The translations under genes were made by a program, and so were the position numbers. This document shows, in pieces, positions 1 to 64,000 of a DNA stretch of 64,000 nt (positions within the stretch are counted from its first letter, which is position 1; every line of letters starts with the position of its first letter). A model generated the notes under the pieces. The model ran no database searches, had not been told where the DNA came from, and worked only from the letters and a program-made list of their open reading frames with translations. The stretch comes from an uncultured Candidatus Saccharibacteria bacterium (GTDB lineage Bacteria; Patescibacteriota; Minisyncoccia; Phycocordibacterales; UBA2100): NCBI GenBank assembly GCA_964594735.1, contig CAZQMS010000004.1, forward strand, positions 13,241 to 77,240, read 5' to 3'.

Positions 1-820
1 CGTCGAGTCCGGCACTGTTGAGGCCGCCAGCGCCGCCCCCACCCTGTCCTCCGGTGCCTCCCGTACCGCCCGTCGATTTCGCCCCACCTCCGCCACCGGC
101 GTACCATTTCGTGCTGCCGCTAATTGACGAGCTCTTGCCTAACCCGCCAGCACCCGCCGAATATTTTGACGTACCGCTGGCGCCGGCTGCGCCAGCACCC
201 CCACCTCCACCTCCAGATACATATTCATTCTGATTTGATGCGTTGCCGCTACCGCCCGCATGACCCTGCCCTGAGGTTCCGCTGCCGGGTGCTCCGCTTG
301 CCGTGGGGTTGTGAGCGACAGCTGCGCCTCCGCCCGAGGCCCCGTTGCGCCCATTCCTATTGCTAAATGCTGAGTCCACGCCGTGACCGCCTCCGCCGCC
401 TCCCGCTGCGCTCACGAGCGAGCCTATGCGCGAGCTTGCGCCGTTTTTACCCTGACCGCCCCCTCCCGCGCCGCCCGCGCCCACGGTGATGGTCTGTGAG
501 GTAGAGATGGTCATTGAACCGGAGAGGAATCCTCCCGCGCCCCCACCTCCGCCGACTTTTGCGAGGTCGGGCGCACCTCTCCCGCCGCCGCCGCCACCTC
601 CGACTACCAAGTACTCGACAATGCCGGGCGAGACGGCTGTCAGCGTGCCGGATGATGTAAAAGTGTGGATGCGATACTCACCAGAAATCGTCACGGTGCC
701 ACCCGTGTACCAAGGAGAACATGTTGTGCTCGTGCATGACGCGGCGTCGCCGTGCGCGAGTAGGGGGGCAAGTGCGAAGAGGAATACGAAAAGCGTATGG
801 CGCAGCGTTGGATGCACCAT
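1..820 (-). CDS. Glycine-rich secreted protein, 5' part only. The start codon is ATG at 820 (MVHPTLRHTLFVFLFALAPLLA signal peptide) and the gene runs off the left edge. A beta-rich N-domain (ISGEYRIHTFTSSGTLTAV..VEYLVVGGGGGGG) is followed by poly-Gly/Ser/Ala repeats.
   Basis: Manual translation of the minus strand. It is a paralog of 38883..39788. The plus-strand proline-rich ORF 18..233 is its antisense artefact. Confidence 0.6.
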   Translation of the reverse strand, partial: MVHPTLRHTLFVFLFALAPLLAHGDAASCTSTTCSPWYTGGTVTISGEYRIHTFTSSGTLTAVSPGIVEYLVVGGGGGGGRGAPDLAKVGGGGGAGGFLSGSMTISTSQTITVGAGGAGGGGQGKNGASSRIGSLVSAAGGGGGGHGVDSAFSNRNGRNGASGGGAAVAHNPTASGAPGSGTSGQGHAGGSGNASNQNEYVSGGGGGGAGAAGASGTSKYSAGAGGLGKSSSISGSTKWYAGGGGGAKSTGGTGGTGGQGGGGAGGLNSAGLD

Positions 821-917
821 CTCATTCTAATCGGAGCATGGGCAAGTTGCTGCATCAAAAAAAATGCAAAGTGGGGACACGGTGTGATGCGGCGTAGGGG
901 TGCGAGTCGCGAGAGAT

Positions 918-1511
918 CTACGAGAGCACTTTGTCGATGATGCCGTATTTGACCGACTCCTCCGCGTCCATAAAGAAGTCGCGGTCCACGTCTTTCTCGA
1001 TGCGGTCGAGTTTCTGACCGGTGTTCTTGGCAAGGATTTTGTTGAGGCGCTCGCGCATCTTGAGGATTTGCTTCGCCGTGATTTCGATGTCCGCCGCCTG
1101 ACCTTCCGCGCCGCCGTGCGGCTGGTGAATCATCACCTCGGCATTGGGAAGCGCGAAGCGTTTGCCCTTTTCGCCCGCAGAGAGAAGTACCGCTGCCATC
1201 GATGCCGCCATGCCCACACACACGGTGGAGACGTTGGGCTGGATGTGATTCATGGTGTCGAGAATCGCGAAACCAGCCGAGACCTGACCGCCGGGGGAGT
1301 TGATGTAGAAAGAGATGTCTTTCTTCGGGTCTTCGGATGCGAGGAAGAGGAACTGCGCGACCACGAGGTTGGCCACATCGCCGTCTATCGGACCGCCGAG
1401 GAAGACAATGCGCTCTTTGAGGAGGCGTGAGTAAATGTCGTACGCGCGCTCGCCCATGGAAGTCTTCTCGACGACCATCGGAACCAACATTTGAGAACGG
1501 GGTGTATTCAT
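918..1511 (-). CDS. clpP: ATP-dependent Clp protease proteolytic subunit
   Basis: Conserved ClpP sequence ([31 protein letters not shown]). Start at MNTPRSQ. Sits downstream of tig. Confidence 0.9.
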
Positions 1512-1761
1512 ATAGAGCGGAGTGTAGCAAAGTCTTTCCGCTCCGCGCAAATCGCCTAGCCGAGATGCAAAAACGCGGCTGGTCGAAAGACCAGCCGCGT
1601 GAAGTGTCGAGAGCATAAGAACGTTAGGTGCGCTTTTTGGCGTTTTCGCGCACCTGCCGACGTCATTTACTTTTCATCCAATTGTGCTATAATTATGAGA
1701 GTAATTGTTGCGTGTAGCGTTTGCGTCCCAGAGAAACATCCAACAAAAGGGACCAAATCGA

Positions 1762-2049
1762 ATGCAGCCACCTAGCTACGCAGTCATTGTTTCCCGCGTG
1801 GATCGCGGAGGCCGAAACCTGGTGGAACAGTATCCCAATGGTGTTGTCCCAGCGGAAGCGTACGTGCGGATTGCGGCGGAGTGCGACCTGCCTCTCGCGG
1901 CAGTGACTCCGCAAGAAATCAACCGGCACCCCGTTGCGATTGCGATGTACGTCGCGGGGTTCTGCAGGGAAGCGCTTGAGGTCTTGCAATGCAGCTACGA
2001 CGCTGTGTACGCGTTGTTCTGGATTCCGGACAAGCGCACGTTCCACTAA
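1762..2049 (+). CDS. Hypothetical small protein (start uncertain)
   Basis: ORF 1705..2049 has protein-like composition. A GGGA motif lies 9 nt before the ATG at 1762 and a TATAAT-like box lies upstream. Confidence 0.3.
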   Translation: MQPPSYAVIVSRVDRGGRNLVEQYPNGVVPAEAYVRIAAECDLPLAAVTPQEINRHPVAIAMYVAGFCREALEVLQCSYDAVYALFWIPDKRTFH

Positions 2050-2095
2050 TTAATTGTAGGCGCGTAAGGGCTCCCGATTGGGAGTCCTTTTGCTT

Positions 2096-3196
2096 TTAGT
2101 GGTGATGCTCGTGGCCGTGCGAGATGGGTTCGGGGTTGCCTTCGAGGAAGCGCAGCACCATCTCGTTGCGCATCATATGGATGATGTGCGCGCGCAGTGC
2201 CGCAGGATTTGCCTTGGGGTAGTGCTCGCGAGCGTGGCCGAGCTCGTGCTCCACGTCTTTCTCCTCAGGATTGATTTTTTCTTCCTGTGCAATTTTGCCC
2301 AAAATGAGCCGCACCTTTGCGCGCTTGTCCGCGCCCTCTTTCCAACTTTCGCGGATTTCTTCGCGCGTTTTCTTCACTTGAGCGAGGTAGCTCTCAAATG
2401 TCTGGCCGATGCGCGCGAGGTCGTCGGTCATGCGCGCCTCCATGTCGGCGAGTTCGTAGTCGAGCAGCGTCTTGGGGTAGCGGATTTTTGATTTCTCGAC
2501 GAGTTCATCGAGTATCGCGGTGCGCTTCTTCTCTTGTGCCCGCGTCTTCTTCTCGTTGCCTAAATTCTTGCGCACCGCGTCGGAAAACGCAGCGGCATCG
2601 GGATAGCCAAGCGACTGGACGAACGCGTCGTCGAGCTCCGGCAAATCTTTTACGTCGGCAGCGCGCGACTCTTCGGCAGCTTTCTGCGGCTCCGTGCCCG
2701 CTTCTACCTGCCCGATGCGATGCCGTTCGCGGCGCAGATGTGTGAGCGCTTCTTCGTGCTCCTTGTCTGTCACCTCGGTATCCTCGTGCTCTGCCTTGTG
2801 CTTGTCAGATACTTTCTTGTAGTCGGCGAGCTCGATGTCTGGCGCAAGGGCAGCGCGGGCGGTAAAGGAAAGTGGCTTGCCAGCCTGAGGTTCATCGGTG
2901 GTGACGCGCGGGGTATCGACGATGGTGAAATCCTGCTTCGCGATGAGCTCGGGTAGTTCGTGCTGGATAGCTTCTTCAGCAGCGGCACGCATGATAGCTC
3001 CTTCGCCGTAGACGCGGACTATTGCCTCCTCGGGAGCCTTGCCTTTGCGGAATCCGTCGAGTGAGGCATCGCGCTGGATGTTTTTCAGTGCCTGCGCCCG
3101 ATATTTTTGTACAGCTTCCGGCGGAAGCTCGGCCTTGAGTTCCATCTCCCACGCACTCTCGTCGCGCGAGACTTTTACATTGGTCGCAAGTGTCAT
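2096..3196 (-). CDS. tig: Trigger factor (short form, no obvious PPIase domain)
   Basis: N-terminal ribosome-binding motif GFRKGKAP. Classical tig-clpP gene order. Confidence 0.85.
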   Translation of the reverse strand: MTLATNVKVSRDESAWEMELKAELPPEAVQKYRAQALKNIQRDASLDGFRKGKAPEEAIVRVYGEGAIMRAAAEEAIQHELPELIAKQDFTIVDTPRVTTDEPQAGKPLSFTARAALAPDIELADYKKVSDKHKAEHEDTEVTDKEHEEALTHLRRERHRIGQVEAGTEPQKAAEESRAADVKDLPELDDAFVQSLGYPDAAAFSDAVRKNLGNEKKTRAQEKKRTAILDELVEKSKIRYPKTLLDYELADMEARMTDDLARIGQTFESYLAQVKKTREEIRESWKEGADKRAKVRLILGKIAQEEKINPEEKDVEHELGHAREHYPKANPAALRAHIIHMMRNEMVLRFLEGNPEPISHGHEHHH

Positions 3197-3204
3197 CGCA
3201 GGAG

Positions 3205-3298
3205 TCTACCCCATGAGATAAGAACTCTCAAGAATGTGTGAACATCTCCGAACGTTCTATCTCACGGGGTCTACCCCATGAGATACGTACTCTCAAGG
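3205..3298. repeat. Family-B inverted repeats: CTACCCCATGAGATA (x2) and TATCTCACGGGGT, directly upstream of the tig start codon
   Basis: Seen in sequence. The same motif sits upstream of rnhA, the M50 protease and rpmB. Confidence 0.7.
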
Positions 3299-3323
3299 TG
3301 TGGCGCGCAGCGCGCTGGGCGAT

Positions 3324-3545
3324 TTAGGAATTGACTGAGTCGCCTGGGATGAAAGGGAGGGGTTGTGCGTCGGCTCTGTTGAGCTCGGCGCCCCAGAAGT
3401 AGAGCGCGCCCACCACAAGAAGCAGGACGATGATAAAGACACCGACGATGGGACCCGTCCCGCTGCGACGCTTGGGCGCTGCGTGCTCGGGAATCATGTG
3501 AGACGTGTCGCTCGACGGCGTTCCCGGCTGAGGAGTCGGAGGCAT
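3324..3545 (-). CDS. Small single-TM membrane protein
   Basis: ORF 3324..3674 trimmed to MPPTPQPG. Hydrophobic segment GVFIIVLLLVVGALYFW. Confidence 0.35.
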   Translation of the reverse strand: MPPTPQPGTPSSDTSHMIPEHAAPKRRSGTGPIVGVFIIVLLLVVGALYFWGAELNRADAQPLPFIPGDSVNS

Positions 3546-3787
3546 GTGTGTAGTGTACCCCGTAGTAGATGGTGGCGAAAGAAAATCTGTGCAGTGGATA
3601 ACTTCGATTTCGGTTGGAATTACTGAGAGCACGACTGACCCGACTTCTGCGCTGTGCGCATCGCCACCATTCACTACCGGGTGTACCGCGCAGAGTGCGC
3701 ACTACATAATCGCGCTCACCCTGTGGACAAGTGCAAATAGCACCGCCCGGCGTATGCCGGGCGGTGCGTGCGTTCATGATGACTTCT

Positions 3788-4099
3788 TTACAAGCTTGAA
3801 GCAGCCGCCTCGGCGTCTGCATTCATGTTGTTCTCGAATTCGGCCATGCTGGTGGCTTCGAGCTCGGCCTGAATCGATGCGGCGTCGTCGGAGCCGCCCG
3901 TCTGCGGCATCCATGACTCGCTGTCGACATCTGAGTACGTGCTCTCCATTGTGGCGCGCGAGCCGTCGGACATCTGCGAGAGGTAGATGCCTCCGAGGAT
4001 GAGAACGACAAGCACTGCCGCACCGACGAGGAGCGGTCCCGTGAGGGCTGAGCCTGGCTCCCGCGTAACTTGGTTTTCCTGATTCATCGTGGGTTCCAT
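3788..4099 (-). CDS. Small single-TM membrane protein, weak paralog of 3324..3545
   Basis: TM segment LLVGAAVLVVLILGGIY followed by an acidic C-terminus. Confidence 0.4.
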   Translation of the reverse strand: MEPTMNQENQVTREPGSALTGPLLVGAAVLVVLILGGIYLSQMSDGSRATMESTYSDVDSESWMPQTGGSDDAASIQAELEATSMAEFENNMNADAEAAASSL

Positions 4100-4109
4100 G
4101 GTGGCGAGA

Positions 4110-4871
4110 TTAGTTGCTAGTTTCTACTTCTGCACCGACTGTCGCAGTGGCGGAAAGCTGCGCGAGCGCGCGGGCCGTCGAGAGGAGGGCGCTGTGTGCG
4201 GCCTTGATGCTCGAGGTGACTTTCTGAATCGCCGCACGTACTTGTGCCTTGACCTCTTCTGCATTGCTCGATGCGTCTACCGACGCGACGAGGTCTTGGA
4301 GTGATTTGAGGTCTGCCTCCGTGGTCGCGACGAGCGAGACGGAGCTCGCTAGAGATGCCTCGACAGACGCTGTCGCGGCACCAGCCGCCTGAAGCTTGTC
4401 AATACGGCTTTCCATGCGCTCCACCAGGTTGTGGAACATGTTGATGGCGTTTTCGGAGCGTCGTATGGCGCCACCGATGTGCGAACGCAGGAGTGCTTCG
4501 ATGCGTTCCTTTATATTGCCGCGGATTTCCGCTGCCCGCTCGCGCCTCTCCTCGGCATTCTCCCGCATGTCGCGGATGATATTGCGATTTTCGCTCGATT
4601 TCGCTTCTCCTCGCATTTCTGCGCGGGTTTCGAGACGCTGCTCCACCATGCCGTCCCGGAGCTGCATGATGCGCATCTCTGCCTCCTCGCGCAGCTCGAT
4701 GAGCGGCTGCGGACGCGGTCCCGGCGGAAGTGGCCTCGATGTGGTGGCTCTGACCTGTACCGATACCTCGGCGCTTCCGGACACTTCCTGTGCGCTCGCG
4801 AAACTCCCGCCAAAGAGTCCGAGAGTGCCGGCCAGTCCTGCGACGAGGATTTTGCTAATGCTGACATTCAT
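4110..4871 (-). CDS. Secreted coiled-coil protein (signal peptide, Glu/Arg-rich helices)
   Basis: ORF 4110..4877 with signal peptide ILVAGLAGTLGLFGGSFASA. Confidence 0.5.
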   Translation of the reverse strand: MNVSISKILVAGLAGTLGLFGGSFASAQEVSGSAEVSVQVRATTSRPLPPGPRPQPLIELREEAEMRIMQLRDGMVEQRLETRAEMRGEAKSSENRNIIRDMRENAEERRERAAEIRGNIKERIEALLRSHIGGAIRRSENAINMFHNLVERMESRIDKLQAAGAATASVEASLASSVSLVATTEADLKSLQDLVASVDASSNAEEVKAQVRAAIQKVTSSIKAAHSALLSTARALAQLSATATVGAEVETSN

Positions 4872-4947
4872 ATACATAGGTTTCGCTATGAGTAATACCT
4901 GACGGTCATTGTACCGTCTCCATGAAGACGCACGAGCGGGCGGGGGA

Positions 4948-5535
4948 TTACTGTGTGAGCTTAGGCTTGTACTCTTTCTCGTATCGTTCCATCGATTCCT
5001 TAACTACATGCACAGCCTGCTCAGCAGAGAGGAATTCGTTGACCTGGCCGGTGCCCGGTTTTTTCAGTGCCTTGTAATTCTCCCAGTAATACTTCGCTTC
5101 TTTCTTGAAATACTCACCAAGGCTTTCCAGAGAAGTAATGTGCTCTACGCGCTTGTCATCTGCGAGTACGGCAATAATCTTGTCGTCGATTTCGCCACCA
5201 TCAACAAACTTCATGCCGCCGATAATGCGCGCTGCAACGTGAGCGCCGGGAACGAGGGGCTCGGTCACGCTCTCGATGACGATGTCGAGCATGTCGTTGT
5301 CGAGGTCCCACGTCTGCGGGATAGCTCCGTATGTGAAAGGATACGCGAGTGATGAATAGCCGACTCGGTCGAGTTTCAGGTGTCCGGTTTCATTCACGAG
5401 CTCGTACTTGTTGATAGTCCCTGCCGGTACCTCGACAATCGCGTTAAGAATTCCGCTCGCTTCGTCGGCGAATGTAGGTAACACATGCAAAAGATTAGGC
5501 ATGTACATCGTCGGTTTCAAATCAAGATTTGCCAT
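4948..5535 (-). CDS. ppa: Inorganic pyrophosphatase (family I)
   Basis: Family I PPase motifs (AIVEVPAGTINKYE, DGDPLDVL-like block). Start is ambiguous between 5535 and 5508. Confidence 0.85.
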   Translation of the reverse strand: MANLDLKPTMYMPNLLHVLPTFADEASGILNAIVEVPAGTINKYELVNETGHLKLDRVGYSSLAYPFTYGAIPQTWDLDNDMLDIVIESVTEPLVPGAHVAARIIGGMKFVDGGEIDDKIIAVLADDKRVEHITSLESLGEYFKKEAKYYWENYKALKKPGTGQVNEFLSAEQAVHVVKESMERYEKEYKPKLTQ

Positions 5536-5624
5536 AGTGATGCAAAGTGTAGCAGGCAAGCCCCTTTTGACAAGATTCAAGCGTCGGTGTTGGATGCGGG
5601 TAGCAATCAGCAACGGAGGAGCGT

Positions 5625-5963
5625 ATGAATACGCTTATCACGATGCATCCCGCGCTTGCGACCCACGCCGCTGTCATACTCGTAGGCATCTTCATCGGCA
5701 CCTACTCACCTCGCATCTGGGTGGGACCGCCACCTACGAGTGAGGACCTACGACTCTACAGCGTGGCGCTTAGCGTCTGCTGGCTGTACTCGCTCGGGGT
5801 TGTCGCCTCTATCGCCGAAGCGACCAACAGTCAGGTGTCGTGGCTCATGCTGCCGCTGCTCGTTCTCACCAATATTCTGTTCGGAATGTTTGGTGCGTTC
5901 ATCGGGGTCGCGATGGGTTACCTCGGCAGGCTGCTCATCTTTGTGCTTGCGCTCAGTCGGTAG
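5625..5963 (+). CDS. Small polytopic membrane protein
   Basis: GGAGGAG ribosome-binding site 6 nt upstream. Three hydrophobic segments. Confidence 0.5.
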   Translation: MNTLITMHPALATHAAVILVGIFIGTYSPRIWVGPPPTSEDLRLYSVALSVCWLYSLGVVASIAEATNSQVSWLMLPLLVLTNILFGMFGAFIGVAMGYLGRLLIFVLALSR

Positions 5964-6030
5964 TGAGAATGGCCTGCGCAAAAACCGGGCCCGCTTCTGC
6001 GGGCCCGGCTGAAACTTTTCTTGGGGACGC

Positions 6031-7362
6031 CTATGCAGCGTCTTTTTCTTTGCTTTCGTCTGTTTCTTCCTGCTCTTCCTCTACCTTCTCATCCGCAATG
6101 TCGCGGTCCTGCGCGACGGGCTCGAGATTTTCCTCTCCGTCGGCCTTATCCTCCGCAGCGATATCAGTCTTCGTCTCCTCGAAGGCATCTTCCTTGGCGC
6201 TTACATTCTCGACGTCGGTCGGTTGCGACTCCACCGGCGCGGCGCCGTCTTCAGAGACGACCTCGCCGCCCATCGAGCGGATGTCTATCTTCCAACCGGT
6301 GAGGCGTGCCGCGAGGCGGACGTTCTGGCCGCCGCGGCCGATGGCGAGCGACTGCTGGTCTTCCGCTACCTGCACGACAGCACGGTTTTCATTTTCGAAG
6401 AGTTCGATGCCGAGCACCTGCGCGGGCTTGAGCGCCTCCTTTACGTAGTCACCGGCATTCTCGCTCCACTCGACGACATCGATTTTCTCACCGCCGAGCT
6501 CCGAGGTCACGACTGCGACGCGTACGCCGCGTTGACCGACGAGCGCACCCACGGGGTCGATGTGGTCGTCGTTGGAAAAGACAGCAATCTTGGCGCGGCT
6601 GCCCGGCTCGCGGACGATACCTTTGACCTCCACGATTCCCTGTGCCATCTCGGGCACTTCTGTCTCAAACAGCTTCGTGAGGAATTTGGGGTGCGAGCGC
6701 GAGAGGCGGATGAATGTGCCGCGTACGCCTTCGTCGACGCGCAGGAGGAGTGCTCGCACGCGCTCGCCCTGGCGGTACCGCTCGCCGGGAATTTGTTCAT
6801 CGTAGGGGAGTATCGCGGTCGCGCGGCCGAGGTCGATGAAGAGATTGCCGCGTTCGAAGCGCTGCACGTGACCAGTGACGATTTCGCCTTCGCGCGCACC
6901 GTATTCCTGGATGATGCTCGCGCGCTCTGCTTCGCGGACTTTCTGCATGATGACCTGCTTGGCGGCCTGCGCGGCGATGCGTCCGAAGTCTTCCTGCGCC
7001 TCAAGCGGGAAGGAAATCTCTTCGTCGAGCTGCGCGTCGCGCTTTATGCGGCGGGCGTCCTCGAGCATGATGTGCTGCTCAGGATTGAAGCGTGAGCGGT
7101 GGTCGTCTTCGCCAGAGGTCTCCTCATCCTCGCGGCGCACGAGCGTGTCGTCGACGACGATTTTCGCCTGGCGGAATTCGAGGTCGCCCGTTTCTGGGTT
7201 GAAGGTCGAGCGGATGATTTGTCCGCGCTTGCCGTACTCGCGGCGGTACGCAGCGGCCAGCGCGGTCGCTATCGCGTCGATGACGCTGTCGCGCGAGATA
7301 CCGCGCTCTGCCTGGAGCTCATCGAGGGCTGAGTTGAGAGTTTTGAGGTCAAAGAGTGCCAT
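6031..7362 (-). CDS. nusA: Transcription termination/antitermination factor NusA with an acidic C-terminal tail
   Basis: S1 and KH domains (AIGRGGQNVRLAARLTGWKIDI). No rimP or infB neighbours. Confidence 0.9.
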   Translation of the reverse strand: MALFDLKTLNSALDELQAERGISRDSVIDAIATALAAAYRREYGKRGQIIRSTFNPETGDLEFRQAKIVVDDTLVRREDEETSGEDDHRSRFNPEQHIMLEDARRIKRDAQLDEEISFPLEAQEDFGRIAAQAAKQVIMQKVREAERASIIQEYGAREGEIVTGHVQRFERGNLFIDLGRATAILPYDEQIPGERYRQGERVRALLLRVDEGVRGTFIRLSRSHPKFLTKLFETEVPEMAQGIVEVKGIVREPGSRAKIAVFSNDDHIDPVGALVGQRGVRVAVVTSELGGEKIDVVEWSENAGDYVKEALKPAQVLGIELFENENRAVVQVAEDQQSLAIGRGGQNVRLAARLTGWKIDIRSMGGEVVSEDGAAPVESQPTDVENVSAKEDAFEETKTDIAAEDKADGEENLEPVAQDRDIADEKVEEEQEETDESKEKDAA

Positions 7363-7584
7363 ATGGATTATGTTGTATGAACGTCCTTTCTAAAAAAACG
7401 TCCGCCCCAAGGGCGGTACTAATGCGGGAATATTACATTCGACGATTGGCCAAGTCAAGTGCTGACTCGTAAGCCAACAGCGTGCACTTTTTATGCGATT
7501 ATCTCCTTCGCGAATGCTATATAATGAGTCCATCCGGTATGAGTTCCTCTGTTAACTGTCACCTGTAAACTGTCAGCTGTTTTT

Positions 7585-9318
7585 ATGTACATCTCCGACA
7601 CGCACCTCAAATCATTTCTTGCCGACGCGGGGCTTGTCTCGCAGAAAGATTTCGATGCGGCGGAGACTGAAGCCAAAGCGAGCGGGCAGCCTGTGGGCGA
7701 TATCCTCATCGCGAAGAGTGCGATAGGCGAAGACGAACTGCGTCGCACGTATGCGTACATCCTCGGCATTCCCTTCGTCTCGCTCATGGGGACCAACATA
7801 AAGTACGAGACGCTTAGCCTCATCCCCGAGCCCGTCGCGAGGCGCAACAACATCATCGCGTACAACCACCGTGGCGATGAACTAGAAGTCGCCATGCTCG
7901 ACACCGACGACCTCGCAGCGATCGACTTCATAAAGAAGAAGACGCACCTCAAGATTCTCCCGCGCCTCACCGATGCCGCATCGGTAAAACACGCCCTCAA
8001 GCTCTACCAGCAGTCGCTCAAGAATAATCTCGGCGACGTCATCAAGCAGGAGACAGAGGCGCTCGCGCTGCACTCGGCAGAAGCAAAAGATGAAAAGGAA
8101 ATGGCAGAAGGCGTCCCGGCTGTGCGCATCGTCGATACGCTCCTGCGCCATGCCAACGCGCAGGGCGCATCCGACATTCACATCGAGCCGCTCGAGGATT
8201 CGCTCCTCATCCGCTACCGCATCGACGGACTCCTCCACGATGCGATGGAATTGCCGAAACACGCTGCCGCAGCCATCACGGCGCGCATCAAGGTGCTCTC
8301 GAGCATGAAGCTCGATGAAAAGCGTCTGCCGCAAGACGGTCGCTTCGGCACGGAAAATGGCGGTGAGCGCGTTTCGTTCCGTGTATCGATACTCCCGACA
8401 TACTTTGGCGAGAAAATCGTGATGCGCTTGCTTCGCGATTCTATTTCCGGCTTCACGCTCGAGAGCATTGGTTTCCACGGGACAGGGCTCGAGCGCATGC
8501 ACGAAGCAATCCGCAAAACGACCGGCATGATTCTCACCACTGGTCCGACCGGGTCGGGTAAATCCACAACGCTCTACACACTCCTCGACCTCGTGAACAC
8601 GCCCGATGTGAATATCTCGACCGTCGAGGACCCCATTGAGTACCAGATGGCGCGTGTGAACCAGACGCAGGTACGGCCGGAAATCGGATTTACCTTTGCC
8701 AATGGTCTGCGCACACTGGTCCGCCAAGATCCGGACATCATCATGGTGGGCGAAATCCGCGATAAAGAGACAGCAGCGCTTGCGGTCAACGCTTCGCTCA
8801 CCGGCCACCTCGTCCTCTCGACACTCCACACCAACTCCGCCGCGGGCGCCATCGCGCGCCTCCTCGACATGGGCATCGAGCCGTTCCTTCTGGTATCGAC
8901 ATTGCGCGTGGTCATCGGTCAGCGCCTCGTGCGCCGCCTTGCGCCCGACAGGGAAGCGTATGACCTCTCGCGCGACGAGCAGGCGCAGCTTGAACGCATC
9001 GTCGATGCGGGCACGGTGCTCAAGACGCTCAAAGACGAAAAAGCAGTCAAAGCGGATGCGACGTGGAACAAAATCCCGTTCTACAAACCGAAAGAGGGCG
9101 GACAGACGCCGAGCGGCTACTCCGGGCGCGTAGGCATTTATGAAGTGATGCCTGTCACGAGCACCATCAAGGAGCTCATTATGAAAAATGCCACGGGCGA
9201 TGAGATAGAGGCGCAGGCGAAAAAGGAGGGCATGCTCACCATGAGCGAAGATGGCATTTTCCGAGCAGCACAAGGGATGACTACTATCGAAGAAGTGCTC
9301 CGGGTCGTCGCTGAATAA
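7585..9318 (+). CDS. pilB: Type IV pilus assembly ATPase PilB / GspE family
   Basis: Walker A motif GPTGSGKSTT, Asp box and His box. GspE N-terminal domain. No tetracysteine zinc motif. Confidence 0.9.
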   Translation: MYISDTHLKSFLADAGLVSQKDFDAAETEAKASGQPVGDILIAKSAIGEDELRRTYAYILGIPFVSLMGTNIKYETLSLIPEPVARRNNIIAYNHRGDELEVAMLDTDDLAAIDFIKKKTHLKILPRLTDAASVKHALKLYQQSLKNNLGDVIKQETEALALHSAEAKDEKEMAEGVPAVRIVDTLLRHANAQGASDIHIEPLEDSLLIRYRIDGLLHDAMELPKHAAAAITARIKVLSSMKLDEKRLPQDGRFGTENGGERVSFRVSILPTYFGEKIVMRLLRDSISGFTLESIGFHGTGLERMHEAIRKTTGMILTTGPTGSGKSTTLYTLLDLVNTPDVNISTVEDPIEYQMARVNQTQVRPEIGFTFANGLRTLVRQDPDIIMVGEIRDKETAALAVNASLTGHLVLSTLHTNSAAGAIARLLDMGIEPFLLVSTLRVVIGQRLVRRLAPDREAYDLSRDEQAQLERIVDAGTVLKTLKDEKAVKADATWNKIPFYKPKEGGQTPSGYSGRVGIYEVMPVTSTIKELIMKNATGDEIEAQAKKEGMLTMSEDGIFRAAQGMTTIEEVLRVVAE

Positions 9319-9352
9319 GTATCTAGTATTTTGTATGTAGTATTTGGTATGG
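9319..9352. repeat. GTAT-heptad repeat, left arm of hairpin element R1 (GTATCTA GTATTTT GTATGTA GTATTTG GTATGG)
   Basis: About 22 of 30 nt are complementary to the arm at 9755..9784. Confidence 0.7.
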
Positions 9353-9729
9353 AAGCTGCCAAGGCCACCATACGACACTTTACCGACTTGCATGCTTGGA
9401 AGAGCGCAAAGGCTCTCGTGATTTTCGTTTATACATCAACCCAAGCGTTTCCGGTGTCGGAGCAGTTTGGACTAACAAATCAGATGCGCAGGGCCGCGGT
9501 GTCAGTAGCCGCAAACATAGCTGAAGGATTCGCCCGCCGTACAGGCAAGGATAAGCGAGGCTTCTACCAAACAGCGCTCGCATCTCTAGCTGAACTCGAG
9601 AGTCATTTCCTCATTGCGCGTGAACTTAATTTTATTGACCAAAAAAGTTTGGACGAGTTGCGTGGGGCAATAAGTCAGAGCGGCAAACTTCTTACCGGGC
9701 TTATCCGATCTGCGTTGGACCGAACTTAA
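9349..9729 (+). CDS. Four-helix-bundle protein of the 23S rRNA intervening-sequence protein family. It is encoded inside the loop of hairpin R1.
   Basis: Family-typical sequence (HFTDLHAWKSAKALVIFVY...VAANIAEGFARRTGKDKRGFYQTALASLAELESHF). ATG at 9349. The ORF-track start at 9331 is a TTG. Confidence 0.75.
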   Translation: MEAAKATIRHFTDLHAWKSAKALVIFVYTSTQAFPVSEQFGLTNQMRRAAVSVAANIAEGFARRTGKDKRGFYQTALASLAELESHFLIARELNFIDQKSLDELRGAISQSGKLLTGLIRSALDRT

Positions 9730-9754
9730 TCCCCGTTTCTCGCTTCACCTGCAA

Positions 9755-9784
9755 GATACTAAATACGACATACCATATACTGAC
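9755..9784. repeat. ATAC-heptad repeat, right arm of hairpin element R1
   Basis: Complement of 9319..9352. pilC begins 6 nt downstream. Confidence 0.7.
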
Positions 9785-9789
9785 AGGTA

Positions 9790-11007
9790 ATGTCGCACTT
9801 TATCTACACCGCCGAAAAGGGTGATGGCGAAGTCTACAAAGGCACAGCCGAGGCGTCTGATCGATTCGAGCTATATCAAATAGTGCGTCGCGAAGGTGGG
9901 CGCATTATTTCTGTGACAGAGGAGCGTTCCAATAACTGGCTCAGCATCAAATTCTGGAACTCGAAATTTACGACCATAAAGGAGTACGACAAGATAGTGA
10001 CCGCGCGCAACTTGGGCGCGATGCTCACCGCGGGGCTCTCGCTCTCTCGCGCGCTCGCAGTCTTGGAGCGACAGACCAAGAATCCACGCCTCGCAGAAGC
10101 GGTATCAGAAATCTCGAGCGACGTGAGGCGCGGCGATACTCTCAACCAGAGCCTCGCCAAGTATCCGCGCATTTTCACGCCGCTATTCGTGGCGATGGTG
10201 CGCGCAGGTGAGGAGAGCGGCGACCTCGCCGGGTCGCTCAAGGTCACGTCGGAGCAGATGGAGCGGATGTACGATTTGCGAAAAAAAATACGCGGCGCGC
10301 TTCTCTATCCATGCATCATCCTCGTCGCGATTTTCGGCATCGGCGTCCTTATGATGACGCAGGTGGTCCCGACGCTCGCGCAGACATTTGCAGAGATGGA
10401 CGCGGAGCTCCCCGCGTCGACGCAGGCGGTCATCGCGACGAGCCACTTTCTCACGCAGTATTCCTACCTGGCCGCTGCGCTCTTCGCCGCGATTATTGCC
10501 GCGTTCTACACGGGTCTCAAGACGACCGCAGGCAGGCGCATTTTAGAATTCACCATCCTCCATATGCCGGCGATTAGTACTATCGCGAAGGAAATCAACG
10601 CCGCACGCACGTCGCGCACGCTCGCGTCGCTTCTCTCTGCAGGCGTCGATGTCCTCTCGGCGCTCGATATTTCGCGCGAGGTCGTGCAAAACTCCTATTT
10701 CCAAGCAGTACTTCTCGAAGCTAGGAACAATGTGGGGCAGGGCGAACCGCTCTCGAAGGCATTTACGCGCAGCGAACACCTCTACCCACCGTTCGTAGGC
10801 GAAATGATGGCAGTCGGCGAAGAGACGGGGCAGACCTCGGAAATGCTCAAGAGGCTCGCAATCTTTTATGAGGAGGAGGTCGACCGCAAAACCAAAGACA
10901 TGTCGACGATTATCGAGCCATTCCTCATGGTTTTCATCGGCATCGCCGTCGGATTCTTCGCGGTGTCGATGATAACGCCTATCTACTCGCTCTCGCAGAA
11001 CATATAA
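9790..11007 (+). CDS. pilC: Type IV pilus inner-membrane platform protein PilC / GspF
   Basis: Two GspF domains and three TM segments. Confidence 0.9.
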   Translation: MSHFIYTAEKGDGEVYKGTAEASDRFELYQIVRREGGRIISVTEERSNNWLSIKFWNSKFTTIKEYDKIVTARNLGAMLTAGLSLSRALAVLERQTKNPRLAEAVSEISSDVRRGDTLNQSLAKYPRIFTPLFVAMVRAGEESGDLAGSLKVTSEQMERMYDLRKKIRGALLYPCIILVAIFGIGVLMMTQVVPTLAQTFAEMDAELPASTQAVIATSHFLTQYSYLAAALFAAIIAAFYTGLKTTAGRRILEFTILHMPAISTIAKEINAARTSRTLASLLSAGVDVLSALDISREVVQNSYFQAVLLEARNNVGQGEPLSKAFTRSEHLYPPFVGEMMAVGEETGQTSEMLKRLAIFYEEEVDRKTKDMSTIIEPFLMVFIGIAVGFFAVSMITPIYSLSQNI

Positions 11008-11077
11008 AAGTATTTTGTATTTAGTATTTGGTATATCGCATGCATACAAGATACGAAATACGAGATACTAGATACTG
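11008..11077. repeat. Hairpin element R2. GTAT heptads x4 are followed directly by ATAC heptads x5. The right arm contains the ATG at 11040.
   Basis: Seen in sequence. The arms are complementary. Confidence 0.7.
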
Positions 11078-12794
11078 TGCCTCCCGAGGCGTGACGCTTA
11101 TCGACACGCTCGTCGGCTCTGCGCTCATGCTCGTCGTCTTTCTGGGCATAGCTGCTGCATTCCAGCTCTCCGTCGAAGTCGTCACGAGCAACAAGGCGCG
11201 TGCGGGCGCCATCGCGCTCGCCAATGAGCGCATGGAGTACCTCAAAAGCCTCACGTATCCGCAAATCGGCGTCGAGGGTGGCATCCCGGCGGGCAACGTG
11301 CCACAGATAGAGTCGCTAGACCTCAATGGTGTCGACTACACGCGGCGTACTTTCGTGTCGTACGCAGACGACCCCGAAGACGGACTGGGCGAGGCGGACA
11401 TCAACGACATCATCGCCGACTTCAAGAATATTCGTGTCGAGGTCTCGTGGGAGTCTCGGCAGGGATATCGCAGTATTGAACTCATCGGGCGTGTCTCACC
11501 GGCGGGAATAGAAACAGCGGTGCCGGGCGGTACGCTCACTATCATCGTAGTAGACGCAGACGATGTGCCGCTCTCCAATGCGCAGGTACGCATCGTCAAC
11601 ACGACTGTTTCGCCAAACATCAGCATCACGACGTTCTCCGGTGACGACGGGACAATCTCTTTCATCGGTGCTCCGGCCACAAGCGGCTACGAGGTCGTCG
11701 TGTCGAAGAGCGGGTATTCGACCGCGCAGACGTACGCAGCAACAGTCGGAAATCCCAACCCGACACCGAGGCACCTCACGGTCTCAGACAACCAGACGAC
11801 CTCCTCGACGTTTGCCATCGACGTCCTCGGCTCGAAAACAATACGTGTATTCAAACAAATCGTGCCTATCTCGTGGAGCGACACGTTCAATGATTCCGCA
11901 TCCATCGCAACATCGTCGAGTGTCACGGTAGAGAGTGGTGAGGCGAGGCTCTCGGGCGAGCCATACGAATCGGAGGGATTCCTCAGGTCAATCACCGTAG
12001 AGCCCACGATTCTCGCAGGATGGAATGAGGTGAGTTGGGTAGACGCGACGCCGGCGGGGACCGAGCTGCGCTACCGTGTATACGATGCTACCGGTGGTGC
12101 GGATTCGCCGCTTTCTGATTCAGTATTGCCAGGCAACGGCGCGGGATTCACTGATTCGCCGATTGATATATCAGCGCTCGCGACTTCCACCTACCGCGCA
12201 CTCAAAGTGCATGTGGACTTCGCTACCACCGATACTGCCGTGACGCCGAGTGTGCAAGAGATAGTGCTCTCGTACGATTATGGTCCGGAACCGTTCCCCA
12301 ATTTCCTCTTCACGCTTCGAGGAGGCAAGACCATAGGGAATAGCCCGACGGTGTACAAGTACGATTCAGAGCTCACGAGTGATTCCTCCGCACTGGTCTC
12401 TCTCGCTCACGTAGAGTGGGATTCGTACACGATAGGTGTGACGGCGACGAGTACGTATGAGATTGCCGAGGCATGCGGCCCGCAGCCAGAATCACTCGAG
12501 CCAGGCGCGAGTCAGGCGACGAGCATCTTCCTTCTGCCCGCGACGGCGCACTCGGTCCTCATCGATGTGCGCGACGGCAGTGGGGCGCTCGTCCCTGGTG
12601 CGAGTGTGAACGTGACACGGACTGGGTACGACGAGACAGAGACCACTTCTTCGTGCGGGCAGGTATTCTTCTCTGGGCTCTCAGAGACAACCTACAGCGT
12701 CCTCGTGACAAAAGCGGGCTACCAAGACAACACAACCTCTGGCTTCAATGTCTCAGGTGATTCGCGACTCTCCGTCGTCCTCCAAGGCATATGA
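11040..12794 (+). CDS. Large prepilin-like protein (pseudopilin or tip protein). Class III signal RG|VTLIDTLVG. Contains two CarboxypepD_reg-like beta-sandwich domains.
   Basis: Prepilin N-terminus plus a hydrophobic helix. ORF-track start 11028 is a TTG; the ATG at 11040 lies in the hairpin. Confidence 0.6.
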   Translation: MHTRYEIRDTRYCASRGVTLIDTLVGSALMLVVFLGIAAAFQLSVEVVTSNKARAGAIALANERMEYLKSLTYPQIGVEGGIPAGNVPQIESLDLNGVDYTRRTFVSYADDPEDGLGEADINDIIADFKNIRVEVSWESRQGYRSIELIGRVSPAGIETAVPGGTLTIIVVDADDVPLSNAQVRIVNTTVSPNISITTFSGDDGTISFIGAPATSGYEVVVSKSGYSTAQTYAATVGNPNPTPRHLTVSDNQTTSSTFAIDVLGSKTIRVFKQIVPISWSDTFNDSASIATSSSVTVESGEARLSGEPYESEGFLRSITVEPTILAGWNEVSWVDATPAGTELRYRVYDATGGADSPLSDSVLPGNGAGFTDSPIDISALATSTYRALKVHVDFATTDTAVTPSVQEIVLSYDYGPEPFPNFLFTLRGGKTIGNSPTVYKYDSELTSDSSALVSLAHVEWDSYTIGVTATSTYEIAEACGPQPESLEPGASQATSIFLLPATAHSVLIDVRDGSGALVPGASVNVTRTGYDETETTSSCGQVFFSGLSETTYSVLVTKAGYQDNTTSGFNVSGDSRLSVVLQGI

Positions 12795-13393
12795 CACACC
12801 CTAATCAGAGGCGAAGGGGGATGACGCTCATCGAGGCGATGGTATGGATAGCGGTGCTCGTCATTGTTTTCGAAGCGCTCGGGATGACGCTCCAGTACTT
12901 CTATCGCACGAATCGGTACGCGCTCGAGCAGGCGAATGCGGTCACGTCGGGTCAGCGCGGGCTCGAACAGATGGTCAAAGTGATTCGTGAGGCCGCGTAC
13001 TCGAGTCAGGGAGCATTTCCCATCGTCTCTATCGACGACGACGAGTTCGTCTTTTATGCCGACGTTGATTCCGACGCGCTCATAGAACGTGTGCACTACT
13101 ACCTGAGTGGGACTGAGCTCATGCGCGGCATCATAGAACCCACAGGAAATCCGCCGGATTACGTGGGGGCAGAGAGTGTATCGCAGGTGGCGAGCTACGT
13201 GCGTAATACGTCGCTCGCGACGCCAATCTTTACCTACTACGATGAGCTCGGCAACCAAATAACAGACTACGACAACTGGGCTTTCGTCAGATTCGTGCAG
13301 GTGACGCTTGTGGTCAATATCGACGCAAACTCTCTTCCGAATCAGCTCTCGCTCAATTCTTCGGCGGCACTCCGCAATCTTGTGGGACAATAA
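12791..13393 (+). CDS. Type IV minor pilin / pseudopilin (RRRG|MTLIEAMVWIAVLVIV)
   Basis: Canonical G|MTLIE prepilin motif. ATGA overlap with the upstream gene. Confidence 0.7.
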   Translation: MTHPNQRRRGMTLIEAMVWIAVLVIVFEALGMTLQYFYRTNRYALEQANAVTSGQRGLEQMVKVIREAAYSSQGAFPIVSIDDDEFVFYADVDSDALIERVHYYLSGTELMRGIIEPTGNPPDYVGAESVSQVASYVRNTSLATPIFTYYDELGNQITDYDNWAFVRFVQVTLVVNIDANSLPNQLSLNSSAALRNLVGQ

Positions 13394-13398
13394 ATAAA

Positions 13399-13499
13399 AG
13401 TATGTGGTATGTAGTATCTAGTATGTTGTCTAGAAGAGAGCGGCGTTCAGCGCGATGCCGGTGCCATACCATATACCGTGTACCAAATACCAAATACTG
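13399..13499. repeat. Hairpin element R3. GTAT heptads at 13399-13428, a 37-nt loop, and ATAC heptads at 13466-13499.
   Basis: Seen in sequence. Confidence 0.7.
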
Positions 13500-14907
13500 T
13501 TCTCGCGGTGTGACCGTGATGCTCGTCCTCGCGTTCATGGGCATTTTCACGCTCATTTTGGGGACGATTTCCAGCTACGCGCTCATGCAGGCGCGGTACG
13601 GTCGCGCAATTGCAGTGCGCGAACAAGCGCTGCACGTCGCGGAGGCGGGGCTCGAATACTACCGATGGTTTCTCAACAAAAATCCTTCCATCATGAGTGC
13701 CGGTGTCGGGCTCGTGAGCCCCGATTCGTACACTGTAGTGGACCCGGAAGGGGGTGAGCTCGGGACCGCTACTATCACAGCGACTGCAAGCCTGCAGTGC
13801 AACGCCGTGCGGTGGATCGACATCACGTCGCGCGGCGAAGCCGACATCAACCCCAACTACCCGCGCACGCTTTCGGCACGCTATATGCGGCCTTCGGTTG
13901 CGGAATACTCGTACGTGGTCAACACCAACGTGTGGGCAGGCTCCGACCGCATCATTCGCGGGCCGTACCACAGCAACGGTGGTGTGCGTATGGATGGCAC
14001 GCACAATGCCGACGTGACGAGCGCCGTATCTTCATGGCAGTGTACGTCTTCGTACAACTGCAGTCCGACGCAAAATAGTGCGCCCGGGGTCCTCGGGAGT
14101 GGTAGCAATCCCTCGCTCTGGGAGTATCCCGTCTCTACCGTAAACTTCGCCTCGATAGCCGTCGACTTTTCGGACCTCAAATCTCGGGCGCAGACGGCGG
14201 GCGGCATCTACTACGGCCCAGCTTCGGGCAGCGTCAACAATCGCGGCTACCGGCTCATCTTCAATGCAAACGGCACGGTGACAATCTATAGGGTGAGCTC
14301 GACGACAGGATTCCCGAGCTATTCGACACAGTACGGAGATACGACTGAGTACAGTCGCATCAACAACCAGACACTCCTCGGTACATTCAATATTCCATCA
14401 TCGTGCAGCCTGATGTTCTTCGAGGACAGGGTGTGGATTGAAGGCACTGTCAACGGAAAGGTGACTGTGGTCGCTGCGACTCCGACGACAACGAGCACGA
14501 GCCCCGATATCTACCTCAACGGCAATATTCTCTACGCATCGCAAGACGGCACTGATGGTCTCACAGCGATTGCGGAGCGCAACGTGCTCATTCCGCTCGT
14601 TGTTCCCGAGAATATGGAAATTCACGGTGTCTTCGTCGCGCAATCGGGGCACTACGGGCGCGACTACTTCTCGACAAGCGACCTCTCCTCTCAGTACGAC
14701 CCGTACGTACAGCTTCAGAGCCTCACGACCGTTGGCACTGTAGTCTCCAACGGCCGCACGGGGACCTCGTGGAGTTGTGGCGGCTCATTCTGTTCAGGCT
14801 TCCAGCAGCGGTACGATTACTACGACCAGCTTCTCGCGTTCTCGCCGCCACCTTTCACGCCGACGGCAACGACCGACTACGAGTTTGCGCTCTGGCAAGA
14901 GAATTAA
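13402..14907 (+). CDS. Large pilin-like secreted protein (CSRG|VTVMLVLAFMGIF N-terminus). Start uncertain because ORF 13402 reads through the hairpin.
   Basis: Hydrophobic N-terminal helix preceded by an RG-type leader similar to 11040 (TRYCASRG versus TKYCSRG). Confidence 0.5.
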   Translation: MWYVVSSMLSRRERRSARCRCHTIYRVPNTKYCSRGVTVMLVLAFMGIFTLILGTISSYALMQARYGRAIAVREQALHVAEAGLEYYRWFLNKNPSIMSAGVGLVSPDSYTVVDPEGGELGTATITATASLQCNAVRWIDITSRGEADINPNYPRTLSARYMRPSVAEYSYVVNTNVWAGSDRIIRGPYHSNGGVRMDGTHNADVTSAVSSWQCTSSYNCSPTQNSAPGVLGSGSNPSLWEYPVSTVNFASIAVDFSDLKSRAQTAGGIYYGPASGSVNNRGYRLIFNANGTVTIYRVSSTTGFPSYSTQYGDTTEYSRINNQTLLGTFNIPSSCSLMFFEDRVWIEGTVNGKVTVVAATPTTTSTSPDIYLNGNILYASQDGTDGLTAIAERNVLIPLVVPENMEIHGVFVAQSGHYGRDYFSTSDLSSQYDPYVQLQSLTTVGTVVSNGRTGTSWSCGGSFCSGFQQRYDYYDQLLAFSPPPFTPTATTDYEFALWQEN

Positions 14908-15100
14908 TACTCGTGGCGGTCGTGCGCCAGAGTACGAAACTTCTCTGGTGAGAAGTTTCTCCGCGTGACCGCCGTCGCGGTCACGAGCCTCCGCCGCACG
15001 ACCGCCAGCTCGCGGAGGGTGGTCGAAGGTGCCGTCGCGTCCAAGAGCCTCCCACAGGTACGTGCCCACTCGCGGGAATTGTTAGTGGTACAATCGCCGC

Positions 15101-15853
15101 ATGAAGTACATCCTCGTCGCGAATTGGAAGATGCATCCGGCGACGTATAGGGAAGCAAAAAGATTGCTCGATGTGACGAAGGCGGCCGCAGAGAGCGCAA
15201 AGGGCGTGAGCGTGGTCGTCGCGCCGCCCTCCATTTACTTTCGTGAGCTCCGGGGTGCGTACAAGGGGAAGCGGCTCGCGTTTGCCGCGCAGACGGCTCA
15301 TTTTGAGAACGAAGGCTCACACACGGGCGAGGTTTCCCCGGCGCAGCTGAAAGATTCTAAAGCAGCATATGTCATCGTGGGTCACGCCGAACGTAGAGCA
15401 TCCGGCGAGAGTGACGACGATACGAGAAAAAAAGTGCATGCGGTGCTGGAGAGCGGCATGACGCCGATACTCTGTGTGGGCGAAAAGCTGAGGGGGCAAG
15501 GCGGAGAGCACTATACTTTTGTCCGCGGGCAGCTCACGGCAGCGCTCCGCGAGGTCCCGCAGACGAAAATCGCGCGCGTACTGATTGCCTATGAACCGGT
15601 TTGGGCTATAGGCGGTGATAGGGCGATGGGTCCTAGGGAGATGCACGAGATGGCGATATTTATCCGCAAGACTATTGTCGAGATGCACGGCGCTCAGGGC
15701 ATGAACATGAAAATCCTCTACGGTGGCTCGGTAGATGAAACGAACGCGGCGACCATGCTGACCGAGGGGGAAGTAAGCGGGCTTCTCGTCGGCCGCGCAT
15801 CTGCCAATCCTTATAAAATAAAAGCACTCATCGAGGCAATCGCAGAGCTATGA
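15101..15853 (+). CDS. tpiA: Triosephosphate isomerase
   Basis: VANWKMH, AYEPVWAIG and GGS motifs. Confidence 0.9.
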   Translation: MKYILVANWKMHPATYREAKRLLDVTKAAAESAKGVSVVVAPPSIYFRELRGAYKGKRLAFAAQTAHFENEGSHTGEVSPAQLKDSKAAYVIVGHAERRASGESDDDTRKKVHAVLESGMTPILCVGEKLRGQGGEHYTFVRGQLTAALREVPQTKIARVLIAYEPVWAIGGDRAMGPREMHEMAIFIRKTIVEMHGAQGMNMKILYGGSVDETNAATMLTEGEVSGLLVGRASANPYKIKALIEAIAEL

Positions 15854-16983
15854 AGTGCATCGACGAACTTTCTCCCGCAGAACTCAAGGGAAAACGCGTA
15901 TTTCTACGCACGAGCCTCAATCTCCCGCTCGCCTCGGACGGAACGGTCGAAGACATCTTCCGACTACAGCGCGCACTCCCCACGGTGCGTTTTCTTGTGC
16001 AGTGCGGCGCGAAGGTCATCATCGCTGGCTACCTGGGTCGCAAGGGCGACTCGATGCGCCCCGTCGCTGAAGCGCTGATTAAGCGCACGCCCGATATCAG
16101 GATGTACTTTTTTGGGACGCCATTTGAGATGGCACAGGCCGAATCGCATGCGCTTAAAGAAGGCGAGTGTCTCATTTTGGAAAGTACACGGCGCGATCCG
16201 GGCGAAGAGACAAAAGACCCGGCGTTCGTCGAGCTGCTCGCTAGCCTCGCCGACATCTTCGTGAGCGATGCATTCGCTGAAGCGCACCGCGACTACGCGT
16301 CGAACGTCGCGCTCGCGAAAAAGCTCCCCGCGTACGCGGGTCTGCTGCTGCGAGACGAGGTGCGAGAGCTCTCGCTCGCGCGAAGTCCCGAAAAGCCGTC
16401 GCTCGCCATCTTGGGCGGTGCAAAGTTTGAGACCAAGGCGCCGCTCATCCGACAGCTCCTGAGTACGTACGACCATCTGTTCATTACCGGCGCGCTGGCA
16501 AACGACGTGTTTAAGGCGCGAGGCCTTCCCGTCGGCCGGTCGCTCATATCCGCGGAGCTTCCGGGTAGGGATGTGCTCGAGCACCCGCATTTCGTCGTGC
16601 CAGTTGATGTCACCATCGAACGACTCGACAAGCAGGCACGGGTCAAAAAGCCCGAAGACGTCGAACCGCAAGACAAAATCGTCGACATTGGCCCCGACTC
16701 AGTGCAGCTCATCGCACCGCTTGTTGCCTCGGCGAAGTTTATTCTGTGGAACGGACCGACGGGCCTCTATGAAGACGGCTACAGTTCGTATACGCACGCA
16801 ATCGCCGAACTTATCGCAAAGAGTTCTGCGAAGAAAATTATTGGAGGCGGAGATACCATCGCAGCCATAAAGGAATCCGGAGTGCCGGATGATGAACTTG
16901 GCTTTCTCTCGACCGGTGGTGGCGCTATGCTCGAGTACCTGCTCAGGGGCTCGCTTCCTGGCGTGGAGGCACTCGAGCAGTAA
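15850..16983 (+). CDS. pgk: Phosphoglycerate kinase
   Basis: PGK hinge and nucleotide motifs. ATGA overlap with tpiA. Confidence 0.9.
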   Translation: MKCIDELSPAELKGKRVFLRTSLNLPLASDGTVEDIFRLQRALPTVRFLVQCGAKVIIAGYLGRKGDSMRPVAEALIKRTPDIRMYFFGTPFEMAQAESHALKEGECLILESTRRDPGEETKDPAFVELLASLADIFVSDAFAEAHRDYASNVALAKKLPAYAGLLLRDEVRELSLARSPEKPSLAILGGAKFETKAPLIRQLLSTYDHLFITGALANDVFKARGLPVGRSLISAELPGRDVLEHPHFVVPVDVTIERLDKQARVKKPEDVEPQDKIVDIGPDSVQLIAPLVASAKFILWNGPTGLYEDGYSSYTHAIAELIAKSSAKKIIGGGDTIAAIKESGVPDDELGFLSTGGGAMLEYLLRGSLPGVEALEQ

Positions 16984-17045
16984 GAGGATATAGACTCTCG
17001 CGTCTAGAGAGTACCCAGGGCAGACAGGGGTACAATATACATACT

Positions 17046-18677
17046 ATGAATAAGACCGTACGAAATGTCTTTATTGCTTCGCTTATATCCGCATCGATAA
17101 TCGGCTCCGCTGCGCTCGCGACGCCGGCGGCCGCGCAGAGCGTCGGCGATTTACAGAAGCAGATACAGGAACTTCTCGCCAAGCTCACGGCGCTGCAGGA
17201 GCAGTTGAGGCTCACAATCGCCGCACAGGGGAACGCCTCATCGAGCTCGGCACCTGTCAGCGACATCTCCTTTACGGCCGTGCCGCGCATATGCAAAATC
17301 TTTCCGGAGCACGCGCTTGCGCTTGGGAACCGCGGGGAAGAGGTGCTCGGGCTCCAGGAATTCCTCCAGGCAGAAGGCTACTTTACGGCTTCGGGCACAG
17401 GCTTCTTTGGACCTCTGACTCGCGATGCGCTTGCGCGCTGGCAAGCAGCACAGGGTTTTGAGGCGGCGGGCGCCATGGGACCGCTCACGCGCGAACGCAT
17501 ACGAGCGCGATGCGACGGAAATCAAACGCAGCAATTTACCGCAACCCCCACGCGCGGCGCAGCGCCGCTTACGGTGACATTTAACACGTGGCTCAGTGGG
17601 TTTCGCGTGCCGTCTGTTTCGTACACGATTGATTACGGCGATGGCTCTCAAGAGCGCGCCGCAAATTGCCCAGCGCCGGCAGATGCCTGCGTCGGTCCCG
17701 GTCAGAACACGCATACGTACGTGAGTGACGGGGTGTACACGGCGACGTTGAACAGAGTTACGGACCCATGCTACGGGCAGCCCGCGTGTCGTGCCGCGAT
17801 TCATTCTGAGGTCATCGCAAAAATACAGATATCTGTCGGACAGATTGCATGCACCAAGGAGTACCGACCTGTGTGCGGGCAGAAGCAGGTTGTCTGCATT
17901 ACGACGCCGTGCAACCCGGTTCAGCAGACGTACGGCAATCGCTGCATGGCTGAAGCCGACGGTGCGACGGTGCTCTACGAAGGCCAGTGTCGCCCCGATG
18001 CCACCGATCCGGCAGCGGATCCACGGTGCAAATCGTGGTACGACGGGTGCAATACGTGCTCGCGGCAATCGCCCGGTTCACCCGCTATGTGTACACTCCG
18101 TGCGTGCACACCAGAGAGCATGACAAAGCCCTACTGCACGAGCTACTTCGATGGCACTGGGGGCAATCGCCCGCCGACCATCAGTGCCTTCTCGGGACCC
18201 ACGACGCTTTCGGCGAACGAAAGCGGCACATGGACCGTGCGTGCCTCGGATCCGGAGAATGAATCACTCTCGTACTCAGTTACGTGGGGCGATGAACACC
18301 TGAGCAATGTACAAAGCGGGTATGGTACGGTCTCGGCCCAAAATTCTTTCGTGCAGACAACGACCTTTACACATGCGTATGCGCGAGCGGGCACGTACAC
18401 GGTCGTGGTAGTCGTGCGCGATGCATCAGGACAAGAAGCGAAGACGTCGACAACGGTGCGCGTAGGCCAAGAGCAGGTCGCCTGCACGATGGAATACGCC
18501 CCCGTGTGCGGGAGGCCGACAGGCTGTGCCAACACATGCCCGCCAGGCCAGTACTGCGCACTGCTCTGTCGACTGCACGACCCAGTGACGTACGGCAACC
18601 GCTGCCAGATGAACGCGGCGGGAGCAACCTTCCTCCATCAAGGCGAATGCACGGCGAATAGTTCGAGCATTTACTAG
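17046..18677 (+). CDS. Secreted multidomain protein: signal peptide, peptidoglycan-binding domain, PKD-like domain and two Kazal-type inhibitor-like domains
   Basis: PG_binding_1-like LQEFLQAEGYFTASGTGFFGPLTRDALARWQ. Two Kazal-like signatures: C..Y.PVCG...TYGNRC...GA..L..G.C. Confidence 0.75.
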   Translation: MNKTVRNVFIASLISASIIGSAALATPAAAQSVGDLQKQIQELLAKLTALQEQLRLTIAAQGNASSSSAPVSDISFTAVPRICKIFPEHALALGNRGEEVLGLQEFLQAEGYFTASGTGFFGPLTRDALARWQAAQGFEAAGAMGPLTRERIRARCDGNQTQQFTATPTRGAAPLTVTFNTWLSGFRVPSVSYTIDYGDGSQERAANCPAPADACVGPGQNTHTYVSDGVYTATLNRVTDPCYGQPACRAAIHSEVIAKIQISVGQIACTKEYRPVCGQKQVVCITTPCNPVQQTYGNRCMAEADGATVLYEGQCRPDATDPAADPRCKSWYDGCNTCSRQSPGSPAMCTLRACTPESMTKPYCTSYFDGTGGNRPPTISAFSGPTTLSANESGTWTVRASDPENESLSYSVTWGDEHLSNVQSGYGTVSAQNSFVQTTTFTHAYARAGTYTVVVVVRDASGQEAKTSTTVRVGQEQVACTMEYAPVCGRPTGCANTCPPGQYCALLCRLHDPVTYGNRCQMNAAGATFLHQGECTANSSSIY

Positions 18678-19087
18678 AAAGACGCTCGAATCCTTTCCTG
18701 GTGCGTTTCCGCTTCACCCTCTTTGTAATCCTTGTGCTTCCACTGCGTGAGCCCGTCGCCTTTGTAGCGTGGGATGACATGTATGTGCGGGTGGTGGATG
18801 ACCTGGCCTGCATTGGAGCGATTGTTCATCATGATATTCACGCCGTCGGCGAGCATAGCTTTCTCTACGGCGTGGGCCACCTTGCGCGCGGTCTCTGTGG
18901 TCGCGAGCCAGTCTTCTGGTGACACATCAAAAATATTCTGGGTGTTTTCGGCTTTCGGAATGACGAGCGTGTGCCCGGGATTCACCGGGTGAATATCGAG
19001 AAATGCGAGCGTTTTTTCGTCTTCGTACACTTTAAAGGAGGGGAGTTCTCCTCGGACGATTTTGCAGAACACGCAATCGTTGGCCAT
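18674..19087 (-). CDS. HIT family hydrolase
   Basis: HIT motif HPHIHVIP. Start at MANDCVFCKI. Confidence 0.85.
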   Translation of the reverse strand: MANDCVFCKIVRGELPSFKVYEDEKTLAFLDIHPVNPGHTLVIPKAENTQNIFDVSPEDWLATTETARKVAHAVEKAMLADGVNIMMNNRSNAGQVIHHPHIHVIPRYKGDGLTQWKHKDYKEGEAETHQERIRASF

Positions 19088-19093
19088 AGGGAT

Positions 19094-19172
19094 GTGTATG
19101 TTGTATCTAGTATGCCGTACGTAGTATGAAAATTGCGTACAAAATACCAGATACCACATACTATATACTACG
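19094..19172. repeat. Hairpin element R4 (GTAT/GTAC heptads then ATAC heptads) in the divergent HIT/recJ intergenic region
   Basis: Seen in sequence. Confidence 0.65.
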
Positions 19173-19176
19173 CGGG

Positions 19177-20832
19177 ATGGGACTTTCTGAGCTCGTACAG
19201 ACACTCCTCAAAAAGCGCGGTATCGAAGACACCGCCGCATTCCTCTCTCCCGACTATGAGCTCCACACGCATTCGCACGCACTTTTTGCAGACATGGAAG
19301 CGGCAGTTTCGCGCGTGCTCGCAGCAGTAGAGAAAGGTGAACGCATCGCTATCTACGCGGATTTTGATTGCGACGGTATTCCTGGCGCCGCACTTCTCTC
19401 TGACGTGTTTCAGAAAATCGGGTACGGAAACTACGAAATATACATACCGCATCGCGACAAAGAGGGCTACGGCCTGCATACAGATGCTATCGATGCGCTG
19501 CGAGAGAGGGGTGTGACGCTCATGATAACGGTCGATGTGGGTACGACAGCGGTAGACGCTGTTGCCTACGCGTCGGAGCGCGGTATCGACACGATTGTGA
19601 CGGACCACCACGAGCTTGGCGCGGAGCTTCCGCGCGCTGTTGCAGTTCTCAATCCGAAGCGAGAGCCCTACCCGTACCCACATTTGTGCGGTGCCGGGGT
19701 CGCGTTCAAGTTTGCGCAGGCACTCATCGAAGCGGGCAAGAAGCGTGGCGTAGCGGGATTCGCGCCTGTTGCTCCAGGGTGGGAAAAGTGGCTCCTCGAT
19801 CTCGTAGCAATCGCCACGGTGGCGGATATGGTCCCACTCATCGGCGAGAATCGCGTGCTTGCGCACTGGGGACTCACCGTGCTCCGTAAGTCGCCGCGGC
19901 CGGGCATTACAGCGCTTCTCTCGCAGCTCCGCATGCGGAAAGCGGAACTCACCGAAGAGGATATTGGATTTTCCATCGCGCCGCGCATCAATGCCGCGTC
20001 GCGTATGGACAATCCTGACCTTGCGCTGAAACTCCTCACGGCCAAAGACCCGAAAGAAGCAGAAGAGATTGCGGCGAGCCTCGAGAAACTCAATGCGTCG
20101 CGCAAGGGTGTTGTCGCGGGAATCGTGCGCGAAGCAAAAAAGCGAACGCGCGCGCGGTTCCAGCCGGGCGAAGTTGTCGTGCTCGGCGACCCTGAGTGGA
20201 AGCCGGCACTCCTTGGTCTCGCTGCAAATTCAATCATGGGTGATCGCGGTGGTGTCGTGTGCCTGTGGGGACGCGATGCGCTCGGTCGCATCAAGGGCTC
20301 GTGCCGTTCCGACGGGGAAATGTCCGTCGTCGAACTTCTCACCGGCGCGGGGGATGCCTTTACGGAATCGGGCGGGCACGCTGCGTCGGGAGGATTCACT
20401 GTTGCGGAGGGGGCAGTGCACACGCTCCCGGAGAGGCTTGCGAGTGTCGCGCAGAATCTCGTGCGCAAGACGGCCGCGGAGGTGGCGCGTGAGGATGCAT
20501 CCATAGCGCTCCGCGAGGTTTCGTTCGCGCTTCTGCGTGACATCTCACAGCTCGCGCCGTTTGGTATTGGCAACCCGAAGCCCCTGTTTCGTATACGCCG
20601 CGTTCGCGTCTGCGAAGTGCGCCGCTTCGGCAAAGAAAAGAACCACGTCGAGGTGACGCTCGCGTGTCGGGAGACCTCTGCGACTGCGCGCGGATTTGAT
20701 TTTTTCCGAGCCCCTGAGGATTTTACTTATGCACCCGTACCGCAGGCTGAGGCATCGGTGCTTGCGACGGTGGAGCGCGATACGTACCGCGGCGGCCTCG
20801 CGCTCAGGCTTGTCGATATCCTTCCCGCCTAG
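19177..20832 (+). CDS. recJ: Single-stranded-DNA-specific exonuclease RecJ
   Basis: DHH motifs (DFDCDGI, VTDHH) and a DHHA1 domain. ORF-track start 19126 reads through repeat R4. Confidence 0.85.
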   Translation: MGLSELVQTLLKKRGIEDTAAFLSPDYELHTHSHALFADMEAAVSRVLAAVEKGERIAIYADFDCDGIPGAALLSDVFQKIGYGNYEIYIPHRDKEGYGLHTDAIDALRERGVTLMITVDVGTTAVDAVAYASERGIDTIVTDHHELGAELPRAVAVLNPKREPYPYPHLCGAGVAFKFAQALIEAGKKRGVAGFAPVAPGWEKWLLDLVAIATVADMVPLIGENRVLAHWGLTVLRKSPRPGITALLSQLRMRKAELTEEDIGFSIAPRINAASRMDNPDLALKLLTAKDPKEAEEIAASLEKLNASRKGVVAGIVREAKKRTRARFQPGEVVVLGDPEWKPALLGLAANSIMGDRGGVVCLWGRDALGRIKGSCRSDGEMSVVELLTGAGDAFTESGGHAASGGFTVAEGAVHTLPERLASVAQNLVRKTAAEVAREDASIALREVSFALLRDISQLAPFGIGNPKPLFRIRRVRVCEVRRFGKEKNHVEVTLACRETSATARGFDFFRAPEDFTYAPVPQAEASVLATVERDTYRGGLALRLVDILPA

Positions 20833-20833
20833 G

Positions 20834-20940
20834 CTATACCCCGTGAGATAGACTCGCCAATCTTAGATCAATAGAATGAAAACTGCTGATTCTTTGTTTA
20901 TGTAAATCGGAGTGCGTATTATCTCATGGGGTATACTCGC
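20834..20940. repeat. Family-B inverted repeat pair: TATACCCCGTGAGATAGACTC ... TATTATCTCATGGGGTATACTCGC
   Basis: Seen in sequence. The second arm ends 3 nt before the rnhA ATG. Confidence 0.7.
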
Positions 20941-20943
20941 TGC

Positions 20944-21651
20944 ATGTCCCGCATCATTATTTTCTGCGACGGCGCATCGAAGGGCAATCCTGGACCCGGC
21001 GGATGGGGTGCGCTCGTCGCGACAGAGACGCACGTCGAAGAGCTCGGTGGCGCTGAGGCGCAGACGACCAATAATCGCATGGAACTGAAGGCCGCATTCG
21101 AGGCACTCGCAAAAGCAAAAGATTTTGGCGCGGAGACCGTCGATGTGTACGCAGACTCGCAGTATGTGATTGGCGGTACGACGGCGTGGGGGAAAGGATG
21201 GCAGCGCAACGGCTGGATTACTTCTACGAAGCAGCCCGTCCTCAATCGCGACCTGTGGGAGCCGCTCCTCGAGCTGCTCGATTCTATGGATTCAAAAATT
21301 AGTTGGCACAACGTCGGCGGCCATGTCGGCGTCGGGGGGAACGAACGTGTTGACGAAATCGCATCTGGGTTTGCGACGAATGATGCGCCTCCTCTCTACT
21401 CAGGCGCACGAAGTGAGTACCCCATTGATCTCACGAATATCGAGGTTGACGCATCGCTCCAAAAAAAGAAATCCGAATCCCGCAATCGTTCCAAGGCGAA
21501 AGCCTACTCCTACGTGAGCGAAGTCGAGGGGAAAGTCGAGGTCCACAAGACGTGGGCTGAATGCGAAGCTCGCGTCCGGGGCAGAAAAGCACGGTTCAAA
21601 AAAGCGCTCACGCAGGAAGACGAGACCAGTATCGTGCACAGTTTTTCATAG
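20944..21651 (+). CDS. rnhA: Ribonuclease HI with a C-terminal Cauli_VI-like hybrid-binding extension
   Basis: RNase H motifs (DGASKGNPGPGGWG, TNNRMEL, HVGVGGNERVD). C-terminal YSYVSEVEGKVEVHKTWAECEARV..FKK. Confidence 0.85.
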   Translation: MSRIIIFCDGASKGNPGPGGWGALVATETHVEELGGAEAQTTNNRMELKAAFEALAKAKDFGAETVDVYADSQYVIGGTTAWGKGWQRNGWITSTKQPVLNRDLWEPLLELLDSMDSKISWHNVGGHVGVGGNERVDEIASGFATNDAPPLYSGARSEYPIDLTNIEVDASLQKKKSESRNRSKAKAYSYVSEVEGKVEVHKTWAECEARVRGRKARFKKALTQEDETSIVHSFS

Positions 21652-21764
21652 TGGCTTTTATTGCAACTTTCCACAGTAGGTGTACCGTAAATTGTGGAAT
21701 GCTCGTTTCAGCTAGCTAAAGGCGGGTATTCCATCGTTGCAACGAAACAGGAGCTCGTACGAAC

Positions 21765-22205
21765 ATGTGCGACTATAGCCTCGAGAATGTTGTCTCGCGT
21801 CCGGCCGTGGCGGCCGACCGTCTCGTGACGACGTCGTTTCCGCGCACTGTCTCCCGCGGCTTCGCTGATGGAGCCAAAGGTGTCGATAAGACCGTGGCGG
21901 TCTGCTTGCGTCCTGGCACGGAAATCGCGTTTGACTCACCGCCGGTCTTTGAGCACCCGGTGACGTACCAGGAGGTCGTCGCGCCCGGCAAGGTCGCGCG
22001 CTTTGCGCAGGTGGACATGCACATCAGGCACAAGCATCACGACACGCTCGTCTTCGCTGACGGCACCTTCGTTCCGGTCACCCGTCTCGTCGTGGGGCAG
22101 TACGCGACCGTGCTGCAGTTGCCGAGCGTGCGGCTGCACGAACGCGCGCACACGGCCGGCGAAGAGAACTCTGGTGCTCCGGCGCGCGAGCTCAAGAACG
22201 CCTGA
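21765..22205 (+). CDS. Hypothetical protein (begins MCDYSLE)
   Basis: AGGAG ribosome-binding site. Consistent codon usage. Confidence 0.5.
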   Translation: MCDYSLENVVSRPAVAADRLVTTSFPRTVSRGFADGAKGVDKTVAVCLRPGTEIAFDSPPVFEHPVTYQEVVAPGKVARFAQVDMHIRHKHHDTLVFADGTFVPVTRLVVGQYATVLQLPSVRLHERAHTAGEENSGAPARELKNA

Positions 22206-22281
22206 ACGACACGGCTAGTGCTCACAACGAACGACCCTCGGGACTCCGGCCCCGAGGGTTTTCTTTTGATACGCTTTCAGT

Positions 22282-23775
22282 ATGTCCGGCAAGATTGTCT
22301 GGGCGGTGTGCGCGGGGATTCTTCTTGGGGTCCTCTTTCGCTCGTTCGTCCCACTTTCGTGGCCATTAGCAGCGTTTCTCGCGCTCGCCGGCGTGTTCGT
22401 GCTCGGGTTCTCCACTCTCGACAGGCGGAGTGTCTACGCTCTCATCGGTATCGGCTGCATCGCTTTTGCGGGCGGAATGCTCCGGATGGACGCGGCGCGA
22501 CTCGTGCACGACCCGGCCTTGTACGAGAGGCTTGATAAGGATGTCGTTTTAATCGGGAAAGTCGTGGCGGAACCCGACGTGCGAGAGAAAAGCGTCAGGC
22601 TGCGCGTGCGTGCAAGCGATATGATTTATCATAACGCCACGACTTCTGTTGATGCCGGCGTGCTCGTCGTCGCACCACTTCACTCCGAAGTTGCATACGG
22701 TGACACTGTCCGCGCGGAGGGGAGACTACGGCTTCCCGAGGCGTTCGATACAGGTTCCGGACGGGTCTTCGACTACCCGATGTTCCTCGCGAAAGACGGC
22801 GTGCTCTACGAGCTCGCGTTTGCGGAAATCGAAGTGCTCGAAACTGGGGGCGGCAATGTGGTGAAGAAGGCTGCGCTCGCCATCAAACAGCTCTATCTCA
22901 CCGGTCTCAAGCGCACTTTGCCCGAGCCCGCTGCGGGACTCGCGGGTGGCATCACGGTGGGCGACAAGCGTTCTATAGGTGAAGAACTCTCGCAGGCGTT
23001 TATCAATGTCTCGCTCATCCACATCGTCGTCCTCTCCGGCTACAACATGACCGTGGTTATCAACGCGGCGGCGCGCCTCCTCACGTATGTTCCTCGAGTG
23101 CCGCGCCATGCACCCTTTGCCGTAAGCGGAATTATCGTCTTGCTCTTTGTGCTTATGACAGGTGGTGCGGCGAGTGCGACGCGTGCAGGTGCGATGGCGC
23201 TTATCGCGACGTACGCGCGGCTTTCAGGGCGCTCGTTTCTCGCGCTACGCGTGCTCGCAGCTGTCGCGGCGGCGATGGCACTGTGGAATCCATTTATCGT
23301 CGCGTTCGACCCCGGATTCCAGCTTTCCATACTCGCGACGGCAGGACTCATTCTCTTTACGCCACTCATAGCTCCGTACCTGCCGTTCATATCGGAGCGG
23401 TGGGGACTGCGTGAGATAGCCGCCTCCACAATCGGCACTCAAATTGCAGTACTCCCGCTTCTCCTGTATCAAAACGGACTCCTCAGCATCGCTGCTGTCC
23501 CCGCGAACTTACTCACGCTCATCATCGTCCCGTCGGCGATGCTTTTCTCTTTCTTCGCGTCGCTCGCGGGACTACTCCTCGGAAACTTCGGGACCATAGT
23601 GGCACTCCCGGCGCTTGCGCTGCTCTCCTACATCATCAAAGTTGCTGAAATTCTCTCTGCAATTCCGTATGCATCTGTCACCGTCCCCGCATTCGGCGTC
23701 TGGCTCATGGTTCTCATGTATGTATTGCTTGCCGTCGCGTACGCCTGGCTACAAAAGAAAACACCCCAGGGATGA
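22282..23775 (+). CDS. comEC: DNA internalization competence protein ComEC/Rec2, channel part (DUF4131 + Competence domain). No fused MBL domain.
   Basis: Polytopic membrane protein with the ComEC signature LIHIVVLSGYNM. Confidence 0.8.
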   Translation: MSGKIVWAVCAGILLGVLFRSFVPLSWPLAAFLALAGVFVLGFSTLDRRSVYALIGIGCIAFAGGMLRMDAARLVHDPALYERLDKDVVLIGKVVAEPDVREKSVRLRVRASDMIYHNATTSVDAGVLVVAPLHSEVAYGDTVRAEGRLRLPEAFDTGSGRVFDYPMFLAKDGVLYELAFAEIEVLETGGGNVVKKAALAIKQLYLTGLKRTLPEPAAGLAGGITVGDKRSIGEELSQAFINVSLIHIVVLSGYNMTVVINAAARLLTYVPRVPRHAPFAVSGIIVLLFVLMTGGAASATRAGAMALIATYARLSGRSFLALRVLAAVAAAMALWNPFIVAFDPGFQLSILATAGLILFTPLIAPYLPFISERWGLREIAASTIGTQIAVLPLLLYQNGLLSIAAVPANLLTLIIVPSAMLFSFFASLAGLLLGNFGTIVALPALALLSYIIKVAEILSAIPYASVTVPAFGVWLMVLMYVLLAVAYAWLQKKTPQG

Positions 23776-23862
23776 ACCCTGGGGTTTCCGGTCGAGATGT
23801 ACCTCGACCAAGGTGCTTAACGAAACGTGCGAGTCGGCCTTACGCGCGCCGACGCGCAGCCG

Positions 23863-24249
23863 CTACTGCTGATCCCGGCGCGGCTGATCGGAGCCGACGT
23901 GGCCGGTCGCTTGCGCCGCCACGGTCTGGTCGGCGGTCGCGGTGCCGGCGCCGTTCTGCTGCTGCTTGGCGAGGTCGGCCTGCTGCTGCAGCGCGAGAAG
24001 GTCGTTCTTGAACCAGTCGTCCTTGGTCACACCGAGCTGAGTGCCCTTCGTGATGAACGCGGACTCAATCTCCTTGTGGTTCTGCGGAATCTTGATGGCC
24101 GGCAGCTCGTCGTCGCCGCGGAACATCTTGCCGACGAACTGGAGGGCGTTGACGGACGTGATCGTCGCGATCATGGCCGGCAGGCCGGAGTGCAGAGCGG
24201 TCGTGGCAATCAACGCGGTCTTGGCGGTCGAAGTGGTGGACGGTGTCAC
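23863..24249 (-). CDS. Hypothetical protein in a compositionally anomalous (GC about 66%, strong GC3) segment. GTG start with an AAGAGGAGA ribosome-binding site.
   Basis: Strong ribosome-binding site 7 nt upstream of the GTG. The segment 23776-24390 has an actinobacterial-type codon bias. Confidence 0.5.
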   Translation of the reverse strand: MTPSTTSTAKTALIATTALHSGLPAMIATITSVNALQFVGKMFRGDDELPAIKIPQNHKEIESAFITKGTQLGVTKDDWFKNDLLALQQQADLAKQQQNGAGTATADQTVAAQATGHVGSDQPRRDQQ

Positions 24250-24387
24250 GTGACAGTCTCCTCTTGGGGTTCAACCAAGGCCCTAGCGGCCATGGCTGCG
24301 CGGGACAGTACCAGCGGGCGGCGGGGGTGTCAAATGCAGACGGCGCCCCAAGGAGGGGCGCCGTCTGAAGAACCAAGAGAGGCAGAA

Positions 24388-24825
24388 TTACATTACCGGT
24401 GCAGGAGCAGAGGAGCCGCGGCCTTTCCACCAGCCGATGAGTGCCGCCGGAATCAGCCAGTAGCCGAGGAGGACGACAGTCGATGCGCTGAGGAGGAACG
24501 GACCGAAGTTGGGGATGACTGCCATCATCTGCGCGAGCGAGCCGGTCTGCGTGAGCACGCCGGCGACGCCAGAGATGAAGGCGACAGCGAGCGAGAGCAC
24601 AAAACCGATGGCGCCGAATATCACGCCAGTTTTGAGGTCGCGCACGCCGTACCACATCGCGAGGAGCGCGACGACGATAGCGGAGAGAACGACAAACGAG
24701 ATGTACTGCGGCGTGAGCATGCCGGGCGTAGCGCTGGGCGGGATGAGCGCGATTATCGCCGCGACTACCGTGTTGGTGAGGTAGTTGCCGAGAAACGTGA
24801 TAAGGATTGCCTTTTGGTAATTCAT
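24388..24825 (-). CDS. Polytopic membrane protein
   Basis: Four hydrophobic segments. Confidence 0.5.
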   Translation of the reverse strand: MNYQKAILITFLGNYLTNTVVAAIIALIPPSATPGMLTPQYISFVVLSAIVVALLAMWYGVRDLKTGVIFGAIGFVLSLAVAFISGVAGVLTQTGSLAQMMAVIPNFGPFLLSASTVVLLGYWLIPAALIGWWKGRGSSAPAPVM

Positions 24826-24857
24826 AGTAAGCACTAAATGCTAATACCTAAAGGATA

Positions 24858-25457
24858 TCACGCATTTGCAGCCTCAAAGCGCTTTTCCACTACCTCCCAG
24901 TTGAGGTTCTTGAAGAACGCATCTATATATTGTGTCTTTCCCGCAGGCAGCGCCCCGTAGTCGAGGATGTATGAATGCTCCCACACGTCGAGGGCGAGGA
25001 TGATGGGGAGGGTGGCGAAGTGCCCTTGGTGCTGTTCGCCAATGAAGCCGCCGAGGAAGCTTCCGATTTCTTTATCCCAATAGAGCATCGCCCAGCCCGG
25101 ACCGCGCATTTTCGCTATCGCCGTGAGGTACCTGAGGAGGTGCTCCGGCGCCCCGAAGTCTTTGCACACCGCATCGTAAAAAGCACCACTCGAGGGCATG
25201 GGGGATGCGCCACCCTCGAATTGTGGAAAGTAGTGCTCATGCAATCGCATGCCGTCGAACTCAAAAGAGCGTCGACGTATGATTTCCGATAGTGCATGCG
25301 CGTGCTTCTCGCTGTCTTTCGCGTATTCACCGATGAGTGAGGTGAGTGTGTTGAAGTTCTTCACATACCCCTCGTAGAGCCCGATGTGCTCCTCGACCGA
25401 TTTTCTAGATATGCCCTCCAGTTCGGGGATATTGAATGTCTTTGGCGTGTATTCCAT
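24858..25457 (-). CDS. Fe/Mn superoxide dismutase
   Basis: SOD motifs (HH..HH, D.WEHAYY-like DVWEHSYI). Confidence 0.9.
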   Translation of the reverse strand: MEYTPKTFNIPELEGISRKSVEEHIGLYEGYVKNFNTLTSLIGEYAKDSEKHAHALSEIIRRRSFEFDGMRLHEHYFPQFEGGASPMPSSGAFYDAVCKDFGAPEHLLRYLTAIAKMRGPGWAMLYWDKEIGSFLGGFIGEQHQGHFATLPIILALDVWEHSYILDYGALPAGKTQYIDAFFKNLNWEVVEKRFEAANA

Positions 25458-25501
25458 ATCGCTCAATATAGCACCGCGCACGGTGAAGCTAGAATGTACG
25501 C

Positions 25502-26356
25502 ATGCAGGCCTCGTCGCGCATCCTCGCTATGGTGCTCGTTCTGCTCCTCCTCGTTTTGGGCAGCATTGCGTATGCGGTAGCGGCGGAGGACCGGCGCGGG
25601 CTGCTCACCGTCTCCTTTCTCGACGTGGGGCAAGGCGACGCGATTTTTATCGACGCGCCGTCTGGGAGACAAGTACTCATCGACGGCGGCGCGAGTGCGC
25701 AGGTACTGCGCGAGCTTGCACGCGTGAGCCCCTGGTACGACAGAAGCATCGATGTCATCATCGCGACGCACCCAGATGCCGACCACATCGGCGGGCTTAT
25801 CGACGTCCTCGAGCGCTACGAGGTGGACACGATTGTGCGCTCGAGCGTACATGGCGATACCGCGCTCGCGGAGACGTTTGATAGTCTCGCCACTTCTGGC
25901 CGATATGAGACTTTTTTCGCAGAGCGCGGACAGACAATCGACCTCGGCGGCGGAGCACGCCTCGAGATTCTCTTTCCAGACCGTCCCGTCCCCGGGATTG
26001 AGCCCAATGTGGGGTGCGTCGTCGCGCGGCTGACGTATGGCGAGACGGCATTCATGCTGCCGTGCGATGCGCCCGACGAGATAGAGCTCTATCTCGCGCG
26101 TCTTGGTGCCGAGCATCTTAGAGCCGATGTGCTGAAGGCTGCGCACCATGGCTCGAAGACTTCTTCCGCTCCCGCTTTTGTCGGCGCTGTCGCACCTGCG
26201 TACGCGGTGTTCTCGCGCGGATGCGACAACAGCTACGGTCATCCGCATCCGGAAGTCGTCGAGACGTACGCGCGCTTCGAAATCCCCACGCTCGACACCT
26301 GCGAAGAGGGGACAATTACTTTTGTGAGCGATGGACAAACGGTGTCGCTTCGGTAG
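25502..26356 (+). CDS. ComEC-type metallo-beta-lactamase domain protein (stand-alone C-terminal domain of ComEC)
   Basis: MBL motif HPDADHIGG. Typical ComEC C-terminal signature KAAHHGSKTSS. N-terminal TM anchor. Confidence 0.8.
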   Translation: MQASSRILAMVLVLLLLVLGSIAYAVAAEDRRGLLTVSFLDVGQGDAIFIDAPSGRQVLIDGGASAQVLRELARVSPWYDRSIDVIIATHPDADHIGGLIDVLERYEVDTIVRSSVHGDTALAETFDSLATSGRYETFFAERGQTIDLGGGARLEILFPDRPVPGIEPNVGCVVARLTYGETAFMLPCDAPDEIELYLARLGAEHLRADVLKAAHHGSKTSSAPAFVGAVAPAYAVFSRGCDNSYGHPHPEVVETYARFEIPTLDTCEEGTITFVSDGQTVSLR

Positions 26357-26404
26357 TGTTACGTAAGCACGCGGATTGCGTGTATCAACCCGCAAGGAGG
26401 CCGA

Positions 26405-26551
26405 ATGAAAAGATTTTTCATCGCGCTCGCCAAATTCATCGGGTACGGTGGGGCAAAGTCGCTCCTCGACCCGGCGCGCGTCGAAGGGGACGATTCCGCG
26501 GGGGCGAGGGCCCTCGTCATCGAAGGCAAGCGGAAAAACTTTGTTTTCTAA
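26405..26551 (+). CDS. Small protein (48 aa), not in the ORF track
   Basis: AAGGAGG ribosome-binding site 5 nt upstream of the ATG at 26405. Translates MKRFFIALAKFIGYGG... Confidence 0.35.
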   Translation: MKRFFIALAKFIGYGGAKSLLDPARVEGDDSAGARALVIEGKRKNFVF

Positions 26552-26571
26552 AGCATTCGCTGATCCACGCA

Positions 26572-26600
26572 CGAAAAAGGCCGCCTTCCGGGCGGCCTTT
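26572..26600. terminator. Bidirectional intrinsic terminator (AAAAAGGCCGCCTTCCGGGCGGCCTTT)
   Basis: GC hairpin flanked by A and T runs, between the small ORF (+) and rpmB (-). Confidence 0.6.
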
Positions 26601-26639
26601 GACTTTCATGGATGAGAGAACGTTGCCGGTCGGTGCTTG

Positions 26640-26885
26640 TTAGGCGAGAATCCCCGCTTTCTTGAGCGTCTGGAATGCGCCTCGCTTTTTCATGGTCTTG
26701 AGGCCCTTGGCGGAGACGTGCACGGTGATTTTCTTGCCGAGCTCGGGGATGAAAAGCGTCTTTTTCTGGAGGTTGACCTGGCGGCGGCGCTTGCCAGTCG
26801 GGTTGAACTTGGTAGCACGAACACGGTTGGAGTAGCCGCCTCCGACCTGTGAGCTCTTGCCTGTGATGACACATTCTTTCGCCAT
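26640..26885 (-). CDS. rpmB: 50S ribosomal protein L28
   Basis: MAKECVITGKSSQVGGGYS. Confidence 0.85.
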   Translation of the reverse strand: MAKECVITGKSSQVGGGYSNRVRATKFNPTGKRRRQVNLQKKTLFIPELGKKITVHVSAKGLKTMKKRGAFQTLKKAGILA

Positions 26886-26943
26886 AGACGCCCGAACTGT
26901 ACCGCAGGGGGTGTATAAAGTCAAAAAATAGGGCGCAAAAGTG

Positions 26944-27017
26944 TATACCCCATGAGATACCCCACTCTAGATCCTGGCGATATATTCGAATCTCACTATC
27001 TCACGGGGTATACTGAT
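26944..27017. repeat. Family-B inverted repeat pair in the divergent rpmB/M50 intergenic region: TATACCCCATGAGATAC ... TATCTCACGGGGTATACT
   Basis: Seen in sequence. Each arm points towards one gene. Confidence 0.7.
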
Positions 27018-27022
27018 GCACT

Positions 27023-27649
27023 ATGGAATTCAGCGACACGATATTCCTCATCGTGGTTATCATATTCTCGGCCGTCATACACGAGGTGATGCACGGCGTT
27101 GCGGCAGATAAACTGGGCGACCCTACAGCGCGCTATGCGGGTCGGCTTACGCTCAACCCCATCCCGCACCTCGACCCCATCGGCTCTGTGCTCGTCCCGG
27201 TACTCCTCGCGTTCTCGGGTGCGTCCTTTTTCTTCGCCTGGGCGAAGCCAGTGCCGTACAATCCGTACAATCTTCGACCCGGTCGCTTTTCAGAAGCGAT
27301 CGTCGCATTTGCAGGACCACTCTCCAACCTCGTCATCGCGCTCGTCACGGGGCTCCTCATGCAGACCATAGCCTTCGCACCGGAGGTCACCGCAATCCTC
27401 TTCCTCATCGTCGCGGTCAACGTGATGCTCTTCCTCTTCAACCTCTTCCCTATACCGCCGCTCGATGGCTCCAAAATACTTTCTTCTCTTCTGCCTGGCG
27501 CCATCGGCCGCACCTACGATGGGTGGCGCGCACGCATGGAATACAACCCCTTCCTTGGCATGGGGCTCGTGCTCGTGGTCATTGTCGTCTTCGGCCAGGC
27601 GTTCGGCACGTTCGTCTTCGGGGTAGCGCGTCTCATCGCGGGAGTATAG
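27023..27649 (+). CDS. Peptidase M50 (site-2 protease-like) membrane metalloprotease
   Basis: HEVMHG zinc motif and the NLFPIPPLDG motif. Confidence 0.75.
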   Translation: MEFSDTIFLIVVIIFSAVIHEVMHGVAADKLGDPTARYAGRLTLNPIPHLDPIGSVLVPVLLAFSGASFFFAWAKPVPYNPYNLRPGRFSEAIVAFAGPLSNLVIALVTGLLMQTIAFAPEVTAILFLIVAVNVMLFLFNLFPIPPLDGSKILSSLLPGAIGRTYDGWRARMEYNPFLGMGLVLVVIVVFGQAFGTFVFGVARLIAGV

Positions 27650-27721
27650 GGCTCATCCTTGCGCCCGCAGGGCATTAATAGTAGTATCTCGGCATTCCCC
27701 TCGGGGGATTTTTGATTGACA

Positions 27722-28138
27722 ATGGCTACGATAAACCAGCTCGCACGCAAAGGACGCAACCCGCGCGTGTACAAATCCAAGACCGGCGCGCTCGCGCGCG
27801 GTTTCAACACGCTCAAGAACCGCCCCTCTTTCTACCCGGCGCCCTTCAAGCGCGGTGTGTGCACTCGCGTCACGACCAAGACGCCTAGGAAGCCCAACTC
27901 CGCCATCCGCAAAATCGCCCGCGTCCGTCTTTCCAATGGTATGGAAATCACCGCCTACATCCCGGGCGAGGGACACAACCTCCAGGAACACTCGGTCGTT
28001 CTCGTGCGCGGTGGTCGCGTGAAAGACATCGGCATCCGTTACACCATCGTGCGCGGTAAGCTCGACGCTACCGGTGTGGAGAAGCGCCGCCGCGGCCGCT
28101 CTCGCTACGGCGCCAAGAAGCCCAAAGCTGCCAAGTAA
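27722..28138 (+). CDS. rpsL: 30S ribosomal protein S12
   Basis: Strongly conserved sequence. Confidence 0.9.
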
Positions 28139-28178
28139 TTTCCTATACCCTACAACCTATTCCCTCTAAAATATCTCT

Positions 28179-28640
28179 ATGCGACGCCCTGTAAAAAATC
28201 GTAAGCAGCCGAATCCCGACGAAGTGTACGGGTCTCTCAAGGTCGCGAAGCTCATCAACTACGTGATGGAGCGCGGCAAAAAGGACACCGCCCGCAAAAT
28301 CGTCTACAAGGTCATGGAAGAGCTCAAGAAAGAGGGCGACCCGGTCGCAATCCTCGAGGAGGCGCTCGACAAGGCAGCTCCGTCGGTAGAAGTACGCTCA
28401 CGCCGCGTGGGAGGTGCCAACTACCAGGTGCCTCGCGAGGTGCGCCCCGAGCGCCGTCTTGCACTTGGCCTGCGCTGGATAGTGGAGGCAGCGGAAGGCA
28501 CGAAGGGCAAGCCGATGGCAGACTCGCTTCTCAAAGAAATCCAGGCAGCATACAAGGGCGAGGGCAGCGCGGTCACCAAGAAGGAAACAACGCACCGCAT
28601 GGCAGAGGCCAACAAGGCTTTTGCCCATTTTGCCTGGTAA
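28179..28640 (+). CDS. rpsG: 30S ribosomal protein S7
   Basis: Strongly conserved sequence. The last ~30 nt are lower in GC than the duplicated copy at 29164-29197. Confidence 0.9.
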   Translation: MRRPVKNRKQPNPDEVYGSLKVAKLINYVMERGKKDTARKIVYKVMEELKKEGDPVAILEEALDKAAPSVEVRSRRVGGANYQVPREVRPERRLALGLRWIVEAAEGTKGKPMADSLLKEIQAAYKGEGSAVTKKETTHRMAEANKAFAHFAW

Positions 28641-28649
28641 GTTAAGAAT

Positions 28650-29156
28650 GTGAAGTACGTTCCTCTTATTGTGGTGGTTTTATTTCTTGCGGCGGGAGGT
28701 TTTTTGATTTGGCAGGAGCAAGCCCTAATGGGAGTCACCCCGGTGATTAAAGTGGCTGAGGAGGAAAATGTTTTAGCACGTGCCTTAGTCGGCGGAGCCG
28801 AGACACGCGAGACCGGTGAGGGCGCAACTAAACAGCACCCGACCATTCAAAGTTACATTCTTGGACCTTCATCTGTCACTGCCGGTACAGCGTGGGAGGG
28901 GGTGATTGTCATGCCGGAGAATTTGGTTGGGAAGTTTAGCCTTCCAGATATCTATTGGGGCGACGGGACTGCTGATAACGATATTTCCGGGACACTTTGG
29001 AAGTATGACGGCACTGATGTTCAGGATAACAAGGTCCGCATTTCTCACACATACAGCAAGCCCGGCGTGTATAAGGTTTTTATGACCATTAATGGTAGTG
29101 GCAAGGAGTTTGCGGCAGGTACAGTCATCCTAAATCCCATCATTACCGCTAAATAA
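28650..29156 (+). CDS. Membrane-anchored PKD-domain protein encoded on a low-GC insert
   Basis: TM helix. PKD motif YWGDGT...HTYSKPGVYKV. Local composition is AT-richer than the surroundings. Confidence 0.6.
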   Translation: MKYVPLIVVVLFLAAGGFLIWQEQALMGVTPVIKVAEEENVLARALVGGAETRETGEGATKQHPTIQSYILGPSSVTAGTAWEGVIVMPENLVGKFSLPDIYWGDGTADNDISGTLWKYDGTDVQDNKVRISHTYSKPGVYKVFMTINGSGKEFAAGTVILNPIITAK

Positions 29157-29163
29157 ATAACCT

Positions 29164-29197
29164 GGCCAACAAGGCATTCGCGCACTTCGCCTGGTAG
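29164..29197 (+). other. Duplicated 3' end of rpsG (GCC AAC AAG GCA TTC GCG CAC TTC GCC TGG TAG encodes ANKAFAHFAW*)
   Basis: Encodes the same ten residues as the end of rpsG using GC-richer synonymous codons. Confidence 0.75.
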
Positions 29198-29218
29198 CTC
29201 AGTAAAGATAAGACAAAT

Positions 29219-29255
29219 AAAACGGCTCAACACGTGTTGAGCCGTTTTGATTTGG
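29219..29255. terminator. Intrinsic terminator AAAACGGCTCAACACGTGTTGAGCCGTTTTGATTT
   Basis: Perfect hairpin followed by a T-run. Confidence 0.7.
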
Positions 29256-29277
29256 TGCTGGACTGCAGCAGCGCAGT

Positions 29278-29529
29278 CTACTGCATGAGCAGGTACTCAA
29301 TCCTGCCGAGCGCCTCATGCGGCGTCACGACGTCGAAGGTATCGAGTGCGTACTGGTGCGCGACGTTTTGAAGCCGTTGGAGCGCTGAATCTGCGCTGTT
29401 GTCGACGCATTTCGACGCGCAGTACGCGAGACTGGTGAGCACGAACGGATCGGCGTACGGCCTCTTGGCCCTTTCGATTTCGTTGAGAACAAATTGGCGG
29501 ATTTTCTCAAGATCCTCTTCGGTGGTCAT
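29278..29529 (-). CDS. Hypothetical protein (83 aa)
   Basis: GGAGAAA-type ribosome-binding site. Lies downstream of the FabA-like gene. Confidence 0.4.
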   Translation of the reverse strand: MTTEEDLEKIRQFVLNEIERAKRPYADPFVLTSLAYCASKCVDNSADSALQRLQNVAHQYALDTFDVVTPHEALGRIEYLLMQ

Positions 29530-29544
29530 GGCATTTCTCCATTG

Positions 29545-30090
29545 TCAGGGGCGAATGAACGCCGTGAGGTCTGAGATTTCACAGACACGGATGTTGTCGC
29601 ATTCCACGTAGCCGTCCGCGACCGCGAACGACCGTTTCGCTGAGACGAGGATCTTCTTCACGTCGATGCGATACTGCACGAGCGATGCACTCGGCAAAAT
29701 CTCACCGAGAAATTTGCTCGGCCCTGCGCCCGTAGCGCGACCCTTGCCTCGAGCGCCGGACCAGCCGGCGAAGAAGCCGGTGAGTTGCCAGAGCGCGTCT
29801 TGCTGCAAACACCCCGGCATCACGGGGTCATCTTTGAAGTGGCAAGCGAAGAACCAGGCGTCGCGGCGGACATCCATCTCCGCGATTGCGTAGCCCTTTT
29901 CGAACGTGCCGCCCTCGTCGCGAATGTCGAGAATGCGGTCAAGCATGCGCATGGGTGAGATGGGCAGTCGAGGCAGATTGCCCCACATGCCCCGGCCGCA
30001 GTACTCGAGTTCGTCGAGGCTGTACGATTCTTTCCTCTGGAACCCCGAGGTGCCCGGCACCCTACCTGAATCATCGAGAAGCATGGTCAT
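29545..30090 (-). CDS. FabA-like 3-hydroxyacyl-ACP dehydratase/isomerase (hot-dog fold)
   Basis: High similarity to E. coli FabA around the active site (DAWFFACHFKDDPVMPGCLQQDALWQL). Confidence 0.75.
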   Translation of the reverse strand: MTMLLDDSGRVPGTSGFQRKESYSLDELEYCGRGMWGNLPRLPISPMRMLDRILDIRDEGGTFEKGYAIAEMDVRRDAWFFACHFKDDPVMPGCLQQDALWQLTGFFAGWSGARGKGRATGAGPSKFLGEILPSASLVQYRIDVKKILVSAKRSFAVADGYVECDNIRVCEISDLTAFIRP

Positions 30091-30205
30091 GGCTTCATCT
30101 CCCTTCGGCCATCCGTTACGGAGCCGTTCTGTCGACGTTATACCGATATGATAGAGGTGTGTCGAGCGCATTTTGCGGCCTGCTGTTTACACGTACTATG
30201 TCCGC

Positions 30206-30871
30206 ATGGCAGAGGTAAAGATTGAGCAGAGTTGGAAGGCGCGGCTTGAGGGGGAGTTCGGGCAAGACTATTTCAAGCAGCTCACTGATTTTGTCCGAGA
30301 AGAGTACAAGCGGGCGGTGGTGTACCCGAATCCGAAGCAGATTTTCCGTGCGTTCGACGAGACGCCATTTGAGAAAGTGAAAGTGGTCATCTTGGGGCAA
30401 GACCCGTATCACGGCGAAGGGCAAGCAAATGGTCTTTGCTTTGCAGTAAATAGCGGTGTGCGACCGCCGCCTTCACTGCAAAATATCTGGAAAGAGATTG
30501 AAGCTGACCTCGGGAAGCCTGCGGTGCGAGACACCGACCTTTCCCGCTGGGCAAGGCAGGGAGTTCTATTATTGAACGCGACACTCACGGTAAATGCCAA
30601 GACACCCGGGAGTCATCAGGGGAAGGGTTGGGAGCAATTTACCGACGCGGCTATCAAGAAGCTGGCAGAGGAGCGCGAGGGCATCGTCTTTATATTGTGG
30701 GGCAACTACGCGCGGCAAAAAGGCGCTCATATAGATAGAGCGAAGCACTTGGTCTTAGAAAGTCCGCACCCGTCACCGTTTTCGGCGCATAGTGGCTTCT
30801 TCGGCTCCAAGCCATTCTCGAAAGCAAATGAGTATCTGCAGGCGCGCGGGGAGAACCCCATCGACTGGTGA
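30206..30871 (+). CDS. ung: Uracil-DNA glycosylase, family 1
   Basis: GQDPYHG and HPSPLSA-like (SPHPSPFSA) motifs. Confidence 0.85.
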   Translation: MAEVKIEQSWKARLEGEFGQDYFKQLTDFVREEYKRAVVYPNPKQIFRAFDETPFEKVKVVILGQDPYHGEGQANGLCFAVNSGVRPPPSLQNIWKEIEADLGKPAVRDTDLSRWARQGVLLLNATLTVNAKTPGSHQGKGWEQFTDAAIKKLAEEREGIVFILWGNYARQKGAHIDRAKHLVLESPHPSPFSAHSGFFGSKPFSKANEYLQARGENPIDW

Positions 30872-30906
30872 CATCCCCTTCTATTCGACGGCCGTCTAAT
30901 AGAGAG

Positions 30907-31455
30907 CTATAGTAGTCGGAACACTTTCCTTAATCGTTCCTCGGACTCAATTTTCTCGAGCACGCCGTACAATATGTATTTCGAGAGGGCCGATTCGCGC
31001 CGTATAAGTTGTATAAGTTCCTCACAATCGTGTGGAAAGATCCAGACACTCTGCTGTAGCTGCACAAAGCCGGCACGCTTCAATATTCCGCGCACTTGGT
31101 TGCGCAATACTCGATATTTCTCGGGGATGTCGAATACAACGATGCGCCACCGGTGGTCCCATCGGGTATCGTTTCGCAAAAGGGCTGCCGTGGAGCGAAT
31201 TGCGCCACCGAGTATATCCGCACCCCTGTCGGTAAGAGAAAGTTTTTGCCCGCGTTCAGTAATGAATTTCAGGTCCTTAAGCCGCTCAATGGCCAACTTC
31301 TTGCGATATCGAAACTGTGCGTGTTCTCGCGCCCGCTTGAACATCAGACGATTAGAGCGAGCAGATAGAAGGAACCCGTACAGCAAATCGCCAGCCGACA
31401 GATCTTCGAGGACGCTTCGTTCTATAGCGCCGAGCCGATGTCTTCGTTTTGCCAT
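30907..31455 (-). CDS. PaaX-family-like transcriptional regulator (wHTH + PaaX_C-like)
   Basis: WRIVVFDIPEKYRVLRNQVRGILKRAGFVQLQQSVWIFP. Confidence 0.5.
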   Translation of the reverse strand: MAKRRHRLGAIERSVLEDLSAGDLLYGFLLSARSNRLMFKRAREHAQFRYRKKLAIERLKDLKFITERGQKLSLTDRGADILGGAIRSTAALLRNDTRWDHRWRIVVFDIPEKYRVLRNQVRGILKRAGFVQLQQSVWIFPHDCEELIQLIRRESALSKYILYGVLEKIESEERLRKVFRLL

Positions 31456-31815
31456 ATATCCATATATTATACGGCCGTCGATTAGAGGGATGTATGAGAT
31501 GTGGATTCTGAAGTATGTGAAGTACGTGCAGGGTGGCCTTTCGAGTGGTAAGAAGCGGGCTTCAGCGGAGTCTCATAGGGGCACGTCCATGATGCGCCTA
31601 TGTCACTCTTCTCGATTTTCGTCATATTCCTGCTCGTCGCTGTCTTCGGCACGCTCATCGCCGTGGCGATAGATGAAGAGTTTTGGCTCTAGTGAGGCTT
31701 GTATTTTCGCCCCCAATCCGTTACATTGTGCACACCTGCCTGCGCAGGCAGGCGCCCAAAAGAGGTTTAGCGGGGCTCCGCCAGCCGGCGGATATTTTTT
31801 TAAACAATACATACT

Positions 31816-33957
31816 ATGAGCAGAGATTACCCCCTCGAGAAGGTCCGCAACTTCGGCATCGTCGCACACGTCGACGCGGGCAAGACGACCACGTCGGAGC
31901 GCATCCTCTACTACACCGGCGAGAGCCACAAAATAGGTGAAGTGCACGAGGGCAACACGGTTACCGACTGGATGGAACAGGAGCGTGAGCGCGGTATCAC
32001 CATCACCGCCGCGGCCATCACGTGTTTCTGGAATCCCTCGTACATGGGTGCCGATACATCTTTCAAGCATCGCTTCAACATCATCGACACGCCGGGTCAC
32101 ATCGACTTCACGTCGGAAGTGAAGCGCTCAATGCGCGTACTCGACGGTGCAGTCGTCGTATTTGACGGTGTCGCGGGCGTGGAGCCTCAGTCGGAGACCA
32201 ACTGGCGCTACGCGGAGGAAGCCGAGGTGCCCAGAATCTGCTACATCAACAAGCTCGACCGCACCGGCGCTTCATTTGAAAAGTCGTATGCTTCGATTCT
32301 CGACCGCCTCTCGACGAAAGCAGTCCGTCTCCAGATACCGATCGGCCTCGAAGACCAGTTCGAAGCGGTCATCGATGTTCTCGAGATGAAAGCGTATCGC
32401 TTCGAGGGTGAGATGGGCAAGAACGTCGTACCATTCGAGATTCCGGATCAGTACAAGGCCGATGCGGAGAAGTATCACAACGAAATCGTCGAGCGCATCG
32501 TCGAGACTGACGACGCACTTATGGCCGAGTTCCTCGACGGCAAGAAGCCCTCTCTTGAGGTGCTCAAAAAGGCGCTTCGCCAGGCCGTCGTCACCAACAA
32601 GATTTTCCCCGTCCTCACCGGCAGCAGTCTCAAGAACAAGGGTGTGCAGCGCGTGCTCGATGCGGTCGTCGACTACCTCCCGTCTCCGCTCGACCTGCCC
32701 CAGGCTCGCGGTATCAACCCCGACACTGGCGCAGAAGAGACACGCCCAGCCGACGACTCGGCGCCCTTTGCCGCGCTCGCATTCAAGCTCCAGGTGGACC
32801 CATTCGTCGGTGCGCTGACATTCTTCCGCGTCTACTCGGGCACCATCAATACGGGTGACACTGTCTACAACTCTGCCAACAACAAAAAGGAGCGCATCGG
32901 CCGTATGGTGCGCCTCCAGGCAGACAAGCGCGAGGAAATCAAATCTGTCCATGCGGGCGAAATCGCTGCCGTGGTGGGCATGAAAGAGGTGAAAATCGGC
33001 CACACGCTCTGTGTCGCGGATCACCCGATTATTCTCGAGAGCATCGTCTTTCCTGAGCCAGTGGTTTCGATGCGTGTCGAGCCGAAGACCAAGGCCGACC
33101 AGGAGAAAATGGGTATCGCACTCTCCAAGCTCTCCGACGAAGACCCGACGTTCCGCGTCCACTCCGACCCTGAGACGATGGAGACGATTATCTCGGGCAT
33201 GGGTGAGCTGCACCTCGACATCATCGTCGACCGCATGAAGCGCGAATTTGCCGTGGAGGCGACGACGGGCAAGCCGCAGGTTGCGTACCGCGAGACTATC
33301 CAGGGCACCGCGGATGTCGAGTACAAACACATCAAGCAGACAGGCGGTCGCGGTCAGTACGGCCACGTGAAAATCAAGGTCAAGCCGCTCGAACCGATTG
33401 TCGAAGGCGAGAAGGTCAAGAACAACGTCGACCGCGAAGACCACTTCGAATTCATCAACAACATCAAGGGCGGCGTCATCCCGCAGGAGTACATTCAGCC
33501 GGTCAAAAAAGGTCTCAAGGAGGGTATGGAGCGCGGTGTCCTCGCCGGCTTCCCGATGGTCGATGTGTCTGTCGACCTCTACGACGGCAGCTACCACGAC
33601 GTCGACTCATCCGAAATCGCATTCAAACTCGCTGCGCTCAATGCGTTTCAAGACGCGGTACAGAAGGCGAAGCCCGTCATTCTCGAACCGATTATGAAGC
33701 TCGAAGTCGTCATGCCAGAGAAATTCATGGGCGACGTGACCGGCATGATCAACTCGAAGCGCGGCACCATCGAAGCGATGGGTGAGCGCGGCCAGGCACG
33801 CGTCGTCACTGCCAAAGTCCCGCTCTCAGAAATGTTCGGCTTCACCACGCAGCTTCGCTCGCTCACCGAAGGTCGCGGTGTCCCGAACCTCGAATTCAGT
33901 CACTACGCGGTCGTGCCGCGCAACGTCCAGGAGGAAATCGTTTCGTCAAGAAAATAG
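31816..33957 (+). CDS. fusA: Elongation factor G
   Basis: Strongly conserved sequence over its full length. Confidence 0.95.
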
Positions 33958-34085
33958 ACACGTCTGCCACAAGGGCACTTCCGCCGAGATTTTCCAGCAG
34001 GCCCAACTGCTAGGAAAATCCAAGTGCAGTCGCTGCTGCGAGCTGCCATTTCACTAACGTCGAGTACGACGAAGTGAAATTGGTC

Positions 34086-34112
34086 GCAGGACGAAATCGT
34101 TGCGTCCAGAAA
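34086..34112 (+). other. Duplicated 3' end of fusA (GAC GAA ATC GTT GCG TCC AGA AAG TAA encodes DEIVASRK*)
   Basis: Compare the fusA end EEIVSSRK*. About 130 nt downstream of the fusA stop. GC-richer codons. Confidence 0.6.
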
Positions 34113-34145
34113 GTAAAAGAAACCCGGGCTTAGCCCGGGTTTCTT
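34113..34145. terminator. Bidirectional terminator AAGAAACCCGGGCTTAGCCCGGGTTTCTTTTAT
   Basis: Perfect hairpin with flanking A and T runs. Confidence 0.7.
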
Positions 34146-34478
34146 TTATGCGATGATGTCGGTGCCGAAGATCTCCACGTATTGCTCGTCGGTTAGATAC
34201 TCTGCGAGCGTGAGCTTCACACCCACCAAGAGTCCATACACTTCATGTGGGTCTGAATGTTCCAATTCCTTTGCCATGAGGTAGTCAATATATCCTGCCA
34301 CCTGCGCTCGCAGAGTCTCGAGCCCTGCCCGCTTGGCTTCATTGGGTACGCCTTTTCCGCCGCGACCTTCTATCGCCACGTCGAGTGCGCGCACTGCCGC
34401 CTCGACATCTTTTTTTACCTGAGCCTTTCCTTCGAGCTCTTCGCGGTTGCGTATGGGGATGATTTTCTCGAAGGACAT
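34146..34478 (-). CDS. Hypothetical protein (110 aa)
   Basis: Plausible ORF with consistent codon usage. Confidence 0.45.
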   Translation of the reverse strand: MSFEKIIPIRNREELEGKAQVKKDVEAAVRALDVAIEGRGGKGVPNEAKRAGLETLRAQVAGYIDYLMAKELEHSDPHEVYGLLVGVKLTLAEYLTDEQYVEIFGTDIIA

Positions 34479-34626
34479 ACTCAGATGATATCACCTTCGA
34501 CTCAGTGCATAGTTTCGCACGCACCATACTGCAATACTGCCGCGGGGTACGCCGCGGCGTTTACAGCGAGGGAGGGGTGTATAAGTCGTGATCGCGCTAC
34601 ATGCATACAGCTATAATGAACGTATG

Positions 34627-35112
34627 GAGATGACTCGAAAAGACGTGTACCTCGGCACAGGTGCAATCATTGTCATCGTCGTGTGCACATACCTGCTCTA
34701 TACAGATGGACAATTCGTAAAGATGGAGAGCGAAGATACTGCTCTGGTAGAAGAGGTGCCCGCGATGACGGCTCTCATGAAAGAGGTGCTCGAGAAAAGC
34801 ACAGGATTCCAGTTGCTCGTCTCATACACCGATGGCGGGTTCCAGCCCTCACATGCGTCTATCAAGCGGGGCGATACAGTCCGCTTCACCAACAACTCCT
34901 CCGGCGAAGTCTGGGTATCTGCTGCAGCGGTACACAACGGCAACATTTTTCCCGGCGGGCCGAGTTCGTGCGGACAGAGTGCGTTTGATTCGTGCACAGC
35001 GCTCCAGCCGAAGGAATTTTGGGAGTTTACTTTTGATGAATCAGGGACGTGGGGCTACATCAATGTCGCGAATCCCACACACGATGCCGCGCTTGAAGTC
35101 GTCGCACTGTAG
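34627..35112 (+). CDS. Membrane-anchored cupredoxin-like protein. Paralog of 56449..56880.
   Basis: TM anchor followed by a beta-rich domain (IKRGDTVRFTNNSSGEVWV). Confidence 0.5.
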   Translation, partial: EMTRKDVYLGTGAIIVIVVCTYLLYTDGQFVKMESEDTALVEEVPAMTALMKEVLEKSTGFQLLVSYTDGGFQPSHASIKRGDTVRFTNNSSGEVWVSAAAVHNGNIFPGGPSSCGQSAFDSCTALQPKEFWEFTFDESGTWGYINVANPTHDAALEVVAL

Positions 35113-35131
35113 TGCGTGTTAGGATTTCAAA

Positions 35132-36628
35132 GTGTCACCAGTAAAAAAATCTGCGCTCTGGATTCTCCTTGCTTTCCTCTCGCTTGCCGCGGGATATTTA
35201 GGGTACAGCTCGTACCTCGGGTACCTCGATTACAAAGCTGCTCAGGCGGAGGAGGCAGCGCGCCAGCAGATATACGCGCTCAATCGGACCACGCTTATCG
35301 AAGCGCTCTCGCGCGAGGGCGTAGGGGCAGACGAGTTGGTACGCGGCTTTTGGTACTCATACCGCGATGCTTCAGGAGGAGAAAGCGTCGGGCGTTTCGA
35401 TCTCGACACGCTTGCATGGAACGAATTGCTCGCGGCAGAGTACGTCGCCATGCTCGCATCCCGTGTCGGTGATGCGTATCGCGTCCCGCCGACTTCCATG
35501 CGCTACTTAGAGAATGAAGAATTGCCGGAAAAGCTGCAGTTCCACAATGCGCTGTACAATCCGCGCCAGCCAGGCGCGTTCCAGGGTACGCAGCAGCAGC
35601 TAGAGAGCGCGTACGCGTCGGGGGACGCGACCTCAGAAGAGCTCTGGCAGCTCGCATACACCTACGAACTGCGCGGCGAGTACGAGAAGCGCGACGAATT
35701 GAACAAGGCTAATTGCAGGCTCTTCAAAGAGCGTTGCGGCGGCGATGTGCGGATTCGCGCTTTTGGGCGAGTCGTCGACACCGATGGTCGGCCTGTGCAG
35801 GCCGCCACGGTGGAAGTGCTCAGTGCGGACGGTGCCTCGGTAGATACCAACGAAGAAGGAGAGTTTGAACTCACTCTCACGGTAGATGAAATGGAAAAAG
35901 TCCGCATCGAGGCGAGCAAGCGCAACTTTTCTTCCGGTGTCGCGAGTATCGTGGTGGTCTCCGCCGGCAAGTCCGCATACGACGTAGGGGATATTGTGCT
36001 CGGTTCACCTGTCACGATTATCACGCTCGATACTGCACGCCGCACCGTGTCCGATCCCGCGAGCGAGGCGCGACCCGACGGTAGCTTCGTCTTGCGCGCT
36101 GATGTGAGCGAATACATCATCCCGCCGGGAGCCATCGTGCGCGCCGACGGCACGCCGTACCGCGGGGCAGTCGACGCGTACATATATGAGTTCGACCGCG
36201 ATACGGTACCCGCGAACCTCGTCACGCTCGACATTTTTGACGAGGTGTACGGTTACACCGGCGACCTCATGCTCACCTTCGGGATGCCGTTCATACAATT
36301 CTTTACGCTCGATGGTGAACGGCTCGACGTACTATCGCGTACCCCGATGCTTCTTACGTACAAATTCCCGCACTTCGACAAAATGCTCACCAACGAGGAC
36401 GGTATCTTGAATGCCGGGGTGACTACGGCTGAAGTCGATACATTGATTGCCGCATCGCGTGGGAAAACGGATTTCCCTATAACCTCAGGGTTCCTCTTTG
36501 CGAATGCTATCCACAGCTTCCCACCCTTCTGGGTCATGGATAGAAAGAGTGGCGTGTGGGACAATGTCGGCATACGGATGCTCGACAACGAGGGCACGAT
36601 ACAAGCACCCTTTTATACGGCTAAATAG
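35132..36628 (+). CDS. Secreted or membrane-anchored protein with a CarboxypepD_reg-like domain
   Basis: N-terminal TM or signal peptide. RIRAFGRVVDTDGRPVQAATVEVL. Confidence 0.55.
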   Translation: MSPVKKSALWILLAFLSLAAGYLGYSSYLGYLDYKAAQAEEAARQQIYALNRTTLIEALSREGVGADELVRGFWYSYRDASGGESVGRFDLDTLAWNELLAAEYVAMLASRVGDAYRVPPTSMRYLENEELPEKLQFHNALYNPRQPGAFQGTQQQLESAYASGDATSEELWQLAYTYELRGEYEKRDELNKANCRLFKERCGGDVRIRAFGRVVDTDGRPVQAATVEVLSADGASVDTNEEGEFELTLTVDEMEKVRIEASKRNFSSGVASIVVVSAGKSAYDVGDIVLGSPVTIITLDTARRTVSDPASEARPDGSFVLRADVSEYIIPPGAIVRADGTPYRGAVDAYIYEFDRDTVPANLVTLDIFDEVYGYTGDLMLTFGMPFIQFFTLDGERLDVLSRTPMLLTYKFPHFDKMLTNEDGILNAGVTTAEVDTLIAASRGKTDFPITSGFLFANAIHSFPPFWVMDRKSGVWDNVGIRMLDNEGTIQAPFYTAK

Positions 36629-36633
36629 TACCC

Positions 36634-37443
36634 ATGAGAGATTGGCTTAATGGATTCTCAGAGCAGCACCTTGGCACGCTTACCAATGTGCTCGCGCTCC
36701 TGGTCGCGGCTCTTGCGATTTTCACTGGATTTAGCTTGGCTCGCGGCAACGTCGACATCCCATGCTGGAACGTGAGCACGACGCGAGAAGAGGGCGGTTC
36801 GTGCACGGGCGGTTCCTGGACGACATGGTCGACCACCGCTGAAGACGGCACGACGGTGACGGAGCGCCGTGTGTACACCGGAGTTCTCAACACCGTGAGC
36901 GCCGTGATTACCTACAATACCTGCGGTGGTATCTCGAACAATTCCGCGGCCAACATAACGTCGCAGAGCTCCGCATGTCAGATAGAAGAGACGCGTACCA
37001 GGTCCGGCACCGGCTCTGGTGGGAGCGGCGGTTCGGGCTCTGGGAGCGGTTTTGAAATCCTCTCGTACAACACACAGCAGACCGTGGGCGACATCATCAG
37101 CACGATGAATGTGCAGGGCACTGTGAGTGACTTCAATGATTTCGTCGAGGCACGACTCGCCACATCCAGCATTCGCGCCATACCGATGCTCGTGCGCAGC
37201 GGGGAGACGACGCGTATCGTGTGGGATTCTGAATACGTCAGGCTCTGTCGCGTGACCGGAACCAACGGCGACAGCTGGCCGCTACCGGTCGGTGGACAAT
37301 TGCCGGTAGCGCTCTCAGGCGACGAAACTTCGGCTCCTATCGTGCAGCAGACCACCTACACGCTCGCGTGCACGACGGCACTCGGCAACATAATTGGCGG
37401 TGACGTGATCGTAAACATCATCCCGACGTTCAACGAACAATAG
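36634..37443 (+). CDS. Secreted protein with the shared C-terminal ~90-aa domain (ends IIPTFNEQ)
   Basis: C-terminal similarity to 37845..38870 and 56884..58092. Confidence 0.55.
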   Translation: MRDWLNGFSEQHLGTLTNVLALLVAALAIFTGFSLARGNVDIPCWNVSTTREEGGSCTGGSWTTWSTTAEDGTTVTERRVYTGVLNTVSAVITYNTCGGISNNSAANITSQSSACQIEETRTRSGTGSGGSGGSGSGSGFEILSYNTQQTVGDIISTMNVQGTVSDFNDFVEARLATSSIRAIPMLVRSGETTRIVWDSEYVRLCRVTGTNGDSWPLPVGGQLPVALSGDETSAPIVQQTTYTLACTTALGNIIGGDVIVNIIPTFNEQ

Positions 37444-37557
37444 TAGTAGACGCGTGTTTCAGAGCCTCCGTCGCGCTTTGCGGCGGGGGCTCTGTGTAAT
37501 CCCCGAGCGATTGCGTGTCCGCAGAAGACGCAGGCGGCGGTGCGATAGAATACGTGT

Positions 37558-37842
37558 GTGGCCCGATTCTTGCACTCTCTGCGGTTTCCACTTCTTGCTC
37601 TCGCAGCACTGCTTTCAGTTATCGCGATTCTCTATGCAGTCCTCACGCTCATGAGTGGAGTCGAAGAGACGCCAGAGGCGGGCGAGCTGACGTACGAGCA
37701 AAAGATGGAAATCCTCACGTCGCTTCGCGGTGGGGAGAATATCCCGCTCGATAGGAGAGAGAATACACTTTCTGCGATTGAAGAAGCCCCGGAACCGCTC
37801 AGCAGCGATGAAAAGATGAACATTCTCCGTGGTCTCAAATAA
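37558..37842 (+). CDS. Small membrane protein (GTG start, uncertain)
   Basis: One TM segment followed by an acidic tail. Confidence 0.3.
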   Translation: MARFLHSLRFPLLALAALLSVIAILYAVLTLMSGVEETPEAGELTYEQKMEILTSLRGGENIPLDRRENTLSAIEEAPEPLSSDEKMNILRGLK

Positions 37843-37844
37843 AT

Positions 37845-38870
37845 ATGCGTTCTACTAAGCAGCTTACGGTCGTCGGCATGCTCGTGGGCGCACTCACGAT
37901 TGGCAGCATGTTCGCTCTCGCCCCATCGGCAGAATCCCAGGCGAGCGGCGGCACCGTAGCGGGTTATGCGTGGAGCGATACCATTGGCTGGATTTCGCTC
38001 AATTGCAGCAATCACAGCTCGTGCGGGACGGTGAGCTACGGACTGCAGGTCGACGCCGACGGCGTGCTTTCCGGAAAAGCGTGGAGCGAAAACATCGGGT
38101 GGGTGAGCGCTGATATTACCGATCTTCTCGGATGTCCCGACGGTGGCTGCTCCGCTCGATTCGAGGGCGATGAACTTACGGGCTGGCTGAAAGCTCTCTC
38201 TGGCGGTTCGTCGCAAAGCGGAGGCTGGGACGGATTCATCTCCCTCTCGGGCTCGAGTCCAAGCTACGGCCCCACCCTTTCGTCCGGCACTTTTTCCGGG
38301 TACGCATGGGGAGACACCAATGTCGGCTGGATCGATTTCTCTTTTGCCACGAGCGATTTCGTACCCGATGTGTGTCTCAACCTGCCTGGCGTGCAGCCTG
38401 CTGCGCCAAGTGGATACTACGAAGAAGATGGGCAGTGCCTCGTACAGTGCAATGTCGCGCACAGTTGCTTGGGTCAGACGATTCAGAAGACCGAAGCGAA
38501 CTGCGCTGTCATCAACGTGACGACATGCGTGGCGCCGCTCTTTTGTGTCGCGGGCTCTGCGGTGTGCCTCTCGCCGAGCCCCGTCTTCAACCCGGGTGCA
38601 GGTCTCTCCGGACACCTGCAGGCGCGCCCGCTCATTCTCCCAACTGGCGCTAGGACGCGCTTGCATTGGGATGTGGGCAATGTTGAGAGTTGCTCAGTGA
38701 CAGGAAGCAACGGCGATTCGTGGTCGGGTGTGGCATCGGGCGCGTCGGGACAGGAGACAAGCCCTATCCTGCAAGTCACGACATTTACTCTTACGTGCGT
38801 GAAGTTCGACGAAGCGACTTTCTCAGAAAGTGTGTCGGTGACCGTGTTGCCAGTCTTTAGGGAGATATAA
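37845..38870 (+). CDS. Secreted protein with the shared C-terminal domain (ends VLPVFREI)
   Basis: Signal peptide. Cys-rich middle region. Conserved C-terminus. Confidence 0.55.
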   Translation: MRSTKQLTVVGMLVGALTIGSMFALAPSAESQASGGTVAGYAWSDTIGWISLNCSNHSSCGTVSYGLQVDADGVLSGKAWSENIGWVSADITDLLGCPDGGCSARFEGDELTGWLKALSGGSSQSGGWDGFISLSGSSPSYGPTLSSGTFSGYAWGDTNVGWIDFSFATSDFVPDVCLNLPGVQPAAPSGYYEEDGQCLVQCNVAHSCLGQTIQKTEANCAVINVTTCVAPLFCVAGSAVCLSPSPVFNPGAGLSGHLQARPLILPTGARTRLHWDVGNVESCSVTGSNGDSWSGVASGASGQETSPILQVTTFTLTCVKFDEATFSESVSVTVLPVFREI

Positions 38871-38882
38871 TAAAAGCTACGT

Positions 38883-39788
38883 ATGCATACCATCTCATCA
38901 CGCCAACTCTTCCTCCTCCTTTTTAGTCTCTTCGCGCTCCTCTTCGCGGCGAGCGCTCTGTTCGCATGGTCAGGTCCCTCCTCTTCCGCGCCAAACGGCA
39001 ACGCTGCAGCACCGGTGAACGTTGGAGTGGACGCTCAGATAAAGGACGGTCGTCTTGGCCTCGACGCGCTCGCGGTCTATGGTTCGCAGTACATACAGAG
39101 CAAGCTTGGCATTGGCTACGAATTGCCCGTCGTGGCACTCGACATCAACGGAAGTCTCAAACTCGGGAATGGGCGCGAAGTGTGCCAGGCGGTTTCCGCC
39201 GGTGGGCTGCGTTACAACAGCAGCGACGCGGTCGTCGAGTACTGCGATGGCGATGAGTGGACTCCACTCGGAGGTGGCACAGTTGGTCCCGTGCAGACGC
39301 AGACGTACACGAGTCCGGGTTCGCGAACGTTCACGGTTCCGGCATCATTCAATGTCTTGTTTGTGCACGTCGGCGGTGGTGGAGGTGGGGGTGGAGGTGG
39401 GGGTGGCGCAGGTGCCGGTGGCACTGGAACAGCCGGTCTACAGTCTTCCTTCGGTAGTGTGATTGCATACGGCGGCGGCGGCGGCTCAGGATGTCAGGCA
39501 AGGGGAGCAGTCCCCTATGGCGGCACCTCTGGAGCCGACGGCACCTCCACAGGCGGAGATGTCAACAGGGTAGGCGGCGGCGGGACGAGCGGGTCTCCTG
39601 GAAATTGTTCAACTTCAATCGCTGGTCGGGGAGGTGCAGGAGGAACAGCGATAAAAATCTACACCCCGACGACTTTGACGCCGGGCAGTCCGGTGAGTGT
39701 ATCTGTAGGCAGAGGCGGTTCGTTAGGGTCGAGTATCTATGGGGGTTCAGCTGGCGGCGCGGGTTTCGTGAGGATTTGGTGGCAGTAA
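38883..39788 (+). CDS. Glycine-rich secreted protein. Paralog of 1..820.
   Basis: Signal peptide. N-domain AWSGP...QIKDG.LG.DALAVYGSQYIQ...YCDGDEWT. RTFTVPASFNVLFVHVGGGGGGGGGGGG. Confidence 0.6.
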   Translation: MHTISSRQLFLLLFSLFALLFAASALFAWSGPSSSAPNGNAAAPVNVGVDAQIKDGRLGLDALAVYGSQYIQSKLGIGYELPVVALDINGSLKLGNGREVCQAVSAGGLRYNSSDAVVEYCDGDEWTPLGGGTVGPVQTQTYTSPGSRTFTVPASFNVLFVHVGGGGGGGGGGGGAGAGGTGTAGLQSSFGSVIAYGGGGGSGCQARGAVPYGGTSGADGTSTGGDVNRVGGGGTSGSPGNCSTSIAGRGGAGGTAIKIYTPTTLTPGSPVSVSVGRGGSLGSSIYGGSAGGAGFVRIWWQ

Positions 39789-39791
39789 TGT

Positions 39792-40172
39792 ATGCGACGT
39801 ATTCGCATCGATGCCACAGTAGCGTTTGCCGTCGCGGGGGCGTTGCTGCTCAGCGCGAGTCTCGTGTACGCGTGGACGGGGCCAGTCTCGCTGAGTACAT
39901 CCGTACCGGCGCCGGTTACTCTACTTTCTGAGGAACAGATTAAAGACGGCGCGCTCGGCGTCGACAGTCTCGCGGTATACGGCTCGCAGTACATTCAAGG
40001 CACGCTCGGCATCGGTGTCGCGTCGACAACTTTTGCAGTGGATGTCGCCGGCACGCTCCGACTTGGCAACGGGGGAGAGACCTGTGCCGCGGGCATGGCG
40101 GGGGCACTGCGGTACGAGAGCGCGTCGGCGCGCATACAGTACTGCGACGGCGACTCCTGGACAGCAATCTAG
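39792..40172 (+). CDS. Secreted protein comprising only the N-terminal domain of the glycine-rich family
   Basis: Clear similarity to residues ~25-125 of 38883..39788. Confidence 0.5.
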   Translation: MRRIRIDATVAFAVAGALLLSASLVYAWTGPVSLSTSVPAPVTLLSEEQIKDGALGVDSLAVYGSQYIQGTLGIGVASTTFAVDVAGTLRLGNGGETCAAGMAGALRYESASARIQYCDGDSWTAI

Positions 40173-40412
40173 CAGCCCGTCTCGCTTGACGGTCAAGACC
40201 ACTTTGTTACACTGCCCCCACGCACGCTCTGTGCGCCTGCCTGCTGGCAGGCAGGTATTCTTCCGCCTAATTTTCTTCGCGCGGCCTAGCGACCCGCACA
40301 GCAGCGAAGGAAGCTAAACGGAAAAATCCCAGGGCACCCAAACGCGTTGGCACAATTATTAGTGGTCTGTTAGCTAGTCCCTAACAGCTACAAGCTATAA
40401 GCTATTAATCAT

Positions 40413-41612
<1,200 letters not shown>

Positions 41613-41646
41613 CACCGATGCTTCGCTCCGCCAGCTGGCGGACCGC

Positions 41647-41697
41647 GAAGGCGGCAAGACAGTTGGAGCGGGCGTCGTGACCAAAATCACCGTCTAA
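41647..41697 (+). other. Duplicated 3' end of tuf (encodes [16 protein letters not shown]). It is preceded by the palindrome TCCGCCAGCTGGCGGACC at ~41627-41643.
   Basis: Compare the tuf end [18 protein letters not shown]-richer synonymous codons. Confidence 0.75.
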
Positions 41698-41756
41698 GCC
41701 AACGTTTCCCGTAGCCTCCCGCTGCACAGAAAACCCGCCAGCAATGGCGGGTTTTC

Positions 41757-42392
41757 TTATTCCGATTGAGAACGGAGAACGCCTTTTACAACTCCACAAA
41801 TCCGGAAGTTTTCACCTGTGGTAACCTCGATATCTTCGTATTTTTCCTCTGGATTAGTCGACTGAAGCAAGATGTGTTGGCGTTTCTCGTTGAAGAACAA
41901 TTTCTTCACCCGCTTTATCATTGGCATGTCTTCGTAAACCACGACGGCAATTTTCCCACTATCAACATCTGACTGAATATGTGCAAGTACAAGGTCACCT
42001 TCGTGAATCAACGGCTCCATCGATTGACCCTTGGCTTTTATTAAGAAGAAATGTGATGGGTGGGCGATACCGAACATCTTCGTGGCCATTGGGACCCGGT
42101 CGATAATGTCGTCTTCAGCAAAGGTTCCGTTGGGGCCACACTGAGCAGTGGCGCGATAAAGGTTTATGTAAGCGATGTCCGAAACCGGAGTCTTTAGTAT
42201 CCGATACTCTTTCGGCGCAACCTCGCGTACGAGCCCTTTCTTTTGGAGCTGATCTAAGTGGTGGGCGACTATCTGAGCCCGGTCGTCGATACCTAGAGCC
42301 GTTCCGATGTCACGTAAGGAAAGTTCACGTAGGTCGCCCTTTCGCTTTCGGATAAGATTAAGCAGTGCGTTCTGAGTAGGGTGGAGCCTCAT
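41757..42392 (-). CDS. lexA: LexA-like S24 peptidase repressor
   Basis: wHTH N-domain. S24 motifs (KGQSMEPLIHEGDLV, IKRVKK). Confidence 0.7.
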   Translation of the reverse strand: MRLHPTQNALLNLIRKRKGDLRELSLRDIGTALGIDDRAQIVAHHLDQLQKKGLVREVAPKEYRILKTPVSDIAYINLYRATAQCGPNGTFAEDDIIDRVPMATKMFGIAHPSHFFLIKAKGQSMEPLIHEGDLVLAHIQSDVDSGKIAVVVYEDMPMIKRVKKLFFNEKRQHILLQSTNPEEKYEDIEVTTGENFRICGVVKGVLRSQSE

Positions 42393-42779
42393 ATCATTAT
42401 TTTGGCTTAAAACCGACCCTATCACAACTTGCGTGTGTGGACAATGAAGCGTCGTCCAGGAAAACTTGACAAAAGAAGCGACCTCGATTATACTTACTGC
42501 AACACGACCCAACGCCCCTACGAGAGTTAGTGCGCTCGTGCCGTGATTATCAGACTAAGTCAAACACTCCATGAGTAAGGAATCCAAGACCTCTTTGAGG
42601 GGTCGAGATGCTCGAACAGGTGAGTTCACCACAGTCGAGAAAGCTCGCAATAACCCCGCCACTCACGTTGTCGAACGCGTCCCGAAGCCGGGACACGGCG
42701 ACACGGACTAACGTCATGCGATGAGCAGCGGCGACGCATGTCGCCGCTGCTTTGAGGATTAATATTATTGTAAAGAAAC

Positions 42780-43361
42780 ATGGCAAGAAAGTGTTTTATC
42801 TCCCTCAAAACGGAGGACATGCTTTATAAAGAAGCCATCCAGAAACTGGGTGTCGATATGGTCGATAAATCGCTCGATAATCCTATCGAGTCCGATGACG
42901 AGGATTACATCATGCGCCGCATACGCGACGAGAACCTTTCAGACTCTACGGTCACGATTTTTCTCATTGGTCAACGGAGTGCCGAGGCGCTCGGCGCACA
43001 CGAACAGAGGTTCATAAAGCGTGAACTCCAGGCCTCACTTTATGACGGAGAGAACAATCCGAGAAGTGGCATTCTTGGCGTGGTGCTCCCTTCGATGACA
43101 CAGGCGGTATTTCGCGGCTCAGGTGGTTGCAGTGGTTGCAGAGAGCACATTGGTATTGTTCACGCGAATGACAGTACCATGATTAAGGAGTTCCATAAGA
43201 ATTACTATACGAAAGACGACCAATGTCATCATGGGGAAGACGAGCGCTACTGTGTCCTTGTTTCTTGGGACGATTTCATCGTGGAACCAGAAAAATACAT
43301 CGAACAAGCGTATGCTAAAAGAGAACATCCCATCTCGCAGAGCGTCAGAGTTCGACCATAA
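42780..43361 (+). CDS. TIR-like domain protein (ThsB / DUF1863-like)
   Basis: Matches the ThsB-like pattern: N-terminal ARKCFISLKTED, then VTIFLIGQRSAE..RFIKRELQAS...GILGVVLP. Confidence 0.65.
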   Translation: MARKCFISLKTEDMLYKEAIQKLGVDMVDKSLDNPIESDDEDYIMRRIRDENLSDSTVTIFLIGQRSAEALGAHEQRFIKRELQASLYDGENNPRSGILGVVLPSMTQAVFRGSGGCSGCREHIGIVHANDSTMIKEFHKNYYTKDDQCHHGEDERYCVLVSWDDFIVEPEKYIEQAYAKREHPISQSVRVRP

Positions 43362-43362
43362 T

Positions 43363-43818
43363 ATGTCTGAAACACCTGGGATCGCAAATAATGAACCGAA
43401 TTCGGGCTATGGTCGCCTTGAGGAACAGATTCGCTGGTATGATCAAAAGTCCGTAAGTGCGCAGGCTTGGTACAAGAATACAAAATTTATTGAGATGGTT
43501 TGCGCCGTTGCGTTACCCCTGGCCGCCGTTTATGAATTCAATATCGTATCCGTTGGACTCGGCGCTATCATAGTGCTGCTTGAGAGCTTGCAGCACTTGA
43601 ATCAATGGTCTCAAAACTGGGTCATGTATCGTTCGACCTGCGAGGCTCTTCGTCACGAGAAATACGCATACATGGGACGCACGGGTATGTATGACGTGAA
43701 AAATGATGAAGAAGCAAAGAAGATTCTTGTTTCGCAGGTGGAAACACTTGTCTCAACCGAGCACTCAAAGTGGAATTCACGACAAGAGTACGAAACGCAT
43801 CGAGGGAATCGGGGCTAA
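43363..43818 (+). CDS. SLATT-like (DUF4231) 2-TM effector domain protein, translationally coupled to the TIR-like gene
   Basis: LEEQIRWYDQKSVSAQAWYKNTKFIEMVCAVALPLAAV followed by a second TM segment. ATG 1 nt after the upstream TAA. Confidence 0.6.
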   Translation: MSETPGIANNEPNSGYGRLEEQIRWYDQKSVSAQAWYKNTKFIEMVCAVALPLAAVYEFNIVSVGLGAIIVLLESLQHLNQWSQNWVMYRSTCEALRHEKYAYMGRTGMYDVKNDEEAKKILVSQVETLVSTEHSKWNSRQEYETHRGNRG

Positions 43819-43820
43819 GC

Positions 43821-43881
43821 GCAAAAAACGGCTTAAAAACCGCAAGAAATCAAAAGACCGCGGCGGTGGTATTGTGTGCCT
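43821..43881. repeat. Island repeat copy 1 (short form: AAAAAACGGCTTAAAAACC-GCAAGAAATCAAAAGACCGCGG + GGTGGTATTGT 5'UTR module)
   Basis: Seen in sequence. Confidence 0.8.
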
Positions 43882-44388
43882 ATGTCAGTCATTACGTACG
43901 TTGATGAAAACGATAACGTGATAGGGCAGGGGGAGCGCACTGATGCTCTAGCGAAAGGAATTATTCACCGCATCTCTCGCGTTTTCGTATTCAATTCTCA
44001 GGGGGAGATATTGATACAGAAGCGTTCCGCGAACATATCGCTTCCGAACTTATGGGACCAGTCGGCCGCCGGCCACGTAGACCCGGGCGAGGATTATATG
44101 TCTGCCGCCGAGCGTGAACTTCGCGAAGAAACAGGAATTCAGAACGTCCCACTGCGCGAACTCGTCAAATACTATGCGGAAGAAACGGATCAAGGTGTGA
44201 CGGCGAAACGATTCAGTACGCTGTACGTCGGGACATACGATGGCGATGTACATACCACCCCGGAAGAAGTCGCGGAGTTGCGCTGGATAACGCCTGACGA
44301 GCTTGCAGCATGGATGAGAGAAAAACCCCAGGATTTCACGCAAGGATTCATAAAGTGCTTTGAGCAATACCGCCAAAAAACGGCTTAA
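43882..44388 (+). CDS. Nudix hydrolase
   Basis: Nudix box GHVDPGEDYMSAAERELREETGI. The stop codon lies inside the next repeat copy (CGGCTTAA). Confidence 0.8.
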   Translation: MSVITYVDENDNVIGQGERTDALAKGIIHRISRVFVFNSQGEILIQKRSANISLPNLWDQSAAGHVDPGEDYMSAAERELREETGIQNVPLRELVKYYAEETDQGVTAKRFSTLYVGTYDGDVHTTPEEVAELRWITPDELAAWMREKPQDFTQGFIKCFEQYRQKTA

Positions 44389-44412
44389 AAACCCCAAGAA
44401 ATCAAAACGCTG
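44375..44412. repeat. Island repeat copy 2 (short form)
   Basis: CAAAAAACGGCTTAAAAACCCCAAGAAATCAAAACGC. Confidence 0.75.
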
Positions 44413-44522
44413 CACCGACGACACCCCTATATCCTTAAGGATGTGAGGATGTCGCGGCGGGTTTGACCTGCTCTGCATACGAATGTAGAGTCCCGCGCAG
44501 GAAGCAGCCCACGGAGGAGCAC

Positions 44523-44948
44523 ATGCTCGACATCAGGATCCCGTATGCCGTAGATCGCGCCATCGCGGTCGTTCGGAGTATCAGTGACGGTACGCTCAAC
44601 TACCCGCATCTCAAGCGACCCGTATGGAACGGACTGCGCATAACGCGGGTGACGCTGGTCGAAGTCGGCAGCAATTGGCAGCACGGCGGAGCCCAGCGCA
44701 ATGGCACCTGGGAGTTTCGAGCCACTGCCCAGGTCTTCGGCTCTCGCAACTACAACAATGAGGAGCTGCTCGCAGAAGTGCACCTCAAAGGCTGCACGAC
44801 GAAGCACGAGGAAGCCGCGATCACCGCCGATCATTCGAGCTGGCGACCGACGTTTGCCACGTACCTCGGCGTTGAAGGCGCAGGCGAAGGTCAATGGAAA
44901 GAGGGGTGGATCTCGGTGTCGAACCTCAACGGCACTCCGCTCCTCTGA
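44523..44948 (+). CDS. Hypothetical protein
   Basis: GGAGGAG ribosome-binding site before the ATG at 44523. Confidence 0.45.
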   Translation: MLDIRIPYAVDRAIAVVRSISDGTLNYPHLKRPVWNGLRITRVTLVEVGSNWQHGGAQRNGTWEFRATAQVFGSRNYNNEELLAEVHLKGCTTKHEEAAITADHSSWRPTFATYLGVEGAGEGQWKEGWISVSNLNGTPLL

Positions 44949-45005
44949 ACCAGCGAGAATATCTCGAAGCGGCCGCGAACTTCGCGGCCGTTATTGCTTT
45001 TCCAT

Positions 45006-45086
45006 CCAAAAAACGGCTTAATCCGCCAGCTGGCGGACCCCAAGAAATCAAAAGACCGCGGCGCGCCTGAGCGCCGCGGTCCTTTC
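45006..45086. repeat. Island repeat copy 3 (full form: AAAAAACGGCTTAA + TCCGCCAGCTGGCGGACC + CCAAGAAATCAAAAG + GC-hairpin terminator)
   Basis: Preceded by a separate terminator at 44970-45000. Confidence 0.85.
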
Positions 45087-45107
45087 TGCTTGGAACAGCC
45101 GGCTCGA

Positions 45108-46580
45108 TTACTGAACGTAAATCGAAACCGGGGGCTTGAACTCCGAGCACACACGGTGCGCATCATGCACGGGATGGTTGAGGAACCACTGCTCGAAGTC
45201 GTGGGGCATCTGCGCGTCGTCGACCTTCGGCATCACGTCGCCGATGACCATCTGACGGAGCACCGGACCCCACTTCCGTCCGCCGAGGCGGGCGGTCACG
45301 GAGCAGTTGTCGATCAGGTAGTCGATACCACGAACGTGCATGTACGGATTGAGCGAATCCGTGGCCTCGATGATCGTCTCGTTCACGATCTCGGACCAGC
45401 AGTGCCCGTTTTCGCGAAGCACTTCCACCTGCGCGAGCATCATCCCGATGTACGAACCAGAGGTGCGTGCATCGAGCGGGACTTCGACATTGCCCTTGCG
45501 GGCGGTCTCGCCGGTGCGCCACATCTGCGTACCGTCGACCTTGGTCCAGCCGAAACGCTCGATGGCGTTCGTTTGGTCGATGACGCTGCCGATCTCGCGT
45601 CCACTCTTCACCTCGTTGTAGATCTCGGTGACGATCGGAAGCGAGTGCCTGTAGGACAGGTAGACCGTCCGCAGGAACTCGGCGCGATTCGCGACAGGGA
45701 TCGCCTCGAGAATGCCGAGCAGGCCCTTCTCTGAGATGATCTTCGAGATCGGGCCGGTGATCGCCATCGCGCTACGCGCGAAGGCCTCGTGCGGAAGCAT
45801 CTGCTTGCCGATGTAGTAGTCGTTCATCGCTTCCGCCGTCGCCCAGACGCCGCCGAGCAGAATGTTGCGTTCGCCCGAGATGTCGCTGAGGTATTCCTTC
45901 TCCAGCGTCGTCTCGAACACGTACGGCGACCCGATGGCAATCGCCCAGCCCAGCGCGATGTTGCGGGCGCGGCCCGTCACGTCCTGCTGGATTGCGTAGC
46001 TCGCGTTGATGCCGGCACCGTTGACGCTCTTGCCCTGCACATACAGCGCACGAACGGACGGACCCATGCCCTTCGGGCACACAGCGACGACGTTGATGTC
46101 GTCGCGGAACTTCATGCCGACAATCTTCATGTAGCCGAGCACGAAGCCGTGCGAGAAGCCGAGCGTAGCGCCGGCCTTCATCGACCGCTGAATGCTGTCG
46201 ACGAGCTTGGACTGCGCCGCATCGTTGATGAGCGCGATGACGAGGTCGGAAGCTGACGCCACGTCGAACATGTCGCCGGCAGTGCCGTCATCCACGGTAA
46301 AGCCGCATTCCGCAGCTTTCGCGAATGACGAGCTGTTCTTGCGAAGTCCGACGACGACGCGGATACCGCGTCCGGCGAGCGATTCACGCAGATTCTGCGC
46401 CTGAGCGGGTCCTTGCGAACTCCAGCCCAGCACCGCTATCTGCGTGACGCCCTCGAAAGCCTGCGGCAACAGGTCGAACCTGTCACGGCCGCCGACGACC
46501 ACGTCTTCCGTCGTGCCGGCGAGCTCGATGCGTCTCACCCCGAACACGTTGTCTTGAGTCTGGGTCATGCTTGTCTCCAC
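45108..46580 (-). CDS. Ketol-acid reductoisomerase, class II (IlvC-like)
   Basis: GWSSQGPAQAQNL, LGFSHGF and VAVCPKGMG motifs. Length about 490 aa. Confidence 0.75.
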   Translation of the reverse strand: METSMTQTQDNVFGVRRIELAGTTEDVVVGGRDRFDLLPQAFEGVTQIAVLGWSSQGPAQAQNLRESLAGRGIRVVVGLRKNSSSFAKAAECGFTVDDGTAGDMFDVASASDLVIALINDAAQSKLVDSIQRSMKAGATLGFSHGFVLGYMKIVGMKFRDDINVVAVCPKGMGPSVRALYVQGKSVNGAGINASYAIQQDVTGRARNIALGWAIAIGSPYVFETTLEKEYLSDISGERNILLGGVWATAEAMNDYYIGKQMLPHEAFARSAMAITGPISKIISEKGLLGILEAIPVANRAEFLRTVYLSYRHSLPIVTEIYNEVKSGREIGSVIDQTNAIERFGWTKVDGTQMWRTGETARKGNVEVPLDARTSGSYIGMMLAQVEVLRENGHCWSEIVNETIIEATDSLNPYMHVRGIDYLIDNCSVTARLGGRKWGPVLRQMVIGDVMPKVDDAQMPHDFEQWFLNHPVHDAHRVCSEFKPPVSIYVQ

Positions 46581-46624
46581 CCATGTGTGTTGGCCCCAAT
46601 GCCAACCTGGCGAAACCCTACACT

Positions 46625-46730
46625 AGGGGCGCGGAAATCAAAAGTCCGAAAAAGGGCTTAAAAATTCATCCTGAGCACGTCGAAGGACCCCAAGAATTCA
46701 GGGTCGTAAAAATCAAAGACCGCGGCGATT
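46625..46730. repeat. Island repeat copy 4 (degenerate, with a different insert in the palindrome slot)
   Basis: AAAAAGGGCTTAAAAA...CCCCAAGAATTC...AAAATCAAAGACCGCGG. Confidence 0.6.
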
Positions 46731-46780
46731 GACCGGGAGGGGGAGCAAATGTAAGGTTTCGCAGGAAAGGGAGGTGGCGA

Positions 46781-47332
46781 ATGATTACCACCTGGGATTT
46801 GCGACACATCACCAAGCCGGAAATGCTGCGGATACTGAAGAACGTTCCGGGCTTCACCCTTGTCGAACAGGTGCCGTACGAAAAGCGCGAGATCGATCTC
46901 TCGGGCTTTGAGTGCGAGCATCCCAATCAGGCGCGCATGGTCCGACGTGAGCTCGAAGAGGCGACAACGGCATGTGAGGAGTTTCTGTCCGGCATCATCC
47001 TCACCGACTCGTTCAAGAACCACATTGAGCGGCGAATCTGGCGTCGTTCGATGGCCGACTACTTCGGCGGTGCCTTCGTTGACCTGTATCGTTCAAACAA
47101 GCTGCGGGTCAATACATTGTGCTGGGTCGATATCACATTCCAGACGATTGGTCAGGGGTTGAGGATATACAAGGTCTCCTCTGACCGTGCGGCAGCGATC
47201 CGTCAGCTTGTTGCGAATATGCCGAGCCTTCGTCAATACGAGGATTCCCTCGCCATCAATCAAAAGCTCGGGTTCGTCGCGGAGTACGACAAGGTCTGCC
47301 GTTCCTTCCTCGACATCGTTGCCAAACGATGA
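46781..47332 (+). CDS. Hypothetical protein
   Basis: GGGAGGTGG ribosome-binding site. Confidence 0.45.
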   Translation: MITTWDLRHITKPEMLRILKNVPGFTLVEQVPYEKREIDLSGFECEHPNQARMVRRELEEATTACEEFLSGIILTDSFKNHIERRIWRRSMADYFGGAFVDLYRSNKLRVNTLCWVDITFQTIGQGLRIYKVSSDRAAAIRQLVANMPSLRQYEDSLAINQKLGFVAEYDKVCRSFLDIVAKR

Positions 47333-47339
47333 ACACGAA

Positions 47340-47455
47340 ATACGAAACGGCCGCGCGAATGCGGCCGTTTTGCTTTGTATACAAAAAACGGCTTAATCCG
47401 CCAGCTGGCGGACCCCAAGAAATCAAAACCCCGCGGAATTGCCGCGGGGTTTCTT
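47340..47455. repeat. Island repeat copy 5 (terminator AACGGCCGCGCGAATGCGGCCGTTTTGCTTT + full form + terminator). Nearly identical to copy 10.
   Basis: About 90 nt are ~95% identical to 50166-50258. Confidence 0.85.
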
Positions 47456-47473
47456 CGTGCAATGCGTTTGCGG

Positions 47474-47956
47474 TCAGACTGTCTCCAGGTCCCACAGAAT
47501 CGAACGAATGTTGCCGGGGCTTCCGGTCAACAGGTAGTCGGCGACGGTGTAGGTTGGCAGCGGCTGGTAGCTCGTCAGCCATTTGCGCCACGCGGCCGAC
47601 GAATCGCCGAGCCGCTTTGTCAGCGCATAGTTCATTTGGGCCCAGAGGCAGACGCGGTCCCACATCACGGCGTTCTGCTTGTCGTAGAGCTCCACGTGAA
47701 TCTGCTTGCTAAGTTCGCCAGCACTTCCGATCGTCCAGCCCATCCAGTGCATGAAGCCGAACGCTTCGCCCCGAATCGGTTCGAAATCCCAAATCTTGGT
47801 GACAGCTTCGATCGCATCGTTGATCAGGTTGCGCTCGACCCAATCGAAGTTATACGCCGGTGTCGGCGTCGCTTTCGCGAACTGTGGTGCGCCCGCGACC
47901 ATGAGGCACGCGGCGGTTGAAAGCAAAAAGTGTCGGCGAATCACTTTCATCGTCAT
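47474..47956 (-). CDS. Secreted hypothetical protein (Tat-like RRHFLLS signal)
   Basis: Signal peptide at MTMKVIRRHFLLSTAACLMVAGA. Confidence 0.45.
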   Translation of the reverse strand: MTMKVIRRHFLLSTAACLMVAGAPQFAKATPTPAYNFDWVERNLINDAIEAVTKIWDFEPIRGEAFGFMHWMGWTIGSAGELSKQIHVELYDKQNAVMWDRVCLWAQMNYALTKRLGDSSAAWRKWLTSYQPLPTYTVADYLLTGSPGNIRSILWDLETV

Positions 47957-48030
47957 CCCTCCATCCGGCGGTACGGTTCGACCGTAGCGCTCTGTGCGCC
48001 ACACTACACGAACAAGAACTCAAATCAAAC

Positions 48031-48106
48031 GCTCAAAAAACGGCTTAATCCGCCAGCTGGCGGACCCCAAGAAATCAAAAGACCGCGGTGGTGGTATTGT
48101 ATTGTC
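48031..48106. repeat. Island repeat copy 6 (full form + GGTGGTATTGTATTGTC 5'UTR module ending at the ATG)
   Basis: Seen in sequence. Confidence 0.85.
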
Positions 48107-48607
48107 ATGAACGAGTCACTGCGTCCTGCGCCGAGAGAATCCGTAGATTTGTCGGAAGAAAAGCAGGAGCTACTGAAGCTGGAAGCGGAAGAGCGTTTCG
48201 TTTTTCATGGAACAGCAGCAGATGTCGATGCGCTCGAACCGAGGCAGGCTGTCGACAACGTGCGCGGTCCGGACGGCAACCCTGCGGTTTTTGCTTCTTC
48301 AAAGGCGGACTATGCGATTTTTATGGCCATATTCAACAAAGAGAACTGTCCGACAGGGACTAAAACAACAAGCGGCTTCACCATTGATGATGCGGGCACA
48401 ATAGAAATGAAATTTAGCGCTTCGAAAAGTACCTTGGAAACTCTACGTCCAGCAGCAGCGGGTTGGGTGTACGTGTTCGATAAGAGTAACTTTGCTGTGC
48501 GCCAGCCCGGGTCTGTCGAGTTCGTAAGTGAGAAACAGGTGCATCCACTGCGCAGGATTCGTGTCACGAAGCGTGATCTACCAGAAAACATACAAGCGAC
48601 GGACTAA
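48107..48607 (+). CDS. Hypothetical protein
   Basis: ATG directly after the conserved UTR module. Confidence 0.45.
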   Translation: MNESLRPAPRESVDLSEEKQELLKLEAEERFVFHGTAADVDALEPRQAVDNVRGPDGNPAVFASSKADYAIFMAIFNKENCPTGTKTTSGFTIDDAGTIEMKFSASKSTLETLRPAAAGWVYVFDKSNFAVRQPGSVEFVSEKQVHPLRRIRVTKRDLPENIQATD

Positions 48608-48649
48608 AATTTTAGGTGAGGGAAAGGTGTCAGGTACCATTCTTCAGCA

Positions 48650-48696
48650 GACGGCTTTAAAACCCCAAGAATTCTGGGCGATGGTATTGTTAAGGT
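48650..48696. repeat. Island repeat copy 7 (short form + GATGGTATTGTTAAGGT UTR module)
   Basis: Seen in sequence. Confidence 0.7.
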
Positions 48697-49029
48697 ATGA
48701 AGATTTCTTTGGATCAAACAGATGTACACGACCTTGGGGATTTCAAGGCGAGTTTCTATGTAAAAAAAGAAGACGGGCGTGGTTTCAACGCGCTCCTCGT
48801 CGACTGCGTTACTCGTCACTACAAAACTCGCCTTATAGGATCGACGCGAGGGTATCTGATATTAGATGGTGTGGGTACGTTTACAATCAACGGGGACGTT
48901 CAGCAGGCCAAGCAGCACGATCTTTTCCTAATCGGATCTGGCGACGAATATCGATACGAAGGAAAGATGAGACTTTTTGAATTCAACGTTCCTGCGACCG
49001 ATGCGGTAAACGAAGAGCGACTAGACTGA
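48697..49029 (+). CDS. Cupin domain protein
   Basis: Cupin beta-barrel motifs (LILDGVGTFTINGD...LFLIGSGDEYRYEG). Confidence 0.55.
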   Translation: MKISLDQTDVHDLGDFKASFYVKKEDGRGFNALLVDCVTRHYKTRLIGSTRGYLILDGVGTFTINGDVQQAKQHDLFLIGSGDEYRYEGKMRLFEFNVPATDAVNEERLD

Positions 49030-49030
49030 C

Positions 49031-49115
49031 TAAAAAAACGGCTTAATCCGCCAGCTGGCGGACCCCAAGAAATCAAAAGGCCGCGGCGCGCTACTCTGCG
49101 CCGCGGTCTTTTTCT
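49031..49115. repeat. Island repeat copy 8 (full form + terminator hairpin)
   Basis: Seen in sequence. Confidence 0.85.
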
Positions 49116-49121
49116 TCGGTT

Positions 49122-49550
49122 TCATGCGGGAACAAGTCCGTCCTGCGATTCGTACGATTCGACCTCGCGCTTCACTTTGCGCTTGCGCCGCGGGCGGAAG
49201 CGGAGTCGAAAGTCGAAATAGTGCATGTTGCGGATGTTGAGCTCAACAGTAATCTCGACATCTGTACCCGGCGGCTCAGTCCAACTGGTGAGCCGTAGCT
49301 CGATGAGATGCTCTTCCCATACTTCGTTGAGCCGTACTTCTGCGACTTCGAGCCTGATGAGGACGAGAAGCGCCCAGCGCGCAAGAAGATCGCCGCAGCA
49401 GTTGAGCGCCAGCACTTCCTTGAATGTCATCCAGCGCATGACTGGCATAGTGACCGAGAGATCGAGCATGGCACGGCTCAACGCAAGAATGAAGAGAAGC
49501 ACGGCCATCCCCACAGAGATTAGGACAATTCCGGCAATGATGAATCCCAT
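49122..49550 (-). CDS. Hypothetical membrane protein
   Basis: AAAGGGGGTG ribosome-binding site before MGFIIAGIVLISVGMAVLLFILAL. Confidence 0.4.
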   Translation of the reverse strand: MGFIIAGIVLISVGMAVLLFILALSRAMLDLSVTMPVMRWMTFKEVLALNCCGDLLARWALLVLIRLEVAEVRLNEVWEEHLIELRLTSWTEPPGTDVEITVELNIRNMHYFDFRLRFRPRRKRKVKREVESYESQDGLVPA

Positions 49551-49611
49551 GGAGCACCCCCTTTCTCTCGGCTTTCTATCACTCTGGGCAGGCATAGGCA
49601 AACGTCCAACA

Positions 49612-49670
49612 ATCGGCTTAAAAACCCCAAGACCTGTCCGCCTTGGGTGGGAATCAAAAGGCCGCGACCG
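49612..49670. repeat. Island repeat copy 9 (variant with an ACCTGTCCGCCTTGGG insert)
   Basis: Seen in sequence. Confidence 0.6.
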
Positions 49671-49724
49671 GTTTGACCATGCGGTAGGGCTTAGGGTAGG
49701 GTGGCCCGAGCCAAGGAGAGCGTC

Positions 49725-50174
49725 ATGGAGAGAGGCGAATTCGTCGCGCGACTCGATAGCCGCAATCCCGGCTATCCAAAGCTTGCTGAACTTTTCGAGT
49801 GCACCAGTTTCGACATTCGTCTGTTCCGGAAGGATCGGGACATAGTCGAGATCGTGAGAAATCTGGTGGACGATGGGTTTCCGCCTGTTGTCGACAGGCG
49901 ATTCCGTCTGATCATTGGTATCGAATCGCATCAGATGGTACGAGCGGACCTGTACCGGTACCATCGCTCAATGCCGCCTGTTGAGAGTGCGAACGCAGCT
50001 GAGATTATTCGTGCGTACGACCTCGACGCCGATGCGTACACTGAGAAGGGATTCGGATACCACTTCTCAATGATGCGTCAGCCAGGACTGCCGTATCGAC
50101 CCCGAGTCGGACTGCGCTATCGCCCCGACAACCTCGACAAAGAATTGTTCCTCGCATACGATACTGAAGTGTAA
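49725..50174 (+). CDS. Hypothetical protein
   Basis: AAGGAGAG ribosome-binding site. Confidence 0.4.
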   Translation: MERGEFVARLDSRNPGYPKLAELFECTSFDIRLFRKDRDIVEIVRNLVDDGFPPVVDRRFRLIIGIESHQMVRADLYRYHRSMPPVESANAAEIIRAYDLDADAYTEKGFGYHFSMMRQPGLPYRPRVGLRYRPDNLDKELFLAYDTEV

Positions 50175-50270
50175 ACGGCCGCGCGAATGCGGCCGTTTTG
50201 CTTTTATACAAAAAAAGGCTTAATCCGCCAGCTGACGGACCCCAAGAAATCAAAAGACCGCGGCAATTGA
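50166..50270. repeat. Island repeat copy 10 (terminator + full form). Nearly identical to copy 5.
   Basis: Seen in sequence. Confidence 0.85.
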
Positions 50271-50333
50271 CTGCAGCGCAACGCTCGGGGTAGGGTGTCG
50301 TGAGGAAAATTCACGATGCCGAGGGAGGCTGTC

Positions 50334-50957
50334 ATGGAAGGTTTTTTCGACTCGGTCACCGTTCGCATTCTGGCGGGTGTCGTCGTGGCAGTGCTCGGCA
50401 TCGCCTTGTACTTCTCGTTCGACATCTACCAGTTTTTCGCCCGGCGAGACTTCACTAATCTCAATGCGTACCTCGTCCACTTCACGCGCCACGACAACGG
50501 CTCGAAAGACGACGCTGTCCGACTTGAGCTCATCGGCTACAAGATTCCGCTCAGGGACATCTGCCGCAACCGCTTTCTCTTCTGGGTCATTCTGATTCAG
50601 TCGTGGAAAGCGACCGCGGAGAATCCGGTGCTCAACTTCGGCAAGTGGCGCTATATCTTGCCGCCGGTACGCGGGCGGGTGAGTGAGTGCTGGCGTTCGA
50701 TGGTGATGAAGAGGACGGCGGGGTTTCCGTACAAGGAAATGCCGTGCCAGCTCGCGCTGGTGTACGACCCGTCGGAGAGCAACTCCAACTTTGTCATCCG
50801 CATCATCCTTATCCAGGACCGCGACCTGAAGGACTTTGCGCAATACGAGGCGAAAAGGCCTATCAACTCCAACAATCTCGACTTCGTGCGGCGCATCGTG
50901 CGCGCGCACACGGAGAAGACGGGTAGCTTCATCAACGTGCGCATCACCGCTGCCTAA
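50334..50957 (+). CDS. Hypothetical protein with an N-terminal TM segment
   Basis: GAGGGAGG ribosome-binding site. Confidence 0.4.
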   Translation: MEGFFDSVTVRILAGVVVAVLGIALYFSFDIYQFFARRDFTNLNAYLVHFTRHDNGSKDDAVRLELIGYKIPLRDICRNRFLFWVILIQSWKATAENPVLNFGKWRYILPPVRGRVSECWRSMVMKRTAGFPYKEMPCQLALVYDPSESNSNFVIRIILIQDRDLKDFAQYEAKRPINSNNLDFVRRIVRAHTEKTGSFINVRITAA

Positions 50958-51066
50958 GTGGTGCACAGCATGAAGGACGGCCGCGCCTGATAATTTCGGG
51001 GCGGCCGCTTTGCTTTATGTCGAATGCGTGGCAAAGTACGGCCGGCAACAGAAATAGGGGACATGC

Positions 51067-51414
51067 ATGCCTCGAATCAATAGAAATCCGGCGCAGGCGA
51101 TTACGGAAGCGGAATGGAGCGTCATCAGAACAACGCTCAAAGACCCGCGTCTCGTAGCAGTCGTCGACAAGCTTCGCGAACGCAAGAACTTGCCGCAACT
51201 CGAGAGCGACATCACTGTCCGCGAGACGCCGAATTGCGTCGCCGAGAAAATCAACGACATCCTGCGCGTGAACGACGTCCGGTTCCGTCTCGTCCGTATC
51301 GGTACGGTGAGGTGGCCGCAGACGCGAGGGAACAGGAGGTTGGCACTCGCGCGCTGGCCTGCGACGACACAATTCAAGCTCCGGCTTGAGCCGCGCTACG
51401 AGCATGCCTCGTAG
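51067..51414 (+). CDS. Hypothetical protein
   Basis: AGGGGA ribosome-binding site. Confidence 0.4.
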   Translation: MPRINRNPAQAITEAEWSVIRTTLKDPRLVAVVDKLRERKNLPQLESDITVRETPNCVAEKINDILRVNDVRFRLVRIGTVRWPQTRGNRRLALARWPATTQFKLRLEPRYEHAS

Positions 51415-51436
51415 CGCGAGCTTTTTATTGTGTCTT

Positions 51437-51520
51437 CAAAAACGGTTTAAAATGTATCCCGTGAGATGCTCTGCTATCTAATGGGGCCCCCAAGAATTCT
51501 TGGCGACGGGTTTGGGGATG
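51437..51520. repeat. Island repeat copy 11. The palindrome slot is occupied by a family-B-like inverted repeat (TATCCCGTGAGATG...TATCTAATGGGG).
   Basis: Chimera of the two repeat families. Confidence 0.6.
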
Positions 51521-51522
51521 TA

Positions 51523-51550
51523 TTGACAATGTATATACAATGTATATACT
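51523..51550 (+). promoter_or_regulatory. Putative dinJ-yafQ promoter/operator: TTGACA followed by two tandem AATGTATATAC units (each containing the palindrome TGTATATACA), then TATACT
   Basis: -35 TTGACA, 16-nt spacer and -10 TATACT. Palindromic operator typical of autoregulated toxin-antitoxin operons. Confidence 0.55.
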
Positions 51551-51557
51551 TGTCTAC

Positions 51558-51812
51558 ATGACTCAAATCAACGTCAGGATAGAAGCGAAAACTAAACGAG
51601 AGGCGAGTAAGGCACTTGCAGACATTGGCCTCGACCTCTCTACAGGAGTGAAACTTTTCTTGCACCAGGTCGTTACGGAAAAAGGATTACCGTTCACTCC
51701 CACCAAAAATCCTGCCGCACTTCGAGCGAAGTGGGACAGGGAAATCGCTGAGTCCAGAAAGCGTGGCAAGTTCTACACGTCCGCACAAGAGATGCTCGAG
51801 GACGTTCTATAA
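51558..51812 (+). CDS. dinJ: RelB/DinJ family antitoxin
   Basis: MTQINVRIEAKTKREASKALADIGLDLSTGVKLFLHQVV. Confidence 0.8.
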   Translation: MTQINVRIEAKTKREASKALADIGLDLSTGVKLFLHQVVTEKGLPFTPTKNPAALRAKWDREIAESRKRGKFYTSAQEMLEDVL

Positions 51813-51819
51813 TTCTTGA

Positions 51820-52107
51820 ATGTATAGGATAAACACAACGAGCAGATTTAAGCGCTCGTTGCGAAAGCTTCGTCGCTCGGGAATGTTCAAGTCGAGCGTG
51901 GAGGCGGATCTTGTCGCCGTAATAAACACGCTGGCGGCCGGTAAAGAACTCCCACGCACATTCCGAGACCATGCACTTGAAGGTAGGCTCAGCGGACTGC
52001 GTGAATGTCATATCAAAGGGGATCTGCTCCTCGTCTACCAAAAAGATGCGGGCGCGATGCTGCTAGACCTGGTGGATATTGGTAGCCACTCTGAGATATT
52101 CGGTTGA
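51820..52107 (+). CDS. yafQ: YafQ family toxin (RelE/ParE superfamily mRNA interferase)
   Basis: FKRSLRKL...DHALEG...CHIKGDLLLVY; ends ...GSHSEIFG. Confidence 0.8.
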   Translation: MYRINTTSRFKRSLRKLRRSGMFKSSVEADLVAVINTLAAGKELPRTFRDHALEGRLSGLRECHIKGDLLLVYQKDAGAMLLDLVDIGSHSEIFG

Positions 52108-52112
52108 TACAG

Positions 52113-52215
52113 ACGGAAAACGACTTAATCCGCTCGCTGGCGGACTCAAGATCTGTCAGCCTTGGGCGGGAATCAAAAGACCGCGGCGCGCCTGAGCGCC
52201 GCGGTCCCGTTGCTT
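52113..52215. repeat. Island repeat copy 12 (extended full form + terminator hairpin GACCGCGGCGCGCCTGAGCGCCGCGGTC, the same hairpin as copy 3)
   Basis: Seen in sequence. Confidence 0.8.
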
Positions 52216-52219
52216 TGGA

Positions 52220-52798
52220 TCAATGCGTGGTGCTGGTATCCAGACCGAAGTTCCGAAAGTGGTCGATCGGATACTTTCCGGTCGACCACAGGGCGCCTTC
52301 GAGGTAGCCGAGCACTCCGAGAGCGACATCGAAACCGATTGTGTTTTCTTTCGCAATCAGGAGTCGAAGTGCTTCCACTTTAGCCTGCGCAAATTTGACG
52401 TCTCGCTCGGAGGGATGGAACTGCGGGCGCTCTGCGCCATCACCGTAGATCGGATGCTTCTTGCCATTGATGAGCCAGTCGTACTCGCGGATACCGCCGT
52501 AGGTCCCAAGCAGGCGGAACGCATCTGCCGGACGACTTTTGGATTCGCGCACGAGCCACGCCGCATGCGAAAGCCGCTTCGCGTGCGTGGCTTCACCATG
52601 CCGCGACTCGTAGCGGACGGGGCTGAATCTTGCGTGCGCGAGCATCATCTCGTGGTCTTCGATGTACGGACCGAGCGCCTTGCCGACGACGAGCGTCGCA
52701 AGGCTGTACGCTTGTGCGATCAGGATCACGTGTTCCGGCTGTGCCAGGAGTTCTTCACTCCGCTGACGGACGAGTTTGGAGAGTGTGGAAGGCAGCAT
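52220..52798 (-). CDS. Hypothetical protein
   Basis: ORF 52220..52837 trimmed to MLPSTLSK. The start is uncertain. Confidence 0.4.
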   Translation of the reverse strand: MLPSTLSKLVRQRSEELLAQPEHVILIAQAYSLATLVVGKALGPYIEDHEMMLAHARFSPVRYESRHGEATHAKRLSHAAWLVRESKSRPADAFRLLGTYGGIREYDWLINGKKHPIYGDGAERPQFHPSERDVKFAQAKVEALRLLIAKENTIGFDVALGVLGYLEGALWSTGKYPIDHFRNFGLDTSTTH

Positions 52799-52841
52799 GA
52801 CGACCCCACAATTGTTGACTGATTCGCACACTAGCATAGGT

Positions 52842-52886
52842 GGCCTTTAAACCTCAAGAATTCGTGGGTAGTGGTATTCTAGTTAC
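52842..52886. repeat. Island repeat copy 13 (short form + AGTGGTATTCTAGTTAC UTR module)
   Basis: Seen in sequence. Confidence 0.65.
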
Positions 52887-53207
52887 ATGACGTTCGAAGG
52901 TCCTCGGACCCCTCGCGACGTGCCAGGAGAGCGCGAAGAATCTCGCGAGGATGAATACATTTCCACTGCGGCGCTGGAGTATCGAGGACAGGTGTTCCGA
53001 GGCGGCAATCACGGCGACGCCCTGACTGCTCTAGAAGAAGCGGTGGGCGAGGACTACATGACGCGAGATGTCCGGGACGGATTCGTGACCTCAAAGGACA
53101 GGTTCGTCGATAGGATCGAGGCGGATGAGATTGCGGAGCGCAACGACCAGATCATCGGGCGGTCTCGAGGATTCTTGGACAGTAATTGGCTCAAGAAAAA
53201 GGAGTAG
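52887..53207 (+). CDS. Hypothetical acidic protein
   Basis: ATG directly after the UTR module. Confidence 0.35.
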   Translation: MTFEGPRTPRDVPGEREESREDEYISTAALEYRGQVFRGGNHGDALTALEEAVGEDYMTRDVRDGFVTSKDRFVDRIEADEIAERNDQIIGRSRGFLDSNWLKKKE

Positions 53208-53407
53208 AGCGCATTTCTCTCTTGGCAGCGAGCCTCGATATGTTACTCTCAGAGTACACAATATGAGCGACAGAATATCTTTCAGTGTTGAGTGTGTGGT
53301 GCCATTCCCGCCGGCGTATTCGATGTACGAGCCGTGCGGCGGTCACTAATCCCTACTTTACGACCACAAAGCCCCGCACGCCGCGGGGCTTTTTAATTCA
53401 CTCACCT

Positions 53408-54397
53408 ATGAAGATCATCACAGCAAAAGACATCAGAGACTTCGGATTCACAGACCTCTTCGAAAGCGCGGTGCGCTCGCTGGAGGCAGACATCATGCGC
53501 TGGCAGACGTTCCGCAAGAGCGTCCGCCACGCGACACACTTTACCCACGGCGTCTTCGAGCTCATGCCGTGCGCCGACGACAGCTACTACACGTACAAGT
53601 ACGTCAATGCACACCCGGCAAACCCGAGCCTCGGCAAGCTCTCGATAGTCGCGCTCGGCATGCTCGCGGATATCGAGACGGGCTACCCGCAGATGGTGTG
53701 CGACATGACACTCCTCACCGCGGTGCGCACTGCCGCCATGTCGGCCATCGCGGCCAAGCACCTCGCGCGCAAAGACTCGCGTGTGCTCGGGCTCATCGGG
53801 ACGGGCGCGCAATCGGAATTCCAGACGCTCGCGGTGCGCAGTCACTTCGCGATAGAAGAGATCCGCTACTTCGACCGCGATGCGCGAGCGATGGAGAAGT
53901 ACGCACGCAATCTTGGGGGAAGCGGCGTGCGGCTCGTCGCCTGCGAGAGTGCGGAGGAGGTGGTGCATGGGGCGGACATCTTCACCACATGCATCTGCGA
54001 GAAGGCCAAGGTAGAGCTCTTTCCCTTCGACGCGATCAAAGACGCGCGCGGTCTCTACATCAATGCGATCGGCGGCGATTGCCCGGGCAAGACGGAGCTC
54101 GATCCAGAGATACTGCGCCATGCGCGCATCGTGGTGGAGTACTACGAGCAGACGAAAGACGAGGGGGAGATACAGAATCTCGCGGGTGAGAGCATCGCCC
54201 ACGACGAGCTCTGGGAGATCGTGCAGGGCAAAAAGCACGGGAGGACCGGCGACGAGCTCATCGTCTTCGACTCGGTGGGCTTCGGGCTCGCCGACTATTC
54301 GGTGATGCGGATGCTCTTTGAGCGGGGTGTGGGGCAGGACGTGTCGCTCCTCCCTGAGCCGCAAGACGCGAAAGACCTCTTCGCCCTCGTGCGCTGA
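53408..54397 (+). CDS. Ornithine cyclodeaminase / mu-crystallin family protein
   Basis: Rossmann motif LIGTGAQSEFQ and overall family architecture. A terminator hairpin lies immediately upstream. Confidence 0.7.
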   Translation: MKIITAKDIRDFGFTDLFESAVRSLEADIMRWQTFRKSVRHATHFTHGVFELMPCADDSYYTYKYVNAHPANPSLGKLSIVALGMLADIETGYPQMVCDMTLLTAVRTAAMSAIAAKHLARKDSRVLGLIGTGAQSEFQTLAVRSHFAIEEIRYFDRDARAMEKYARNLGGSGVRLVACESAEEVVHGADIFTTCICEKAKVELFPFDAIKDARGLYINAIGGDCPGKTELDPEILRHARIVVEYYEQTKDEGEIQNLAGESIAHDELWEIVQGKKHGRTGDELIVFDSVGFGLADYSVMRMLFERGVGQDVSLLPEPQDAKDLFALVR

Positions 54398-54470
54398 AAA
54401 AAGGCTTAAAAACCCCAAGAAATCAAAAGGCCGCGGCGCGCACTCGACGCCGCGGTCTTTCTATTTGTGC
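54398..54470. repeat. Island repeat copy 14 (short form + terminator hairpin)
   Basis: Seen in sequence. Confidence 0.8.
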
Positions 54471-54489
54471 CCAGATGCTGTAGGTTCTT

Positions 54490-55941
54490 GTGATGTCCGG
54501 AGGAAAAACAGTCATCCGCTTCGAGGATGTTTCGTTCGAACACGGTCCGAAGCGCCCCATTCTCAGCGAGGTGAGCTTCGGCGTGAAAGAAAAAGCGAAG
54601 CTCACGCTCATGGGGCAAAATGGCGCGGGGAAGAGCACCATATTTGGACTCATCACGCGCGAGCTCGAGCCAGAGAGCGGCGTCATCCACAGAGCGCATG
54701 GCCTCTCGATTGCCACGGCGCGGCAGGTCATCCCGCGCGCGGAGCTCGCGCTCACCGTGCGCGAATTTTTCGAGAAGATGTTCCCCAAGAAGGTGTACGA
54801 TATCGACCCTCGCATTGATGCGGTGCTCGAAGTGGTGAATCTCCACGCGCCCAAGGAGCGCCTCGTGGGCTCGTTCTCGGGGGGTCAGCAGGCGCGGCTA
54901 CTCCTCGCCTCCGCGCTCATCCAAGAGCCCGACCTCCTGCTTCTCGACGAGCCGACGAATAATCTCGACAAGAGCGGCATCGCGCACCTCACCGCATTTC
55001 TTCAGGCCTACGATAAGACAGTGATTGTGATTTCGCACGATGCGGATTTCCTCAACGCGTTCACGCACGGGGTCCTCTACCTCGACGTACACACGCGCAA
55101 AGTCGAGCAGTACGTGGGCAATTACTTCGATGTGATGGATCAGATAGCCGACCGCATCGAGAAGGAGAACATGAAGAACGCGCAGCTCGCGAAGACGATT
55201 ATCGAAAACAAAGAGAAAGCCAACTTTTTCGCGCATAAGGGCGGTCAGATGCGCCTCGTGGCGAAGCGTATGCGCGCCAAGGCAGAAGAGGCAGAAGAAA
55301 ATATGGTGGATGTGAGAAAAGAGGACAAGACCATCCGGGATTTTACGATTCCCGCGCAAGAAGGTCTCTCGGGCGATGTGATTTCCATCTCGTCTTTCAA
55401 AGTGATTCGCAACCACAAGCCGCACCTGAAAAAGAAATCGGTCGTACTGCGCAAGAATCAGCACCTCCTGCTCTCCGGTCCCAACGGCATTGGCAAATCC
55501 ACGCTGCTCGAGTCGCTCGCGAGTGGTACTGCGGAGGGTGCGACAATCGCGCCTGGTGTAAAGGTAGGGTATTACCGCCAAGATTTTTCAAACCTCGACT
55601 TCGACGCGACCGTGCACGACATTCTCTGGAACACCATGCCCAAAGGGTACGAAGAGACGCTGCGGGCGACGGCGGCGAGCTTCCTCCTCACGGGCGACCT
55701 CGTGCACACAAAAATCGGGCACCTCTCAGAAGGGCAGAAGGGGCTCGTCGCTTTTGCGCGGCTCACACTCTTGCGACCGGGGCTCCTCATCCTCGATGAA
55801 CCCACCAACCACATCAACTTCCGCCACATCCCGGTCATTGCCAAGGCGCTCGACGCGTACGAGGGCGCGATGATACTCGTCTCCCACGTCCCAGAATTCG
55901 TCGCGCAGATACGCATCGACGAGACGCTTGAGCTCAGCTAG
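54490..55941 (+). CDS. ABC-F family ATPase (two ABC domains, no TM)
   Basis: Two Walker A motifs (GQNGAGKST, GPNGIGKST), two ABC signatures and two Walker B motifs. Confidence 0.8.
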   Translation: MMSGGKTVIRFEDVSFEHGPKRPILSEVSFGVKEKAKLTLMGQNGAGKSTIFGLITRELEPESGVIHRAHGLSIATARQVIPRAELALTVREFFEKMFPKKVYDIDPRIDAVLEVVNLHAPKERLVGSFSGGQQARLLLASALIQEPDLLLLDEPTNNLDKSGIAHLTAFLQAYDKTVIVISHDADFLNAFTHGVLYLDVHTRKVEQYVGNYFDVMDQIADRIEKENMKNAQLAKTIIENKEKANFFAHKGGQMRLVAKRMRAKAEEAEENMVDVRKEDKTIRDFTIPAQEGLSGDVISISSFKVIRNHKPHLKKKSVVLRKNQHLLLSGPNGIGKSTLLESLASGTAEGATIAPGVKVGYYRQDFSNLDFDATVHDILWNTMPKGYEETLRATAASFLLTGDLVHTKIGHLSEGQKGLVAFARLTLLRPGLLILDEPTNHINFRHIPVIAKALDAYEGAMILVSHVPEFVAQIRIDETLELS

Positions 55942-56020
55942 TTGGCACGCACTGCCGTAAGGGAGTGTCGGGGCACGATATTGCCTTTTGTGGGGCTTTG
56001 GTGCATACTCTGCGAGTTCT

Positions 56021-56383
56021 ATGACAGCGGAAACGACGGCAAAAAAGAGCCGCGCCAAGGCCAAAAAGGCCGATGGCGCCTCACGACTGCGCATCAAGGT
56101 GCGTGCCTATGAGCACGGCGTCCTCGACGGCGCGGTCAAGCAGATTATCGACGTCGCCGCGAGGCACAACGCCGAAGTCGTCGGCCCCGTCCCGCTCCCC
56201 ATCGACATCAAGAAATACACCGTCAATCGCTCGTCCTTTATCGACAAGGATTCCCGCGAGCAGTTTGAGATGCGCATCCACAAGCGCATGATAGACATCC
56301 TCAATCCCGCAGCGAAAGTCATCGAAGCCCTCACCAACATCGACCTCCCCTCGGGTGTCTCGATAGACGTCAAAATGATGTAA
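56021..56383 (+). CDS. rpsJ: 30S ribosomal protein S10
   Basis: RLRIKVRAYEHGVLD... Confidence 0.9.
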   Translation: MTAETTAKKSRAKAKKADGASRLRIKVRAYEHGVLDGAVKQIIDVAARHNAEVVGPVPLPIDIKKYTVNRSSFIDKDSREQFEMRIHKRMIDILNPAAKVIEALTNIDLPSGVSIDVKMM

Positions 56384-56448
56384 GTCGGTGTCCACTGCGA
56401 CTTCGACGCGCGCACTTTGGTGCGCGCGTTTCGTACTATAATGCGTGC

Positions 56449-56880
56449 ATGCCCCCGGAGAGTGAAATCCACTCGCATAAGCTCCTCTGGATTCTTGGTG
56501 CGCTCCTCCTTATTGCTGCGGCCGCCTATGGCGTGCAGCGCTATGTTTCAATGTCGGGCTCGTATGCGCCGGGAGATCTGAATTCATTCACCCGAGAGAA
56601 TGAAGTGTGGATTCCGAATCCCGGCCTCGAGGACACCGTGCAAGCGCAGCGTGGTTTCGACTACCTTGTGTCGTACACGGGTGAGCGCTTCGAACCCTCT
56701 TTGATTACCATTCAGCGAGGGGAGCGCGTGCGACTGACCAACAACTCCGCGAGCCCCCTCACACTCGAGGGCGAAGGCATCACTATCGAACCGCTCCGAT
56801 ACGCCGAGACCCCTTTCACGAAGCCTGGTGAATTCCGCTTTATAGGCAACGGCGCGCCACTCACGATTATCGTTGAATAA
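56449..56880 (+). CDS. Membrane-anchored cupredoxin-like protein. Paralog of 34627..35112.
   Basis: ERFEPSLITIQRGERVRLTNNSASPLTLEG. Confidence 0.5.
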   Translation: MPPESEIHSHKLLWILGALLLIAAAAYGVQRYVSMSGSYAPGDLNSFTRENEVWIPNPGLEDTVQAQRGFDYLVSYTGERFEPSLITIQRGERVRLTNNSASPLTLEGEGITIEPLRYAETPFTKPGEFRFIGNGAPLTIIVE

Positions 56881-56883
56881 CCT

Positions 56884-58092
56884 ATGCGCTCACTACTCCC
56901 ACGTGTTCGTGTACTCTTGCTTTCATTCGCGCTCCTTGCCGCAGCGTATTGTGCGGTCGTGATGCTCATGCCGCATGGCGTCTTTGCGCAGGATTGCGAG
57001 GGTTGCGGATCGAACTTTGACTCCGAAAGCGGCAGTACTCCAACGGGCTCGGGAGATTCCAACTATTGGGGAGCTTCTGCCCCGCCAGGCCCTGGCTATA
57101 CGTGGTCGTATGCGTCTGGCGTCACGCTCTGCGAAGGCTGTGGCCCGGTAGGGTCGTGGGTGGCCACGGGCGGAGATGGAGGTTCTTCAGACTATCAGCC
57201 ATCCGTCGTGCTCTCCTCAGGCGTCGACCCGACGTGCGCGATTACAGTCGACAGAAGTCCTATCCCGCAAGGCGGCGCGACCACTCTTCGCTGGACATCG
57301 GAGAAGGCGACACTCTTCTATATACATGGAATCGGCTACGTGGGTTCATCTGGCTCGGCACGAGTGTCGCCCTCGCAGACGACGCAATACGCGGGCTATG
57401 TCACCTCTGGTGCGCAGTTGGGCGCGGAAGGCGAAACGCTGGGCTACTGTTCCGCCACGCTCGTCGTCGGTGGAGGTGGTGGCGGTGGGGGCGGCGCATG
57501 CACAGCATCCTCGATGAGCTGCCGCGCAGATGGCAATCTCGCCAACAACTGTGGAGAAGTCACGGTGTGCCCATTCGGCTGCTCGACTCTCACGAATCAA
57601 TGTAACGCATCGTGCACACTGCAGAGAGCCTGCGATGTCACGGGGACGTACGTGATCAACGCCTGCAATAGCCAGGTCATCGAGAACTGCACGGCGCGAG
57701 GTGCGGGATGGCGCTGCGTCGCTGGTGCTTGCCAGGTCGCGCCGGTGAGTTTTGCGTCATTCACCGGGCAGAGAAACGGGCAGGCCTTTGCGGCCGACGG
57801 TCACCTGCGCGCGGCACCCACGCTGCTAGCTCCTGGTAATACATCGCGCCTCTACTGGAATGCCACGAATGCAGCGTCGTGCACGGTGCGCGGGAGCAAT
57901 GGCGATGGTGCTCCGGGAAGTGCGACGGGAGCGTGGAACATGGACTTCTCCGGTGCAGGAGGGGTGGCGACAAGCCCCATCACTGCCAAAACCACGTACA
58001 CGCTCACGTGCCAGGCGTACCCAGGCGCGACTCCTGCGACGGTGCAAGAGTCCGTAGAGGTCAACATCGTACCGGTCTTCCGAGAGACGTAG
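56884..58092 (+). CDS. Secreted Cys- and Gly-rich protein with the shared C-terminal domain (ends IVPVFRET)
   Basis: Signal peptide. Poly-Gly stretch. C-terminus similar to 36634 and 37845. Confidence 0.55.
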   Translation: MRSLLPRVRVLLLSFALLAAAYCAVVMLMPHGVFAQDCEGCGSNFDSESGSTPTGSGDSNYWGASAPPGPGYTWSYASGVTLCEGCGPVGSWVATGGDGGSSDYQPSVVLSSGVDPTCAITVDRSPIPQGGATTLRWTSEKATLFYIHGIGYVGSSGSARVSPSQTTQYAGYVTSGAQLGAEGETLGYCSATLVVGGGGGGGGGACTASSMSCRADGNLANNCGEVTVCPFGCSTLTNQCNASCTLQRACDVTGTYVINACNSQVIENCTARGAGWRCVAGACQVAPVSFASFTGQRNGQAFAADGHLRAAPTLLAPGNTSRLYWNATNAASCTVRGSNGDGAPGSATGAWNMDFSGAGGVATSPITAKTTYTLTCQAYPGATPATVQESVEVNIVPVFRET

Positions 58093-58366
58093 CGAATCAG
58101 CGCGGATAGCATGCACAAAGCCCGCGAAAGCGGGCTATCAATATCGGAAGCTTGATGAGGTGGAAAAAGTAATGGCCAGCGTCAAGGTCCGTAGGGAAAC
58201 GACGCTGGCCATTGTTATTGCGGCACGGTGGTGACGTGCCTGCGACTGGCGGATGCAGAATCCGCGCTCGCCACTTCAAATGTACTTTCCCTCATATGAA
58301 AGTCAAATGAGGGGGAACCGACGGGCGAGGTAATCGCCCGTCGGCTTGGCGTGCTTTACAGCAGGC

Positions 58367-58549
58367 CTAGTGTTGCGTTCTCCAGATGGCCTTTTGGAAG
58401 AACGCGGGCGTTTTGTCCCACACGTCGCCGTCCTCCGAAGAGTCCGGCGCGCTAGCGACAGGCGCCACACAGCTGCGCTGCTGCTGAGCGAGTGCCGATG
58501 TCGCAACCGCGATACCGACAATCAATAGCAACGCCACTCTTTCTCGCAT
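58367..58549 (-). CDS. Small secreted protein (60 aa)
   Basis: GGAGGT ribosome-binding site 4 nt upstream. Signal peptide LLLIVGIAVATSALA. Confidence 0.45.
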   Translation of the reverse strand: MRERVALLLIVGIAVATSALAQQQRSCVAPVASAPDSSEDGDVWDKTPAFFQKAIWRTQH

Positions 58550-58722
58550 TGGACCTCCTTATGCGAGCGGGTGCGGGTCCACCACAGACCCACTACGATC
58601 CCGACCTTTTCAGGCATTCAGACCGTACCGCCTCAGCGTTCCGCAGTCAACGCATGCGCGACAATCAACAGTGCAAAGTATTCTGTCCGATACAGAAGTG
58701 TGTGCGGTGATAGAATGCAGAC

Positions 58723-59175
58723 ATGACGCGCTCGAAGTTTGTGCTCGCCTCGATGCTCATCGTCTTCGCATCGCTTCTCGGCGCGAGCTTCGTCTCGGCG
58801 CAGACATCGGACGAAGCGCTGAGTCAGACAATACGCGCCGCCATCCTCTCCGACCCGCGCTCGCAGACCATGACCGAAGCGGAAGTGGACGCGATGGTCA
58901 TCGCACTCTCAAGGCAGGCAGAGTCGGTAGGGATGACATCAGACGACATCCTCTGGCGGCCGACGGATGCGGTTGGTGCTGCAGATGGCGCGGCGTGCGA
59001 GGGATTCCTCTGCGCGCTCAACCACGCATTCGGTTTCGATGGCTCCGACTACACCATACCGGTTTGGCTCGGCGCGTCGGCGCTCATGCTCATATTCCTC
59101 ATTGCGGGCATCCTCGAGTACCGCCACATTCACAGGAAGCACCTCCTGGCGCGGCAGCAGACCCGGGTGCAATAG
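58723..59175 (+). CDS. Hypothetical protein with a signal peptide and a C-terminal TM segment
   Basis: Signal peptide, later a Cys pair, and a C-terminal hydrophobic helix. Confidence 0.4.
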   Translation: MTRSKFVLASMLIVFASLLGASFVSAQTSDEALSQTIRAAILSDPRSQTMTEAEVDAMVIALSRQAESVGMTSDDILWRPTDAVGAADGAACEGFLCALNHAFGFDGSDYTIPVWLGASALMLIFLIAGILEYRHIHRKHLLARQQTRVQ

Positions 59176-59283
59176 TTTGCATTCTGGGCTGGCGCTGTGT
59201 ATAGTGCCGACACCCATGTCCCAAGACGGGACCACTGGCGAGGCTTCTGAGGAGTCCCGCTCGTGCGGGAATTTTTCTTACCT

Positions 59284-59895
59284 ATGAAATATATGCTTGG
59301 CACCAAAGGCCGCATGACCCAGATCTTCGATGAGAAGGGCTTCGTGCGCGCCGCGACGATAATCTCTGCGGGGCCGCTCACAGTGACCCAGGTGAAGACC
59401 AAGGAAGTAGACGGCTACGATGCCCTCCAAGTCGGCCTCGGCAAGCGCGCGGAAAAGAACGTCGCGAAGCCCCAGAAAGGTCACCTCAAAGACCTCGCCC
59501 TCCCGGCTGTCATGCGCGAGATTCCTGCCTCCGGCGAATCAAAGCGCGGCGACACACTGGATATATCTGTGTTCGCACCGGGCGATATCGTGGAAGTGTC
59601 TGCCATTTCGAAAGGTAAAGGTTTCCAGGGCGTCGTGAAGCGCCACGGCTTTAGCGGTGGCCCTCGGTCGCACGGTCAGAAGAACAAGGAGCGCGCTCCG
59701 GGCAGCATCGGTGGCGGAGGCCGCGCAGGAGGCCGCGTGGTCAAGGGTATGCGCATGGCCGGACGCATGGGCGGTGACCGCATCACAGTGCGCAACCTCC
59801 AGATTCTCCAGGTAGACGCGGAAAACAATCAGCTCCTCATCTCGGGTGCTATTCCGGGACGTCCGGGCACACTCGTCGAAGTAAGGCAGAAGTAA
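59284..59895 (+). CDS. rplC: 50S ribosomal protein L3
   Basis: GTKGRMTQIF... Confidence 0.9.
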   Translation: MKYMLGTKGRMTQIFDEKGFVRAATIISAGPLTVTQVKTKEVDGYDALQVGLGKRAEKNVAKPQKGHLKDLALPAVMREIPASGESKRGDTLDISVFAPGDIVEVSAISKGKGFQGVVKRHGFSGGPRSHGQKNKERAPGSIGGGGRAGGRVVKGMRMAGRMGGDRITVRNLQILQVDAENNQLLISGAIPGRPGTLVEVRQK

Positions 59896-59896
59896 T

Positions 59897-60580
59897 ATGA
59901 AAACAGACATTTACAACATTCAGGGCAAAAAGGCCGGCTCCGTGGATCTCCCGGAGAATGTCTTCGGTCTCGCGTGGAACAACGCGCTCATGTACCAGGT
60001 CGTGACCACGATGCAGGCCAACGCCCGCACGCCGGTCGCCCACACCAAGGGTCGTGGCGAGGTTCGCGGCGGCGGCAAGAAGCCATGGCAACAGAAGGGC
60101 ACAGGCCGCGCACGTCACGGCTCTATCCGCTCTCCGATATGGAAAGGTGGCGGTGTGACGCACGGTCCGTCAAAGGATAAAGTCTACGCCCGCGAAATCC
60201 CGAAGAAGATGCGCGCCAAGGCTCTCTTTATGGCGCTCTCGAGGAAGCTCAAAGACGGAGAACTCATCTTTGTCGATTCCTTCGGTATGAATACCCCGAA
60301 GACCGCGGTGGCCAAAAAGGCGCTCACCGCGCTCTCGAAGGAGTTCAAGAATCTTTCCGCCAAGCACAACGCCGCGCTCATCGCGCTTCCCGAGAGGAAC
60401 GAGGCTGCGGAGAAATCTTTCCGCAACATCTCGTCGGTCACGTGCAACACGGTCGCCAACATGAATCCAGTGGAAGTCCTCAAGTACAAGTACGTCATCA
60501 TCGAGAATCCCGATGCGTCGGTACAGATCGTCGCGAAGCGCGCCGAGAAGCGGGCAAAGAAAGCTCAGAAGACTGCCTAA
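59897..60580 (+). CDS. rplD: 50S ribosomal protein L4
   Basis: Conserved sequence and position. Confidence 0.9.
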   Translation: MKTDIYNIQGKKAGSVDLPENVFGLAWNNALMYQVVTTMQANARTPVAHTKGRGEVRGGGKKPWQQKGTGRARHGSIRSPIWKGGGVTHGPSKDKVYAREIPKKMRAKALFMALSRKLKDGELIFVDSFGMNTPKTAVAKKALTALSKEFKNLSAKHNAALIALPERNEAAEKSFRNISSVTCNTVANMNPVEVLKYKYVIIENPDASVQIVAKRAEKRAKKAQKTA

Positions 60581-60616
60581 CTATCACCTGAAACCTACTA
60601 CCTATAACCTATCTTT

Positions 60617-60985
60617 ATGGCACTCTTCAGCAAAAAAAAGGAAAGCGATAAGGCGGCATCTCCCGCAAAGACCGAGACCAAGAAGGTCGTCTCGAATTCT
60701 GTGCGAGACCTCACACCTGTCCTCCGCCACGCACGTATCACGGAGAAGGCGACCGTGGCGCAGAGCAACAACGTCTACGTCTTCGATGTCGGCGTTGCCG
60801 CGGGGAAGCGTGACATCATGCAAGCGGTGAAGAGCCTCTACGGCGTCACGCCGCGCAAGGTTGCCGTCGTGAGCATTAGGAGGAAGAATGTCCGCAACGC
60901 GCGCACCGGACGCACTGGTGTGAAAGGAGGTGGCAAGAAGGCGTACGTGTATCTCAAAAAGGGCGATAGCATCACGCTCGCATAA
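60617..60985 (+). CDS. rplW: 50S ribosomal protein L23 (with an N-terminal Lys-rich extension)
   Basis: Conserved sequence and position. Confidence 0.85.
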   Translation: MALFSKKKESDKAASPAKTETKKVVSNSVRDLTPVLRHARITEKATVAQSNNVYVFDVGVAAGKRDIMQAVKSLYGVTPRKVAVVSIRRKNVRNARTGRTGVKGGGKKAYVYLKKGDSITLA

Positions 60986-60993
60986 AAAAGTGT

Positions 60994-61842
60994 ATGGCAA
61001 TCAAAAAATACAAACCAACATCGAAGTCGCAGAGGCAGCACACCTCCATCGATTACCGCAAGATGCTCTCTGGCCACAAGCCGCTGAAGGCACTTCTCAA
61101 GGGCAAGAAGCGCATGGGTGGTCGCAACAGCTTCGGCCGCATCACGACGCGTCACCAGGGCGGCGGTCACAAGAAGCGTTTGCGTGATGTCGACTTCACC
61201 TTCGACAAGAAGAACATCCCGGCCAAGATTACGTCTATCGAGTACGACCCGTTCCGCTCGGCTTTCATCGGCCTCGCGGTCTACGCCGATGGCGCGAAGC
61301 GCTACGTCGTGCTCCCGCGCAATGTGCAGGTGGGGGACACATTCGTCGTCTCTGAAAATGCTCCTATCAAGACGGCCAATCGCCTCATGCTCGGCAACAT
61401 GCCTGTCGGTACATTTGTCTACAACATCGAGCTCAAGCCCGGAGCGGGAGGCAAAATCGCGCGCTCCGCAGGCAACTACGCAGAAGTCGTCGCGCAAGAC
61501 GCGGGCTACACGCACCTCAAGATGCCCTCGACCGAAGTCCGCCGCATCATCGGCACTGCATGGGCCACCGTGGGAGAGGCGAGCAACGAAGAACACCGCC
61601 TTGAGAACTGGGGCAAAGCAGGTCGCACGCGTTGGAAGGGCATCCGCCCGACCGTGCGCGGTACCGCGATGAACCCAGTCGACCACCCGCACGGCGGAGG
61701 CGAAGGCCGCCAGGGTCGCGGTCACCGCAGGCAGCGCACGATGTGGGGCAAGCCCTCGGGCAAAGGTCAGAAGACAAGGACTCCGAAGAAGTACAGCAAC
61801 GTCTTCATCGTCACCCGCCGAAGAGTCGGCAAGAGAAAGTAA
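60994..61842 (+). CDS. rplB: 50S ribosomal protein L2
   Basis: Strongly conserved sequence. Confidence 0.95.
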   Translation: MAIKKYKPTSKSQRQHTSIDYRKMLSGHKPLKALLKGKKRMGGRNSFGRITTRHQGGGHKKRLRDVDFTFDKKNIPAKITSIEYDPFRSAFIGLAVYADGAKRYVVLPRNVQVGDTFVVSENAPIKTANRLMLGNMPVGTFVYNIELKPGAGGKIARSAGNYAEVVAQDAGYTHLKMPSTEVRRIIGTAWATVGEASNEEHRLENWGKAGRTRWKGIRPTVRGTAMNPVDHPHGGGEGRQGRGHRRQRTMWGKPSGKGQKTRTPKKYSNVFIVTRRRVGKRK

Positions 61843-61849
61843 ACGAAAC

Positions 61850-61890
61850 GACAAAATCAAAAGGCCCGGGGTTTCCCGGGCCTTCAACGC
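61850..61890. terminator. Intrinsic terminator AAAATCAAAAGGCCCGGGGTTTCCCGGGCCTT
   Basis: GC hairpin. Shares the AATCAAAAG+hairpin style with the island repeats. Confidence 0.65.
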
Positions 61891-61911
61891 CTTTGGCGCG
61901 AACGCTTCGCT

Positions 61912-62118
61912 TCAACGTCTGCGTCGATGAGCGACCCGTCGGGTCTTTATTCCAAGCGCTGCCGCAGCTTTACTCATCCCAGCTTTGATCCGTCGGGATG
62001 CTTCGTCGCGGTCGATGAGACCGGCATCCGAATCGAAGACAGCGTTGCGTGCCTCGTCCCAACCCGCTTTTGCCTTGGCGAACTCGCGTGAGAAAAGACA
62101 TGAACCGGTTTTGGGCAT
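61912..62118 (-). CDS. Small basic protein (68 aa) inserted between rplB and rpsS
   Basis: AAAGGAGG ribosome-binding site 5 nt upstream. Flanked on both sides by terminators. Confidence 0.45.
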   Translation of the reverse strand: MPKTGSCLFSREFAKAKAGWDEARNAVFDSDAGLIDRDEASRRIKAGMSKAAAALGIKTRRVAHRRRR

Positions 62119-62149
62119 CGTGTGCCTCCTTTGTCCTACCGATAGGGTA

Positions 62150-62195
62150 GCAAAATCAAAAGGCCCGGGGAAACCCGGGCCTTTTCGCTTCTGAA
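62150..62195. terminator. Intrinsic terminator AAAATCAAAAGGCCCGGGGAAACCCGGGCCTTTTCGC
   Basis: GC hairpin followed by a T-run. Confidence 0.65.
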
Positions 62196-62208
62196 CAAAG
62201 ATCAGGCC

Positions 62209-62538
62209 TCAGGCGCCGATGCGGCCGAGGTGTCGGCGGATGCGTCCGTTGAGGTCGGCCACCCTTCGGCTCGCTGCGTCAAAGTCTGCCAAGCTGGCCG
62301 CGTACCTGCGCTTCCAGTAGTCTGGCAGCCGAGCCGCGGCAAACCATTCTTGCTGGTGCACCACACCGTCGACGATGCCCTGGCCGAGGTCGGCACAGGT
62401 ATCGGATCGATAAAATGAGCCGTTGCGTTCGACTACCGCCGCAGCGCGCCAGCCGCTCTTCGACGTCACAAGAGCATACGGCCTGCTCTCGTGGAGAAAG
62501 ACTGGGTCGTTCGATTCGAGGGGGACAAAGCCCTGCAT
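62209..62538 (-). CDS. Hypothetical protein
   Basis: GGAGGG ribosome-binding site before MQGFVPLE. Confidence 0.4.
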   Translation of the reverse strand: MQGFVPLESNDPVFLHESRPYALVTSKSGWRAAAVVERNGSFYRSDTCADLGQGIVDGVVHQQEWFAAARLPDYWKRRYAASLADFDAASRRVADLNGRIRRHLGRIGA

Positions 62539-62665
62539 GAGATAACCCTCCATTTGACTCTAGCGAAGATACCAGACTGAGGGCCAGATGCAAAAAATTG
62601 ACAACAGGGGCGCCCTCATATACATTGTCCGCACTCCCGCGAGCTGCGGGTTTTCAATTGAACAT

Positions 62666-63004
62666 ATGGCACGAAGTCTTAAAAAGGGTCCGTTCGTCGA
62701 CGAGAAGTTGATGAAAAAGGTCCAGAATCGCAAGCCAGCTGGTGGCTCTATTAAGACGTGGGCGCGTCGCTCTCAGATTGCCCCCGAATTCGTGGGCTAC
62801 ACCTTTGCAGTGCACACCGGCAAGAACTTTGAGGAGGTGCTCGTGACCGAGGATATGGTGGGCCACCGCCTCGGCGAGTTCGCCCCGACGACCAAGTTCG
62901 TGCGTCACGGCGGCAAGATGCAGAAGGAGATTGAGCAGGCCAAGCAGCAGAGCGAAATTGCTGCCGCGCAGGCCGCAAAGAAAACGGCTGAGGCCAAGAA
63001 ATAA
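62666..63004 (+). CDS. rpsS: 30S ribosomal protein S19 with a C-terminal Lys/Ala-rich extension
   Basis: [12 protein letters not shown]... Confidence 0.9.
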
Positions 63005-63007
63005 TAT

Positions 63008-63436
63008 ATGAAGGCGCTCCTCACAAATTTTCATCAGTCCCCACGCAAGGTGCGTCTCGTCGCAAACCTCATCCGCGGTAAGTCGGTCCCGGCTGCGTAC
63101 AGCACGCTCTCGTACGACCCGCACAAATCCTCGGCTGCTATTCTCAAGCTCCTCGAGAGCGCGATAGCGAATGCGCGTCAGAAGGGAGCTTCACCCGAGG
63201 ACCTCTTCGTGAAGACCATCACCGTCAACAAAGGCGCCGTGCTGCATCGCTTTATGCCGAAGGCCCGCGGCCGCGCTGCGCGCTACGCGAAGACAATGAG
63301 CATCATCGCCCTCGAGCTCGGCCAGAAACAGTCGACAGAAAACAGCAAACAGTCAACAGCGAAGAAAACAGCTGCGAAGAAGTCAGTAAAAAAAGCAGGA
63401 AAGAAGGCAGCTAAGAAACTGTCACCTGTAACCTAA
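63008..63436 (+). CDS. rplV: 50S ribosomal protein L22 (Lys-rich C-terminal tail)
   Basis: Conserved sequence and position. Confidence 0.9.
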   Translation: MKALLTNFHQSPRKVRLVANLIRGKSVPAAYSTLSYDPHKSSAAILKLLESAIANARQKGASPEDLFVKTITVNKGAVLHRFMPKARGRAARYAKTMSIIALELGQKQSTENSKQSTAKKTAAKKSVKKAGKKAAKKLSPVT

Positions 63437-63455
63437 TCCCTGTAAGCTCTTCTTT

Positions 63456-64000
63456 ATGACACACACCGTACATCCATACGCACATCGCCTCGGTATCATC
63501 CGCGACTGGAAGAGCCGCTGGTTCGCCAAGACTCCTGCGGAGTACCGCATGAACGTCATGATAGATGCGACCATTCGCCGTTTCCTCAAAAAGCGCCTGC
63601 GCGGCATGTACATCACCTCGACCGAGATCGAACGCAGCCAGAACACTATCCGCATTCTCCTCAAGACCTCGCGCCCCGGGCTCGTCATCGGCCGCGGTGG
63701 GGAAGGCAGCACCAAAATCAGCAAGGAAATCGAGAAAATCATCCGGGCGGTGAAGGGTGCTCCGAAAATGCAGGTCCGCCTCGATATCGAGGAAGTCCGC
63801 TCGCCTGAGAGCCAGGCACCTGTCGTCGCCTATATGGTCGCCGAGGGGCTCGAGAAGCGCCAGACGTTCCGCCGTGTGCTCAAGCAGACGGTAGAGAAGG
63901 TGATGGCCAACCGCGACGTGCAGGGTGTCCGCATCGCAGTATCCGGCCGCCTCGGCGGAGCGGAGATGTCTCGCCAGGAGGAGATAAAGAAAGGTCGTGT
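63456..64000 (+). CDS. rpsC: 30S ribosomal protein S3 (3' end outside the window)
   Basis: KH domain (GLVIGRGGEGSTKI). Runs to the window edge. Confidence 0.9.
   Translation, partial: MTHTVHPYAHRLGIIRDWKSRWFAKTPAEYRMNVMIDATIRRFLKKRLRGMYITSTEIERSQNTIRILLKTSRPGLVIGRGGEGSTKISKEIEKIIRAVKGAPKMQVRLDIEEVRSPESQAPVVAYMVAEGLEKRQTFRRVLKQTVEKVMANRDVQGVRIAVSGRLGGAEMSRQEEIKKGR

Follow-up and report, generated by a model that had tools for sequence, protein, structure and literature searches.

The interval between tuf and the ABC-F/rpsJ genes in the window (the whole 64-kb stretch of DNA analysed here) is a hypervariable accessory-gene island of a clade of Kaiserbacteria-like Parcubacteria, and constitutes an integron-like gene-capture hotspot downstream of tuf, with no integrase in view. 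It represents a variant form of a known class, in which islands accrete at a conserved gene's 3' end. In the reading we favor, with a probability of about 0.55, the island results from serial recombination at the tuf 3' end, and the repeats found along it would be copies of that end that decayed and were then propagated; the head of the repeat, AAAAAACGGCTTAA, would on this explanation derive from the last tuf codons, ...AAAATCACGGCCTAA.

The repeat is a modular element of 35-100 nt, present in 14 copies at 43823-54465, all on the + strand. An earlier note on this DNA had described the 14 copies, which proved real, over about 11.7 kb; the actual span is 10.65 kb. The core, CCCCAAGAAWTCAAAAG, was matched eight times with up to two mismatches and the head eleven times within 43823-54409, always on the + strand, while shuffled sequences were expected to give 0-0.16 matches in each case; one extra head match, at 29217, is an unrelated terminator. 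A regular expression joining head and core gave 11 copies on the + strand and none on the other (0.04 expected), and the total was completed with three degenerate copies read by eye (c7 at 48650, c12 at 52115 and c13 at 52843), c12 being recovered also by an nhmmer profile. Between head and core lies a slot that is empty or contains a palindrome or a hairpin (hairpin A). As previously noted, the GC terminator hairpins of c3 and c12 are identical, and the resemblance of c5 and c10, put at around 95% over 90 nt, is close to what we found: an identical 32-nt upstream terminator followed by a repeat of ~63 nt with few mismatches (92% and 90% identity to the reference copy), with no single output giving that figure.

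No copies were detected in the window outside the island with a profile HMM at maximum sensitivity. In 232 kb from 15 loci, all the matches (22/22 by regular expression, 20/20 by nhmmer) fell on the tuf strand within a tuf-to-ABC-F/S10 island, so that the genome-wide scatter named in the earlier note as a refutation was not seen in this DNA. This distribution bears on whether a small non-autonomous mobile element, MITE or REP/BIME-like, might have spread into the intergenic gaps of the region. Such an origin would agree with a modular, hairpin-rich unit of 40-110 nt and with perfect 16-nt palindromes that look like separately inserted units, TCCGCCAGCTGGCGGA for the window and TGCCTGCCGGCAGGCA for L006, but we regard it as very improbable: terminal inverted repeats and target-site duplications are both absent, the element has a single orientation in a single island, the remaining 53 kb of the window and the flanking DNA of relatives having 0 copies, and the window contains no transposase or RAYT-like gene.

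The organization of the island, which starts at the tuf stop codon (41612) and not at 43821, is shown in Table 1. It is, as the earlier note proposed, a cassette-like array of unrelated, mostly single-gene modules in mixed orientation. An element separates most neighboring genes, the exceptions being two pairs (50316-50957/51067-51414 and 52887-53207/OCD) with only terminators between them. Pfam supported the identities given before for the LexA-like (S24), ThsB-type TIR, SLATT/DUF4231, Nudix, KARI, RelB/DinJ-YafQ and OCD products, that of the cupin being weak, and the Nudix gene does use the TAA of a head as its stop codon.

Table 1. Features of the tuf-rpsJ island and its flanks (window coordinates; promoters are predicted).
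Feature	Position	Strand	Remarks
tuf (EF-Tu)	40413-41612	+	Pfam-annotated orthologues; last 55 nt (41558-41612) foreign, synonymously recoded
Displaced original tuf 3' end, non-coding remnant	41616-41697	+	tblastn with EF-Tu C-terminus matches 41632-41691
Palindrome TCCGCCAGCTGGCGGA, 16 nt, within remnant	41627-41642
Native tuf terminator GAAAACCCGCC...GGCGGGTTTTCT, "element 0" of the array	41729-41757	+	Conserved after tuf in L001, L004, L006, L026
LexA-like repressor (S24 peptidase + HTH), first island gene	41757-42512	-	Pfam; homologous fragment within L007 island
ThsB-type TIR (42780-43361) + SLATT/DUF4231 (43363-43818)	42780-43818	+	Pfam; PADLOC ThsB; low G+C (0.47)
c1: head, empty slot, core, GACCGCGGCG, extended -10 TGGTATTGT	43823-43875	+	ATG 6 nt downstream (43882)
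Nudix cassette	43882-44388	+	Pfam; stop codon is TAA of head c2 (44386-44388)
c2, slot empty	44375-44408	+	Then TTGACC-N17-TAGAGT at 44463-44491
Hypothetical cassette	44523-44948	+	Own terminator (44968-44992)
c3: head, palindrome, core, complete GC-hairpin terminator	45008-45097	+	RNA fold z = -4.9
KARI-like cassette	45108-46568	-	Pfam KARI_N/KARI_C
c4, degenerate slot insert	46648-46735	+	Then TTGACC...TAAGGT
Hypothetical cassette	46781-47332	+	Terminator 47345-47376 identical to that after cassette X
c5: head, palindrome, core, terminator	47383-47455	+
Hypothetical secreted-protein cassette	47474-47956	-	L001 homologue at 5264-5770
c6 with TGGTATTGT	48035-48100	+	ATG at 48107
Hypothetical cassette	48107-48607	+	Low G+C
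c7: degenerate head, core CCCCAAGAATTCTGGG, TGGTATTGT	48650-48690	+	ATG at 48697
Cupin-like cassette	48697-49029	+	Weak Pfam match
c8: head, palindrome, core, terminator	49033-49116	+	RNA fold z = -5.6
Membrane-protein cassette	49122-49550	-
c9, long form; core hairpin CCCAAG-ACCTGTCCGC-CTTGGG	49608-49672	+	Stretch AAGACCTGTCC also in L016 tuf flank
Cassette X (ORFan)	49725-50174	+	77%-identical homologue in L001 island, neighbors different
c10, one palindrome mismatch	50210-50266	+	Then TTGACT...TAGGGT
Two hypothetical genes (50316-50957, 51067-51414)	50316-51414	+
c11: head, hairpin A (CCCGTGAGAT...ATCTAATGGG), palindromic core overlapping TTGACA -35	51437-51522	+	Alignment, covariation
DinJ/RelB-YafQ toxin-antitoxin cassette	51540-52107	+	81% identical to L006 5862-6472
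c12: head and palindrome degenerate, core hairpin of the long type, terminator identical to that of c3	52115-52216	+
Hypothetical cassette	52220-52837	-
c13, degenerate, with TGGTATTCT	52843-52880	+	ATG at 52887
T4_Y16D-like gene	52887-53207	+
Conserved small ORF, 28 aa, with hairpin	53264-53350	+
OCD-family gene	53408-54397	+	L027 homologue
c14, last copy, complete terminator	54396-54465	+	Adjoins conserved ABC-F upstream sequence CTTTCTATTTG
ABC-F ATPase, conserved right flank	54493-55941	+
rpsJ/S10, conserved right flank	56022-56383	+

Ten related genomes (loci L001, L003/L004, L006, L007, L016, L026, L027, L035, L036 and L037) have an island in the corresponding position whose gene content is almost wholly different, so that the region is hypervariable rather than collinear and invariant. 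Some cassettes (DinJ-YafQ, X, OCD, Nudix, YCII, glyoxalase) are common to relatives but have different neighbors. Repeats of 60-125 nt with 90-100% identity could mislead short-read assemblers, and one might suspect a chimeric MAG contig in which sequences had been collapsed or joined at the repeats; this is hardly credible, given that the last 4 kb of the array are found again in an independent Logan assembly (SRR15237806) and that about ten assemblies, independent and made from different samples, have the same architecture.

The origin of the element was traced in the end of tuf itself. The window gene is 93-97% identical to those of L026, L001 and L004 between positions -300 and -57, and this figure falls to 67-70% in the final 54 nt, while the L001 and L004 tuf ends show 87-91% identity to the remnant at 41643-41697. 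In L035, two displaced tuf ends (about 65 and 107 nt) lie on either side of a Fic cassette, and an element with head, hairpin A and core follows this cassette and its bracketing remnants. Judged by these alignments, tuf ends have been replaced and displaced. Long-form elements also resemble the native tuf 3' flank of L016 (z = 7.6 for L016 el1, 10.7 for L003 el0 and 6.6 for c11 of the window; 0/300 shuffles scored as well), and L016 el1 terminates in a terminator of the tuf type (compared with four other tuf flanks, z = 5.8-10.3). At the sequence level, these similarities show the element to be a decayed paralogue of the tuf 3' end with its downstream hairpins and terminator. A point against the favored reading is that head/core has no exact match to any present-day tuf end, a C-terminus ...KKTA being found in 0/120 EF-Tu relatives.

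The elements may also serve in expression. In four cassettes the sequence TGGTATT(G/C)T-N6-ATG is present, and GGTGGTATTGT reads as an extended -10 located 6 nt before the ATG, a distance that implies leaderless mRNAs; what had been called a conserved 5'UTR module is thus better viewed as a putative promoter. In other cassettes the motif is TTGAC(C/T/A)-N17-TAnnnT, and RNA folding of the GC hairpins gave z values between -3.3 and -5.6, so we infer that the elements double as terminators and promoters. Since every module can be read as one or the other, the repeats might be expression signals only, a lineage-typical terminator-plus-promoter block made alike by selection and local gene conversion, with no part in gene movement, the island being variable simply because it is a hotspot between highly conserved genes. 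The use of AATCAAAAG + GC hairpin + CTTTTGATT after rpsJ in L003 and at other loci fits this idea, as do the variable islands without head/core elements of L007, where a different repeated terminator-promoter block is in use, and L027. We nevertheless consider it improbable: the non-hairpin head/core (34 nt) is the best-conserved part of the element yet carries no evident signal, all copies in the window and in the searched loci of relatives fall within islands, and the homology to the tuf flank, together with the displaced tuf ends, shows the copies to be duplication products of recombination and not convergent signals.

According to serial recombination at tuf, foreign DNA would have recombined in at the tuf 3' end, the incoming piece supplying a new end and the old one being pushed downstream with its flank and left as a scar, which is how the repeats would arise. 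Being direct and all in tuf orientation, these could then act as insulators, terminating the gene on the left and providing the one on the right with an outward, often leaderless, promoter, and as homology patches for cassette insertion, deletion and swapping within the array and between lineages. The order of events and the role of the repeats as recombination substrates are what we infer from these arrangements. The "fresh" tuf-end replacements of the window and L035 are near cargo-free (4-32 nt plus a GC palindrome), so insertion with cargo is presumed and not directly observed, and OCD, the tuf-proximal cassette in L027, is the most distal in the window, indicating that accretion at tuf only is not the whole story.

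As to the enzymology, ordinary RecA-type recombination of DNA imported by the competence/type IV pilus machinery seems most likely, rather than a dedicated integrase. ComEC, PilB, PilC and RecJ are encoded within the window, and the tuf crossover points vary among events (-21, -55, beyond -101), which favors homology-driven recombination over a fixed-site recombinase. Against it, short elements (35-45 nt) are poor RecA substrates. The earlier note had left site-specific and repeat-mediated assembly side by side, and the former was not demonstrated here. It would require a recombinase whose gene lies in another part of the genome or on a helper element, with head/core as an attC-like site, the tuf 3' end as an attI/attB-like site, and excision and integration of single-gene circles; integrons, ccr-less pseudo-SCC elements at rlmH and Xer-dependent IMEX/pdif modules are models for this. 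Several features suit such a system: more than 30 nt of head/core are identical in the window, L001 and L004, though their tuf genes differ by about 10% (10-18% for housekeeping genes across genomes sharing the element), a uniformity explained no better by passive scars than by a conserved recognition site or a unit that has been spreading recently; orientation of the elements is strictly uniform whatever that of the genes; the DinJ-YafQ homology block with L006 stops exactly at the TTAA of the head; incoming tuf ends are synonymously recoded, as with integrase-borne att sites that rebuild their target gene; and the perfect palindrome TCCGCCAGCTGGCGGA lies precisely at the crossover within the tuf remnant and also occupies the slot of six elements. 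We still hold it to be doubtful, because no recombinase was found by Pfam in about 60 ORFs of the 64-kb window, nor in 10-20 kb around five other islands, crossover positions differ, short elements show no significant secondary structure or core-site pair, slot content varies and the palindrome decays without compensation. As noted before, the array has no attC geometry.

The previous impression that the array matches no nameable system does not hold once the element is recognized as a decayed duplicate of the tuf 3' end with its hairpin/terminator flank. Xer-dependent modules (IMEX elements at dif, pdif modules of Acinetobacter plasmids) and Tn7-type "safe harbour" insertion downstream of glmS share with it integrase-less modules with short conserved borders and insertion just past an essential gene left undisrupted, but no dif-like 11-6-11 site or GC-skew switch was recognized at the locus, nor Tns genes, 5-bp duplications or transposon ends. 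Chromosomal integron arrays and CALINs, which are clusters of attC sites without integrase, are also made of mostly single-gene cassettes of unrelated functions, including toxin-antitoxin pairs and many ORFans, separated by co-oriented, array-homogeneous repeats and with high turnover between relatives; here, however, there are no R''/R' core sites, obligatory imperfect hairpin or IntI, cassettes have their own promoters, one third are on the opposite strand, and the repeats come from the flank of a housekeeping gene. Capsule and O-antigen loci, core-gene-flanked hotspots exchanged by homologous recombination in their flanks, resemble the island in the highly conserved flanks (tuf, ABC-F/rpsJ), the breakpoint inside a flank gene, the lack of mobility genes and the presence of a competence apparatus, but here the flank end is duplicated per event and the duplicates persist as internal repeats, giving a cassette-by-cassette structure. 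Serial recombination at a conserved gene classically leaves decayed duplicates of its 3' end as scars, as in tRNA/tmRNA-linked islands, where partial tRNA 3' ends are repeated, and in SCCmec/pseudo-SCC composites at the 3' end of rlmH (orfX). The tuf island shares with these the co-oriented direct repeats from the target gene end between successive units, the rebuilding of that end by incoming DNA, units without their own recombinase and a content that differs between close relatives. It departs from them in its target, tuf, in having no integrase or ccr in its surroundings, in its variable crossover points, in units that each consist of one gene of 0.3-1.5 kb equipped with a promoter and a terminator, and in scars that form a homogeneous 14-copy family common to several lineages.

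The island lies where the str and S10 operons meet, bordered on the left by tuf and on the right by the gene of an ABC-F ATPase, followed by rpsJ (see table). It encodes a LexA-like repressor, a ThsB-type TIR and SLATT pair, a Nudix protein, a KARI-like enzyme, DinJ-YafQ, an OCD-family enzyme and about ten further hypothetical proteins, in about 14 cassettes (gene modules between repeat copies), four to five of which are on the - strand. Pfam agrees with the earlier gene calls, the cupin match being weak. Some cassettes have a G+C content of 0.47-0.49, versus 0.58 for the window, and a set of 5.8 billion proteins contains only three homologues of the ORFan here called cassette X. The names carried by close EF-Tu and ABC-F homologues would place the host in the Parcubacteria/Paceibacterota, near Kaiserbacteria. 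A related contig, CAZPGE010000002.1 (loci L003 and L004), is labelled 'uncultured Candidatus Saccharibacteria' and carries tuf and ABC-F/S10 sequences with 82-90% DNA identity to the Parcubacteria-type window; this label looks doubtful.

Among the cassettes, the LexA-like S24/HTH repressor gene is divergent to that of the TIR-domain effector (with SLATT in the window), and the pairing recurs, with a fragmentary S24 gene, in the island of another locus, L007, which is suggestive of a TIR defence module under repressor control that moves as a unit. The KARI cassette is a lone gene for a long-form ketol-acid reductoisomerase-like enzyme, with no other branched-chain amino-acid biosynthesis gene seen in the window. 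A conserved small ORF of 27-28 aa, followed by a terminator-like hairpin, lies directly upstream of the ornithine cyclodeaminase-family gene both in the window and in L027, and may serve as a leader-peptide attenuator or else as a small peptide substrate.

The repeats described in the earlier note are real: matches to their two most constant parts are far above shuffles, all on the + strand and within the island. The core (CCCCAAGAAWTCAAAAG), with up to two mismatches allowed, has eight matches in the window, and the head (AAAAAACGGCTTAA) has 11, from 43823 to 54409, versus a shuffle expectation of 0-0.16; a combined head...core expression gives 11 copies on the + strand and none on the - strand (0.04 expected). 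Three degenerate copies (c7, c12 and c13 of the 14, numbered c1-c14) were recognised in the sequence and the alignment, c12 also through a profile search. A maximum-sensitivity search of the other 53 kb of the window with a profile HMM of ten copies gave none, and regex and profile scans gave no copy anywhere on the - strand and none in L028-L032, distant ABC-F relatives (77-78% identity) used as negative controls only, in which ABC-F adjoins neither tuf nor rpsJ. A MITE or REP-like element fits this distribution less well: REP/BIME and MITE sequences are dispersed in intergenic DNA in both orientations, MITEs also with terminal inverted repeats and target-site duplications, whereas the elements described here have one orientation, are confined to the island and show neither feature in their alignment.

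Several details given earlier needed revision. The copies span 10.65 kb and not ~11.7 kb, and the island begins at the tuf stop codon (41612) rather than at the first repeat. An element does separate most neighbouring genes, as had been proposed for essentially all of them, with two gene pairs parted by terminators only. The TAA of the head in c2 is indeed the stop codon of the Nudix ORF, and c3 and c12 do have an identical hairpin; the left halves of these two copies are different and the right halves identical, i.e. they are mosaic elements. The ~95% identity over ~90 nt reported for c5 and c10 is close to what was seen, namely a 32-nt identical upstream terminator and then a ~63-nt repeat with few mismatches, the figure itself appearing in no single output. 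An assembly artefact also fits the data less well, since an independent assembly reproduces the array, in its last 4 kb only; all the genomes compared are metagenome assemblies, and the proteins of the window were found in a single sample only, on one or two contigs.

A complete element consists of the head, a slot, the core and the sequence GACCGCGGCG. The slot is empty (AAA) or holds either a perfect 16-nt palindrome (TCCGCCAGCTGGCGGA) or the 30-nt 'hairpin A' (CCCGTGAGAT...ATCTAATGGG), and the long-form core is itself a hairpin, CCCCAAG-loop-CTTGGG (c7, c9, c11, c12 and c13), cut down to CCCCAAGAAATCAAAAG in the short form. Where a - strand gene comes next, GACCGCGGCG is extended to a strong GC hairpin that an A-tract precedes and a T-tract follows (c3, c5, c8, c12 and c14; z = -3.3 to -5.6 in RNA folding), a predicted bidirectional terminator. 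Where a + strand gene comes next, the right arm of the hairpin is replaced by a promoter-like sequence of one of two kinds, either TTGAC(C/T/A)-N17-TA(G/A)(G/A)GT, as in TTGACC-N17-TAGGGT, or TGGTATT(G/C)T followed after exactly 6 nt by ATG (c1, c6, c7 and c13; compare TGGTATTGT-N6-ATG). The geometry of the second kind, found also in L006, L016 and L035, points to an extended -10 promoter of a leaderless mRNA instead of the conserved 5'UTR module seen in it before. Cassettes on the + strand end with a terminator family of their own, specific to the island (AACGGCCGC...GCGGCCGTTTTGCTTTG). In c1 and c9, both short copies, no folding beyond that of shuffles was seen (z = +0.6 to +0.9). In hairpin A two compensatory changes in five copies keep the pairing (97.5% of cells paired, versus 30-50% with the partner slid), which for five sequences only is modest evidence for conserved pairing. 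The window gave no Rfam match at gathering thresholds, and the island at a permissive threshold gave only sub-threshold matches on terminator hairpins (E <= 1). Unrelated cassettes also have in common a ~45-nt promoter/5' module, and an operator-like palindrome, ACATACTCATATACTTGGGTATGTGAGTATGT, precedes a conserved promoter module, GTTTGACC-N17-AAAGAT, in several cassettes of different genomes.

Related loci were obtained by pattern scans and from contigs encoding close ABC-F and EF-Tu homologues. In ten relatives an island occupies the same hotspot with almost wholly different gene content, while the flanks have 82-97% DNA identity between relatives; the region is thus hypervariable, with different islands between conserved flanks rather than a collinear, invariant arrangement. 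Head/core elements are present in the window, L001, L003/L004, L006, L016, L021, L026 and L035, the degenerate copies in L026 and L035 having been identified by eye. In L001, L003/L004, L006, L016 and L021 every regex or profile match is in the orientation of tuf and inside the island, so that the repeats are tied to the islands and not uniformly scattered. Individual cassettes recur in different company: DinJ-YafQ is common to the window and L006 (81% identity) with different neighbours, the homology block stopping at the TTAA of the head; cassette X and its - strand neighbour are present in the window and L001; OCD is the last cassette in the window and the first in L027; Nudix is common to L006 and L035 (91%); and YCII and glyoxalase cassettes also recur in changed positions or company. 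In L033, a distant homologue of cassette X is an ordinary gene beside nth, without elements. The exact-pattern scan of GTDB genomes gave only three true loci; in the JGI metagenomes a first scan gave no match and a second gave two true loci among 18, the rest being chance matches in coding DNA; and in IMG/VR a proteobacterial phage gave the one match, a chance one, while hairpin A gave none. These results indicate a narrow clade and no link to viruses.

The surroundings of the island are variable too. The fusA-tuf interval differs among relatives and may be a second hotspot on the other side of tuf. Several genomes have extra hypothetical genes between rpsJ (S10) and rplC (L3), or between ABC-F and rpsJ, and in L007 this region uses another repeated terminator-promoter block (GCGGCCGTTTTCTTTTG..GGGTGTATAACGC).

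The earlier note could name no kind of repeat to which the element belongs; the alignments show it to be a partial copy of the tuf 3' end and flank, in the orientation of the gene. In L016, hairpin A and the stretch AAGACCTGTCC lie right behind the tuf stop codon as native flank, and the first island element of this locus repeats the whole order of head, hairpin A, core and tuf-type terminator (GAAAACCCGCC...GGCGGGTTTTCT). Local alignment to this native flank gave z = 7.6 for the L016 element el1, 10.7 for the L003 element el0 and 6.6 for c11, with 0/300 shuffles as good, and L016 el1 against the tuf terminators of four other genomes gave z = 5.8-10.3. The head aligns with the last tuf codons, AAGATAACGGCATAA or AAAATCACGGCCTAA; among 120 close EF-Tu proteins there is no lineage whose tuf stops with the head sequence (...KKTA), and no record was found of a protein identical to the EF-Tu of the window. 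A different alignment of the element, to a tuf coding stretch of 15 residues, which would put the palindrome at homologous sites in the elements and the tuf remnant, was no better than shuffles (z <= 2.7) and was rejected.

Larger pieces of tuf were also found. Up to position -57 (counted within the tuf 3' end) the tuf gene of the window is 93-97% identical to those of L026, L001 and L004, and in its last 54 nt only 67-70%, with a synonymous change in nearly every codon. The replaced end takes up 41558-41612; the original 3' end begins 4 bases past the stop codon, is 87-91% identical to the L001/L004 ends and is followed by the native terminator. L035 records two more events: its active tuf end is recoded over the last ~21 nt and is followed by a ~65-nt displaced tuf end with its hairpins (r1), a Fic cassette, a 107-nt displaced end (r2; in BLAST ~92% identical to the tuf end of L006, a relative), a predicted leaderless promoter with the next cassette, and a head/hairpin-A/core element. 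From these displaced ends we infer that DNA bearing a tuf 3' end repeatedly recombined into tuf, pushing the old end and its flank downstream; the head/core family is probably a decayed, since propagated form of such scars. Both recent replacements, in the window and in L035, carry almost no cargo.

The 16-nt palindrome TCCGCCAGCTGGCGGA stands in for a 3-nt A-rich spacer (AAA or AAT, then CC) in two unrelated contexts, six elements and the displaced tuf coding remnant, where it sits exactly at the recombination breakpoint. In L006 a different perfect 16-nt palindrome, TGCCTGCCGGCAGGCA, is inserted in the core hairpin loop. These palindromes seem to act like discrete inserted units or recombination by-products.

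A single site-specific recombinase cuts at one place, whereas homologous or homology-anchored illegitimate recombination does not. The crossover points of the three datable events are -21 (L035), -55 (window) and at or beyond -101 (L035 r2), which speaks for homology-driven recombination and against the site-specific assembly considered earlier. In addition, ComEC, PilB, PilC and RecJ are encoded in the window, and Pfam analysis of about 60 ORFs across its 64 kb, only a part of the genome, gave no integrase, transposase or other recombinase domain, confirming the previously stated lack of an integrase there; none was seen in the annotated neighbourhoods of L006, L007, L026, L035, L036 and L037. 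The variable crossovers, the competence genes and the lack of a recombinase in the window led us to favour homology-driven recombination at the tuf end, with a probability of about 0.55. A donor composed of a tuf 3' part, a cassette and a tuf-like repeat would insert by two staggered crossovers in the recipient tuf end, rebuilding the same transferable structure, and recombination among internal repeats would delete, duplicate or swap cassettes, which could explain mosaic elements such as c3/c12 and array differences such as the position of OCD.

Recognition of head/core by a recombinase encoded in trans, the strongest alternative, is possible, if on the unlikely side: the differing crossover positions and the recombinase-free 64-kb window argue against it, while an unstructured sequence of 30+ nt remarkably conserved between genomes, the strict orientation of the elements, the sharp end of DinJ-YafQ homology at TTAA, the synonymous recoding of incoming tuf ends and the palindrome exactly at the crossover argue for it. 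A reading in which these Parcubacteria have a gene-capture platform that resembles integrons but arose independently, with head/core recognised by such an enzyme, the tuf 3' end as primary insertion site and cassettes arriving with an insulating terminator and a leaderless promoter, seems to us unlikely. Purely regulatory repeats fit less well than either homology-driven recombination or a trans-encoded recombinase.

Elsewhere in the window, 7-nt periodic (T/G)AGTATN / GTATG runs lie right before the start codons of type IV pilus cluster genes and recJ, possibly as a shared translation-initiation or regulatory signal.

Coordinates and contents of the loci and features described in the text (L, loci of other assemblies)
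Feature	Locus	Position	Remarks
tuf	window	40413-41612	left border
ABC-F ATPase gene	window	54493-55941	right border
rpsJ	window	56022-56383	
Displaced tuf 3' end	window	41616-41697	
Degenerate copies c7, c12, c13	window	48650, 52115, 52843	
Palindrome TCCGCCAGCTGGCGGA	window	41627-41642; 45022, 47397, 48049, 49047, 50224, 52129	
Palindrome TGCCTGCCGGCAGGCA	L006	about 6525-6545	
Palindrome ACATACTCATATACTTGGGTATGTGAGTATGT with promoter module	L001	4565-4625, 6530-6600	
Palindrome ACATACTCATATACTTGGGTATGTGAGTATGT with promoter module	L021	775-830	
Palindrome ACATACTCATATACTTGGGTATGTGAGTATGT with promoter module	L037	about 6900, 7960	
S24/HTH and TIR genes	window	41757-43818	
S24/HTH and TIR genes	L007	4539-6464	
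KARI cassette	window	45108-46568	- strand
Cassette X	window	49725..50174	+ strand
Small ORF	window	53264-53350	MSDRISFSVECVVPFPPAYSMYEPCGGH
Small ORF	L027	about 125-300	MNTRVSFIVENVVPTPAANSKYQPSGV
Terminator-like hairpin	window	53352-53395	
fusA-tuf interval	window	34257-40172	about 6 kb; hypothetical, glycine-rich or CarboxypepD_reg proteins
fusA-tuf interval	L035	2817-9616	eight genes
fusA-tuf interval	L036	9400-9717	one gene
Extra genes near rpsJ	window	56449-59204	
Extra genes near rpsJ	L037	9181-9639	
Extra genes near rpsJ	L007	8061-11903	
7-nt periodic runs	window	9311-9350, 11009-11034, 13399-13424, 19088-19127	
Island	L001		tuf, then HigBA-like and other cassettes
Island	L004 / L003		tuf, Fic ... 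ABC-F, S10
Island	L006		13 small genes downstream of tuf
Island	L007		5 genes ahead of ABC-F, 5 more ahead of S10
Island	L016		6 genes, without ABC-F
Island	L026		2 cassettes only
Island	L027		OCD, HEPN, YCII, GFA
Island	L035		at least 10 cassettes
Island	L036		variable, other content
Island	L037		variable, other content

Candidate-phyla bacteria have tiny genomes with few recognisable mobile elements, and to our knowledge little is understood of how accessory and defence genes reach them. The locus described here offers a concrete route: a single hotspot between the str and S10 ribosomal operons stacks unrelated genes as self-contained expression units, according to their predicted signals, with rapid turnover between lineages of cassettes such as TIR-SLATT, toxin-antitoxin, Nudix, metabolic enzymes and many ORFans. 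The scars point to the essential tuf gene as the anchor, its end and terminator having been reused as the repeats on which the modularity of the array rests. If no dedicated recombinase takes part, this would be a natural case of integron-like modularity arising from ordinary recombination, bearing on the origins of cassette systems; if one does, it would be a new cassette system. The element can also serve in practice as a marker, its profile finding such islands in metagenomes.

The literature searched on integrons or cassette arrays in CPR, on hypervariable regions at tuf and on tuf as an integration site gave nothing relevant and no description of such an array. Xer-dependent modules (IMEX / pdif) are each bounded by a 28-30 bp dif-like site with two ~11-bp arms around a 6-8 bp spacer; nothing dif-like was seen in the element by eye, and the window has no GC-skew switch. 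In integrons, an IntI tyrosine recombinase, attI and Pc lie beside an array of promoterless, co-oriented cassettes served by a common promoter, CALINs being by definition devoid of IntI, and in attC two core sites, R'' (RYYYAAC) and R' (GTTRRRY), stand 45-140 nt from each other and enclose an imperfect palindrome, which folds in single-stranded form. In function the array is akin to integron cassette arrays and CALINs, with content that varies between relatives and a DinJ-YafQ homology boundary at the repeat, but it is neither by definition: none of the 14 elements is overlapped by a RYYYAAC...GTTRRRY pair and no hairpin is obligatory, in agreement with the lack of attC geometry stated before, no IntI was seen in the window, and the cassettes have their own predicted promoter-like sites and terminators and lie on both strands. 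Conserved genes can accrete islands at their 3' ends, as is known for tRNA/tmRNA genes and, with SCC elements, for rlmH. The array differs from such cases in that no integrase was seen in the partial genomes inspected, the crossover is not fixed and the units are single genes, and it nevertheless has the structural hallmarks of this class: the direct repeats are partial copies of the tuf 3' end/flank in tuf orientation, and in the window and L035 incoming DNA rebuilds the tuf 3' end and displaces the old one. With its conserved flanks, variable content, breakpoints in the flanking gene and lack of mobility genes, the array also qualifies as a core-gene-flanked recombination hotspot.
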